DNA of 63,953 nucleotides, counting the filler, from Sphacelaria rigidula (lineage: Eukaryota), in NCBI GenBank assembly GCA_964200075.2. It is 11 parts of 11 records of this genome, joined end to end, with 100 filler letters (N's around TTAATTAATTAA, not from the genome) between each part and the next. Parts side by side here need not be neighbours in the genome. Positions count along the whole stretch, not along the records: positions 58,232 to 63,953 come from CAXNAA020024961.1; 10 more parts are not named here. One strand, written 5' to 3'. The notes beneath the pieces are model-generated. The model did not search any database. It saw nothing but the letters and a program-made list of their open reading frames with translations, and was not told the origin of the DNA. The position numbers and the translations under genes were made by a program. Positions 1 through 63,953 of the stretch are shown piece by piece. Each line of letters opens with the position of its first letter. Position 1 is the stretch's first letter.

Positions 1-180
1 TACTCAAACGTCGAGTAGAGTAAATACTTGGGTATTTTACTCGAGTACTCGAAAGGACATACTTTACCTGACCTACCCTTGGACGTTTTGTATCCCAATG
101 TCATGTAATGCTACAACTGACACACTGGGTTCCCGCACTCCGGTAGTGTAAATTAAATGATACTGCACGACTGACACCAC

Positions 181-560
181 TAGTGGCGGGGAAAACGCCG
201 GTTTGACTCCCGCTAGATGCGTATTGAATGGTTTCACTTTTTTTCTGAGGAGTATAGCAGTTGATTTACCTTTCCCTCGTTGAAAGCGTGAAGACGTACG
301 CGAGTGGCGAAAATAGGATGAGCTTGACTTTGTTGGACGACAGTCGATGCGGTGCGGTGCGTAAGTGCTGATGGTCATGATCTAATCCGCGAGATCAAAG
401 TGTAGGGCTTGTATCGAGGGGGGGGAGATGGGTTTTTCCCTTGAAAGCACGGATTCATCCCAAGGACGGGGAGAGGTTGAGGTTGATTAAAAACAAATGA
501 AACAAGCATGCACCTGCTGTGTAAAACCTTCGTTGTCGCCTCCTGTCACAAAACATGCAT
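181..560. repeat. Degenerate interspersed repeat, probably a retroelement relic
   Basis: Same-strand similarity to 16165-16283 plus 16600-16830 (TTGAAAGCGTGA.GACGT, TTGTTGGACGA.AGTCGA, TGATCTAATC.GCGA, GAGATGGGT). The second copy is split by inserted elements. Confidence 0.55.
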
Positions 561-685
561 ATACATTTTGTATCACAGGTCCTACTCCTGTGTCCTAGAA
601 CCAGTGTACCTTCTCCAAATGCCTCCACTGTACCCGTTTATTGTAACGATATTGCACCTTAATTCGACTCATGCCGCACCAACAG

Positions 686-825
686 TAGCAGCAGCGACCG
701 GAGGAGGAGGAGGAAGAGGCGGAGGCGAAAGAGACAGCGGCGGTGGTTCGCCGTTACGGTTGCCAACCATAGAGGGCGACGATGATGCGGATGGGCTTTA
801 CCAAGACATGGAAGCTTGGTCATGA
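686..825 (+). CDS. Candidate terminal exon of an unknown protein (..GGGGGRGGGERDSGGGSPLRLPTIEGDDDADGLYQDMEAWS*)
   Basis: CAACAG acceptor, GC-rich open frame ending TGA at 825, followed by long UTR-like sequence; no recognised domain. Confidence 0.4.
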
Positions 826-3800
826 CAAAGGCCTAACTAGGGCAGCTGCTGTATCGAGAGGAAGGTCAGATTTGTATTGCTCTATTGTAGTTTAGTTCGG
901 CCACCTTGTTGTTATCGTCATTGTTGGTACCCAAGTGGCTTGTCGATAGTTCACCATAGATATGTGCCGCATGTCTGGAGCACCTGTGCGCTCGGTGTGT
1001 GGTGTGCGGCGTGCTGCTGCCCGATGTCAGTTTCTCTTCGCGTAGATTTCTGGGTGTTTACATGTGCATAGTGACCGTGCACTGTATGAATTACCGAGAG
1101 GTAGCGGGGGAGTGGGGTATGAGAAGGGGGTGGGTATAAGGGTTCGAGTCAGGAGTTTAGTTGGTGTTAACACTCGTTATTTACTTTTTTATGTTGCGAT
1201 ACAAGTGCACACAGACGCAATATATTAAATGAGCGTGTCGATCGGTTAGTGACTACCAGTGTGATCTATCTCCTAGAAGCTCTCGCTGCAGGCTGCTCTT
1301 TTTATTCAAGCAGGCGCAGCGATTTGTCGTTCTTGTTCTTGCTGGGGAGAGAGATATCGACTGGTTACTGGGGGGAGGGAGGAGCGAGGGGGGGCGTGTT
1401 TTTGGTGAAGACGCTCCTCACAGGACGAAAGAAAACAGACTGAGTTTTTTCGGAGCTCTCATACTCCACCAACGATTTGTCATGGTATCGTTGCCTGTTG
1501 AGCGCGGGGGTTACCTTTCCCGTAGGCTATTGGCGATGAAATGAAGTTGTGGGAGATTTTGCGCGCGGTGTGTTGCAGATTATGACGCGTCTGAAAAGCC
1601 ACAGCGGCAAGATAGTTGCCGAGGTCTAGTGCTGGGAATCGTTGGTTTCTGCTTTGCTGCATTTGTTCACCTTACCTGAAGAAAGAAAGAGGAGAAAAAA
1701 ATGGTATTCAGAGTTTTTTTATTCCTTGCCGTAATATGCTGTAATATAATTTGGAGATATGGAGATAGTATACTGACTGTATATATACATCTTCTATCGT
1801 ATATTTGTTGGAAAAACTATTTTAGCATCCATTTTGGTGGACGGAGGGAACACCTGTATTTGGCAAGCCATTTATCGCCAGGTGAAGATGATGGCCGGTT
1901 TCAGCGGTCGTTGGATACATCCTGACTTAACAACGTAGAACGTAAACGCTTTTTAGCAGGGAATCATCATTTAGACAAGAGTGCGGGCGACCATAATTGG
2001 AAGTCATTTTCTCCGGCTGATAATTCCGCCGGAGCTTGTTCGTGCGTATTAATCTTGTTTCTTTATTTTCCAGTTCGTGGAAAAGCTTGTTTCAGTTAGC
2101 CAGCTGTCATCACCCATTATCGCCGTTTCACCATAAGAAAGCACATGCGTTCTTTCGTTCATTCGATGTTTTTATCGATCCCGTAGGTCAGTGACGTTTT
2201 TGAAGGCCACGAGGACACCTGAAGTCATGCGAGGATAAGGATCGTATGCACGTCTAGTATTGCGCCATGTATTCTGCCTCCAATGCGTGTACTTATGTTG
2301 TGCACTGACGAGTCCGTTTTGTCTCGGCAGAACCCGAAGTGCCCTTGTTTGCGGATGTTGAGGCCCTAACTAGAGTGTACTCGATCCACTGTAAATAGAG
2401 GTGCCGATAAAATACGCAGTGTATACACACCGGTGCTTGGTGTTGAACCAACCGTCCTCCGATGATAGATGTTCGGCGCCATATCATAACCCACAGATCT
2501 AGAAGTGTACGTCGCAAATCACCCCCCCCCCCTCCCCCCCCCCAACAGGCTTTATTTTATTTCCTGCGAACCGCTCTGGTACTGTCGTTGGCAGTTGCCG
2601 CCCCAAAGGCCGTTTAAGCGTCGAGCGCGGTGTTTGATTATTCTTGACGGAAAATCCCTGCCTGCATGAATTTTTAGTACGTACATATGGTTGTTATTTG
2701 TATCACTACATTACGTTGGATAGACGGTGCTTCACTTTATTTTACGTCGTAATTGATTTTTGTGTGTGTTTTCATGTGTGTATATATATATATATATATA
2801 TGTATGTTTTCTCAAGCGCTGTTCTGTGCCTCCAGTTTGTCTTGGCCCCGTTCCAGAAGCGATACGTTTATTGCGTCGTTTATCGGTGAATATTTTATTT
2901 TTGACTGCGGGGCTAGCTAGATTGAAGAGCTAGTGCGATGATGGTTGAAAATATGAGTAATAGTTGTTGTAGCCATCACCTGATGGAGATCGGATAGGCT
3001 GGCGCTACATGGTCGAGATAAAGATGTTTTTTCAATTTACCTGGATTCATTGTTGATGGTAACCAAAAAAATATGGGCACGATGAAAACCGAAAAATGAA
3101 GCCAAGGGCAACCACCTTTACACAACGATATATGAAAAAGATGCCCAGCAAGACTCGTTTTGGAGCTAGTAGGGGAAGGGGGAGGGTGGGGGCAGGAGGG
3201 TCGTCATTCGAGATCATTGAAATTACTTGAGATGTCATGTCGATTCCTAAAACACCAATCGAACATAGGCCGTTATTGCTCTGGCGACTGGGGCTGAGGC
3301 TGGGAAAACGGCCAACCTCCTGTAAGTCGGGCACGAGTGACAAGCTTTTTGCCGTCGTTTACGTGCAGATTACTCTGCGATGTGTTGATATATATATATA
3401 TATTGTCGTTTTGAATCCAATCACTTCGAACACATTTCATATAGATAGCACCGGAATAGCTGTGGTGAGACCGCGAGCTGTTTTTGTTTTTAGGAGGTTG
3501 CTGTTGACGTCGATTATCTGATGAAATGATATGAAAGAAGTGGCACGGCACCCGTTGTGTCGGAAAAGGCTACACCGCATTTTACTGTGCTGCGTGAGAA
3601 CGCAGGGGACGCCTAGTATTCACATTTTCCCCTGAGTTTCTGTTGACGAGGATAGAGGAGCGGCAATGTGTAATTTAACGCTGCGACTCTTCACGTTGCT
3701 TGTACAGTTAACAACAGTAGTGAGGTCACTTTGCCGAGGTTCAGTGCAATGTAATGCAGGAAATATTTGTATTTGACGTTCAGAACTCCGTACGTGTGGA

Positions 3801-5650
3801 CGCAGAAAGAATGATCATACCCCCGGTGGTCTTTTACAAAGACAGTCATGAATTATTATTTCTTGTGATCATGATGGTATGATTACTCCATGTATACTTA
3901 CATTGTGTATATCTTGTTTATTTCCCACTTTCCCATCTCATGGTGTAATGTCCCCGAGGCGCAGGGGGTGTAGTCTCAGCCTAGCGTACTTCTCTGGGCG
4001 TTGTCAAAGATGAAATGAATAGACCTAGCTAGCGTTGCGACATGATACTCGGTTTTCATTTATTGTGTGTTTGTTAGTACTGCACTGTGTTGACTGTTGT
4101 CCTTGTGGAGGAAATAAAACGCGTTGGAAGCAAAGTTGGACAACTGCAACCAACCGTTGACCGGTCAGGTAGTGGTTATTTTTGGTCCTTCTCAGCTCAT
4201 GCGATCGTAGGGGGGCTTGATTTCAACGTACATATGCTCTTGCAATACAAGAAAAAAGTCGGAACCTTTCTATTTTGGTCTACGAGAAAATATTGCCCTC
4301 TCCGTGAACATGAATTGAGTGGAGTTGAGCGGTAAGATGTATTGAATATATTGGTGACGGATGTCCAAATAGATGGTGCAGTTAATTGATGTATGTACAT
4401 GTAATATAGGCCAAGGACTCTCCCGCTGGTGCTGTTATTTTCGCGTGCGATGGAATGATTCGTTGTTGCAATCTCTGTGTGTCTTACCCTCTGTCAATAT
4501 GTAAATGTTCGCGTTCGCGGAAAAGTCGAAAGCTCTTCAGGCAGCTGGCTCTGAATATTCACGGTCGGTAATGTCCCGGGCTAATACCTTAGCCGCGCCT
4601 TGGGAGAATGACGGCGATGCCCCAGCTCTTTGCTTTGATTTTCCCCTTGGGGAACTTTTTTTCCTTCTTTCTTTCATGCGTAGTCAAGTTCTCCTCACTG
4701 TTTTTGTTCCCGTAGCAGATATTACGTTGACTCTTTTGCGGCTGGTGGGTTCCTGCGCCCGTAACGGATGGCGTATGTGCCATTTTGCCTCCAAAACCAA
4801 TGTCAAGTGTGTGGGCGTCAGCGTCCTGTCTCACGGACGATATGTTGGACGGCCACACGAGTGGGTGTGTGATATGCTTGGCCGTACTGTAGTGGTGTGT
4901 CCGGCCGTCGAGCTGGTAAAGTTTTGTGAGTTCCAGCGGCGGTGTTGCTGCTAGGTGCATTTTTGTCTCGCCCGTGGAGAGATTGCTGTTTGCTGCAGTA
5001 GTGCTGTTCACGCGGGCCTAGGGGTTTCGAGTTAGTTGTATAATAGTAGTAGTATTGATGACTGATACTCACGTATAAGCGCGTGGAATCTAACTGTGTG
5101 CTGTTGGACGGTGGTAAATTGTTTGTCGACAGTATTTTCACTTCTGTTTCTTCCTTTTTTCTCTCTCTCGTTGCTCTGTGTTTATCTCTCTTCTATTGGG
5201 TTTGTTGTTATATCCATCGTGTAACTACGTACGTACGTCCGTACGTGCGCAACCGGAAACTGCCGTGTGTTTTATTCCCCTCTCGTACCGTACTGGTATG
5301 AACTGCAACTTTTTTTTTGCTCTCTTGTTTTTTTTTTTTTAGCAGATGCCGACAGATATAATGTTGCCAGCATACGCCACATACACAAAGAGGGTAACTT
5401 TGTGCTTGCTAGCTTCACGGTGCTCAAGACCTTGTGAACACATGGAGGGGGGGGGGGGGGGCTGTGGCGCATAGATGCGCACGTATGAGGGATGGATGCA
5501 TCGGCGTCAATTCGTCAGCGACGTGCCGCTGGATTCGATTTGGGGGGCGGGGGGACTTGACCTCAGTCATTTTTCACCTCCAGTATCAAAACATGGCCGT
5601 TTTGAGTTGGTTAGATGATGTTCTGAGATCCGCCATCTGATCCCGGAAGT

Positions 5651-5682
<32 letters not shown>

Positions 5683-5724
5683 TTGTAAAACGCGGGGGAA
5701 GAAAACGGGGGGAGCGTCATCTCC

Positions 5725-5824
5725 NNNNNNNNNNNNNNNNNNNNNNNNNNNNNNNNNNNNNNNNNNNNTTAATTAATTAANNNNNNNNNNNNNNNNNNNN
5801 NNNNNNNNNNNNNNNNNNNNNNNN
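5725..5824. other. Artificial scaffold linker (first of 10; others at 11549-11648, 17372-17471, 23195-23294, 29018-29117, 34841-34940, 40664-40763, 46487-46586, 52310-52409, 58132-58231)
   Basis: Identical 44N-TTAATTAATTAA-44N blocks with stops in all six frames; intervening segments are 5724, 5724, 5723 x7, 5722 x2 bp, i.e. length-sorted scaffolds. Confidence 0.98.
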
Positions 5825-6160
5825 TGTTTACTCACGTTCTCACGCTTTCCACGGTGGAAATCACATACTACGAAGAAAAAATACGACACATGGGGGGGGG
5901 ATCGAACACTACACCACCGGGGCCCGGCGGCCTACAGGGCATAAATGCTACAGATGGCGTAGCAGCTAGCAGCTTTTCAATTGATACAAGGTACATCGTA
6001 CTATGGAGCAATAACATTTTTCCATGTACGAGCTGGGCCAGCCAAGAAACTCGTATTAATTCGACACACGATAACTTGATTCACTTTCCCGAATTTTCCT
6101 GGTGTAAGGATATCGCTGTGAAATGCGGACTTACGTGCTGATGCACGCTCTGCCGCTTAA

Positions 6161-6364
6161 CCCTTAGACCGCGAGATTAGTTCATCTGGGTCATGCATAC
6201 TTTTTTTCACTTGAATTTTTTATGCTGATTCAACGGAAGACTAACCTCGCGGTCTAAGGGTTAACCCTTGGACCGCGATGCGGGTAGTCCATTTGGATAA
6301 CGAATACTTTTTCAAGTGAAATTGATGCCTATTCAGCAGGTGACCTACCCTCGCGGTTAAAGGG
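6161..6364. mobile_element. Two adjacent ~100-bp piggyBac-type MITEs (6161-6260, 6265-6364)
   Basis: TTAA-CCCTTAGACCGCGAG...CTCGCGGTCTAAGGG-TTAA; CCC/GGG termini with TTAA target site are piggyBac hallmarks. Further copies at 7096-7193, ~29365-29461, ~38464-38565, ~39613-39710, ~39897-40000. Confidence 0.85.
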
Positions 6365-6374
6365 TAAATGAAAG

Positions 6375-6512
6375 AAAAAAAATGTCCTGCAAAAAAAATG
6401 ACGTCAACGACGGAACAAGATTTTGCGAAAGAAGTATCTGTCGTGATTCAAACTCGTGATCTTCCGCCGGTATGGACGCCTTGTGCCAGTTAGGACAACA
6501 GGGAGCAGCGGT
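6375..6512 (-). mobile_element. tRNA-derived SINE, family 2 (degenerate)
   Basis: Minus strand has A-box-like TGTCCTAACTGG, B-box-like GAGTTTGAATC, then TTCCGTCGTTGACG; homologous to the plus-strand copy at ~11719-11810 (GGGTTCGATACCC...TTCCGTCGTTGACGGCAT). Confidence 0.5.
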
Positions 6513-7095
6513 GTAACAAGAAGTGTGAGGAGTTTTGAGCCGAAATTTTACGAAGAAATTCTGCACGCAAGTTGAAAATTCATGGAACCAACCGCAATTT
6601 TTTTATGATTTGATCCCAAGTACGACGTCCCCCCCCCCCCCCCCCCCCCTCGCTTCCCCACACCCAACCCCCCTCATCCCCCCAACACTCTACTTCTTTT
6701 GTNNNNNNNNNNAAAAAATTCGTCACGCAAGTTGAAAATTCCCGGAACCAACCGCAATTTTTTTATGATTTGACCCCAAGTACGACCCCCCCCCCCCCCC
6801 CCCCGGAAATTTCAAATCGCTCCAACTTTCTGTGTCTTTCATCAGTGTTGGTTGCTTCCGTTACTGACGCGTATTGATAATATAAAGCTCGTGTCAAAAT
6901 TGCAGCTCCCGCCTCCTTGACCCTTTTGGAACCCATTGACAATTTGTGTTTTTGTGAATCGTCATCATTTTCAAGTCAAAATGATGCCGATTTACAAAAG
7001 TAAAAATCGTCATTGGGTATCCAAAGGAAGCACGGCAGAACTAGCCCAACCGCCAGTAGAAACTCTTTGACTGGCCCAGCCCGAAGCACCTTTAA

Positions 7096-7193
7096 CCCTT
7101 AGACCCCGAGGGTAGTCTATCTGAATCATGCATACGTTTTTCACGTGAAATTGATGCCGATTCAACAGATGACCTACCCTCGCGGTCAAAGGG
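7096..7193. mobile_element. piggyBac-type MITE
   Basis: TTAA-CCCTTAGACCCCGAG...CTCGCGGTCAAAGGG-TCAA; same internal sequence as 6265-6364. Confidence 0.85.
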
Positions 7194-7362
7194 TCAAGGT
7201 TCATATTCTTCATCTCCAGAAAGGCGAAGAACCATGACGGGGTGATCGGTATGGGTCACAGAAGATTGGTCGCAACTTCACGGTGAGACTTTGAGCGGCA
7301 AGAAGCTTCAAAGTAGAACAATGGTGCCGGTCACTCCCTCCTCATTCCCGCCCCCCCGGCAT

Positions 7363-7733
7363 TGCCCTGTGGCAAAGCAAAAGAGACCAGAACTCATATA
7401 GTGACAGAATGTGAACTATAATTTAACTATACAACGATGAACGGGACGTGCTAGAGGGAGAAATGCGGGACGTGAACGAAGCTGCCATGAAATCGTTTGA
7501 CGCATTGGATAGTAGCGAAAAAACGATGACTATACTAAAAGATGGATGGTGGCCACAGACGGCGAAACAGGACGGGGATGAAATATGAAAACGTTTTTGT
7601 GTAATGTATGGAAGAAGCGTAATGAGCACCTGAATGCTGGAGGTGCCTCTATTAGGAATAGGAACGGGTGCTCCGTCTCGAAAGGGATGTGTGGTGAATG
7701 ATCGAACGAATGAGGTCAGCAACAAATGAGTAC
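7363..7733 (+). mobile_element. 5'-truncated LINE (3' end of RTE/RTEX-type ORF2)
   Basis: Translates with a disruption as CPCGKAKETRTHIVTECEL..ERDVLEGEMRDV..GWWPQTAKQDGDEI..FLCNVWKKRNE, i.e. the CCHC zinc knuckle and C-terminus of LINE ORF2; ends ...CAACAAATGAGTAC then a C-run; C-run also at the 5' junction. Confidence 0.85.
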
Positions 7734-7791
7734 CCCCCCCCACCCCATCCCCCCGATCCACTCCCTGCATGCCGCTTGGATATGCAACCAG

Positions 7792-7926
7792 GTGATGCGT
7801 CCACGATCATGCACAATGTGTCGAGAGTGCATCCGACAAGATGGATGGAGCGAGAAAGTTTCGCTGTCTCGAACTGCTGACCACTTCATCTTCAACATCG
7901 AATCCGTCGGCATGTTGTCTCCCAAG
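7792..7926 (+). CDS. RPAC1: RNA polymerase I/III subunit AC40, penultimate exon
   Basis: CAG|...|GTAAAA, 45 codons, phase 0/0: VMRPRSCTMCRECIRQDGWSEKVSLSRTADHFIFNIESVGMLSPK; matches the AC40/RPC40 motifs PRxCTMCRECIR and DHFIFxIESxGxLxP. Confidence 0.9.
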
Positions 7927-8490
7927 GTAAAAGTTGAACTGAGCAGCCTCGGTGATGTCATCTGCACCTCGATTTCAATTTCTCGAGGAACCATAGCCTA
8001 TTATTTTGTGTGCAATTCCAAATAAGTAAACTTTCGAGGATTGAACGTGACCGCAGCACTTTCCCGGAAGACTGAGGTTGAAACACTGATGCCCGTGCAC
8101 GGTAGCGGAAAAAGTACGCCCGTGGGCACGCCATCCCTCTGCGAGAGGCCGGAGGACAAGGCCATGATCTCTCGTCCTCCCACTGCAGAGGGTAGCGTTG
8201 CGCCGATTTGTAACCACGTGTTACTGAATGTGCGGTCTCGTGCGATCTTGATGTAGAGCTCAGTATGCCTCAGCATGTGTATGCGGCAATGAAGGTTGCC
8301 CGGGTTCACAGTCTTCGCGCTGCGAGCACACACGAAGACACCGACGCTCTGATGATGAGGTTACGAGTTGGTGTAATGTTGTGTAGGGCTGAACTAGAAA
8401 TGTCTTCGTCTGAAACTCCTCCTTGAGGTTCAAATGTACTCACGTGTATGTGCCCCCGCTTCACTTCGTCTGCCCCTGCCGCCGTTACAG

Positions 8491-8598
8491 CAACTTCTCA
8501 AGGATAGTATCCAGGTTTTGAAGGACAAGTGCGACACTTTGATCGCGCACGTGGAGGACTACGAAGCGGGAGTAGATTTTGATGAGGCCATGCCATGA
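8491..8598 (+). CDS. RPAC1: RNA polymerase I/III subunit AC40, last coding exon
   Basis: Pyrimidine tract + TTACAG acceptor, phase 0; QLLKDSIQVLKDKCDTLIAHVEDYEAGVDFDEAMP* continues the AC40 C-terminal helix (IxVLxxKC). Confidence 0.85.
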   Translation, partial: QLLKDSIQVLKDKCDTLIAHVEDYEAGVDFDEAMP

Positions 8599-9957
8599 CA
8601 CACAGCACAGACGCGTTCGGGAAGGCACCGGATTGGTGGCAAGGACAACGTGGTGCTCTCATCTCCGGTCACTCCTTCGCGCAATTTGATTGAATCAACC
8701 GCCAGAGTGTCGCACAGTCGTGATCGCGTGTAGTGCATGCTGCGCGATAAGCTGGTCTCGTGTGTGTGTCTTCGTATGTCCGTGCGTGCGTGTGGTTTTG
8801 TATCAAGAAAGGAGGAGAAAAGGAGAAAATAGAGCGCCGTGACCCGCAAGATGTGCGGAGGTAGACACGACCGACCTTGCGTGTTTGTCCTGTCGGTGTA
8901 TGCTGAGATGGTTGTGGCCTTCGCGTGTTGAACATTCCAGATGGCTTGACACAACAGGAGCTACGGCAAGAACGATCGCAAGCATAACGCACAGTTGTCA
9001 CATGACACATGCACAACTCGCTCCGACGAAGCCGCAATACCCCCAATTTCGCGACGACGTTAGTGCGATCTGGTGTTTTTTTTGTTGTTGTTGTTTATGT
9101 GCTTCTCCTTCACGAGCTGAACCCTGTATCTGTTTCTGTGCTTCATCAAGCCTTCGAACCTTGGGGAAGACCGCGACAAATCTTCGATACGTACAGTCGC
9201 GGCGACCGAGAATGAGTATATAGCATGTTGCGAATAGCTTTCTCTCGAAGGAAATGGTGCGGGGGGTGGCATGTGGCTCCTCAACCAAAAATATCTAACA
9301 ACTCAATACCTCCCCGAGTGTCTGCTTCTGATGGAGGGGTAGGGCAGGGGGGAGGGATTTAAGTTTGACTTCGCAAGCCTCACGATAGAAACTGCCACCG
9401 ATGTTGTAGAACATGTTACGAACACAGGAAACCACTCGGCTCCCGTGGAGACCACGGAAACATAATCGCGTGGTGATCTGCGCAAGCTGAACACTTTTCT
9501 TCACGGAAACACGAGGGCAAATAGCACAACAGTACAACACACAACGTGTTGAGCCTTCACACCTTCCGGTGACTTCACCGATCCCCTCCCCTCCGCTTCC
9601 CCATGAGACTGGCTGAACCCTGCCGCATTCACTACCTCTCTCGAACCCACCCAAAAGAAATATTCCTGGCACACACCTCTGTTTTTCACATATTATCCTT
9701 GAGGGGGTATACCAGCTACTACACGATTTCATAAACAAGGAGAGTTACTTGAACTGAGTATACATGAAGAAATCACTTGATATTAGAGTAACTGAGGCAA
9801 GTTGCGTGAGTGTAGGTGACCCAAGTCACATAATCACATCGTTGGTGCTTGGTTGGTGACGTTGGTCCACCAATCACGTTGCTAACGGTTGGACTATCCC
9901 TTACTACGGCAGTTGAGGATATACCGCAGGAGATGTCGAATTCCCAACTAACCAACT

Positions 9958-10371
9958 AACAGTGGATTTTCGAAAATGGGGTTGAAAAAAAAAGGCGGTT
10001 CAACTCGAAAGCCATGCTTTCCCTGACCTAAACTCATGACAAATGACTTTCATACGGACCACCTCATCCTTCCCGACCTCCCAAAAACTGATTCGGGGGG
10101 TTTCTAGCCTTCCGTTCCCCCAAAGGGTATGATGAGCGAAAGCACACTTTTGCCTCGATTTGGCCCGAGAATCGTGCTTTCGCAGATACCTTTTGGGGGA
10201 ACGGAGGGCTAGGAACCCCCCGAAATAGCTTTTGGGAGGTCGGGAAGGATGAGGTCGTCCGTATACTGTAGAAGTAATTTATTTCTCATTAATTTAGGTC
10301 AGGGGAAGCACGGCTTTCGAGTTGAACCTTATTTTTTTCTTCAACCCCATTTACGAAAATCCACTACTGTT
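9958..10371. mobile_element. Foldback MITE, ~410-bp near-complete palindrome
   Basis: AGTGGATTTTCGAAAATGGGGTTGAA...TTCAACCCCATTTACGAAAATCCACT; arms pair over ~190 bp with a short loop. Confidence 0.85.
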
Positions 10372-10625
10372 AACTATATTCTTCGGAGCCGGTTGGTTGA
10401 GTGAGTTAAGACCCGGAGTCCACTCAAGGTAACGGAGACGAGAGGTAATTCAATACTGCTATCGATTGAGTTCACCCTTACGGCACTGGCGATGGAAAGT
10501 GTAGATATCGAGGTGCTGTTTTTTTAACCACGTATGGTTGAGTTTTTCAAAGGCAGGTGAGGTAGGGTATGCACTTTTTCAATGCTTGAGTAAAACACCT
10601 AGGCTTGCGTTTCTTATGCGCGCAT

Positions 10626-10936
10626 ACGAGCTGGGCCAGCCGAGAAGCGAATTTTTAGTTTGCAGGCCCATTAACCGGCCAATATTTAGAGTTGGACCCT
10701 GAATTTTGGTACGGATAACGAATAGGGCACGACGAAATCAAACACCAGTGCACACAATTGTTTTTATTCATGAGCTAAGGGCATTTTACTGATGATACCT
10801 GAAAACTGATTATTGTCTTTAATTCATGAAAAAAACAAAAAAAAATGTGTGCACTGGTACTGTTTTTATTACGCCGTATTCATTGTCCATACCAAATTTC
10901 AGGGTCCAACTCTAAATATTGGCCGATTAATGGGAC
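10626..10936. mobile_element. Non-autonomous DNA transposon with long internal inverted repeat
   Basis: CCCATTAACCGGCCAATATTTAGAGTTGGACCCTGAA...TTCAGGGTCCAACTCTAAATATTGGCCGATTAATGGG; terminus TACGAGCTGGGCCAGC recurs at ~6027 and ~51196; related copy at ~23429-23680. Confidence 0.7.
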
Positions 10937-11082
10937 GTTTAGTGACGGGGTCAGAAATTCGGCTCTCCCCTCGCCAAAAAATTCGATGACCTATATATAT
11001 CTCTTTCATTCAGCATACATACCTCTGTGGTTGTGTATCCTCAGTTTCAAATCACAATTCTAAAAGTTGAGCTGAGGAGGCC

Positions 11083-11395
11083 GGATGTTATGGCAAACAG
11101 ATTTTTGGCCCACAGCTTCTTCACTCTTGGGACGTTTGACCCACCTTTTGACGCCCAAACCAAGAAAACCGCCAGCACAGCACATATTTTTGCGCACGGA
11201 TTTTTGTTCAGCGGCCAGTCTCGAAACCTCGGAGCCAAGTGAATCTGAAAAGCAGACCAGGCTCCTCTCTGTGGGGTGATGCAAAGTGTCTGAGACGTGT
11301 GTGGCGGTTTTCTTGGTTTGGGGGTCAAAAGGTGGATCAAACGTCCCAAAAGTGAACAAGCTGTGGGCCAAAAATCTGTCCACCACAACATCCAT
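11083..11395. mobile_element. MITE with ~95-bp terminal inverted repeats
   Basis: CAGATTTTTGGCCCACAGCTT..GGGACGTTTGA.CCACCTTTTGAC.CCCAAACCAAGAAAACCGCCA and its reverse complement at ~11303-11379. Confidence 0.85.
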
Positions 11396-12282
11396 CCAGC
11401 CTCTACGGCCCAAGAGCAGCATTTATTTCTCCTCAGAACTGCCCCAAAACCCCCGAAAAAAATGAGAGAAAAAAAACGAAAAATTGAAGAAGCTGTTTAT
11501 TACGCTTCAAACAGCCAATCATCTATGTTGAGGATGGTGCTTTTGATTNNNNNNNNNNNNNNNNNNNNNNNNNNNNNNNNNNNNNNNNNNNNTTAATTAA
11601 TTAANNNNNNNNNNNNNNNNNNNNNNNNNNNNNNNNNNNNNNNNNNNNCTCCAACATCCTGGCGCTCATTACTTTCCTTCCGTAGCTCATTACGTTTCTT
11701 CCATACATTACACAAGACAAGGCGGAGAAGACCCGGGTTCGATACCCGCCAGACTAATCTAGTTCGGTTTTTTCCTCGGAAGTATTTGACTTCCGTCGTT
11801 GACGGCATGAGGGCGTACTTGAGGAGCAACGCAACAATATATTTAGCTGAGTACGTTAGGAGACAGTCGACCCGGCGCGGGAGTTATTATGGTCATGATC
11901 CAATCCGCGGTACCAAAATATAAGGCGTGTGCAATACCGGGAGGGAGATGGGTTACTGTAATCGATTCCTTGAAACCACGCACTCGTCGGGAGGACGAAG
12001 AGAAGAGAGAGGGGATGATGGAAGTCATGGCGCTGTACGGCTTGTGCGAAAAGACTGCTGGTTCTGGGTCACATGCTTTTGAGCTTTGCGTATTGTAGCA
12101 GTCAAGAACGAGATTATAGCTCTACTTCTTGACCATGACCCCAGCCCTGATCCCTGACCCCTGACCCTGACTTGGACCCGAAGGCGGAGCATTGACAGTT
12201 CCAACGGTTGCTCGAGATAATTGGCAAAGTTGTTCAGAGGAACAAAGACAGTGTTGCCACATCGCCTCCCTTCCCTACCCTC

Positions 12283-12383
12283 CGAGGTGGAGGTGCCCCT
12301 CTTAGGAGTAAGATGGGTTCTCCGTCTCGAAAGGGATGGGTGATGAATGGTAAGATGACAGAGGTAAGTAACGTATAAGGACG
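12283..12383 (+). mobile_element. LINE 3'-end fragment
   Basis: GGAGGTGCCCCTCTTAGGAGT..CCGTCTCGAAAGGGATG..; C-rich tracts on both sides. An internal minus-strand fragment of the same family lies at 11649-11718. Confidence 0.75.
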
Positions 12384-12713
12384 CCGCCCTCCCGCCCCCC
12401 CCCCTCCTCTCTGCGTGGAGTTGCTAATTTTCCGTTGACAGTTGGCGACGAAGTAGGCTATCGAGCTCTCGCTCTTCGACCGTGTGGCCTTCTGATTTGT
12501 CGACGACATGCCCAACGAACGCAAAAACGCAAACATGGACACAACTAGACGAAATTCACGGAAGATATACTTGAATTTTCTGTCTCATCCCCCCGGCCGC
12601 CCTCTCATACCCACCCATAACCCTGCACGTGTGTCCATACTATACACATCCCCGAATATACAATATCCAGTTTGCTGTGCTTCCTCGTGGTATCAACGGG
12701 CTACACATACCAG

Positions 12714-13055
12714 TCGCTCGATGCGACAGCGTCTCCTGCTGGATCGGCGTCCTCTGCCGCTACGGCCAGAACGACGAATCTTTTGTCGTGCGAGAGCGAT
12801 GACGATGATGGCAGTGATGCATGTGACATGGAGGGGGGTCAAGATGACGACCATGGCATGGACGCTATGCGTGGTACCTTGGGTGCCGAGGAGGGCATGG
12901 TAAGGCTGTCGGGAGCTGTTCAAGGTGGGAACGGTGGTGGTGATGGTACCATGGCAGTGCAATGGAAAGGAGACAGTGTCATACTCCAGCCGCACCAGCA
13001 GCAGCGGCAGCGGCAGGATCATTCTGGAGGTCCATCCGCATTTGGTCGCATATAA
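12714..13055 (+). CDS. Candidate terminal exon, low-complexity acidic/Gly-rich protein
   Basis: ACCAG acceptor in phase 0, open frame SLDATASPAGS...DDDDGSD..QQQRQRQ..AFGRI*, followed by UTR-like sequence. Confidence 0.5.
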   Translation, partial: SLDATASPAGSASSAATARTTNLLSCESDDDDGSDACDMEGGQDDDHGMDAMRGTLGAEEGMVRLSGAVQGGNGGGDGTMAVQWKGDSVILQPHQQQRQRQDHSGGPSAFGRI

Positions 13056-15603
13056 TGTTGCGGGGGCCGCGCGTTTCAGGCCTTCATCCCCAAACGATGT
13101 CATGCCCCGGCTGCAGCATTCGCAGTAGCAAGGTCGGTCTGGTGATGGTGATTCGGTCGCATATGATGTTGCGGATGCTGCAGGTCTTGAGGGTCGTTCT
13201 CGTGGTCAGTCGGCAGTTGGTTGTGTGTGATATAGCGGGTGCTGTGCTTTTCAGACTTTGCCTCCCAAATGCACCGATTTGTGGCCCGAATGATCCAGTT
13301 GGTCTTGATTGATTTGCGGCCCTTGTTCATGGTTCGGGCATGTCTGTTAATTTGCTCGGGTCACCCCCAACTGGGAAGGAATACGCAGTCATTTTTGAAT
13401 CGTAGCGTATAGCACCACGAATGGTGGTGTGGTGATGTGCATACACGAATGCGCCAGAGGTGGACGAAGATCTCGGAGTACTCCCGGTCGAGGAGATAAA
13501 TGTTACTCTTCTTCAGGAGAGATCTCAAACGGACGTTGCGCTGTTGTCAGAATGGCGCGTTTTGACAGTTTGCGCACTGGTTTGACTCTTAGGGATCAGT
13601 CGTATGTCGTCATTAGCGCTCCTTGTGTCGCGAAATTTGTGGATGTTTTATCGAGAGCATTTGAACGCGGCCAGAGTGTATCCAACGGTCGATCATTCGC
13701 GGGCGATGGTTGATGTAGATAGCTTTTATTGCCAACCCCGATTGGATGTTGGTCAGGTGTACCCTGAGAAGCCTTCCTCTCGGGTCGTACCTGCGGCAGG
13801 ACAGGCCATCGCCCGCGGATCGAAATGTACTGGTTTCAGTGTACTGAGAAGAGAGTGCTCTGTCCGGTACACTTACAAATGTAAATCGTTCCTTTAGTGT
13901 GTAATGCCCACATGACACAGATATGTCGGTTTGCTTGCTGTTGTTTTTTCGCGTGCGGGCGTTGTTTGATCGCTGACACCGCTTTTTTTCGTATCAAGGT
14001 CACCTTTTTAGGATGTGTTCAAGTCACTTTTGGAGGGTGTGGAACGTATCCGTGATGACACAGTTGTCATCGAGGACAGACGTGTGATGATCACGTTTGT
14101 TTCGCGAACTAATAGTACATGCTACTGCTTTTGGTTTTGCGCATGCTTCACATGTAAATTTGGGGAACGCGATGATGATCCATTGTTCATGGTGGGTATC
14201 CCAATGTGGTCATTCGTTGCAAGGATATTTGTGTTGTGTGCGCGGTTCTCGTTATATCCTCTGTTTCCCTTGACTCCCGTTTTGCTTGTGTTCCTTTTCA
14301 TGTTTTTATTTTCTTGTGTTTTCCCGCGACGGTGTCGACGACGAGGGTGACAGTTTTTGTATATAGTCGTACGAGTATGTTGCGCCACTTTCCAGCCGTT
14401 CGCCGCGGTACAGTATTGTAGCCACGACGATGTTGGCAGCTTTTGTGAGAACTTCGTGTGTGCGATAATCGCCTTTGTATTTCTACCTTTTTTTTGTGGC
14501 GGTAGGTAAGAGCCCACTCCCGTGTGTCGTTCAAGTATGGACCATCGCGCCCTTTTGAAAGCCCATTCGCCAGTCATGACGAGAGAGTACGAAGAAAGAC
14601 ACGATTGCGAATAAATGTGCCCTACCATGTCGAGATACGTGCCACGCAGGGGAAGGGGTGGGGTGGGGAGAGGATGATGGATGAACACTTGTGTGTGGAT
14701 GAAATAGTCGCTTTGATGTGTTGCCCCAGTCAGCGGCGAGATGGTAGCATTCTGCTGCTATCGATGTAGGAGGTACAATTACGCAAGTGCTTGCAGGGAG
14801 CCATATCACGGTAGGTCGTAGGATGCATTTGTTGATCCAATATATTTTCCCGAGAGAACCACTTTCACCGAACATCTTACATATATCCCCAGAGTAACGC
14901 GGGGGTCTCGATCGGGCTCCACGAGCGACCTTCCTATTCTCATTTCCTGCAGATTAGGGGCTAGCAATGGGACGATAGCTGTTCTGTCCCGGTTTAGGCC
15001 TTGTCGTAGTACTGTAGTATTGCAGTGATGGGGTCTTCTGCTGCAGTAGTTCAGGGGTTATCTGATGGGGGTTTCATGTGCGCCATCACTTGACCGCGGG
15101 TCTGCTCTACAAACCTGGGGCGTCGGTGCAGTGAAGCATTGCATGTGCCAATGCGCTACTGCAGTACCTAGACGGCACTTGGGCTGCAGGCCATGCTCTG
15201 CTTCACCCATGACCGACGCAAATTCTCAGTACTGCTTCCATCGAAGTCGGCCGCGGTTCGCCCAATTATATCGAAGGATGCTTGTTTCCGTTTTTTCAAC
15301 AGTCTGCCTTTCGCGAGTGTCATTTGTGACGGGGCGAATGGGCATACCGCCCGCGTGATCGTACGATGGGGAGGGGGGATGTCGAGCCACTCCTTGCGCG
15401 AAGGAGCCGTTTCGAAGTGCTTTGATTGGTTGTCGATGCAGGCAACGGATATCTTTGAAGCGCTCTGGATATCAAATCAACATCATGGTACATTTATTCA
15501 CACCTCCTGGCGCCACTATAACCGGCATGCACGTCCACAACGAGCAAAAGGGGGGTTGTGTAATATGTCCATGTACTTCCTTGATTTCGTGCAATTAAGC
15601 TGC

Positions 15604-15845
15604 GACACTTTCTACGATAGCCCCCCCCCAAAACGAGCCAAAAGTGTCCCGAAAAAAAAGACTATAAAGCGCCTGATGTTTGGGTTCAGGCTGCGTTAAG
15701 CGCCTCATATTGGCAACATTGGCGAGAACAAACCCAAGCGTGGAAATTCCCAGCTGCTCGTTGTGCTCAGCTTTTCCAATTTCGATTTACGTGAATCTCC
15801 CAAAACCATGCACTTTTGGGGGGGGGGCTATCGTAGAAAGTGTCC
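15604..15845. mobile_element. MITE family A (TIR GACACTTTCTACGATAG-Cn)
   Basis: GACACTTTCTACGATAGCCCCCCCCC...GGGGGGGGGGGCTATCGTAGAAAGTGTC; other copies at ~21488-21735, ~28524-28884, ~46660-46870 and a terminus at ~47732. Confidence 0.9.
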
Positions 15846-16283
15846 GGCACTCCCGATTTTCGGGAGATTAGTGCACCACTTGCCTCCGGACCATGCCAGC
15901 GCACATGCGCACTGATGGTGCATGAGGTGCTTCCAGGGCTGAGTAGAGTTAGGCGTTGACGTGACATCGCAAATGTATCGGTGGCCTTTGGGCACGAGGC
16001 GAGGGAGCAAGCCCGCGTGTGCATGGTGTCATTTTCCGATACCCATGTGTCATAACTTTACAGCCCGTTACGTCAAGCTGGCGTGGTCGGGTCCAGACGC
16101 TAAGTAATAAGCAGCTGCCGCCCCCGTTGGTCTAGCAGTGTCTAATCGTACAAGTGACAGACACAATGAGGGCGGGGGAAACGCGGTTGAATTCCCACCA
16201 GATTCGTCCAAGTTGCTTTCAGTTCCTCCGCATTATCTTATTTTCATCTTTGAAAGCGTGAGGACGTGAGAAGTAGCAAAATA

Positions 16284-16535
16284 GTCATGCTACGATAGGC
16301 GCGCGGGGGGGTATTTTGGGCCGTTGTCTTCCACGAAATTCTACGTGCAATCGTCGTCGATAGCAGCAACGGTTGTTTGACCGCGTTCGCTCCCGATTAA
16401 TAAACGCTCATATATACTGCTCGACACCCCTTTTACCCAAATACAAGTGCACCGCGAGTGTGTGACGTCGTCTGAGGCACCCAGGAGCCCGTTTTTTCGT
16501 GGAATCGAACCCCCCCCCCCCTGTCGTAGAATGTA
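16284..16535. mobile_element. MITE family H (TIR GTCATGCTACGATAG-Gn)
   Basis: Inverted termini; interrupts the repeat that is intact at 181-560; opposite-orientation copies at ~44967-45234, 23295-23420 and ~32420-32530. Confidence 0.75.
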
Positions 16536-17471
16536 AAACAGACTCTTTTTGAGTCATCATGCTACGACAGGGGCGTGCTCATGATCATGCATGCCATAGT
16601 CACGAGTCCGTTTTACTTGAATCTTGTTGGACGATAGTCGACACAGTGTGGGAGTGCTGATCTAATCTGCGATACCAAAACGCAAGGCTTGTACCGGGGG
16701 CGAGATGGGTCCATTCCTTGAGACTACGCATTCGTTCCGAGGAAGGGGAAGAACCAGAAGTGAAAACAGGGAACAAGGTACTTATACGTTTTCCACTTTG
16801 CATGACATCTTCGGTTATCCTCCGCTGAAGTTGATATGCACAGCGTAGAGGTCAATCTGGACCAAGCAAACCACCCTCATCTATGAACCGTCCGCTTCTT
16901 CTGGGGGAGGGCAAAAATCAAACACTGTGTGTACTCTGTTCATTTTGGGACCCACCTCTGCTATCCTGTCGACCTGAACGTGATGATTTTCTGGCCTGTA
17001 GAGTATTCGTTTCACTTCGAGTTTTGAATTCGACGTGTCTGTGCCCAAGCGCTCATCTTTTGTGTTCCCTACAAGGAAGGGTTCTATTACACACCATATT
17101 CGCTACTCTGTCACGTATTGACAAGTTGAATCCTCAGGCGACGCCAGTTTTTATGACGTGTGCTTAAGATGCTGTGTGCTGCGGTAGTACTAGACACGGC
17201 GTTACGTGCCCGCCTATGTTGAAAATCAGAGCCTGGATAGCGAGATCCACTTGCATTGCACGAAGACGCGAAGGACTTGCTCAGAAGGTAAGCACTGGCA
17301 ATTAACAGCCGATTTTATATTTTGGGGTTCATACAAAATATGGGGCTGAAGTGGCATATCTCTCTTGCACGNNNNNNNNNNNNNNNNNNNNNNNNNNNNN
17401 NNNNNNNNNNNNNNNTTAATTAATTAANNNNNNNNNNNNNNNNNNNNNNNNNNNNNNNNNNNNNNNNNNNN

Positions 17472-17702
17472 TTAGACGGTAGCGAGAAAACGGCGGCTAT
17501 ACTAGGAGATAGATGGTGGCCAGAGACGGTGAAACAGGACGGGGATAAGATATGTACGAGGTTTTTTTGCAATGCATGGAAGAAACGTAATGAGCGCCGG
17601 AAGGTTGGAGGTGTCTCTATTAGGAGTAGCAACGGTGCTCCGTCTCGAAAGGGATGCATGGTCAATGGTCAAACGACAAGGCAAGCAACAAATGAGTACG
17701 CG
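17472..17702 (+). mobile_element. LINE 3'-end fragment
   Basis: Open frame LDGSEKTAAILGDRWWPETVKQDGDKICTRFFCNAWKKRNERRKVGGVSIRSSNGAPSRKGCMVNGQTTRQ.., ends ATGAGTACG then C-tract. Confidence 0.85.
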
Positions 17703-18732
17703 CCCCCCCTCCCCCCCTTTCAAATTTGGAACGGAAGGTACGTGTGTATGGTATTGTATAAACATGGCCCACGCTACCGTGAAGTAATCAACTCCCGGCC
17801 TTGTACCTGACTCATTATCATACACACGAATGTATGCATATACGCCACCGATTGAGCTGGTGGCATTGCCGGGTGGTTATGTACGAATTAATCTCTCAGG
17901 GTGTTGTGGCCATATCGGGCTGGAGCACCTTTGGTTATCGGTGACCCCTGTCAAGGTTAGTCCCCACGGCCCAAGACCCCGAGCACACAAATGTTACGTG
18001 CCCTTCTGCTACTCATGATTCATCTTGCGTGTGGTGTTATGAGAGTATTCATTGTTCAGATCAAGCGTAGAACCCCATTCGGCAGTCCGCAGCCGACGTC
18101 ACTCAATCCGTTCTTACTCCTCGCGGTATACACTGTCTTGTTCCAGTTGATATATTGACATCACGTTTCCATGAAAGTCATACTGAAACCAAGCACTTTG
18201 AACAACATATTCAAAGTGATTCGTCCTTTGACCCCACACTCCAAGTCAGGTAACTTGTACGCAATGCACATGGGTCAAGGTTTCCGGTGGTACACAAAAC
18301 CCAAATGAGTTTCTGGTACCCCCCGAGATCCAAGTTCTTGCCCCCCCCCCTCCCTGCCAATCGTACCTCCCCCAATCGAGTATCGGTGGGGTTGTGCATT
18401 ATCCCTGCCCAACCTTTATTGACCACCACTCTATCTACCGCCGGAAATCCGGAGTCCGCAGACATGTTTCGGCTTCGTTGTTTGAACCTCATTTAAGTTA
18501 TTGTGGATTTTGTTGATCGTGTTTCGGGCCTTGTTCCTTGTACCCGACGCTCGCAGCAATACGTACCTTGTTCCTTGTAACGGTAAATTCTGGGACAAGA
18601 TTCCGGTACCAGTTCAGTTCGTGGGTGATTCCGCAGTAGCCCCCCCCCCCCTGGAATGTCGCTGATTTGAGGAAGCAAAATCTGCGTGTGTACCAAAATA
18701 ACTAAATTCGAGCGCACCGAGTCACTGAGAAC

Positions 18733-18941
18733 TCCGAGGGCAGGCCGAGTAGAGTATACTCGATTGCGGGGTATTTTGAACGTCGTACTTTAAGTACACA
18801 AAAGGGGGTAGGGTTCTAGGTGTCGCTTTCCAGTTTTTTCTTGGGGTACGACTACCAACATTCTACCCCAATTTGAGTACCTGAGGTCCGACCTTTAAAA
18901 TACCCCGCAATTGTGTACACTCTACTCGACCTGCCCTTGGA
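18733..18941. mobile_element. MITE with ~60-bp TIRs
   Basis: CCGAGGGCAGGCCGAGTAGAGT..ATTGCGGGGTATTTT...AAAATACCCCGCAAT..ACTCTACTCGACCTGCCCTTGG; a related end at 1-83. Confidence 0.8.
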
Positions 18942-19122
18942 TAACTCGCACGCTTGGGGTCGTTTTCGTCGACCTTACCCATGTGTGGGTCTCGTTCATG
19001 CAGTCTGAAACCAGGTTTATTACGCGCTATTTGGCCATCTTTTCCGTGACATTTTAGGGATTGATTTGGGTAGGAGTTATCGTGGCTCGTGTGAAGAACG
19101 GCGGTGATCAGCAGCCCCAGCT

Positions 19123-20928
19123 CTACACACGGCGTCGGCGAAGTGCAACGTTACTACTATCACCACCGCCGAATGATACAAATGGTTCAAGACTATCACT
19201 GCTGCCTCTGTCACTCCACCGATCGTGCTTCACGTTGTTGCGTGTGGTACGACTCATGTCCTGTCCCGAAAAAGGTATGCTTGGCCTCCCCACCGCCATT
19301 TCTTGTCGTGCTGGGGCTTGAGGGAAGCTACGTTCCACAACGCCACGTTTTTGTTGATGCTCAATGTCCCCCGAATATTTGCGCCTGCTAAGGTCATCGT
19401 CGCCCTTGCCGGTGGTGCTTTCGCTGCTGCTGCTGCTGCTGGCGCTGCTATATATGTTGTTGCTGCTTTTGCTTATGATTTCTCTCGCAGGACTTTGGAC
19501 AAACGTCGAAGACGACGGTGATGATATTGCTGTGTGGGATGCTGCAGAAACCATTGCAGACGACGATGGACGGAGCTGCGGTTGATTTCGTTGCAGATGG
19601 TGCAGTTGATGCTGACGCTCGCGAATAGCCGTTTCTCGGGCCGGTGTAATTTGGTCGTACCCGTGCACTTCGCGTTTTGGATCCCAGGTAAAGCTGCGTC
19701 TATTTTTACTCTCATCAGGAAATTCCGGCTGTGTCACGGAATATTCCTGCAAGTTGCCGGCGATAGAGCCGACGTGCCCAGCACTGCTGCGGCTACTGTT
19801 GGCACTAGACCAAATCTGTTTCGATGACGACGACGGCGACGACGATGATAGTGATGATGATGAGGAGGATGATGATGTCCAGCCGTCGGGCGCATGTGTT
19901 GGTTTCGTAGTTTTCATCACCGTGCTATTTTTACATCGATACGTATTGTTGGCACGGGCGTTTGTTCCGGAAAAAATCTCGCCGTCGACGCTGCTACTAG
20001 TGACGTCACCGCCACATATCCCCAGATGCAACCCCGTCTGTCCCAATCCCCGTTGTCGATCCCGATAAGTCATGACTTTTTTCATACCCCCGAGCCTAGA
20101 AAGCGACATCGCGTCATCATCGACGTCATGACGTTTCCGTCTTCCGACAGTGGTATGATGCAGATAATGATCATCGGAGCAGACACTCCGAGGTACCGCT
20201 GTTCTCGCGTTCAAACCCCCCAGACGCGGCGAATCTGCCTCAGGACACCGTAGCCATCGACTGTCACCAAGTGTAGGCCACCAGTCGGCATGCTTTCTTC
20301 TCTGTGCATATGATGGCGATGGACCAGTTCGGTCTGAGCATCCCAGCCCCGTCCCGTGGCCATGCAATATTCCTGCTGGAGACTGTGTGGTTACCAGAAT
20401 TTGACGACTGTCGCCAGGGAACGGCAACGACACTCGTGATTCGCTATCCCCTATTCTCGCTACCTCACCAGTACCTTCACGTTTGCCGCATTCTCCGAAG
20501 CCGCTATCGACGACCGCTCCACCGCCACCCCGTTTATTTGTCCTCATCAGTTCTGTCGACACTGCGCTTGTAACACCGACTGCGCCGGGCTGGATGCGAT
20601 CAACACCACAAGGAATCATTGGTTCGGCCGATTCGAATCCTGGAGCTACTGCCACTTCCGCCGCCGGATAAAATTCACCAACTCCAGCATGTTCGCTCGA
20701 TGCTACCATTGAAGATCTACCTCGCGCGAAGTGGTCAGGTGCATGGTCACCCCGATGACATTGTTGTTGCCGTCGACCTTCTAACCGTGCCAGCGACGAA
20801 TCGTACCGGTTTGAGTGGGTTTTATTCTGGAACGAAATATATTGCCCGTCACTACTGCAGTGGTATGCGTCAGGATTGTCGTGTTGGGAATGAAGCCATG
20901 ATCCATCTCCCTTCAGATTGTGTATGCC
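19123..20928 (-). CDS. Large, probably terminal exon of a Ser/Gly-rich low-complexity protein
   Basis: 1.8-kb stop-free frame with poly-S, poly-G and Q-rich tracts; GAACAG acceptor at 20929-20934. The listed ORF start at 20988 lies inside a LINE fragment and is not the real start. Confidence 0.75.
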   Translation of the reverse strand, partial: GIHNLKGDGSWLHSQHDNPDAYHCSSDGQYISFQNKTHSNRYDSSLARLEGRRQQQCHRGDHAPDHFARGRSSMVASSEHAGVGEFYPAAEVAVAPGFESAEPMIPCGVDRIQPGAVGVTSAVSTELMRTNKRGGGGAVVDSGFGECGKREGTGEVARIGDSESRVSLPFPGDSRQILVTTQSPAGILHGHGTGLGCSDRTGPSPSYAQRRKHADWWPTLGDSRWLRCPEADSPRLGGLNARTAVPRSVCSDDHYLHHTTVGRRKRHDVDDDAMSLSRLGGMKKVMTYRDRQRGLGQTGLHLGICGGDVTSSSVDGEIFSGTNARANNTYRCKNSTVMKTTKPTHAPDGWTSSSSSSSSLSSSSPSSSSKQIWSSANSSRSSAGHVGSIAGNLQEYSVTQPEFPDESKNRRSFTWDPKREVHGYDQITPARETAIRERQHQLHHLQRNQPQLRPSSSAMVSAASHTAISSPSSSTFVQSPAREIISKSSNNIYSSASSSSSSESTTGKGDDDLSRRKYSGDIEHQQKRGVVERSFPQAPARQEMAVGRPSIPFSGQDMSRTTRNNVKHDRWSDRGSSDSLEPFVSFGGGDSSNVALRRRRV

Positions 20929-20958
20929 CTGTTCCACATGGCGGGGGGAGGGAGGGGG

Positions 20959-20994
20959 TGTACTCATGATCATGCATGCCATAGTCATCAGACC
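20959..20994 (-). mobile_element. 36-bp LINE 3'-end insertion (second subfamily) with G-rich TSD
   Basis: TGTACTCATGATCATGCATGCCATAGTCATCAGACC flanked by GGCGGGGGGAGGGAGGGGG and GGCGGGGGAGGGTGGGGG; related tails at ~16574-16602 and ~43770-43810. Confidence 0.7.
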
Positions 20995-22903
20995 GGCGGG
21001 GGAGGGTGGGGGGGGGATTGACGGAATCGAGTATAAGCCGGAAGGCTACGGCAGATGGGCGAGGTACAGCCTCAGAACACTGGTTATGCGGTTCCAACGA
21101 CCATCAGACGGTGTGCCACGTTTTGAACTTACTCCGACGATGTCGCAGTGCAATGAGAATAACTTCATGGTCTTTATTCAGCGCGATTCGTGTTCTCGCT
21201 ACCGGATGGGGAAAAAGCACGAATGAGGAACAAGGGGTAAAATAGAACGACCTCCGACTCCTCAGCTTGAGTTCATCGGAGCGATACTAGATCCGCACCA
21301 CGGTCTGGCATCCCAACCGGACAGACCCAATATTTTCGCCGCAGTGTGTGTCCTGTCCAGACATGAGAAGCACCCCTCGAATTCTCAGAAATAACATCTG
21401 CTGCAATATGGGGCTATGCCCTTTCTAAACGGTCTTTGACAAGAAAGTAGTTCATTAGTGATCGGTGTCCGGCCAATCTTCTATGATGACACTTTCTACG
21501 ATACTTACCCCCCCCCCAAGAAAACAAATTAAGTGACCGGTTCTGGGGAGGCAAATTCTGCACGTAAATCGAAATGACAAAGGCCGAGCACGACGAGCAG
21601 CTGGGAATTCCCACGCTTCGGTTCGTTTTTGCCAATGCCGCTCATATGAGGCGCTCTATGTAGCCTCAAATCTAACATCAGGCGCTGTATGACCATTTTC
21701 TCCGGGACAGTTTTGGGCTGAATTGTTTTGGGGAAGGCCTTCGCAGGAAGATTCTCAGGCCGAAATGGAAGCAGAGGGCGCGATAGCGCGTTATCCAAGA
21801 CTCTTATTTCAGTTCCCCTTCCCCAACCTCGACCTCACGAGTTCGGAGCAGCGACCTCAGTCCGCTTCAGCGAAATCAAGAACCTGAGGTGGTTATACTT
21901 GGTAGACAAACTGCACTACTGTGTAGGATGGGATATACCCGGAAATGAGCATGCTGCTTACCTCTGCCTCTACAAGGACCGAGTAGAGCCATACCGACAT
22001 GCATCCCGAAATACATGTCGCCGACATTAGGGCAGGGCTGGTGATCACGGCTGCGGCGTGACCCCCTCCTTCGGGATGGAGCACACTACCTCCCAGCAAC
22101 GCGTTCAGCCGTGCGCCTGATATTGAATACCGCGACCGAGATATGTACACGAAGATGGTTGTGCTATTTTCCCGAATATCACGCGGTCACGTTCGATCTG
22201 CTGAAAGCCAGCAGTATTACACCCTCTCCAGTGTTGTATCCACACTGTGATGCTAGGCTACCACTTGCCCTAGAAACGTTTGCCATAGGTTGCTCCAACG
22301 AAACTACATGGTACGTCACTTGCACGTATTAGACACGCATCACTGAACACGGGCCGCCAGAGAGAGGCAAATGCTCAGTACACCCGGATTACCGGTGCTA
22401 GTGCAGACATGTATTCAGTACGTCCCGACTATCGGTGTTATTACGTTACCTCGTGATTCTGAAGAGCGCAGATCTACTGTTCAATGCACACCGGTTTCTG
22501 TGATTGTATGAGATCTCACATAGGCAAATGTACACGAATACCACCGTGCCCGAAAAGATTGGCGCGTAAAACCTCAGCCGCAGTCGCCTGCAACGGTAGT
22601 GTATCATGCCGTGCTCCCCCGCCACGCAGTCAGTTCTAGTTCCTCTGCAGCTCCAGAAGCGAGAACCTGCGTTTCTCCGAGGGGACAATAACCGTGAACG
22701 GCAGGTATAGAAACTTTGCCGTGGCGGCGTACGATGTAGTGCAGTACAGTGTGATGTCGATTTCAACACAAGATGGGGTTGTGGTGTAACATCAGATGGC
22801 CCACGATAGCCCACGATAGTTGTGGCGTGTACGTTTCCTTTCTCGTTCACAAAAAAGTCAATCAAAGGTCCGCAAGTATCCTCTTGAAATGTGCTTCATC
22901 GAC

Positions 22904-23037
22904 CTGCAGCGCAGGCGAATGATAACTGCGTTGACTGTCTCTGGTGGTGGGAAGCGGTTGTTGAACGGCCGATTCTCGATCTGGCAAGAGGTCTCGGACC
23001 CAGTAAAAGTGCTCCGGATACATGCGCATGCAAGCAC
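22904..23037 (-). CDS. Candidate upstream exon of the 19123-20928 gene
   Basis: TGCAG acceptor; frame ACMRMYPEHFYWVRDLLPDRESAVQQPLPTTRDSQRSYHSPALQ ends in phase 0, compatible with the next exon; donor GTCGAT is weak. Confidence 0.4.
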
Positions 23038-23134
23038 CTGCACTGAAGAAGTTTGTAACGTGAAGGAAGAGCCGGTGACGATTGTTTGTGTGGTGAATCG
23101 GCCCCCACTGCCCCTATTCCGATTAGTACTCTTA

Positions 23135-23194
23135 GCCGGTCGCCCCGGTGGCTCAGTTGGTAACCTCGAAACCTTCTGATGGTTGGGTCGTGGG
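23135..23194 (+). mobile_element. tRNA-derived SINE head, family 1
   Basis: GCCGGTCGCCCCGGTGGCTCAGTTGGTAACC with Pol III A-box TGGCTCAGTTGG; near-identical copy at 40570-40635; both at scaffold ends, as expected for a high-copy repeat; no proper anticodon arm. Confidence 0.7.
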
Positions 23195-24150
23195 NNNNNN
23201 NNNNNNNNNNNNNNNNNNNNNNNNNNNNNNNNNNNNNNTTAATTAATTAANNNNNNNNNNNNNNNNNNNNNNNNNNNNNNNNNNNNNNNNNNNNGGAGGA
23301 GCGTTATTGATCCACAACAAGCTTGTGCGAACAACCGCTGCTGCTTTCAACGACGATCTGACTCGAAATTTTGAGCAACAAATGGCCCAAAATACCCCCC
23401 CCCTCTATCGTAGGATGACTATTGCATTTACGAGGTGGTCCAGCCTGGACCCGAATTTGTAGTTTGCAGGCCCATCTCACCTCAATTTTGGTACGGAGAA
23501 GGCATAAGACATGATGGAAACAAAAAGCGGGACGGGAATACATGTTTTTTCCATGAGTTCACGGCATTTTTATTCATTCTTCGTACCAAATATGAAAATC
23601 CAACTCTCAAGATTGAGGTGAGAACGGACGATTTAGAAACTGGGCCGGCCGACGTTCGAAACGGTACTTTGCAGGCCACTTATCTTAGCGTGTAGGTCAA
23701 CGGCTGGTCAGTCGATTAGGAAAAAAAAACAGAACGAGTTAAAGGAACGGGATTTGAATACGGTGAGACACGCTTGGTGCAAAACCGCTCAACACCAAAC
23801 ACGACTTGCCAATTGCATAGTAAAAAAAAAGCGTTTTGAACATGATGGAGCGCATGCTATCCACGCCTCGAAGTGATGGAGCTGGTATCTGATACCCGAC
23901 CCTACGCGGAGCATCTCTGCCAGTTTCTATTTTCAACCATCCCCGTCATCCTTGAGGGCGTGTATGTACCCACATCTTGGATTTATTTTTACTTTTCAAG
24001 GTTGTGTCCTGTGAGGTCTAGTATACCCGGAAGTGGAGGATTGTTGGTTGGCATACTACATACTACAATCGAAGTGTGTTCAGAACGTTCCGGTAGGGTG
24101 CGGACGGTTGTCTACCGACAAATGACCTCTGTTGTACTTTTGTAAAATAC

Positions 24151-24553
24151 CACACCCTGGACAATAGAATACGCGGTCAAAAAGTGCACGGTTCGGACGA
24201 ATCATCGCCGGTTCATGTCATCAAATCTGCGATTTTTTGGGCCTGATTGCTCGAAAGAGAGGGAAAAGTTGAACGCTGGTCGAAAAGGTTTCCACGCAAT
24301 ATTTGCGCCGATCCATGTGCCTGAGCTGCGCGTTCCTGGACTGCACCGCTGAAAACAAAGCTTCAGGATTGATTCGTATGGTACGAATCAATTACACCAA
24401 AATCAAGTAAATTCCAGACGACGTATAAATTCATCCGACCCTTGAGACAGTGTACTGCGTACAGTATCGACTATTACGCCTATTGCAACATGCAATATAT
24501 TGCATACTGTACGCAGTACATTTTTTGACACTAGTGTATTGTCCAGGGTGTGG
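24151..24553. mobile_element. MITE family C (TIR CCACACCCTGGACAATA) with nested family-B MITE at ~24190-24445
   Basis: CACACCCTGGACAATA...TATTGTCCAGGGTGTG. Other C copies at ~24612-24756, ~41843-42120, ~43202-43349, ~45925-46057, ~51215-51352. Other B copies at ~27485-27742, ~28083-28345 (reverse), ~42200-43105 (interrupted). Confidence 0.8.
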
Positions 24554-24987
24554 AAAGTGCCAGAATTTCAGTTGGTGTACCTTACAGAATACCCACCTTG
24601 GGATTTTTTTTTACCCTGGACAATGAATTGCATTGGCGAAAAGTGTACTGCGTGCAGTATCGAATCCGTCATCTAAAGCAAGATATGTAACAATAGACAC
24701 AATATTCGATTCTGTAAGCAGTACACCCCTTACCAGTGTAGTATCTTGTCTAGGGGTAGAATTTTCGCGTATTGTGGCGGAAACCCCGTCGAGGCGTTGC
24801 AATCACTTGAGTTTAGTGTGCAAGACCAAAAACAAGAACACATAATTTGTAAGCATTATGCAAAAACATGACAAGCGCAGAAGCCTAGTGCAAGTGTGTG
24901 GTCGTAGGTACAGTACGCATTTACAATAAATATGACCCCCTTGTCATTTCCAAAATGTGCTTGTCTTGTATTTTCTTCAAGTAGCAC

Positions 24988-25065
24988 CTGAGTGCAGGAC
25001 AGGAGACGCTCTATCTCCGACCGTATACAATGCACCCACGACTGGTGGCTTCCTTCGTCTTCCGC
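24988..25065 (-). CDS. PH-domain protein (ACAP/ArfGAP-like), exon with the PH C-terminal helix
   Basis: CCAG|...CAG|GTGCTA, 26 codons, phase 0/0: AEDEGSHQSWVHCIRSEIERLLSCTQ (LQA.....WV..I helix). Confidence 0.8.
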
Positions 25066-25559
25066 CTGGTGCAAAAAAAGAAAAAAAAGAAGAAAAAAAA
25101 CAGAAGAAGGGGAACATAATAAAATGGCACAAAATGAAGGGAAAAGAAAACAAAGGCTGAGCGGAGAGAGGGCGGAAGGGAGAGGGGGGGGGGCGCGGAC
25201 AAGCGGACAAGAGGACAAGAATGGTCGCGACATGTCGGCACTGTTTCCCACAAAAACTGAACGAATAAATCGATCTATGATAAACCGACGGAAAGACCAC
25301 CAATCAAAAGTTCATCACGCGTTGCAGTGTATGCATCCGTGAAAATGTGCCGCAGTCATGGTAAATTCCCCGCTCCAGAAATGCTCCACGCACCGTACGT
25401 CCTCGCGAAATGAATGTCTTGCAGAGTGATACCCCGTATCCCGCTCTGCCATCAAAGCGCAGTAGTGTAACTTACTTGTTCGGTGAGAACCTTTCCGGGA
25501 TGTTATTACTTGATTTGAGTGTCAACACCGATATTCGGATTTTTAGTGGGGCTGACAGT

Positions 25560-25970
25560 CCCACCTGCCCCTAACGTGCGCAGAACGCGTTTCCGCCGGC
25601 GCCGATTTGAGGGCTGCCAACGCCACACTTTTGCGTGGGGAACGCATCACGTCCCCCTCGCCCGAGGCTTCTCGGTATGCCTTGGGTTGGTGTTAGGCTG
25701 TGTCTTAGCACATTATGTTTCGATCGAAAAAGTGCGGTGGAGAAAAAATCTTATTATAATAAAATAGGTCGTGATTTCAACCATCTTCAAACTAAACGAG
25801 GGTGGTTGAAATTACGACCTATCAGATCGGGATTTTTGTTATCCACGGTACAAATTCGGTCGAAGACTAATGTGCTAAGACACATCCTTAGGTTTAGGGT
25901 TAGCGTTAGCGATAGTTCGAGATCATATATTTCCGAGAAATTTCTCCATCGAGCAAGTGGTAAAACGTAC
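25560..25970. mobile_element. Interspersed element E with an internal telomere-like (GGGTTA)n tract
   Basis: CTA.CGTGCGCAGAACGCG..GATTTGAGG.CTG.CAAC..CTCGGT then GGTTAG repeats then CCGAGAAATTTCTC; copies at ~29466-29660 and ~44075-44320 (reverse). Confidence 0.75.
25696..25887. mobile_element. Tourist-like (PIF/Harbinger) MITE
   Basis: TTA-GGCTGTGTCTTAGCACATTA...TAATGTGCTAAGACACATCC-TTA (3-bp TTA TSD); second copy starts at ~31039. Confidence 0.85.
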
Positions 25971-26583
25971 CTCCCAAAGCGAAGGTTTCTGCCTTGCTTA
26001 CCTCATCGATGACATGTATCTCCTGGCTACCGCCGGATCCTTAAGGGATGAGTAAAGGTGGTGCGACAATCTACCTGGAGCACGTCCGTTTGTGAAAAGC
26101 TACCTCAACAATATCCCGGCTCGAAGCAAACGTTTCGCGCAACATTGACACACTCCGAAGTTCAACGTGCTGGACAAAGAAAACACACGTCGGACAGCCT
26201 ATGAGCTACCTATTATAAGATAATTCATCGAAGAGAACGCTCAGATAATTAGTCCAAAAACACGAAACGCGTGGCAGTAAGGGTCCGAGGAGCCAAAGCG
26301 CTACAAGCGCTACCTTCGCGCTTCTCCGCATGGTCGGCGCCTAGCGCTGTAGAAGGCAAATATGGAAAAAAAAAAAAGGGGTGTGGTGGGGTGGGGGCGT
26401 ACTCATCTGTTGCTTGCCTTAGTCGCGGGGTGGGGGGTGGGGGGCAAATGAGCAAGCTCATGATCCGGATCACTGCACTAACAGTAACTCATAAGCTGTC
26501 CGGCGTGTAAAACAAGAACGTAAACAAACCCTCGTGGGACAGTGATGAATGAAATCTTGTGCACGCGCATCCTTTTTGCTCAC

Positions 26584-26742
26584 CTGGAGCACGTACGTTC
26601 GCTGCTTGGGAGAAATGATCTCGAAGGAGAAGCGCAGGTCCGTGTCAGCGAGGCAGCTCTTCACCGTAGAAAATTTGATGTCACAAACCCGGACCGTGTC
26701 TGTCACGGAGGCATCCCGTTTCTGATAGTACAGCTTACCGTT
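26584..26742 (-). CDS. PH-domain protein (ACAP/ArfGAP-like), core PH exon
   Basis: GCAG|...CAG|GTGAGC, 53 codons: NGKLYYQKRDASVTDTVRVCDIKFSTVKSCLADTDLRFSFEIISPKQRTYVLQ; resembles ACAP/AGD PH domains (TVK...RFxFEI.SP...Y.LQA); splices in frame to 24988-25065. Confidence 0.85.
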
Positions 26743-26822
26743 CTGCTTTTTTTTTTTTTTGCAACATCAAAACAAAAGCGGAAAAAAAAAAGAACGGATG
26801 AAGGAGTGGATGAAGAAGTGAC

Positions 26823-26866
26823 GGAAGGAACGAAGGAACGAAGGAACGAAGGAACGAAGGAACGAA
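26823..26866 (+). repeat. (GAAGGAAC)n microsatellite
   Basis: About 5 tandem copies. Confidence 0.9.
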
Positions 26867-28523
26867 CAACTGGATGATCGAATGGCTGGTTTACTAAATA
26901 AACGACTGAATGGCGGGAATTCTAAAGATTTCAAATAAGACGCTGCGTGTACATAAATAGGTACATCACGGGGTAAGGACTGTGATGTGATTTACAGCAT
27001 CATCACGACACCGGCGACGACAGGCCAAAACCAAACTAAAAACGAAAACAATAACAAAAACAAAAATACTGGGAACCATTACTGTCTGTCTTTTGTTTAT
27101 TACAGGGAAATATGTATTCGATACCCAAATCGACCACCCCGATCGATACAGACAGTGTTGTTGTCTGAGACCGCAACAACAAGAGCGTGTGAGCGCTGGT
27201 TGTCCGTTGTACACTGCACACTGCACATACTGCTGCTGCAGAGTGGGCGGCCGTGTGTGTGTGTTGACATGAAACTCACTGAAAAAAAATGAGGTTGTGC
27301 TTTGTAGGGTATACTCGGAACTGGGGGGATTGGGCATCGGGCACTTTTTCTTTTTTTTTGGGGGGGGGCGTACTCAATATTTTTTTGGGGGGGGGGGGGG
27401 GTGATATCGCAGCGACCAATCAGCGGTCGTTTCTGGAAGAACGTACTTGAAAAAAGGGAAAGATCTCCTTCGATAAGAAGCAAGATTGGGACGAATCATC
27501 GCTGGTTCGAATGACAAAATCCACCATTGTTTAGGCCTGATTGTTAAAAAAAGAGAGAAAAAAAGGTTGACCGCTGGTCAAAAAGTCTCCGCGCAATTTC
27601 CCCACCATTCCACGTGCCTGGACTGCCCGTACCTGGCATGCAACGCTGACAACACAGCCCAAGGATTGATTCGTACGGTGCGAATCAAAAAAGTTAAAAT
27701 CAAGTGATTTTCCAGACGAATCATTAATTCGTCCGACCCTTGATAGAGAGGGTTCTAAATCACATCAAAATGCGTACTGAACATGCCGGCATAGTCCGGG
27801 AGGTTACAGAATGTTCGGCGAACCTTCTTCCAAATAATCCAGCATGGTTTGGAACGGTGTATACGGAGGAAAATACCTTTTATAGTACTTCGGTGAATAC
27901 CCGAATTCCAGCCGGTATACACCCGACAGATGATACAACCTCGTAAGAATCAAGTCGCAGTCAATTGTCGTTACACCATCGGACCGCGAATCCATCACCA
28001 ATCGATCCACTTGTCGCAAGCTAGATAGCCCAGCTGATTGCTACTGCTGTTCATTCGTAGTCGTGCTTTCCAAACAACTATCCAAGGGTCGGACGAACTA
28101 ATGATTCGTCTGCAAATTACTTGATTTTAGTGTAATCGATTCGTACCGTACGAATCAATCCTTGAGCCTTGTTTTCAGCGTTGCAACCCAGGTACGCGCA
28201 GCCCAAGCACGTGGAATGGAATGACGCCAAAACTGCGTGGAGAATTTTTTCGACCAGCGGTCGACCTTTTTTCTCTCCTTCGAGCAACCAGGCCTTAAAA
28301 ATCGTAGATTTGGTGCTTCGAACCGGCGATGATTTGTCCAAACCGTGCAACTATCTATCCTGGAGAAGAAGATGCGAGGTTCATCGTCCTGTACACTAAT
28401 TACGGGCGGAGTGGGGCGTGGTGTGGTTTAGTCTGATGTGGTCCTTCAAACACTCAGCTTTGTGCATGTACCGGTGCCGCGACAACACAAGAAAAAAATG
28501 CTGGGGCATGTCTGGCACAACTG

Positions 28524-28884
28524 ACACTTTCTACAACCCCCCCCCCCCTCCCGCCAAAAATAGCATGCTCCGTCTCGAAAAGGGATGCATGGTCAATGAT
28601 CAAACGACTAAGGCAAGCAACAATTGAGTACGCCCCTTCCCCCCAAAACCAGCTCAAGAGCGTCACGAAAAAAAATGTCAAACAGCGCCTCATGTTTGGG
28701 TCCAGGCTGCATGGAGCCCCTCATATGGGTGACATTGGCGAGTACGAACCCAAGCGTGGGAATTCCCAGCTGCTTGTTGTGCTCGGCTTTTCCCATTTCG
28801 ATTCATGTGAAGATTTTGCCTCCCCAAACCAGGCACTTTGTTTTTTCGGAGGGGGGGGGGGGGGGGGGCTATCGTGGAAAGTAT
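28524..28884. mobile_element. MITE family A carrying a LINE 3' fragment (~28565-28632) in its TIR C-run
   Basis: Compared with the intact copy at 15604-15845 it has an extra ~70 bp (CCGTCTCGAAAAGGGATGC...GAGTACG) flanked by a duplicated C-run + AAAA. Another LINE tail at 28943-29017 (minus). Confidence 0.85.
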
Positions 28885-29906
28885 CAAGTGAACGAAACTA
28901 TCTCACCTGCCTGTGACCTAAGCCGTGCAAGGGAAGGGGGGGGCGTACTAACTTGTTGCTTGCTTTAGTCGTTTGACCATTGACCACGCATCCATTTCGA
29001 GACGGAACACCGTTCCCNNNNNNNNNNNNNNNNNNNNNNNNNNNNNNNNNNNNNNNNNNNNTTAATTAATTAANNNNNNNNNNNNNNNNNNNNNNNNNNN
29101 NNNNNNNNNNNNNNNNNAATATATCTTTATTGCCAGTAAATGTGTACAGGTGAGGGTGGTTCTGAATCAGGCGGTGCCGATGCTGCTGCTGCTGCTGCTG
29201 CTGCTTCCGCTGCTCGTGATCGTAGATGGTCCGCGTTTCGACCATGCGACAGCATCCACGCACCTTACGAGTGATGGCGGCTGTGCTGGTCAGCGCTGAC
29301 ACATTCCACTCGCCAATGGGTCCATGCTTGCTTACTCGCTTCTTGAGTCTTGTCTGCAGCATTTTGATCCCGAGGGTAGGTCACCTGCTGAATCGGCATC
29401 AATGTTCACTTGAAAAACGTATGCGTGATTCAGGTGCAATACCCGCACCGCTGTCTAAGGGTTAAAGGGGGCTGTGCTGCTGGCGTGCTCCTAGCGTGCG
29501 CAGAACGCGTTTTCGTTTAACCGGCACCTGGGGCACCGATTTGAGGTCTGGCAACACACACTTCGCCTGGGGAACACGTTGCACCCCCCGTGCCCGAGGA
29601 ATCTCGGTATGTCTTTGTTGGGGTTGGGGTTACAGTTGGGGTTACGGTTGGTTATCCCCAAAAACACGTAATCGAGAAGGGTTCTAGACTGGAAAATATA
29701 CTGCTCTGCTTCGCATTACACTTCCAATTTTCCTATCCTTTCTTACATTGGAATAGAATGAAAAAGGGACAGAAGAGACAGACGCCCTCAATGAAGGAAA
29801 GCATGAGCGACATACAAGCAGAAGAAGGGACGGAAAGAAAGGGTCATAGATTGACGATAACCACTCTTCCGCGCATCGCACCACGCAAGTTCCAAACATT
29901 ATCGTT

Positions 29907-30771
29907 CTAGTTCGAGTGACGTCCTTCCACGTGCGCAAGGATGCGCAGGAAGGCGGAGCTGAGACTGGAGTCGTCGCTCGGCAAGTTCCCGCTAGGTTCC
30001 CCCGATGATTTATCCCTGGCCACTACTTGTAGATTCGTCTTGACGTACACGTACAACACCTGTCTCCCGGAATGCCAGTGGGCATCGAACGAGGCAGACG
30101 CGCTAGTGCCACTCCCAGTGGTGCAATCGTACTTGAGCCATTTCCACCGCAAACGGAACTGCGTGATGTAGTGGGCGCCCACCCAGATGAGTTACACAAC
30201 CGAGATCAAGGAGTGCTCTACGCCTAAAGAGAGAGTCTCGGACGCGTCGGGGGGGACGCCAACGACTGCGTCGACGGCAGCAGCACTCGACGAAATAAAT
30301 AGGCGGTCGGGGGCGTTTCTAGCTGAGAAAGGCAGGAAATTTCAAAAACATATGTCCGATGGGATGATCCTGCATGACGGACAAACTCCCGCCCCAGGGT
30401 AAGAAAAGTCAAGACAAGTACCTCCCGAAAATCAATCAATCACGGCGGCCTGCAGAGTTATAATATTTCCGTGGGGAACCATGAAGATAGCTGGGTCACG
30501 CAAAGCCGCAGATTGCTCGGGCGTTATCGTCCGCAGGCTGTGGTCGTCTACGGAGCAAGTAGCGTGGCGTCTCCACGAGATCCCTACAGATTCTCGCGTA
30601 AGCAAAAACAGTCGGAGGTTGCTGGCGCGTGTCCGGCCAGTTCGCTGGCACGTGAGGCTTGCGTCTTTGGCAAATGGCTTCGAACACGCTCGCCGTGTCG
30701 CCTATTTGATCACCGCTTCTGGGTAAACCGCCGTCTGACACGACGAAATCGCGCGCTTCCGCCAGCTTCAC
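29907..30771 (-). pseudogene. Disrupted, apparently spliced USP/peptidase C19-like gene fragment
   Basis: Segment ~30418-30771 follows a CTAAC..CCAG acceptor and gives (with frameshift) TCSVDDHSLRTITPE..FMVPHGNIITLQAAVID*F. Segment ~29907-30322 gives APDRLFIS..HSLISVV*LIWVGAHYITQFRLRWKWLKYDC..QVLYVYVK, a His-box-like pattern. A further candidate exon at ~29263-29353. Confidence 0.5.
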
Positions 30772-31308
30772 CTGGTGAAGGTTAGTTGGCAGTTGGGAGA
30801 GTTAGACGATGAAATAGAGCTACGTAGCCGAATCAATCCCAGGGTAGTTAGATTCAGGAAGTGCGATTTAGTGAAAAATCTACCCGGCCAGTCAGAAACG
30901 AAGGATTCATCCGGTCGGTCAGAATAGAACCGCAGAATTGCAGAAGGCCATCTGCAAAGGCCTTTCGTGCACCTTTCCTAGCTCTGCTGCCTCTTTAGGG
31001 CCAAACACCTTTCATCCATCGACTCTTTGGGGCTCTGAGGGCGTGTCTTAGCACCTTTTTGTTTTTCGATCGAAAAATTGCGGTCGAATTTGTTTTGCCG
31101 ATCTCATAGGCCACGCATTCATGTTCCTTGAAGCCTTCAACTCAAAGTTATAACTAGCGGCGCGCGGAGAAGAATGCAACGAAGTATAAAACAATCGTTT
31201 GCGATTGAAAACATACGGTCGAAAGGCACGAGGCGGCACTTGACTCCTATCTTACAAATAGGCTTCTACTTGTTATGCTAGTAAGGTATTTTTTATGCTA
31301 GTAATAGA

Positions 31309-31502
31309 GAGTTTCGGAAAGCGCTTTTTTTTTCATTTCAGAGTGCGAATATCTCAGGAGCAGAGTGCAGATGAATAAAAAACAACTCATCGAAAAAAAG
31401 TCAAGGGGATACCACATTTGACGGAGAGGGAACTAATTTTTCGATACACTCTGATCCTGAGGTATTTGCACTCTGAAATGACAAAAAAGATTTTTCCGAA
31501 AA
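31309..31502. mobile_element. MITE family G (~55-bp TIRs)
   Basis: TTTCGGAAA..TCATTTCAGAGTGC.AATATCTCAGGA...TCCTGAGGTATTTGCACTCTGAAATGA..TTTCCGAAA; reverse copy at 41283-41478. Confidence 0.85.
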
Positions 31503-32534
31503 TATCTTGATACACTAAAAATAATGGTCGTGAAGTGGAATTTATGCTCCATTCATGCTCCTATGTTCAAACAAATTTTGCTCGATTTATGCTCGCAAGG
31601 TGGAATTCATGATCGATCATGCTCGTAATATCCAACAAGGATGGCATTCTCGATCGGATACAGACCCACCGATCACTATATGTATGTTATGTATACAGTA
31701 CATATACGAACAGCTATGCTACGACCATGCATATGTGTTAAGCAAGGTTTGGATTCTTGGGAGTTTAAGCAAGGTTTGTGATTGAGGGCGTTAGAACAGG
31801 TATTTCTGCACCAGTTTTTTCATCGTGCTCCCATCGGTAGTACAAAAAAAAAAGTGGCATGACACAGGGGATGGTTAAGTTTCGTCCCCTCCTGTGGATT
31901 GTTTTTGTTCCAGACGGAACTTCCGAAGATCTGGTCAGTAAGGAAAACTAGGGTATTGTTTTTCTCCCGTGCGGAACGAGGGAAAGCTTTTTTTCACTTC
32001 TTTTTTGTGTGGAATCTTGGCTATGTTGAGCGTGCTATAGACCTGTACCTTGAGGAGAAAAAGACATATTCCCTTCTGAACGGGTCCAAAACTACAGGGT
32101 GCCTAAAAACGACTCCTTCGAAGCGAGAAAAAGAGCACGAAGGGAAGAAAAAGGGGAAAGAAATGAATTTTTCGAAGAAAAAAAGTGTTCGAGGTTAGGA
32201 TCGAACTCCCGGCGCAAACACCGATCGCCGACCTTTTTTTTTTGCGCAAGCCCAAACCTTGCTTATGTTTCCGGGCAAAGGGAGTATATATATTTACATA
32301 TGTACGAAGAGCCATGCGACGATGGGGGGGGGGGGGGGGGAAGTTTCAAAGAAAAAAGGGGACCAGAGATGGATGGAGGGACCACCACACTCGNNNNNNN
32401 NNNGGGGTGGCGGGGGGGGGGAAAAAAAATGTCGATTCCACGAAAAAATGTGCTCATAGATGCATCGAATGACCTACAACACTCGCGGTGCGCTTGTATT
32501 TGGGTAAAAACGGTGTAAAGCAGTATGTACAACT

Positions 32535-34213
32535 CAGGGATGTGTACAGACAAAACTTCACGGAGCGGAGCGAAGCGGATGTGGAAACCTACGGATTATG
32601 ACGGAGCGGATATCCGCCAATGAAAATGACGCGGTTTATTGCGGAGCGGATATCCGCCAACGAAAATATCACGGTGCGGTGCGGATTCTTCGAATATGGT
32701 ACGGAGCGGAGCGGATATCCGTCAGTGGGAAAACTCACAGATTTCCACGGAGCGGATATCCGCCCGCTACAAATGTACGGACTATTGCGGAGCGGATATC
32801 CGTGGCATTGATTTTTCCACGGAGCGGTTTGCCCCCCTCCATGGAACAAACCGCACAAACCGCGGCAATTCCCCGCGGTGCACCGCCGCAGTAATCCGTG
32901 AAAACGAAATGAGTTGTTTTGCTTTGACTACCAGCTGCTGGACAGGGGGGATGGTGGATTAAGTACCGCACATGTAAGATCGAATCCCTGGAGAAAAAAA
33001 AGCAAATCAATTGAGAATAATGAACAGCACATATTTGAAATTTGAATGTCACCCACCAGGACAGGGTGACGGGGGGCGGGGTGGCGGACGCGCGACAGCA
33101 GCAGCGCTTCACCCAGGACCAAGGCTATATCCACCGCGCGAAGAAGCATGGAATGCATTCCTCAAGAATAGCGTCAATAGCAGCACAGTAGTTTTCAACT
33201 CGAAAGGGAGATTTTCGTAGTGTTGTCGTAGTCGGGGGTGTTTGGAAGTGTTTTCGCGTACCACCGCTTATCCCAGTGGACGCAGTTTATCCCAAAGTTT
33301 GGGGATCTAGTAGCCATCCCCCCCACATTCCGAAATAAGATCACATCTGCGCTCATGATTGAACGACTTACGGGCTGGCCGGTTTTCGGGGGTTCTAAGA
33401 CTGCCCAGCCCCAGGTTCTGACCCTTCAGTATTTTTGCTCGATTGAAGCAATCCCACTTGTTCTTTTGAACAAATGAAGTGAGCTTGTTTTTGTTTGTAA
33501 TTTTCACCTTTTTCTGGCAAAAACTCTAATGAAATGCAGAACCTGACCCTCATCCCAACGAAATGCAGACCATGCACAGTCGGGCTACAGCTGAAAAAGC
33601 TATTTTTCGGACCAGTGACGGTCGATAACACCCCCTGATGAACAAGGTACTTACTCCATGTCACCCCGACAACACCAACTGAGGGCTGTGTTGTCAACAC
33701 GGCCTGCTTCTCTTCCCAATATCTATCGACGTCAGGACTCTTGAGCGCCAATGACGGATACCACGTGCGAAAATTCGGAAATTCATTCAGCGATTTGATC
33801 TGAGAAATGCTACGGAGTACGCACGGATGGAGTACGGAGTGCAGACTTCCAGAACCGTATCGGCGAATTGCTTATCCAGAACGATATTTTGATACTGCGA
33901 ATTCGAAGTCATCCGGCATTCAGAACAAATTCGTCCGTGGAAATCCGTTTCTTTTTGGAGGTTCGATCCGTAATTTATGCCACGGAGGTCGCACGGATTA
34001 CGTAAGGAGTGGATAAAACCGCACCATAGAAAACGGCGTTTCACGGTTCCAACCGCGCAGCTGTAATCTATACAGAGCAAAGCGTTTTTTTTAAATTGTC
34101 ACGGAGCGGAGCAGATATCCACCCCCTACAAGTGCCACGGAGCGGTGCGGATTGACAAATCGCACCGTAATAACCCGCTCCGCGGATTTATTCTTAATCC
34201 GTGCACATCTCTG
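32535..34213 (-). mobile_element. Internally deleted hAT-superfamily element
   Basis: TIRs CAGGGATGTGTAC / GTGCACATCTCTG; 8-bp flanks GTACAACT vs GAGAAACT (5/8, decayed TSD); CGGAGCGGATATCCG subterminal repeats at both ends; weak, broken BED-like transposase N-terminal peptides on the minus strand at ~33100-33750. Confidence 0.75.
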
Positions 34214-35305
34214 GAGAAACTGCGCCCAACGGACTGGGGTCCGAAAAATCAATACACGGCAGAAAATCGCCTGTAGACGGGCTGAAATCCCCATATTTGT
34301 ACAAATCGAGATTCGTTGCTATAAAAAGTGGGTCTAACACCGATCACACTTCTTTTGTTGTACTGTACTGTAGGGCAGGATACTGTTGTGATAGATCGCC
34401 TGAGCAATACATAGTGGGCTGCGTGACGGAAGACGATCAATACGAACACCGCCTTGCTGTACTAATCACTGACTGTAGAAGTGATGGTTGTGCTTTTCAC
34501 TGCACGGTAGTACTTGACTGCAAGGAAAGCACGGGCAAGAGTGCACACAACAGTACTGTATTGTATGCATTGGCTGTAAACTCTTTCGTGAGATTGAGAG
34601 TAGAGCGCTGATTGGGAGTGACTTTATTCATTCGCTTCAACCCAGCCAATTATTCATTCCGTGTGCACGTTTTCTCCCCTCCATCACTGGCGTGTGCTAC
34701 AAGCTACACGTCAAAATCATATTCAAGGATATCAAGGGCCTCAGTGGCAAGCTACTACAGAAAGCATACTAGACCTCGTGGAAGGGCATTTCGGAACTGA
34801 AAGGGGTAATGCACTAATTGACCGCTTTTCACTCTCAATCNNNNNNNNNNNNNNNNNNNNNNNNNNNNNNNNNNNNNNNNNNNNTTAATTAATTAANNNN
34901 NNNNNNNNNNNNNNNNNNNNNNNNNNNNNNNNNNNNNNNNGTGTTCCGATATCATCGCCATGAAGCAGGAAATGTACGGGTGTTAACCACCGTATGGTAC
35001 AGTCAGTAATGCCAGCACCATGGGCATTCAATCCTACACCACCGTGGTGCGGAGCAGTACACAGTAATAGGAATTACTCTCCGCACAAGCCGAGTGCTGT
35101 ACTCTTTCAGGGGTCATTGTCTTAGCTGACCTAAACGTGGTCTCGATGGTTCGAGTCTACAACTGGGGGAGAGTTTGACTATATCACGGGTGTTAAACAC
35201 CGTACAGTTTGCGCGTGCGGGTCATTTTGACAGTGCGAGTCACGTAGCTCCCGCACGGACGTGGTACGCAGCAGCTTGACAGTAGGTGTGACTGATTCTC
35301 CGTAC

Positions 35306-35875
35306 TTGCCAATATACTGCGTCTTTCCTTGGGCCGCTGCTGTCAGCAGGCCCAACCCGACCTGAGCGCTAGAGGCCAAGGCCGGGGGAAGAAGAGTGAT
35401 ATATATCGAAATCGTAGAGGGTATCGATATCCGATTTTCAACACTGACATGCACACATACACTTGAGAAGCGGGTTCAATGCGGCAAATGCAGAGTAAAT
35501 ACTTTAATGCTACTGAAGTCGTTAGTGCCGTTGTGAACTTGTTGTGAAGATCATGATGAAGTCACAACAGTGTCGTAACGTAAATTACTGGGAATAAGAG
35601 GGGGTGCTATACTTCGTCACGAGCGTACCTTGAGACGTGCTGTACCGTATTTCGCCAAAACAAAATCACCAGAAGTAGCCTTACGGCATGTCTTAACCCA
35701 CAATCCGCGATCTGCATAATCACTGAAAATATCTGCTTCGCGTAGGCAATACCTGGCTTGCTGTGTCTCGCTCTCTCGAAGCATGTGATAGGTCGCATGT
35801 AATCAAGCTTCCCTGGCGACTGTCGTAAGGTGGGACCAGCAGTGTGGCTGCCCAAACATGACACCTCGTTTTTGC
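35306..35875 (-). CDS. Two exons (35753-35875, 35306-35361) of a possible ankyrin-repeat protein
   Basis: Canonical CAG/GT ends, in frame: AKTRCHVWAATLLVPPYDSRQGSLITCDLSHASRERDTASQ|VGLGLLTAAAQGKTQYIG; LLxAAxxG resembles an ankyrin helix; a possible initiator ATG directly precedes a donor (ATG|GTAGGC) at ~36698-36700. Confidence 0.5.
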
Positions 35876-37478
35876 CTGCAGTGAAAGAAGGAGAGACTAA
35901 AAACGCAGCCGATGGGAGTGCGAGAACTACAATGCTGACAATGGTGTATTTATGCTTCAGTAGGGACATACTATTCGTGGGTTGTGTTGCCACGATCCTC
36001 TCAGCAGGCAACACAGCAACTTTCAGGGAAAAGCTGGTGATCACAAGAGCATGCCAAAGTTATTCAAATTGTTTTGTCATGCTCCAACGTCGCGCGCATG
36101 AATTCAAAATATATTCAAACGATTTCTGGATAGTCTACGAGGTTGTTTCACGCCCAAAACTTGCCCGCCGTGTTAACGGCGTTGACTCTACGCCACACCT
36201 GGATTTTACAGCAATCGTAGGATACACGGACGGGACGAGTGGGCAGCCAGGTCATCTCCCCACCATCTTCGCAACAAAGTACAGGTATGCTCACTTACAT
36301 ATATCCACCGAGATATGCTAATCAACAACCGACAGAGTACAGACAGCACAGTGCATACATATAGTATAACACACTAGTGCACACAGTACATCGCACAGCT
36401 GTACTTCTAACTGCGCCAAGTCGATGCGACCATATCTGACAAACGGTTAAGGTAAAACACGCAGAGCACAGGTCAGAACTCATGCAGTCGCTGCTGGCGA
36501 TACGGTTGAGTAGAGCACAACTGTACCGTATTTTGCAGTAAACTCATGTGTGTTGGTGATGGACTGAACTGAGAGCATAGTTGTTGCTGTCCCTCTTTCC
36601 AAACGGTGTTGGTTGATATCGTGCCGAAGAAAAACGCGTGTTTTGGCGCTGCTACAATTACTGTACTGTTGTCTGTACATGCGCAGACACAGCCTACCAT
36701 GGTATTTGATCCTGTCAAGTTTATTTGAAAGTAGGGGTCTAGGGTGTCATCAAGGCTCAAAATCCGCGGATTTCACTCTGCTGACCACACGATGACGAAC
36801 AGATACGTGTTGTACTGTGCCTCTCCCCAGGCTGCAAAAAATAAAAAACTCAGTCTCCGGTTTGTCGTTGCGTGTCATCGCTTCGCTACCACTGCGGCCA
36901 GCTGTTTTACGGTTCCGATTTGAAGCGGTCTGCCCTTTCCCGTGAAAAGCTCGGAGTTGTCGACCCCGACGAAACGTTTCACCAGTGGCGACAGTGTTTT
37001 ACCGAGCTCTCTGCGAATCCACGCCAGCCCTTTCCCGGTATGTGATTGTTTGTCCTCCAGATGAAGCGCACGTACTGTTGCACATTAGTACAGGGCGGCG
37101 CACATGTAGTACAGACGGCACAGCTGGCCATAGCACAGGCAGGACGGCGAGGACCAAAACTCGGCGATGCATCAACCATCTCTCTCTCTCGTACTCAGAA
37201 TTGCTGAAAAAGAAGACCGTTCGCGTCACATATGATTCTTCCCGGCGCACTTTCATTGAGAAAAAGAGACTCTCACGCGTTCATGTGATATCATCGTCAC
37301 AGCTCCAAAACGTCCAACTTTGTTGAATTTTTGTGATGGGTGACATGCAGGTCTTACGCGCGCGGGAAGGGGCTCGGGAAACGGGAGGGGTGGGTGAGTG
37401 CGCCAAGGAAAGCGCCGGAGACGAAGCGTGGTGAAGGAAGAGGTTGCCAAAACACACCCTCAGGAAAGACAGGATGAA

Positions 37479-37835
37479 ATGCAGGCGCCTACTGCTGGCC
37501 GAGTAAGTAGTCGCCATCGATACCATAGGCACCATCGCCATCACAGTCAGCCACACCAACAGGAAATGCTGGATGATGCGAGTAGCCCGGAGCTGCTTCC
37601 CGTCGAGCACGCCAGGCTGTCGGAGCACCGTGACTGGTCATCCCGGCTGTCGTTGAACACCGACAACAATGCTCATTGTGGTGGTGGTGGTTTTGCCGCA
37701 GACGGTAGGAACAGCAGGGGATTGGGAACTCGTCGCGGTCACAGCACATTAAGCAATCATCGTATTGGCAGCAAGCATCCGTTGGAGCAAGATGGAGAGT
37801 GGATGGGAGACGCTGTGCCGCAACCGCAGCAGCAG
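37479..37835 (+). CDS. Probable first coding exon of an unknown His/Ser/Gly-rich protein
   Basis: ATG at 37479 after an in-frame TGA; 119 open codons ending CAG|GTGCGT. Confidence 0.55.
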
Positions 37836-40263
37836 GTGCGTACCGTGGGCACAGGGCGGTCGATGCAATACACTTGTGAATAAACAGTCGTGCCGCAACA
37901 TCCACTCGGCAAATAGTTTTTCGAAATCTGTTGTGTGACGGGGACGGGGCTCGCATAAACGTGAAATTGATGCGTATTTTGTCGAGGTCCGCCGACTACA
38001 TGGAGGCTGCTCCTTCAACAGTACAGACAGTACAGTAAGCAGTACATCGCGGACTCTCGTGTCTCGAGACAACGGTGCTCGAAAAATGATGTTCCGTGTG
38101 CTATACAAAAACAGACGGGTTCACCTAGACCTTACTCATACAGGACAACCAACTACTACTACTGTAGTCCTGTGGTGTACAAAAGTGAAGACAGACAGGG
38201 CAAGTACAAAGTACGTTCGTGCCTTCCTCTTGCGCATCATGAAATCAACACATTTTTGAATATCAAGGATAGATGGACACACAACTGTTGTTGTGTATAC
38301 AAAACGACTATAATGGCACACGTGGTGAAACAGCGTCATGTTCAGTGACTTATTGGTGGGGGGGGGAGGCTCTTTCTGTGAATGATTCATATGCGTACTC
38401 GTACTGTACGCGTTTATCCTGATTTTCTTCACATCGCGTAGGTTTGCATGCGTGGGCGTCAAACCCTTAGACCGCGGTGCGGGTAGTCCATCTGGATCAC
38501 GGGTACTTTTTTCAAGTGAATCTTGATGCCGATTCGGCAGGTGACCTACCCTCGCGGTCAGAGGGTTTGATTTCTTCTGTTGGGCGCTTTGTTCATTAGG
38601 AGGACTACTGTTCTGTACTGTGCTGCCGTATGTGCCGTACGTGTGCAGGACTGCATTGAACAAATGCTCTCGTCCTCCATGTGCCCCTCCCTATTTGTAC
38701 TGTTGCGATATCATACACGTGTTCTATACTCAAATCAAGATAACACGCGTTACCCCAACCAGCGCCCAATAGAAATACTCAGTCCGAGTACTTATCACGT
38801 GTGACGTTCACATGACACCAAGGGCTGTTCTTGTTGTCGGTAAATACCGTCATGTCATTTTCGAAAGACAGACTGCCCCCGGACCTTTTCTCAGGGGATG
38901 TAAAGGCAAAACTCAGAGCGCATTATAAGAATACCGACAAGTGAAACTACAGAGAGAGGGCTGGCCTACAGTCGGCCCGTTGCGAAATTCGGGGCTGCCA
39001 CACTGGCCGGACCCTTTGTGCTACTCGCCTCATATTCATGAGCAGCAATCAATCGTTTCCCTTGGAGGAGGCGGCGGGTTTACTACAAACATGACGATTG
39101 TTGAGTCTCTCGCGAGTGGGCGTTGTTGCCCTTTCAATCGGACCCCGTCGCCTCAGCTTTACGGTCTAGTCTAGCTGGTAGCATGTGTCCCAAGCCACCG
39201 CCCGGTTATCTTCGAGCGGGAGGATCAAGCAGCGGCCCCAAGACATTATCGCGCGACAAGTGAAATGTAGCTCTGAGGCACTGCACTGTCAAGATACGCT
39301 GGGCGAGAACCATGTACCGCAGTTGTTGTTGTTGTTTGAGGAGGGAAGGGGGTGTTATTGCCGAAATCTTGAGTTTTGCAGCTGTTTTCATGTTCTATGT
39401 GTCCCTCTGCCTGGATATGCCACACCGTGTGGATCTGGTATTTCCATCGGAGGAGCAGCAAAGCCATGTCCCTCACGTTGGCATTATTTACATGGGCTCA
39501 AGCCGATTGCTGTTGCACTTGTAGCCCCCTGTCAACACTTTGACGCGCGACGCTACCGTCCGGAACAACATCGGTGGTTGCCATTTCAATCCGGGTATCT
39601 TGAACGGTTCAACCCTTGGACCTCGAGGGTAGTGTAGCTGGACCACGCATACCTTTTTCAAGTAAAGTTGATGCCGATTCGACAGATGACCTACTCTCGT
39701 CGTCGAAGGGTTAACTTTTTCAGTCGCGTCTCTCCGGTATGCCACCACCGGAACCAACGGCAACCTGAAACCGGTTGGGCCGAGCTAAGGGCTAGAACCA
39801 CAAACTAAGATGCGTTTTTGCTTCTGACGAGCACTCGTACAGCATCTGAAATCTACCATTGGCGACCGGAGGTCGTGAGGGACGAAGAAATCCTAACCCT
39901 CGGACGGCGAGAGGTATGTCATCTGTCCGTTGAATCGGCGTCGATTTCAATCGGAAAAACTGTGCATGATCCAGATGGACCACCCTCGCGGTCTAAGAGT
40001 TGACGCAGAGTCCACCCGGTGCGGTGGTGCTAAGAATCCAAATCGCAATACAGCGGACCGTGCCAAAATGTCAGTTATATTTCAAGGGAGAGAGATGGGT
40101 TGATCCTTGGAGACTCGTGACCCATGCCGATAAAGGCGAGGGGGTTGAACGTACGATGGACGAATCGAGCGGGCTGCGAGCGCGCAGATATCAATATCTT
40201 GGACGCCCGGAGGCCCGCCCCTGGATGGATTATACATGGACAGCCTCTGGGGGTGAGGGGGGG

Positions 40264-40477
40264 CGTACTCAATTGTTGCTTACCTTGGTCGTTCGGCCAA
40301 TGACCACCCATCCATTTCGAGACGGAGCACCGTTCCTACTCCTGATAGAGACACCTCATTCCGGCACTCATTACGTTTCTTCCATACATTACACAAGAAC
40401 CTTTCACATATCTTATCCCCGTCCTGTCTTCCCGTCTGTGGCGTGGCCACCATCTATCTCTTAGTATAGCCGTCGTT
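40264..40477 (-). mobile_element. 5'-truncated LINE with TSD
   Basis: Reverse complement of the 17472-17702 tail; flanked by GGGGTGAGGGGGGG and GGAGTGAGGGGGG. Confidence 0.85.
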
Positions 40478-40922
40478 TGGAGTGAGGGGGGTTGTTCGGA
40501 GTAGTTGTTCCTTGGGGAGAGTCCGACGTCCGACGCGTGCGTGGAAATAACATGGCCTTGCATTTACCAGCCGGTCGCCCCGGTGGCTCAGTTGGTAACC
40601 TCGTAACCTTCTGATGGTTGAGTTGGGGGGTTCCCGGAGCGATCTGGAACCTTTTCTCACACCNNNNNNNNNNNNNNNNNNNNNNNNNNNNNNNNNNNNN
40701 NNNNNNNTTAATTAATTAANNNNNNNNNNNNNNNNNNNNNNNNNNNNNNNNNNNNNNNNNNNNAATCAATACAACCGCGAGTGGTAACAGTGGGAAATAG
40801 TGTTGGAAAGGGGCTTTGTGAAGAGAAAGGGTGTGCGGGGGGGGGGGTTATCATTGTTCCGCGTGATATACTGGTGTATCGTACTCTCCGTAAACATACG
40901 GTATGGCACTGCGCGTGAATAC

Positions 40923-41029
40923 CTGTGTGAAAATGTCGAGAATTTCCCTGCCTTTATTTTTCTCCTCGGCCAAGAACTGGCAGGACGGGGTCAGCAGCTG
41001 CACCGCCGCTCCGATGTGGTGAGAGAAGT
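40923..41029 (-). CDS. Internal exon of an unknown protein
   Basis: CCAG|...CAG|GTATTC; phase 1 start: (D)FSHHIGAAVQLLTPSCQFLAEEKNKGREILDIFTQ; phase-compatible with exon 44468-44600. Confidence 0.65.
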
Positions 41030-42234
41030 CTGGAGAATATGCGCGCGTACAAATAGTAGTTCAAGAAGATCGCGAGAAAAAAGCACAAATGTATTATATT
41101 TGATGGCGAAAAACTTGTTGAGATTTACATTAGTGTGTTTGTCGCTCAGGACCGTGTCCAAAGGGAGCACAAATAAGCTCATCATGGCGTTGGACACGGA
41201 ATTACAAGAATATATTCAAATAATATATAGGTTGGGTTGGGGCTCGTATTATTGGTTTTTGAACAAGGGGAACACAATGGAGAGTTTCGGAAGAAGCTTG
41301 TTTGTCATTTCAGAGTGCAAATATCTCAGGATTAGAGTATAAAGAAAAATTATTTCTCCCTCGGTCAAATCTGGTATCCTCCTAACTTTTTTTCGACAAC
41401 TTTACTTTTTTTTCAATTCTGCACTCTGGTTTTGAGACGTCTGCACTCTGAAATGACGAGATAGCGTTTTCCGAAACTTGCTGATAATGAATATAGATCT
41501 ATACATGAGCGCATGCGACGGTTTTGACTCAAAGTCTATGTTCACACAAAACGCTGACATAGAACAAAACAATAGACAAAAAAAAAATACTCATGAGCCA
41601 TCCCGCGAGGGAGAGGGAGCCTGCACCCACCGTATACGCATTCATTTGACGATGTTTTTTTCCCAAAATATCCGAAATCAACAAGAGACTGAACAAAGGT
41701 GCCTGCGCAAACATCAGACACACAAGTGAGGCTGTCTGTCATGTCGGCCATGGTATCAGATCATGAGGGCCGAACACTTCATTCAGAACACGAGATTTAT
41801 GGTGCATGTAGCTATCGGGGAAGGTTACCTCTACAAACATCAGCACCCTGGATTGGATAAGGACAATACATGGTCAATGAATGCAATAGACAAAAAACGT
41901 ACAGGATAAAGTATGGGCCTATTGCATTTATTGATATACAACATGATATATATATATATACGGATGGATTTGCAATAGACAAAAAATGTACTGGGTAAAG
42001 TATGGGCCTATTGCAACTATTATCGGCGCCGACAGTAGTTACAATAACATAGGCCCATACTTTCCCCAGTAACTTTTTTTGTCCATTGCATATATCGACC
42101 ATATTTTGTCCCAGGTGTGTATATGTTCGCGTGCAACAAGACGACCTGGACACCACAAGAACAGATGAGCACCACCATCGATCTATCGATCTTCCATCGA
42201 TCCCAACGGTCGGACAAGTAACGGTTCCTCTCAA

Positions 42235-42583
42235 TGTTATTATAACCTTTACATGATCCGACCCCCTTACTAATGACTCCGGGCTAGTCATTCCGGACCG
42301 TCTTCCCGGGCCTGTCACCCTGGGACTGTCATCCTCCAATCCCCAGTCTGGGCTCGTCATAATCCCGTCTGGGAGGCTCCCCGTCCGGAGCCCCCCCAAC
42401 CCGGGCACTCTGAGTTTCGACCCAAGCCCTGCCTTTCAAAGTCCGTCCCGTTCAAGTTCACGTCGCGGCTCCGCACACTCCGTACCCTTTCACCGAGTGA
42501 GAAGCTACAACCTACACACATACACACCGTCCGGGTTAGATAAGTCACACCCGCTGCCCGCAGGCCCGAGTCTTATACGAACA
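42235..42583. mobile_element. Solo-LTR-like insertion inside a family-B MITE
   Basis: Termini TGTT...AACA; removing it rejoins the MITE B sequence seen intact at 28083-28160; no 4-6-bp TSD. Confidence 0.6.
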
Positions 42584-44467
42584 TTACTTGCTCTTAGCGC
42601 AATTGATTCGTACGGTACGAATCAATCAATCAATCGTCGGGTTTCGTTTTCAGCGGTACACTCACCCCAGGGACGCGCCCCCACAGGCACGTCGTAGAGT
42701 ATAGCGCAAAAATTACATCAAGACTTCTCTTACCCGCGGTCTGTAGAGTAGTCCACCTCCAGTACACGTACGTGTAGGTTCATGATCTACAAGTGGAACA
42801 ATTTGCTGTAGGCGTTTCTATTGGTTGACGGACTTGCGGGTCTGATCGGCAGACTATGTGGATTTGAACATCACATGCTTCACGCATGTGGTTACTTCCG
42901 ATAACGAAGGCTGTGTGTTTATGAATAACAACTGTCTTAAAGTCTCCAGGCCCTGGTGAGGGAGGAAGCCCTTGGAGCAATCTTGTGACCTTGTTCTGAG
43001 TCCAGGAGGGCTCTATAGGTCAACGTTTTATCTCTCTCTGCCGAGCAATCAGGCCTCATAAATCGTACATTTAGTGATTTGAATCAGCGATGATTCCTCC
43101 AACCCTTCATCAATTTCAACAAGGTCAGCCACGTGTCTCGGGAAAAACCGATAGACAACACCAGCTTGCGGTCCACCTGGCAATTCTGATTATGTCGTTA
43201 TCCACACCTTCGACAATATATTTACATTGTCAAAAAATGTACTGCGTACAGTATGGAATACACTGTCTATGGCAATAGACAATATAGTCTATACCGCACG
43301 CAGTACCGTTTTCGATAAGGTAATCTGATGATCATTCTCCAGGGTGTGGTAATTACAGATGGTAACCGAATGGGAGTTGCGCGTGTTACAAACATACGCA
43401 CATACAGTATATATGTTGGACACACACACATATATGTCAGACATATATATATGTATATAATGAGAAGCGTAATTTCATGACACCAGCACATGAATGGACG
43501 ATGGATAATGACACCCTGAGTATTTCCCGAGAAAACCTGCTTCTAGGCATCCTCCAAAGACAGCCCGGGTGAACACTCACTGACTAGTGTACATAAGTGT
43601 AGACGATACCATGAGCCCTTCAATGCTACGGAGGTACTCATTCTATTGCATGCCATAGCGGCAGTTCCATTGACCTCGCACCCCTACAAAGCCGGCACAG
43701 AGCACGCCGGGTTTTCGCCGGACCAGGCCCGCTATCACCACGCGCTACGGGGGAGAGGGGGAGGGGGGATGTACCCGTGATCTTGCATGCTCGTAGTCAT
43801 CAGGTTGGCCACGGGGGGGGGCGGAGATAAAGTATGTGCGCACGTGAATGTCGGCTTCTCGAAAAACAAAGTCTGAGGTGACTCAACCGACCCCCTCCCT
43901 CACGAGGCAGACTCCGGTTCGAACCCTGGATCGTTCCACTACTTTCACTATTCTCATACCTCCCCGTTACCCCGTAAAGGTCCAAGCAGGCGTTATCGTT
44001 AACACAGCCTGCGTATACGGCATTGAGTGATTCCACCGCTCTCGGTGCCACAGTCCGCAGGAACAGGCACGAGATTACTTCACCACTTGGGAGGGTGAGA
44101 AATTTCTCGGAAATTTACAATTTCGAACAAACTATAACACTAACACTAACCCTAACCCCTAACCCCATCGAGGGAACACCGAGAACCCGCGGGTAAGGGG
44201 GTACGAAGTGTTACCTGGGCAAAGTGTGCGTTGCCAGACCTCAAATCGTCGCCCCAGGCGCCGATTTCGACAAAACCGCGTTCTGCGCACGCTAGGAGCA
44301 CGCTTGGAGCAAAGCCCCCTTAAAGATCAGGATTTCGCTGTCTACACCAAAATCAAGTCGAACTGAAATTAAACCACAGCACCCTCCCGAGTGGTGATCT
44401 ATACTGACAGGCACACAGCCTCCAGCGGGTCGAAACCCTCCCCTATCATCATCATGGGATGGCTCAC

Positions 44468-44600
44468 CTGCGAACGGGCATCCCCCAAGGCCTTCCGGGT
44501 TTGCCTCGATGAAATCCAGTACTTTCTGCTGGTGCAGCTTGGGCGGCAAGTAGCCCGTTACTATGGCGTCGGCCAGTTTGTCCGCCGTTTTCCCAGCGTG
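44468..44600 (-). CDS. Internal exon of an unknown protein
   Basis: TAG|...G|GTGAGC; HAGKTADKLADAIVTGYLPPKLHQQKVLDFIEANPEGLGGCPFA +1 nt; GC3-rich codons. Confidence 0.7.
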
Positions 44601-45830
44601 CTATTGTCATCATCCAAAAAAAGGGATAATATTAACAACAAAAATAATATAACAAGAGGAGTGAAAAAAAAAATGAACCCTTTTGGAACGCGCGAAAAAA
44701 ACAGTACAAACTCCTATATGCGACCTTTTCGTCTCCGGAGAAACGTCACTTCGAGTTGGGTACACGAATCTGTCACATTAGTAAGTATACTTGAACTTAG
44801 CATGGAGCTAGGTTTTAGTGGGCTGCATGATCAACAGGTGCAGAAAAGCAACCATAATATCTTGCCCAAGAAAATGTCAATTGTAAATCGTCACTTTTCC
44901 ATCAACGGTTCCAAAAGGCTTGACCTAATCGGGTGGGCAAGGTGTTCAGCACGCTACGCGGTGAGAGTCTTCATACGATAGGGGGGGGCTTCGATTTCAT
45001 GAAAAAATGGGCTCATAGGTGCGTCAAACTACCGAAGACAATAATCGCGGTGCGTTTATACTTGGGTATAAGTGGTATCAAGCAGTGTGAATGAACCTGA
45101 ACGAACGTTATTTATCGGGAGCAAGCGCGTTCGAACAACTGTTGCTGCTTTCAACGACAATTCTAGTATAAATTTCGTGGAAGAAAACGGCCCAAATACT
45201 CCCCCTCCCCTCCCCTCCCCTATCTTAGCATGGCTCGCGAACATCTGTTACCTACTTTAGGTAGGCTGTCTGTCGGGCAGTGACCGAATAATGGCGGTTG
45301 CCAAATTCTTGTTTTCTTGAAAAATAAATAAGAACCGTAGAAAGAGAGTTGAAAAGGCTGCTGTTTCCATCCGAATCTAGGAAGACAAATACCGTATACC
45401 GGATGTGTTCATCAAAAGGGAGGCGGGGGTTACAGCTGCACTTTTGATCCTATAGGAGTGTGGGTGACTCACAGCTGAAAGATTCAAATATCAGCTAGGG
45501 AGGTGGTCGTTAGGAGATGATGGCGAATGCCACGCAGACAATCTGAATAGTTGTACCACCCCTTGAACATGTCATCCGAAACGCTTGCGAGAGGACGCAA
45601 CATGCGTATAGTAGCATTTAGCGTTAACGCTTCGTTAATTGGCTGGAGAATGACCGCATATGCACCGGATTTAGCCACTTTGCACGCCCTGTACAATATG
45701 TGAGCAATAGTCTCAGACAAAATGATCAGGATTTTTATGTCTTGTATCGCAAGGAATAGCAGAGACGGTATTGGAAAGAGGAACCTACGTCTGTGACCAC
45801 GGGTTCGAGAGATCGAACTAATGTGCGGAA

Positions 45831-45915
45831 ATAATCATAATAATAATCATAATCATAATCATAATCATAATCATAATCATAATCATAAGGAGAACGATAA
45901 TAATGATAATAATAA
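45831..45915 (+). repeat. (ATAATC)n/(ATA)n microsatellite
   Basis: Direct inspection. Confidence 0.95.
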
Positions 45916-47789
45916 GATGCAAAAAAGAAACAATGTACTGCATGAGTGTAGCCTATTGTAACCATTTGCGAACCGACAGTAGTTACACAGAGCTACACTT
46001 TACGCAGTACAACATTCTCTATTGCAACTATTGACCACATGTATTGTCCAGGGTGTACAAATTTGACCCACTGCAGGTGGGCAAATGAACCTTTCACGGT
46101 TAGGACAAATCAACTCGTGAGTCAACTCAGAGTCATCATTTCGACGAATAAATCATACGGTCCGTACATAATTTGTAATTCACACAGCCAACCCTTCTTC
46201 ATGACTCAGGGCGTGAGTGGCTTGTACATGTACGCCATGTGTGACAAGTTCAACGTGAGCGCCCGTGTATGTTTCCCACCTTCGGATTAATGCGGGACCT
46301 ACATGAGTCATACAGGTTAATTAATCTAAAGTCATGGGCCCTGAGCCACACACACGTTTGTCCAACCTGTAATGCACGCAAGATGCCACACTGCACAATA
46401 TGTTTTATGTTATCCACCCTCGAGTGAATGTGGGACCAACACTCGGCAAAGAGTTGAATTCTGCCATTTCATGTTCATGGGGCCTGNNNNNNNNNNNNNN
46501 NNNNNNNNNNNNNNNNNNNNNNNNNNNNNNTTAATTAATTAANNNNNNNNNNNNNNNNNNNNNNNNNNNNNNNNNNNNNNNNNNNNAGTGTGGGGAAAGC
46601 ACTGTTTTAGGCTTGAGCCTCATCTCGAAGTTAAACCTCAATTCTCACAATTTGTTGTTAATGGCCGATTTGGGCAGGCAATACCTGCACATAAATAAAA
46701 ATAAAAAAGCCGAGCACGACGAGCAACTGGGAATTCCTCCGCGTGGGTTCGTTTTCTCCGATGTCGCCCATATGGGGCGATTCATGCAGCCTGGAATCAA
46801 ACATTAGGCGCTGTATGACCATTTCTTCGTGACAGTTGTGGGCTGGTTTCGGGGGGTGCTGTCGCAGAATTTTCAATGACTGCATGTAACCCTTTTGGAA
46901 TCGTTGATGGAAAACTGACGATTTACAATTGACGTTTTCTCGGGCAAGAAATGGTCGTTTTTCTACAGCCTTTGAGGAAATGATTCGCTCAAAGCGTGTT
47001 TTTCAGACCCATGCGAATGAATCGTGGAAAAAAAGAAGGTTCGCTATTTTGCGGTTATGACGAACTGTTCGACCCGCCAGTGTTCTCTAGCCCAGGCCAG
47101 AGAGCACGGAAGGCCTCCGTGAAGCAACATTCACACCGCACCTGCCTGCCCCCCCCTTGCAGTTGATGCTTTGTGCCGCATCATAACAAGCCTGTGCCTG
47201 AGTTGCAATGGCAAAGGCGACGCCGACGGCACATTTACCTCACTCATGCACCCGTCTACTGTCCGTATTCGGAGGCCGTCGCCGTCAGGCCCTATGGGGA
47301 TGCGTCCATATACTCCTCTGTACTGCGTGTGATCTTGATGATATGTTTAGCTTCTTTCAAGTGTAAACCCACGTCATGTACGCTACTGCACTCTATCGTG
47401 CGCGTTTATACGATACCATACTGCGGTTTGATCATTCCATGACGGCAACGCGGATGCCATGTACCCTGCCGTTATACACACCCCTGGCGCACCGTAGAAG
47501 GGGGGCGTCACTTTGGCGTATCCGATACAGGCTATCACTTCGTAGGCTGCGATCTTACGGCATTTCTCATCTTGCGCTTTGTGCTGTACGTTTCCACGAT
47601 GCCACCTCTATACTGCGTGTTGACTATGTCTGACCGTTACACAGCCGTACTTTATGCTGCGTGAGGTTCATGACTCCGGCTGGCGGCACCCCATTCGGAC
47701 CGTCTGTCCTCGTGAGCGGCGTCGGGGTTTCGACACTTTCGACGATAGCCCCCCCCCCCCCTCCCCTCCAAACGGTACGCACCCCCCAC

Positions 47790-49920
47790 CTCTACACTCC
47801 TGGGTGGCGTCGAGTGGCAACGGCGCTGTAAAACAAGCCATCAAAACCTAGACACATGTACAGACTGTTAGCGTACATATACCGGGGATCGCCACCAGAC
47901 AAAGAAAGTTCCGGACCGACAGACTCAACATTCAAAAACCTAAACAAGCCGATGGCTTCCCCCCGAAAACACACAAAAAAGATGTAGTAATGATATACCG
48001 AAGCTGGTATTCTCCCCCTAATTTTACTGTTCCCTTTTCCTTAGCCATTCTATTTTTCTTCCTTGCTAGTATTTTTCTTCTTTTCTTTCTTTACATGTCT
48101 CCCTTTTCCGCTTTTTTTTTTCCGTTTCCCATAACACAGTCCGGGCATAGACATGAAATAGAGAAGCTAACCTTCCCTTTTATTCAATTTACCGCGACAC
48201 GGCCCGGACATGGGCGTGAAATGAAGAAGCTACCCCCCCCTCTTTTATTTAAGTTACCATAACACAGCCCGGACATAGACATGAAATAGAGAAGGTAATC
48301 CTCCTTTTGACTTAACCTACCATAACACAGCCCGGACACAGACATGAAATAGAGAAGCTAACCCTCCTTTATATTTAACCTACCATCTTACAGCCCGAAC
48401 ATGCACATAAAATAGAGAAGTTCACCCTCCTTTATATTGACTTACGATATTACACTCCGGACATCGACGTGAAATAGATAAACTAATCTCCCTTGTTACT
48501 TAACCTAAAATAACACAACCCGGGCATAGACATGAAATCGAGAAGCTCAAACCCCTTTTTACTTAACCTACCATAAGACAGTCCGCACATCGACGTGAAA
48601 TAGATAAACTAACCCTCCTTTATATTTAAGCTACCATAACACAGCCCGGACATAGACATGAAATAGAGAAGCTAACCCTCCTTTTTGTTTAACCTACCAC
48701 ATTACAGCCCGAACATAGACATGAAATAGGGAAGCTAACCCTCCTTTTTACTTAGCCCACCATAACACAGCCCGGACATAGACATGAAATAGAGAAGTTT
48801 ACCCTCCTTTATATTGACTTACGATATCACAATCCGGACATCGACGTGAAATAGATAAACTAACCTCCCTTTTTACTTAACCTACGATAACACAGCCCGG
48901 ACATCGACATGAAATAGAGAAGCTAAAACCCCTTTTTACTTGACCTACCATAACACAGTCCGGACATCGACGTGACATAGATAAACTCACCTCCCTTTTT
49001 ACTTAACCTACGATAACACAACCTGGAAATAGACATGAAATAGAGAAGCTAACCCTCCTTTTTGTTTAACCTACCATATTGCAGCCCGAACATAGACATC
49101 AAATAGGGAAGCTAACCCTTATTTTATTTAATCTACTATAACATAGTCTGGACATCATGGAATAGAGAAGCTAATCTTCCTTTTCATATCACCTACTATA
49201 ACACAGCCCGGACATAGATATGAAAAAGAGAAGCTAACCCACCTTTTTATTTAACCTACTATAACACAGTCCGGAAATAGACGTAAAATTGCGAGAAAAA
49301 AATATCTACTTTCCCATATCAAGACGGGAAATGATCGAAATTCTTCTCTTCCCTACCATAACAAAGGTGAGACAGAATAAAACCAAAACCTAGACAAGTA
49401 ATTAACAGGATGAAGGTTGACGACCTTACATGCAAATCGAAAGTACAGAAGATATAACCAGTCAGGGTCACGGTAGGGTCATCACCCTCTCCATGTCAAA
49501 TTGCATAGAGGTTGGGGTCTCGTGGTGAGATACCCGTAAAACCTTACCGGTTTCCATTAGGCGGTGGAACTCAGGTCAGCCATTTTCAGAAATTTCCGAC
49601 TTTAGGTGCAAAAAGCGACTAATGAAGGAAAGGGGTGGGTAATGCATGACAAAAATGCCAATACCTACTGCACTCATGAAACAAACACCGTAAACATGAT
49701 CGATCACATGACCTACGAGAAGGGGTATGTAGACTTCTTGAAGGATAGAAGCTGGTACAAAGTGTGGGGGAATCGTTGGCCAAGCTTTCGGCAGCGAAGG
49801 TCTACTCGGAAGCATCAGTGGCGTAGCGACCCACGGTGAACCGTACATGGAATGGGAAGAGTGATGTACGGGACATCCCGATGTGAGTAAGGCCTTGTGT
49901 CATGCAAGCCGCTCTTGAAC
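47790..49920 (+). mobile_element. 5' portion of the RTE/RTEX-type LINE (leader, tandem array, start of ORF1 region)
   Basis: Colinear with the reverse complement of ~62125-63830 from GGCGTCGA.TG.CAACGGCGCTGT through TTCGGCAGCGAAGGTCT.CTCG.AAGCATCAGTGG.GTAGCGACCCA.GGTGAACCGTAC. Confidence 0.85.
48129..49290 (+). repeat. 63-bp tandem array, ~18.5 units
   Basis: Consensus CCATAACACAGCCCGGACATAGACATGAAATAGAGAAGCTAACCCTCCTTTTTATTTAACCTA; units start at ~48257, 48320, 48383, 48445, 48508, 48571, 48634, etc. Confidence 0.95.
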
Positions 49921-49930
49921 CTGACACGCA

Positions 49931-50243
49931 CACGTGGCAACTGGGGGCAGACTCCAGGACCTTGCAGCACCTTGCGCAACCTTGCCAGGCAAGGTAGGTT
50001 ATCCACCTTCGGTAAGGTTGAGGTTGCGCAAGGTACCTTGCACAAGGTCCTGGAAGGTCCGGCAAGGTCCGGCAAGGTACGTTGCACAAGGTCCTGGAAG
50101 GTCCGGCAAGGTCCGGCAAGGTACGTTGCACAAGGTCCTGGAAGGTCCGGTAATGTTCCGTAAGGTACGTTGCACAAGGTCCTGCAAGGTCCCGTAAGGT
50201 ACGTTACACAAGGTACTTGTGCCCCGCATTTGGAGTCAACGTG
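49931..50243. repeat. Small element with a 44-bp tandem repeat built from 10-bp AAGGT subunits
   Basis: CACAAGGTCCTGGAAGGTCCGGCAAGGTCCGGCAAGGTACGTTG at 50041, 50085, 50129, 50173; inverted ACCTTG motifs at 49959-50012; CACGT..ACGTG ends. Confidence 0.75.
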
Positions 50244-51068
50244 TCCAACCCGTTGGGGTCAATGATAAGATTTCCTTGCAGTTTATTATATCGTTTATAC
50301 TTCGTGCTTTTGCACCAAACGATCCTGCCGATTCAAGGACAGAACACGAACATATATCTATGCCCCCCCCTCACCTCCCCAAAAGGAAAAGGACAGACGC
50401 CGGCCTCAATACAATACTATGAGTAATATTGCCAACAAGTCGCAACCCGTACGAAAACCACCCCGTAGACTCATTCAAATCGTTGAGAACCGTGGTGTAT
50501 GACGCCTCTGCTGTATATATATGTAGTAACCATCGTGGCCATCAAGCATGAGTTCCACACCCCCCACCCCATCTTGATATTCGACTCAAAAAACAAACAG
50601 GGAGCGTTATAACCCCCCCCCCATCCATCTTGATATCGAAGAGGAAAACACAACACAATCCCCCCGCCGTCAACCCACGAATACCCAAGGGCTACGAAAT
50701 TGAGATGGAATCTGTGCAATACCAGATGTGTCACTTTTCGGCCCCCTTGTCCCACTACATCCCAGGCAGATGATATGCATGAATCGAACCCGTGGGAGGG
50801 CACCATGATGAATATTTATGCTGCTAAACCACTACTTGACAACTGTCAATTTCCAAAATATATCTCAAAACGGATGTATAGAAACACCAAGCGCCAGGCT
50901 CCGTCCGCTTCGTGTGCCCCGTCCGAAAAGGATTCAGCGCCACTGGTTACAGGAGAAATGTGGATGAGCACAGCGCAAGAGGAGGAAAAGACCGAGGAGA
51001 AAAGACGTTGCTCAAGGTCAGGTACATAATCTACGAAATACGCGACGAATGAAACACAGCTGACTCAC

Positions 51069-51133
51069 CGTTACTCCACCCCATACAAGTGGCCACTCAA
51101 GAGAGCCTTCGCTGAGACGAGAGAACCAACCCT
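51069..51133 (-). CDS. Candidate small internal exon
   Basis: GCAG acceptor, GTGAGT donor; GWFSRLSEGSLEWPLVWGGVT; no partner exon found. Confidence 0.3.
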
Positions 51134-51673
51134 CTGCGCGGGACAGCGAATTCTTCCCCATTAACCACCACAAGACGGGAAATTCGGACAACGTGTACGA
51201 GCTGGGCCAGCAATCCACATACTGGAGAAAAGCTTCTATTGTAAAAAAATGTACCGCGTATTGTGTTGAATTCGCCGTCTGCTGCAACAGGCGCAGTAGT
51301 CGTTACTGTACACGGTATACTTTGTGACAGTGTATTCTTTCGTCCAGGGTGTGCCGCAACCAAGGCGCACATTTCGGTTCAACCAGTGTGCGGAGGTCAA
51401 TGTTTGCAGTAATGCCGGTTCTTGCGATTTGTATTTCTTTGAGCTCGTACTTTTCACTTTCGAGACACTTAACGCGATTTTGGCCGCGAAACAGAGACTA
51501 TCGCCATCTAACGTCTTGGACACTTTCTGATTCGCACGGCTCGGATATTTCGAGAACAGCCTCAGGATAAGAATCCAACTGACAAAAAAAAGCGATGTGT
51601 GCAGGAATTTTCAAAAAAGAATACTTGTAGACACAAGGGTCTGTCGAGCAAACAATTTCGGACATGGAGGCCT

Positions 51674-51706
<33 letters not shown>

Positions 51707-52899
51707 CGCCCGCCTGGCCCCGCTCCGCTCTCCCTTTTGTTTTTTTTTGTGTTTTCGTTACTATCTCTCACAATTATACTAANNNNNNNNNNACAAAGGG
51801 ACGGCGACACCAAAAATTTCGGCAAGGAGGCCCTCCCCCCCCCCCCCCCCCCCCCTCCCGGAGGGCAATTTTTCGAAAATTGTCGTGATTTTTTTCATTT
51901 TTCGTTGATATTTTTAAAAGAAATGGATCAACAAACACTGACAAAAACCGAAACGTCTGGTGAGCTTTGCGGGGTTTACATATTTGCCTCTGCTTCTAAT
52001 ATATTTATATGAAAATATAACATGTATAATATAAGGAACATATGTATACGGTATTTAGTATGTAGAGAGGTTAGATAGGTCGAAAGATGGAACCTTGCGA
52101 TTCTTAGTTTTTTGGTTGACGGTATTTGGGGCCTTGAGTCTCGCCCGTAGTCGGACTCCATGTTCATTTTCTACATGGCGTTGCGCGTCGAGCTGGAAAC
52201 CTGGATGCCACCCCCTGAGGTCCGAATGGCCACCTAACAGGGTTGCCAGAAAAATGAGAACGTATTTTGAAATGAGAATCAACCGCTCCCCGGGATTGTG
52301 TCCATTTTTNNNNNNNNNNNNNNNNNNNNNNNNNNNNNNNNNNNNNNNNNNNNTTAATTAATTAANNNNNNNNNNNNNNNNNNNNNNNNNNNNNNNNNNN
52401 NNNNNNNNNTCTTCGAGGGCAAAGCCGGTACCCCACCCCCCCCCAAAGAAAAACAGAAAAACAGCCGCTCCCCCCCCCCCCCCCCCCCCGTCAAAAACTC
52501 AGAAACTCAGAAACTCAACTTTTCGATCTTGGGGCCTCCGTGTCCCGAAATCTTTTCCCCGTAGCCCCTGATCGGATGTAGGTGGAGCATCATCGGCCAT
52601 ACTTTTAATTACCACGTATTCCGGAGTATACAACAGTGAACAGTGGGCAAAACACAAACAAGATTGATCGGGAGACCGAATAATAGTTGAGTGATGTAGG
52701 TTATACCCTCGGGTTCCCTGAAAATTAACCAAGCGACGACTCGAAGTGCCAGGTGGTCGTCGAATACTAAACGCGCCATCCGCGTTCGGAACCGATGGGC
52801 TACACATCTCACACCAGCGGTGTGTAGCTGACACCATGGAAGGCAAGGGGAGGTTCACCCCCGTCATTGACTCCCTTTGGCGGCGGCGCACGATCGGGC

Positions 52900-54600
52900 A
52901 GTCTGACACCACTCCACCGGAGTTTTGGGCGCTGCACGGTTTGCCGCCGGCACACGTTATTCATATTTCATGCCGTCCCTACAAGTAATGCATGGTAGGT
53001 CGTCAACATCTTGAACAGCGGGCATACACTTTGAATCGGATTGCACACGCAGGTGCGGTTATCATGATCATCCCGTTGTGCAATCATCATAAACTCGCCT
53101 CTATTCTGGGGCATCTGTTTCTCAGCCTCATTCACCTCGTACACACGTCGTTCAACTTGTCCATAACCACGGGACGTTATGCAATGTAGATAAGGCGGAC
53201 AAATGTACCCCAGTGTGTTCCGGCCGAGCAACCTCACGGCGCTGGGTGAGAAATCTCGCCCGAATTGCGTGGGATCCACCATGTGACGCGCTTTCGAGGC
53301 GGGGGTGGTGAGATGTGATGAAGCTCGGAGGCGTTGCAAGATATACGCTGTGCGGGTCTGCTCGTAGACCCTGAGTTCCGTGACGCGTTGTTATCGCGTT
53401 TGCTATCGTCATTAGTTGGGACTGTTCTGGCTTCGCCACAGGGCGTCGACCCATCTCAATCAGTTACCGGCTTGCCTTGGTCTCTACCCTGGGCCATCAC
53501 TACGCTCTGCTCCAATGGCTGCGCCCCGGCTATACTGAGTAAGAGAGGCTTGTAGATATAACATGACGCTATGAAACACGTGAGTTCCTAATCAAGAGTC
53601 TGCACATGGATGAACCTACTATGTGATTGTTCTTGGTGGATAGCTATAGGTCGTACGTTGTGCCCACGTAGGAGCTTGGGTTAGCTGGACCCAATGGTAT
53701 CTCCTGGTACTCGTACTGAGAGGCCTCAGCCAGTGCATTAGCTATCCCATCATTATGACAGAGAGAGTATAGACTGATATCAGAGACATTATTGACTGAT
53801 ATCGAAGGGAATGACTTTCTCGGACCGGCATTTCGATGTGGCGGTGTCCGGTAGGATGGAGATGATTGATTTGGGCGAGGAAGTGTACCGCCGGGCGGGG
53901 CACTCACTGCCGGCCCTTGACTACACGACTCTATCAGACGAAAGGCAGTTTTGGAAGAGGAAGCTGCCTGTGTTGCGAGATTGCCTCCATGCAAAGTTGA
54001 GTGTTACGGGGAGGTGCGAGAAAATTTCACCTTCCACAAAGACTCCGGCAAATGACGAACATCTCCTCCTATCACGCGGGGTTAACAAGGGGAAAAGTTG
54101 TGACCAACCCCATTCTACCTCCTAGTCTGATCGACCCGGCGAAAATTGAGAACACGATCGATTTCTTGCCCAAACGTTTCATTAAGTTGGTCGAAGATTC
54201 TCATATACACATCCTGCACGAGTTATCGTCTTCCGTTGAAGACGCGGGCGTTCATCGCACTTCATGTTTTCGCACTCCCCACGGTGCAGCCAGATCTGAG
54301 TCTGCTATTATCAGGAGATTAGCATAAGAATAGTGCCAGATGCGGATATCGAGCTATAGTGCTACTCCCTAACAAGAAACATTTTTGAAACTCCGTGATT
54401 TTCTCGTAGCGTTGCCTTGAGTTGCTCCCCCCCCAAAACTGTTTTGGATCGGAATCATGGAGTGCAGTGCAAGATAGTGCCAGTCCGTGGCAATCTGAGC
54501 AGTAGCCGAGACAAGGTGTCTTTCCCATGCTGGGCCGATCAGCTTGCGTTCGATCTGCATGTACTTCACGTAAGCAGGGCACAAGTACGCTGTTGCAGCA
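52900..54600 (-). mobile_element. Highly degenerate non-LTR reverse transcriptase relic (second LINE family)
   Basis: Broken frames give ..VIMMG*LMHWLR.. then ..TYDL.., echoing RT domains 4-5 (PL.RWL..YADDL); 53510-53745 is homologous to 57893-58131 on the opposite strand. Confidence 0.4.
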
Positions 54601-54807
54601 GCGTCTGCTGCACTCGAGACGGGCCGGAGACCAGTGCTATCGCTGGAGACGGGTTCTTACGTTCAAGACAGCGGAATATTCTTTGTATTATAGGCAAACA
54701 GGCTGTTGACGTGCTGAATATTTCACGCGTTGACCAAAATTCTGACCTAGGCAGGGATCAAACCCGAAAAGCACCACAACTGAAACAGGGAATATGATCC
54801 TTCGAAC

Positions 54808-54912
54808 ACGAGACATGTCTAGCGCATGATGTATAATGCCCAGTCGTCTAGAGTATACGAGACATGTCTAGAGTATGATGTATAATGCCCAGTCGTCTAG
54901 AGTATGAGACAT
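54808..54912 (+). repeat. Tandem duplication of ~49 bp
   Basis: ACGAGACATGTCTAG.G.ATGATGTATAATGCCCAGTCGTCTAGAGTAT twice plus a partial unit. Confidence 0.9.
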
Positions 54913-54989
54913 CATGTCCATCAGCCCGTAACATACCCCCAGTCTATCTTTCATGAGGCTAAATAAAAAACGTTGATGTGGAGGCCATA

Positions 54990-55514
54990 CTTCCTCTGTC
55001 CCATAAGTGAAGGTACCTAATCTGTACGGGTGCTTAACGATGTCCGATCGCTTTTTTTAATAATGAACTCTACGGTGTTTTTTGGGTCAAGAAAGTGTGT
55101 TTAAAATTTGGAGCTCGTGCTTGAATCATGCCGCCGAACGGCTGCAAAAAAAGTAGTCAGCCCCAAAATGGCCGTTTTTTGCCCCTTTCCGAGGGGAAAA
55201 AAAGATTTTATTTTTTGAATTTTTTTTAATTGCCCCCGCCTTCACTGGGGCTTGCTGCCAGGAAGTTCCACGCGATCAGATTTTTTTTTTTCCGACACTT
55301 TTTTCCCCCTCGGTAAGGGGCAAAAAACGGCCATTTTTGGACCGACTACTTTTTTTGCAGCCGTTTGGCGGCATGGTTCAAGCACGAGCTGCAAATTTTA
55401 GACACATTTTCTTGACCCAAAAAACACCGTGGAGTTCATCACAAAAAACAAACGATCGGACATCGTTCAGGGCCCGTACAAATTCAGGTACCTCTACTTA
55501 TGGGACAGAGGAAG
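54990..55514. mobile_element. Stowaway-like (Tc1/mariner) foldback MITE
   Basis: TA-CTTCCTCTGTCCCATAAGT...ACTTATGGGACAGAGGAAG-TA; arms pair over ~215 bp. Confidence 0.9.
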
Positions 55515-55913
55515 TAAATATATTAGCGTTATGAACACCAGAATACACATGTAGACCGGGGAGACAGTCTCAGGATCGGGGTCCGCCAGTGTCATACATG
55601 ATCGTAGTCGAAAAGTTCAAACCTTTTAAACTGGATCTTTGGCAACCCAGACAACGGGGTCTCCGGTAGAAAGAGCTCGGAATAATAGCGCCACCGCATG
55701 AACCCTGGTTGATCGTTCGCGGTATTGTCGCACCGGCTCAGTCGGTTGTTCTTGTTGTCTATCATCGCCCACGGCCAAATCCTTGCCTAAACGACAAGAA
55801 AGAGAGTTACGCCTCGCTTTGGAAATCCTTCGGCAGTAGCGCACGGCTACGTTTCTTCTTCGGAACCCGTAACTCTACTGCCTCACCTCTATCTAGCGAA
55901 GCCTAGTTCACAG

Positions 55914-55982
55914 TGCCGTCGATGGTAGAGTTTGAACCCGCGCGTGCAGAGCATATTGACTTACGCGTACGGAGCACATTGA
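55914..55982 (-). pseudogene. tRNA-Ser-like 3'-half fragment
   Basis: Minus strand AATATGCTCTGCACGCGCGGGTTCAAACTCTACCATCGACG resembles a long variable arm + T-arm + acceptor strand; no D-arm. Confidence 0.4.
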
Positions 55983-57179
55983 CGTGGCGGTGGCGACACC
56001 ATCCGAAACAAAAAACCAAGGAACGCTACAGCAGGTAAAACGTATGGGTCATGTGCACAAGTTTTCGAGTTGAGAGGGTTGTAGGGGTCGTGTGTTCGGA
56101 ACAGCGCGAAATTAGCCTCCTCAGCGTGCATTACATGCCACCTGCATGGCGAGTCAAACAGCGAAGCCGCACTTAACAACCCTCTTCTCATCATTATAGA
56201 GCACGAGGCGCGGCAATCAATCAAGCAGACCGACCTCTAGAAACGCGACGACTGGAAGTAGTGCAACAAAGGTTCTACCCAACCTGCGAATGCACTACCT
56301 TGTCATACCCTACCAGTTAGCAAGCGAAAGAAGAGGATGCATAGGACGGTCTTACCACATCTCAGCTTACAAATCAACAGGAGTTGCGAACAGCATATAT
56401 ATACTTCAACATTTCACATCTCAGTACGCATGTATTGGAGAAAAGATGGCAACCCTCTGGTAAAAAATATCGGAGAAAAGCGGGCTTGTTAGTTAGTACA
56501 GTAACCTCTCCGGTGAGGCACCAAAACAGCCCCCAGTTATGACTTGAAAGTATATACAGGGATAAAGAAGAAGCTGAACAAGAGCAACATATATTGATGA
56601 AAAAAATGCGGTGTATAATATAACTGGCCTCCGCACATGAGTTAGTTCCTCAGCAACCTAAATAACAGCCGTCGAAAAGCGATACATCGGAACGGGTCTA
56701 AAATCGTCGAAATGAAGCTCGACTTGTTGAGATTCATATCGTGTTGCATTTTGCGCGGTACCCCAAGGGATCGGTAACGTTACATCCCCCATTGATACAC
56801 GTTCAACCTGCCGTCAGAATACACAACAATTTTATAAGCAGTGGCTGTTGGTTGCCAATCGGAATTGTCCGTACCCTCCCCCTCCCCCAAATGAAAAAAA
56901 CTCGGTCACATTCTACAGTAAACGTCCCTACTACGGAACAGTACCAATTAAGGAACATTCTTATTCAATCGTCCATAATTCCGCCAAATAAATATGGATC
57001 GTTTCCCATTCTGTTTTTTTCTGCGTGTGCACAAGAGCACAACGCTTCTTTTGAGCTACTGCACGTGCCTTTTGCATTAAAAAACACAATCCCACACAGA
57101 ACTATGACTAAGGGCGTGTGTGCATTTCTTCAAAATCAGCCTTTTGGTCGATTGGCTACTAAGCATGCAGAGAGTAAGG

Positions 57180-57685
57180 GTGAATCCACAACGTGCCGCA
57201 GAGGACGTAGAAGCGGTACGCAGCGGTCGGGTGATCTTCCATGCTGCTGCAAAGACTTATGACATCTTCGTTGGTTCGCTGCAGAAGCGTGTCAGTGGTA
57301 GCGTGGGCATAGTTGGCAGGGTTGGTCCGGGTACTTTGCTGTCGATGGAGGAAGAAAATTCCGTCGAAGATATGCTGAAATTTGCCGCAGCTCGTCAACG
57401 GGCCTGAATAGAGATGTCCTGAAACAGGTAGTTATAGCACTCTGGAGCGACAACCGATCGGTGCCATAGGACCCGACAGTAGGCTCAGATCGAAAATGGC
57501 TCGACTTNNNNNNNNNNGGCACCCGCGGCTAGGTGAGCGCAGCAACCGCATCTACAAGGCCGACAGGGTGGTGCGGCCGACGAAGAAGATCGCATGTCGA
57601 AGTTTTATGCGGCCTGTGAGGACTACGTGGACAAGGAAAAGCTAGCAACCGGGCATAGATGGAACATTGACAAGATAGGTGCTTT
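57180..57685 (+). pseudogene. pogo-like (psq-HTH/CENP-B/DDE) transposase relic
   Basis: VEAVRSGRVIFHAAAKTYDIFVGSLQKRVSG..GPGTLLSMEEE (psq HTH), then RKWLD..HPRL, then KFY..HRWNIDKIG (cf. IWNxDETG); frameshifts and stops. Confidence 0.75.
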
Positions 57686-58419
57686 ACAGTCTGTCAAGAG
57701 CCGTTCCGGTTATGTAATACACCGCATGTGTCTAGAGCTAGAGCCAGGGGCTGTTGCCGTGGAGTGGTGTTGGTCTGCTCTCCATTATGCTCCGTTTGAA
57801 ACGGTATTATTTTCGCTGCATCCTTGGCCGACAAAGCACTTGGCGTTTGCTTGCTCATTGCCGTCTCTGCGTGTTTGTCATAAAGAGAGAGTTAGCTAAT
57901 GCAGTGGCTGAGATCTATCAGTATGAGTCCCGGGAGATACCATGGTGTCAGCCTCACCAAGCTCCCACGTGGGCAAACTCACACAGACCTAGCTATCCTC
58001 CCTCGACTTATCACAATATAGATTCATTCAAGTTCAGACTCTTGATAAGGAACTCACGTGTGTGCTTAGCATCATGTCTTATCTACAAGCAGCTCTCTTA
58101 CTCAGTACAGCCGCAGGGCAGCCATAGAAGCNNNNNNNNNNNNNNNNNNNNNNNNNNNNNNNNNNNNNNNNNNNNTTAATTAATTAANNNNNNNNNNNNN
58201 NNNNNNNNNNNNNNNNNNNNNNNNNNNNNNNAGAGTTGTACTCGAGATGACCAAGCCGCGACCGAAACGAGACGACCGCCCGCAAGCCTCTACTCTGGTT
58301 TGGGGGGGGGGGGGGGGCTTGTCCGATAGGATGATATACGTCTCCCGAAGGGGAATCGTGTTAGGATGGTTGGCGGCACAAGGGCCGAAGGAGGGTGGTC
58401 GGTCTTCGCAACACGGGGT

Positions 58420-61270
58420 GAACCACACTTTTAATTTTATCGCGGAGCCCATTGCGCCATGCAGATATGTTTTCATCCCTATTCCCTCTCTCAATCCTCC
58501 GTAATTCTTTAGTTGTTCGCCCTCACCTACTTTCCGTCTCAGTGCTTATTTTTCTCTTATTTCTATCATGTCTCTTGCTTCGTCTTGTACCCCGCGCCTT
58601 CACCTATGGACAGTATTTCCTCTTGGGGTCCTCCTATCTCCTTGCATACTTTCTCAACTTCTCTATCCCACCTTATTGCAGCCTGCCCTTTTATCATTTT
58701 CTTCAATACGGCCCTATCAACGATGGCCGGCAATCTCTTTCTTTGCATGTTCGTTATGCTATTTTTTAATTCGAATTTCTTGTCTCCGTTTGTTTCACGT
58801 CGGTGCAATCCCAACTCTGCTCTCAATGCTGTATTACTCGTCGTTTTTGACGTCGTCGTCGTTTTTGAGCATCCAAGTATTTTCTTAGCTGCTGCCAACC
58901 ATACTGTTTCCAGCTTCCTCATCAACTTCACGTACCCCTCCCATACTTCTGCTGCATATTCCACCTTTGGTACAATCACATTCATCAGAATACATCTCTT
59001 AATCCTAGTATCTAGATGAGGTTTTCGTGAGATCCCGTCCATCTTGCTCATCTGTACCTCATGCTTTCCTATTACTCCATATATAATGTGTGTGTGTGCA
59101 TCTCTACGCCAAGACATACTGCGCTACGATCCGCAGTTTCTCTTCTTTCCACTCCCATTCGAACGCTGCCAGGTTTTCTTTACCTTCGTTACATACAAGT
59201 ACCCCGCATTTGTCAACGTTCACTGTCACTCTCCATCTCCTAGTGTATTTTAGCGTCGTCTCTATGTATTTTTGCAATCCTTCTGGCGTTTCTGATATCC
59301 CCACGAAATCATCAGCGAACGATGCCGCATCTTCCCCCACTTTGACCCCTTGCTTTTCTGCTTCTATTGATATTATCAGTAACTTAATGAATAGTTTGAA
59401 CAAAGTGGGTGATAACGTACACCCTTGTGCAATTCCTTGTAAAACATCAAATTATTTCGGTATTTCCCCGTCTAGCATCATAGCACTTTCGCACATGCTG
59501 CCACCTTCACAACTCTTCTCTATAATTTCCTGCGTCAGCCTTGCCTCCTCTCTCGAAAAGGTTCATTACTACTCCTCCTCTCCACCTCTTGGGTGTGAAC
59601 TTGTTTTCCCATATCCAGTATTATAGCATAACCATCACGGTAACCATTCCCTCTCCCCCGTACTTGAGAGATTCATTCCTTATTTCGTCTACCCCTGCAG
59701 CCTTTCTGTTTTTGAGTTCAGCTGTGCACTCCTTTACTTCATCTCCGGTGAACTCTCTCTCTCTACGATTCTTCGGAGTCACGATCCTCCCGCTTCGATC
59801 TCTTTACATTTCCCTCTGGCTACGCATTGATTTATTTTTCGAATAACTCCGTGTCGAACCTCTTGTTAGCTTTTGGTGCTCCTAGCTTACGGCAGTGCTC
59901 TAGTAACACTTCTCTCTTCGCCTTCGAACTACTGACTATTTTACCGTTCTGTGCCCCTGGGGTGACTATCCCTTGTCTATATTTCCTGCCTGGCTTCTCA
60001 TCATTCCTTTATCCCTACCCGCATTTGCTTCATCCCGCCATGGAAATCTTCATTTGATTTCTTCACTACATCTTGCAATTTCCCTTCTCTTTCTTTTCCA
60101 CCCACTTTTTCACCCCCTTTCGAGTTTCAGCACACTCCTCCCATCCTACCGTAGTTATATTCGATATACAGCTTGCGTGTGCCCCTCTCCTTACTCGTAT
60201 AGCTTGTTTTACGTCCTCATCCCACCATTTTATTGCTCTGTTGCAAACGATCAGTTTCTTCTCTGTGACTTTACTAGCTGTGGTCTTGACCAATTGCTCC
60301 CATCCTTCTACAATCTTCGCTCCTGCCCGATCCCTTTCCATTTCGGTATCAACTTTACCTAGGAGTTCCAACAGCGCGGAACCTTTCACCGCATTATTTA
60401 CCATCATGCCTTAGAACGCCTGCTGTTTTCCTTGTGTTTTTAGTTTCTTTATTCTCCGTTTGTACATCTTGTCACCCCGCCTATTTATTTTAGCTCTCGC
60501 CTGTTGGCTTTCTTTCCATATTAGGCAATGGCCCGTAGTTCCCACGTCCTCAGCGAATGCACCTACCTCCATTTCTTTACTACTTCCATGCTCCACCACG
60601 TTATAGTCAAAAACGAAGCTTCCTGTTTTTTTCCTTTGCATTTTCTAGTCCACGTCCATTGCGCATCTGGCTGTTGTGCTCTATCCTTCAGCGTCTTCAT
60701 CTCGTTATTTTCCAGGAAGTTCAGCATCCCTACCCCACTCGGGTTCTTTTTGTCTTCCCCGTATCGACCAATGATATCATCTGGTTGACCTCCTTTTCCA
60801 ACCCTTGCATGAAAATCTCCCACTAACATTACTTCTCCTTGCCTTTTGTAGTTATGTGCATATCTTGCTATCTCTCCAGACCTCTGCATATCGTTTCCCG
60901 CACTTGTCGATTCTGGGGGCGTGTAGATGTTCCCTACAAAACCGTATTTCTTTCCTCGCTCTCCTGGTACCCTTATCCATATACTCTCGTCAAAATTTGT
61001 GTCTTCGATCACATCTATTGTGTCAGACAAAAGTTCCCTGACAACAAATCCTACTCCCCCGCTCCACTGCTCCTGGGGTTCTGCCCCTCCCGCTTTTCTC
61101 CCGTGCATACGCACTCTCTAACCTTGCATCCTAGTTCCATCCTCTCTTTCACCCACGACTCTTGGATTACCACTACATCTAGGTCACGTTTACTTACTTG
61201 TTCGGCTATTTATTCTCTTACGCTCGTCCGCAGCGAATCCACTTGAGTTCGACGATCCTATTCTTAGCTT
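58420..61270 (-). pseudogene. LINE ORF2 (APE endonuclease + reverse transcriptase), RTE/RTEX-type, disrupted
   Basis: APE motifs DVVVIQESW, VGFVV, NIYTPP, MLVGDFHARVG, WTW, TTGHCLIW; RT motifs KAAGVDEI, QGIAQGCTLSPTLF, FADDFVG, VNVDKCGV; downstream EYAAEVWEG, ALRAELG, GLREGIGMKTYLHG. Many stops and frameshifts; RT domains ~1-3 deleted near 59545; 3' end missing. Confidence 0.95.
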
Positions 61271-61289
61271 CCTTTTCGAATCATTAGCT

Positions 61290-62450
61290 CCTCTCTTTTT
61301 GTGTTTTGTTCTCTCTCCGTCGTTATCATTTATATTTTCCCTTGCTTGATTTTTCTCCCCGTTTCCGGTTGGTTTTTGTCTATTCGCTTCGGGCCGCTAT
61401 TTCCACTCCCTTCTCTCTTCCGGGAATTCACTTTTTCCTGCTTCTCCTTTCCTCCGTTTACCCGCGGACTACGTCGTCGGTTTGTTGTTTCATTGGCTAT
61501 GCACATTCTCCATCCTACCCTTCTAACCCATGCCGACATCTTACTTGCCTCCATTGTTTCCCCCTCCTTCCACGCGCTCTGTTTCAGCGTGATTCGAAAC
61601 TGTCCTCTTTCTAATGTTCCCAGTGCCAAACAGTGTAGCCCTACTTCATCGCATTTCCTTGCGAACTCTACTCTCGTCATATACTACGGACTCCGAATAC
61701 CAGCACTACTTGTGCTTGACCCGTCCACTCTTTACTTCTCCATCCGCCCTTCCTTATCGTCTCTCTCTCGATCTGCTTCGACACTATCTCTCTCGATCTG
61801 TTCCGGCAGTATCTCCAGCTTTTTTGTTTTCAGTTTTGAAGTGGGGTGGGTCGATGTTCTGGGATATCCCAATCCTAGTACTTGTTGGAGGTATGGTGTC
61901 TTTCAGTTTTTTTGCCGGCTCACCGACACTCAATGATGCCTCTATCACGGGCTCGTAGCCTGAAGCCAAGTTCATCACCCTTGACACATGTACCCCACGT
62001 TTGTGCCAGGCGATCTTCATGGTAAACCATCCACATGTCCCCCGATCGTATCTTCTATCTTCTTGCCCCACTGCTGTACTGGCTACTTTCTTCCAGGGAG
62101 GTAGGTCATTTTCACCGTGCAAAGTTTAAGGACGGCTAGCATAACACAAGGTCGTACTCACACATCGGGATGTTCCGTACATCATCACTTCCTCCCACTC
62201 CGCGTACGGTTCACCATGGGTCGCTACTCCACTGATGCTTTCGAGCAGACCTTCGCTGCCGAAAACTTGGCCAGCGATTGAACTAGCTTCTATCCTTCGA
62301 GACCTCAAGTTCCACTCACCGCTTGGTGATCCTTCTCGTTGGCCATGTGGTCGGTCATCGGTAAGGTATTTGTTTCATAAGTGCATTAGGTATTGGCGTT
62401 TATGTCATGCACTATCTACTTCTTCCCTTCATCAAACGCCTGTGCACCTA
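61290..62450 (-). pseudogene. LINE ORF1 region, disrupted
   Basis: Consecutive minus-strand frames (62126-62308, 61784-62122, 61330-61680) directly upstream of ORF2, with a K/R-rich C-terminus; boundaries approximate. Confidence 0.6.
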
Positions 62451-62734
62451 CTGCCGGGAATTTCAGGAAAATGTCTCACCAGAATTTCATCGCCGATTGG
62501 AATCGGTGAAGTTTTTCACATATCTCACCACGAGATTGCACCTTCATGGGGATTTTAACATGTCGGGGTGACCCTATCCTATCTGTACTTGTGATTATGT
62601 ATTTTGACAACCTTCACGCTATATTACTTACATGTCTACGCTTTGGTTGTTTTGTGTCTTACGTTGTTATGATATGGGGGTATCTCGATTGTTTTCAGTC
62701 TTGATAAGGGGAAATAGAAATTCTATTTCTCGCT

Positions 62735-63345
62735 ATTTCCGTGTGCGTATCCGGTCTGTGTTCGGCTTAATGCAAAGAAAAAGATGGCTGTAGCTTCGTT
62801 GTTCCATTCTATGTTCGGGCTGTGCTCTGGTAGGTTGAAGAGAAAGGATAATTTGCGTCGTCATCTCCTGTCTATGTCCTGGCTGTGTTTTGATAGCGCG
62901 AAGAAAAAAGTGGTAAGCTGCGTTATTCATGTCCATGTCCAGGCGTTGGTATCGGTTCATGAAAAAGTGGTTAGCTTCTTCATTTCATGTCTGTGTCCGG
63001 GCTGTGCTCTGGTAGGTTGAAAAAAAAGAGCGATTCTCTTCGGCATTCATGTCCATGTCCGGGCTGTGTTCTGGTAGGTTAGAGACCAAAGGCTGGTTAG
63101 CTTAGGTATTTCATGTCTATTTCCGGGCTGTGTTCTGGTAGATCAATTGTTTCAAAATGAAGTGATCAGCTGTGTTATTTCATGTCTGTGCCCAGGCTGT
63201 GATCTGGTAGGTTCAAGAAAAAAATGGTTAGCTTTGTCATTTCTTGTTTGTGTTCGAGCTGTGTTTCGGCAGGTTGAAGAGAAAGAATGGTTGGCTTCGT
63301 TATTTCATGTCTATATCCGGGCCGTGTTCTGGTAGATTCAAGAAA
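62735..63345 (-). repeat. ~63-bp tandem array, ~10 units, in the LINE 5' region
   Basis: ATTTCATGTCTATGTCCGGGCTGTGTTCTGGTAGGTTGAAGA...GGTTAGCTTCGTT is the reverse complement of the 48129-49290 monomer; two more decayed units at ~63540-63650. Confidence 0.9.
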
Positions 63346-63850
63346 AAAGCAACAACAACAACAACAACAACATGAACGAAGAATAATGGAGGAAATAGAA
63401 GAAGAAACAGTAAACGACAAGAGAAAAGGGAAAAAGGAAAACTTAGAAATATTGAAAATGTTGAAAATATCGAAAAAAAAAGTAAAAATAGAAAATCAAA
63501 TAGAAGAGGGAAGCAGAAAACCGTATAAAAAAGCTGTTGGCTGCGTTATGTCATATCTGTTGATGGACTGCATTCTGCCCGTGTAAGGGAAGTAATTGGG
63601 TAGGTTCGCTATCTCATGTCTATATCCAGTTTGTGTTTTACTGTCGGGAATCAAATTTGGATATTTGGGCTGTTGCATGTCTAGTGTATCTGTTCATTCG
63701 ATTAAATCTTCTTTTTCAGCGGTAGTCTCTGGTGTATGTGTAGTGACAGTCTATACGCTCATCTCTAGGTTCTGGTGGCCTTTTTAACAGCGCCGTTGTC
63801 ATTCGACGCCAACTCAACAGTCCAAGAGGTTTGTGCGTGGGGGGGGGGGG

Positions 63851-63893
63851 CGTACTCATTTGTTGCTTGCCTTAGTCGTTTGACCATTGACCA
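63851..63893 (-). mobile_element. 43-bp LINE 3'-end insertion with exact TSD
   Basis: TGTGCGT(G)12 at 63832-63850, then the insert, then TGTGCGT(G)17 from 63894. Confidence 0.9.
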
Positions 63894-63953
63894 TGTGCGT
63901 GGGGGGGGGGGGGGGGGAAAAAAGGGGAGGGAAAAGTGGAGGGAAAAAGGGAG

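Follow-up and report, generated by a model that had tools for sequence, protein, structure and literature searches.

Mammalian L1 elements nick their target at T-rich sites and carry a poly(A) tail. Waldo, Mino, Kibi and TRAS/SART, all LINEs of the R1 group, are specific for microsatellites or telomeres, and their targets are di- to hexanucleotide repeats. The elements closest to the family described here come from the Ectocarpus transposon catalogue (Genome Biol 2025, PMC12477816), whose (C)n LINEs are classed as RTE-X. Supplementary file 1 of that catalogue lists RTEX-1_Ec32 (5867 bp) with 'single EN-RT ORF; (C)n 3'' and a 'C-rich' TSD, RTEX-2_Ec32 with '(C)n termini/TSD', and the non-autonomous RTEX-N1 and RTEX-N2 with C-rich TSDs. 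In the portion of the main text covered, 'C-rich' and 'homopolymer' have 0 occurrences each. Two further reports (PMC9942856 and bioRxiv 10.1101/2024.02.27.582245) mention RTE-X, and the parts covered hold nothing on C-runs. A literature search, covering its sources in part, returned no paper analysing poly-C targeting by a LINE. In the sources covered, the phenomenon is on record as an annotation note without analysis. A preliminary description of the Sphacelaria rigidula DNA analysed here had taken the behavior to be undescribed. That stands for its mechanism, of which the literature searched contains no analysis, but not for the C habit itself, which is already annotated for Ectocarpus RTE-X (PMC12477816).

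The Sphacelaria LINE resembles RTEX-1_Ec32, RTEX-2_Ec32, RTEX-N1 and RTEX-N2, as listed, in its (C)n 3' end and C-rich TSD, and the first two also in their single EN-RT ORF. The Ectocarpus elements belong to another family and host: the best Ectocarpus protein has 55% amino acid identity, the families being compared by annotation, and the listed lengths are 5.5-5.9 kb versus ~6.2 kb estimated for the Sphacelaria element. RTE-clade LINEs of the same catalogue, such as RTE-1_Ec32 with its (CAA)n 3' end, share a single EN-RT ORF, a very short 3' UTR and a simple-repeat 3' end, but differ in that their tail is (CAA)n, the entries covered list no C-rich TSD, and they are shorter, at 4.0-4.6 kb (PMC12477816).

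The window, as the whole stretch of 63,953 bases is called here, consists of 11 contigs of 5,722-5,724 bp each (~5.72 kb), joined by stop-codon linkers of the form N44-TTAATTAATTAA-N44 at 5725-5824 and then every ~5823 bases. As these contigs are unplaced and were binned by size, features on opposite sides of a linker have no real linkage, and the copy counts given below refer to independent small contigs and not to one locus. These contigs are small, unplaced and repeat-rich, and may not represent the genome.

A repeat that ends in ...GAGTACG and runs into a C-rich tract, as the preliminary description had reported, is present in at least nine window copies. The site that it singled out reads, on the + strand, TGTGCGT-G12 (63832-63850), then 63851-63893, then TGTGCGT-G17 (63894-63917), and the middle segment is the reverse complement of the final 43 nt of the LINE, ...TGGTCAATGG...GAGTACG. 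The site thus reads, on the element (-) strand, as a 5'-truncated 43-bp copy (63851..63893) between two copies of a target-site duplication, C17 + ACGCACA on the 5' side (63894..63917) and C12 + ACGCACA on the 3' side (63832..63850); the ACGCACA of the latter doubles as the first 7 nt of a long copy downstream. The 16-nt terminus GCAACAAATGAGTACG has 7 matches in the window at no more than 3 mismatches; shuffled versions average 0.44 matches, and 0/100 shuffles reached 7. Two more divergent copies named in the preliminary description, at 12383 and 27369, are also present. Metagenome contigs searched with the 20-nt terminus provided three outside loci (L001-L003), none of which includes a 5' junction.

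The remaining short copies vary in length and preservation. On the + strand, a 374-bp 5'-truncated copy (7361..7734) has C-rich flanks on both sides and an imperfect duplication, a divergent copy with 75-78% identity (12288..12383) ends in ...AAGGACG followed by a C-rich tract, a copy cut 5' by the contig start (17472..17700) is followed by CGCCCCCCCTCCCCCCC, and a 67-bp copy (28566..28632) sits in the C-run of another repeat, family B, with flanks C12TCCCGCC-A5 (5') and C4TTC6-A4 (3'). On the - strand, a 27-bp copy (26398..26424) lies between two similar interrupted C-runs; a copy of only 8-11 bp (27369-27376/9, within 27351..27401) is flanked on the element strand by C15-A7 (5') and C9-A9 (3'); a copy cut by the contig end (28944..29017) is followed by C8; and a 215-bp copy (40264-40478, within 40253..40491) has a duplication of C6-7 + TCAC, with C6 on the 5' side and C7 on the 3' side. 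An internal LINE fragment cut by the contig start lies at 11649..11717 (-). Beside it, at 11720-11760 (-), is a stretch similar to a tRNA T-arm and acceptor end in reverse complement. ARAGORN detected no tRNA anywhere in the window, and an Rfam scan of it was also empty, leaving no indication of a tRNA-headed SINE.

The 3' junctions are uniform. At least 8 C occur in the first 10 nt after the end in 12/12 cases (9 in the window plus L001-L003), against 0.55% of window 10-mers. As had been proposed, there is no poly(A) tail: 0/12 ends run into A, and the A-run at copy 27369 sits after the C-run and is also duplicated on the 5' side. The sense-strand end is followed by C and never by G in all 12 ends, which points to the G-rich strand as the one that is nicked and serves as primer. 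The end of L004, a relative with 68% identity, is also followed by a C-rich stretch, CCCGCCCC.

The view that these ends belong to a LINE is borne out by locus L002, in which positions 119-4399 (-) form a single uninterrupted 1426-aa ORF with endonuclease and reverse transcriptase domains (Pfam Exo_endo_phos, residues 235-461, E 6.7e-13; RVT_1, residues 807-1056, E 1.1e-30). L001 holds a 1253-aa version of this ORF cut by the contig end. The L002 ORF ends in ...AAA TGA GTACG and the C-run follows directly; with its stop codon placed 6 nt short of the element end, the LINE has virtually no 3' UTR. Judged by these sequence features, the family is an APE-type non-LTR retrotransposon, because endonuclease and reverse transcriptase share one ORF whose stop lies just before the element end. 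The copies have the common 3' terminus, variable 5' truncation (8 to 374 bp) and flanking duplications by which LINEs are recognized. No separate ORF1 was found: L002 has only one sense-strand ORF of at least 100 aa, with 711 nt upstream that lack one, the 5'-most ~1.2 kb of the element being known from degenerate window copies only.

Two long copies supply that 5' part. One, long and degenerate, occupies 58232..63838 (-), with its 5' end abutting C12 and its 3' end beyond the contig end; the other, represented by its 5' part, occupies 47777..49928 (+) and starts 15 nt downstream of a C13 run (47749-47761) belonging to a family-B repeat. Both thus begin beside C-runs, as previously noted, the contig-11 copy directly after its run, and both open with ACGCAC.... 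Each carries a 63-bp tandem array in the 5' region, upstream of the ORF, with 18.5 units in one (48129-49289, +) and 8.6 in the other (62808-63348, -). L002 is 78-100% identical to the short window copies, and the flagged 43-bp copy together with 10 C of the adjoining run (63841-63893) matches it at 53/53 positions. It is 74-76% identical to the long contig-11 copy over 62648-58426 (-) and also aligns to 49374-49928 in contig 9. Because L002 aligns to both, the two long copies belong to one family with the short 3' ends; their tie to the ...GAGTACG end rests on this outside locus, as they stop short of the 3' end in their contigs. Overlaps of the copies give an estimated full length of ~6.2 kb. 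A Pfam scan of 178 window ORFs of at least 90 aa, and of 47 shorter ones on the sense strand of the two long copies, gave one match to LINE domains, an RVT_1 remnant in the contig-11 copy (59107-59451, -; E 6.1e-12), and no APE remnant. The sole window ORF of more than 250 aa, a 640-aa ORF at 19126-21045 (-), is serine-rich and of low complexity, has no Pfam match and may not be a real gene.

The nearest named homologues of the L002 ORF are unnamed Ectocarpus sp. proteins, to which stretches of it are 55%, 48% and 66% identical. The homology points to a host that is probably a brown alga or closely related to one, and a run containing the sequence carries the label algae metagenome. This homology and the shared features, used here in place of a tree, make membership of the RTE-X group most likely. 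A scan of genome contigs found one degenerate relative, L004 (1501-2541, 68% nucleotide identity over ~1 kb), and a scan of viral contigs found no relative. The L004 contig, 29 kb long, lies in a genome bin labelled Verrucomicrobiales bacterium and is probably eukaryotic DNA binned by mistake. The final 67 nt of the element (L002:114-180, -; window 28566-28632) have a predicted fold in which GUGCUC pairs with the terminal GAGUAC (MFE -19.8 kcal/mol, z = -2.17, one compensatory change in 7 sequences). Many genomic copies seem to break off just where this stem starts on its 5' side (loose ends at 28579 and 29006). The predicted fold might serve as a recognition unit for the reverse transcriptase, on weak support from a stretch that is also coding.

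The 5' junctions distinguish a target from a tail. Both junctions are visible in six copies (63851, 27369, 40264, 28632, 26398 and 7734), and all six have a run of at least 6 C within 30 nt upstream, a feature of 1.9% of window 30-mers. The duplicated unit is clearly a C-run plus unique flank in four of them (63851, 40264, 27369 and 28632), and approximate and C-rich only in the other two (7734 and 26398). The duplications listed in the preliminary description were recovered: TGTGCGT-Gn at 63832 and 63894, GTGAG-Gn at 40253/40482, Tn-Gn at 27351/27380 and Cn-AAAA at 28537/28633. On the element strand the order of parts is [C-run][unique][element][C-run][unique]. Moreover, family-B paralogues at 15621 and 46658 read ...CGATAG-C9/10-AAAAC... 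uninterrupted where copy 28632 sits. By sequence comparison these are paralogous empty sites for that copy, with the C-run already in place. The same order on both sides and the uninterrupted paralogous run together indicate that the homopolymer is itself the target, included in the target-site duplication, and more than a mere tail, as originally claimed.

It could instead be supposed that the C-run is a 3' tail borne by the element, a poly(C) analogue of poly(A), either encoded or added, with ordinary targets and upstream runs that reflect coincidence or a loose regional bias. C does follow GAGTACG directly in every copy, the Ectocarpus table as listed uses the wording '(C)n 3'' (PMC12477816), and the runs around copy 28632 are interrupted differently on the 5' and 3' sides, so part of its 3' run could be RNA-derived. 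This reading is nevertheless unlikely, given the C-run at every visible 5' junction, the arrangement there of C-run first and unique duplicated sequence next, which repeats that of the 3' side, and the paralogous site that has the run without interruption. Nor do the 3' runs show a tail-like excess: in the cleaner copies, the 5' and 3' runs measure 17 vs 12, 15 vs 9 and 6 vs 7, the 5' run being about equal or longer, a comparison weakened by the unreliability of homopolymer lengths in short-read contigs. These lengths are what a cut within the run would leave if no tail were added. Quite unlikely as well is endonuclease-independent insertion, in which the LINE would use existing nicks or breaks at fragile G:C homopolymers (G4/i-motif, replication slippage). 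C/G runs are indeed very frequent in the window, and extremely short copies of 8-43 bp look abortive. Against this stand the staggered duplications of ~11-19 nt, which continue for a few nt beyond the run, the pattern that two enzyme cuts would leave, the strict strand bias of all 12 ends, and the intact APE domain of L002.

Reverse transcriptases add untemplated nucleotides, as is generally known, and untemplated G addition to the cDNA end could have made the upstream C-run at insertion; two of the LINE 5' junctions have three extra nt (TAG, TCC). We find this scarcely credible: untemplated addition at the 5' junction is excluded as the source of the run because nucleotides so added would adjoin the element, and it is unique duplicated sequence (ACGCACA, TCAC or an A-run) that separates the element from the upstream C-run. 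The paralogous site, too, has the run although nothing has inserted there. An artefact of assembly or sequencing, or recombination between homopolymer tracts that mimics duplications, would be in keeping with short unplaced contigs and error-prone homopolymers. It is very improbable, as the same terminus with a C-run recurs in three metagenome contigs and in the relative L004, and contigs from a run of a second study cover the region.

Read-level evidence comes from Logan contigs of four runs (X1-X4) from two studies, aligned to window contig 5; X2-X4 may be the assembly's own data. These contigs stop at C/G tracts; among the pieces listed none bridges an insertion, and none shows an orthologous empty allele; the joints listed have short sides (20-36 nt) and lie between repeat copies. 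Loose ends beyond the 3' terminus (place 28636) have a C-run consensus of 17-19, with 71 contigs each in X1 and X4, and loose ends beyond the frequent 5' truncation point (place 29006) have a long G-run on the + strand, with 92-116 contigs per run in all four. With a consensus agreement of only 0.42-0.52, these C/G-runs hint at the same junctions genome-wide.

Taken together, the data make it likely that an APE-type LINE, probably of the RTE-X group, uses target-primed reverse transcription to insert itself into G:C homopolymer tracts. The first nick would fall on the G-rich strand, inside the run or at its edge, and the 3' end of the nicked G-strand would prime cDNA synthesis at the 3' end of the RNA. 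A second cut on the C-rich strand, a few nt beyond the run, would duplicate the C-run and 4-9 nt of unique flank, so that the duplicated sequence starts with the run and spans roughly 11-19 nt. Frequent abortion of reverse transcription would leave copies of 8 to 374 bp. Donor transcripts may read through into their own downstream C-run, and the G-run primer could then pair with the RNA; as each donor copy has a C-run after it, read-through transcripts would end in pairable C residues. Each insertion would create a new target.

This proposed mechanism parallels mammalian L1 by analogy, in that a homopolymer of the nicked strand would be complementary to a homopolymer at the RNA 3' end, the duplication would start with it, and tail and target would merge. 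Unlike L1, the Sphacelaria LINE uses G:C rather than A:T, involves no polyadenylation, has one ORF instead of two and belongs to a different clade. The R1-group elements appear similar in function only, with a simple-repeat target and the same repeat at the 3' end; they would be of another clade, whereas the Sphacelaria LINE has a mononucleotide-run target and dispersed copies.

The window is rich in C/G runs. It has 43 C/G runs of at least 8, where a hand estimate from base composition predicts about one, and 17 C/G runs of at least 12 vs 3 A/T runs of that length, at a G+C content of 48%. By hand tally, nine of the 43 lie at junctions of the LINE family and ~11 more beside other repeats. Among these is family B, a ~240-bp repeat whose inverted ends, GACACTTTCTACGATAG ... 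CTATCGTAGAAAGTGTC, each have a C-run or G-run just inside them (copies at 15600-15844, 21488-21758, 28520-28870, 46658-46867 and 47730-47761). It looks MITE-like, and two LINE insertions, copy 28632 and the contig-9 long copy, sit in or just after its C-run. At least three further repeat families end directly beside long C-runs (6563-6649, 6716-6804; 51640-51705, 51800-51855; 16480-16521, 32412-32450, 44981-45010). One ends in ...CCCAAGTACGA-C19/C21 and has AGTACG in common with the LINE terminus, a second ends in ...GGAGGCCYT-C21/C31 and a third in ...GGAATCGAA-C8/C12. By analogy with Ectocarpus RTEX-N1 and RTEX-N2, these families may be non-autonomous partners.

A LINE for which a G:C homopolymer serves as both tail and target is rarely discussed and would be a natural counterpart to the A:T logic of L1. 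With this family one can ask cleanly whether target choice is set by the endonuclease or by pairing of the primer with RNA. For annotation, its signature is ...GAGTACG followed by a C-run. Poly-C/G tracts can form G4/i-motif structures, are prone to slippage and break assemblies, and the family explains the shortness of the window contigs and their lack of placement. If each insertion copies its run, such elements could drive the formation of many long poly-C/G tracts in brown-algal genomes. It is possible, and put forward tentatively, that the LINE machinery is truly G-strand-specific at G:C homopolymers and that the family and its partners multiply poly-C/G tracts in brown-algal genomes in a self-reinforcing manner, which would explain the excess of C/G runs.
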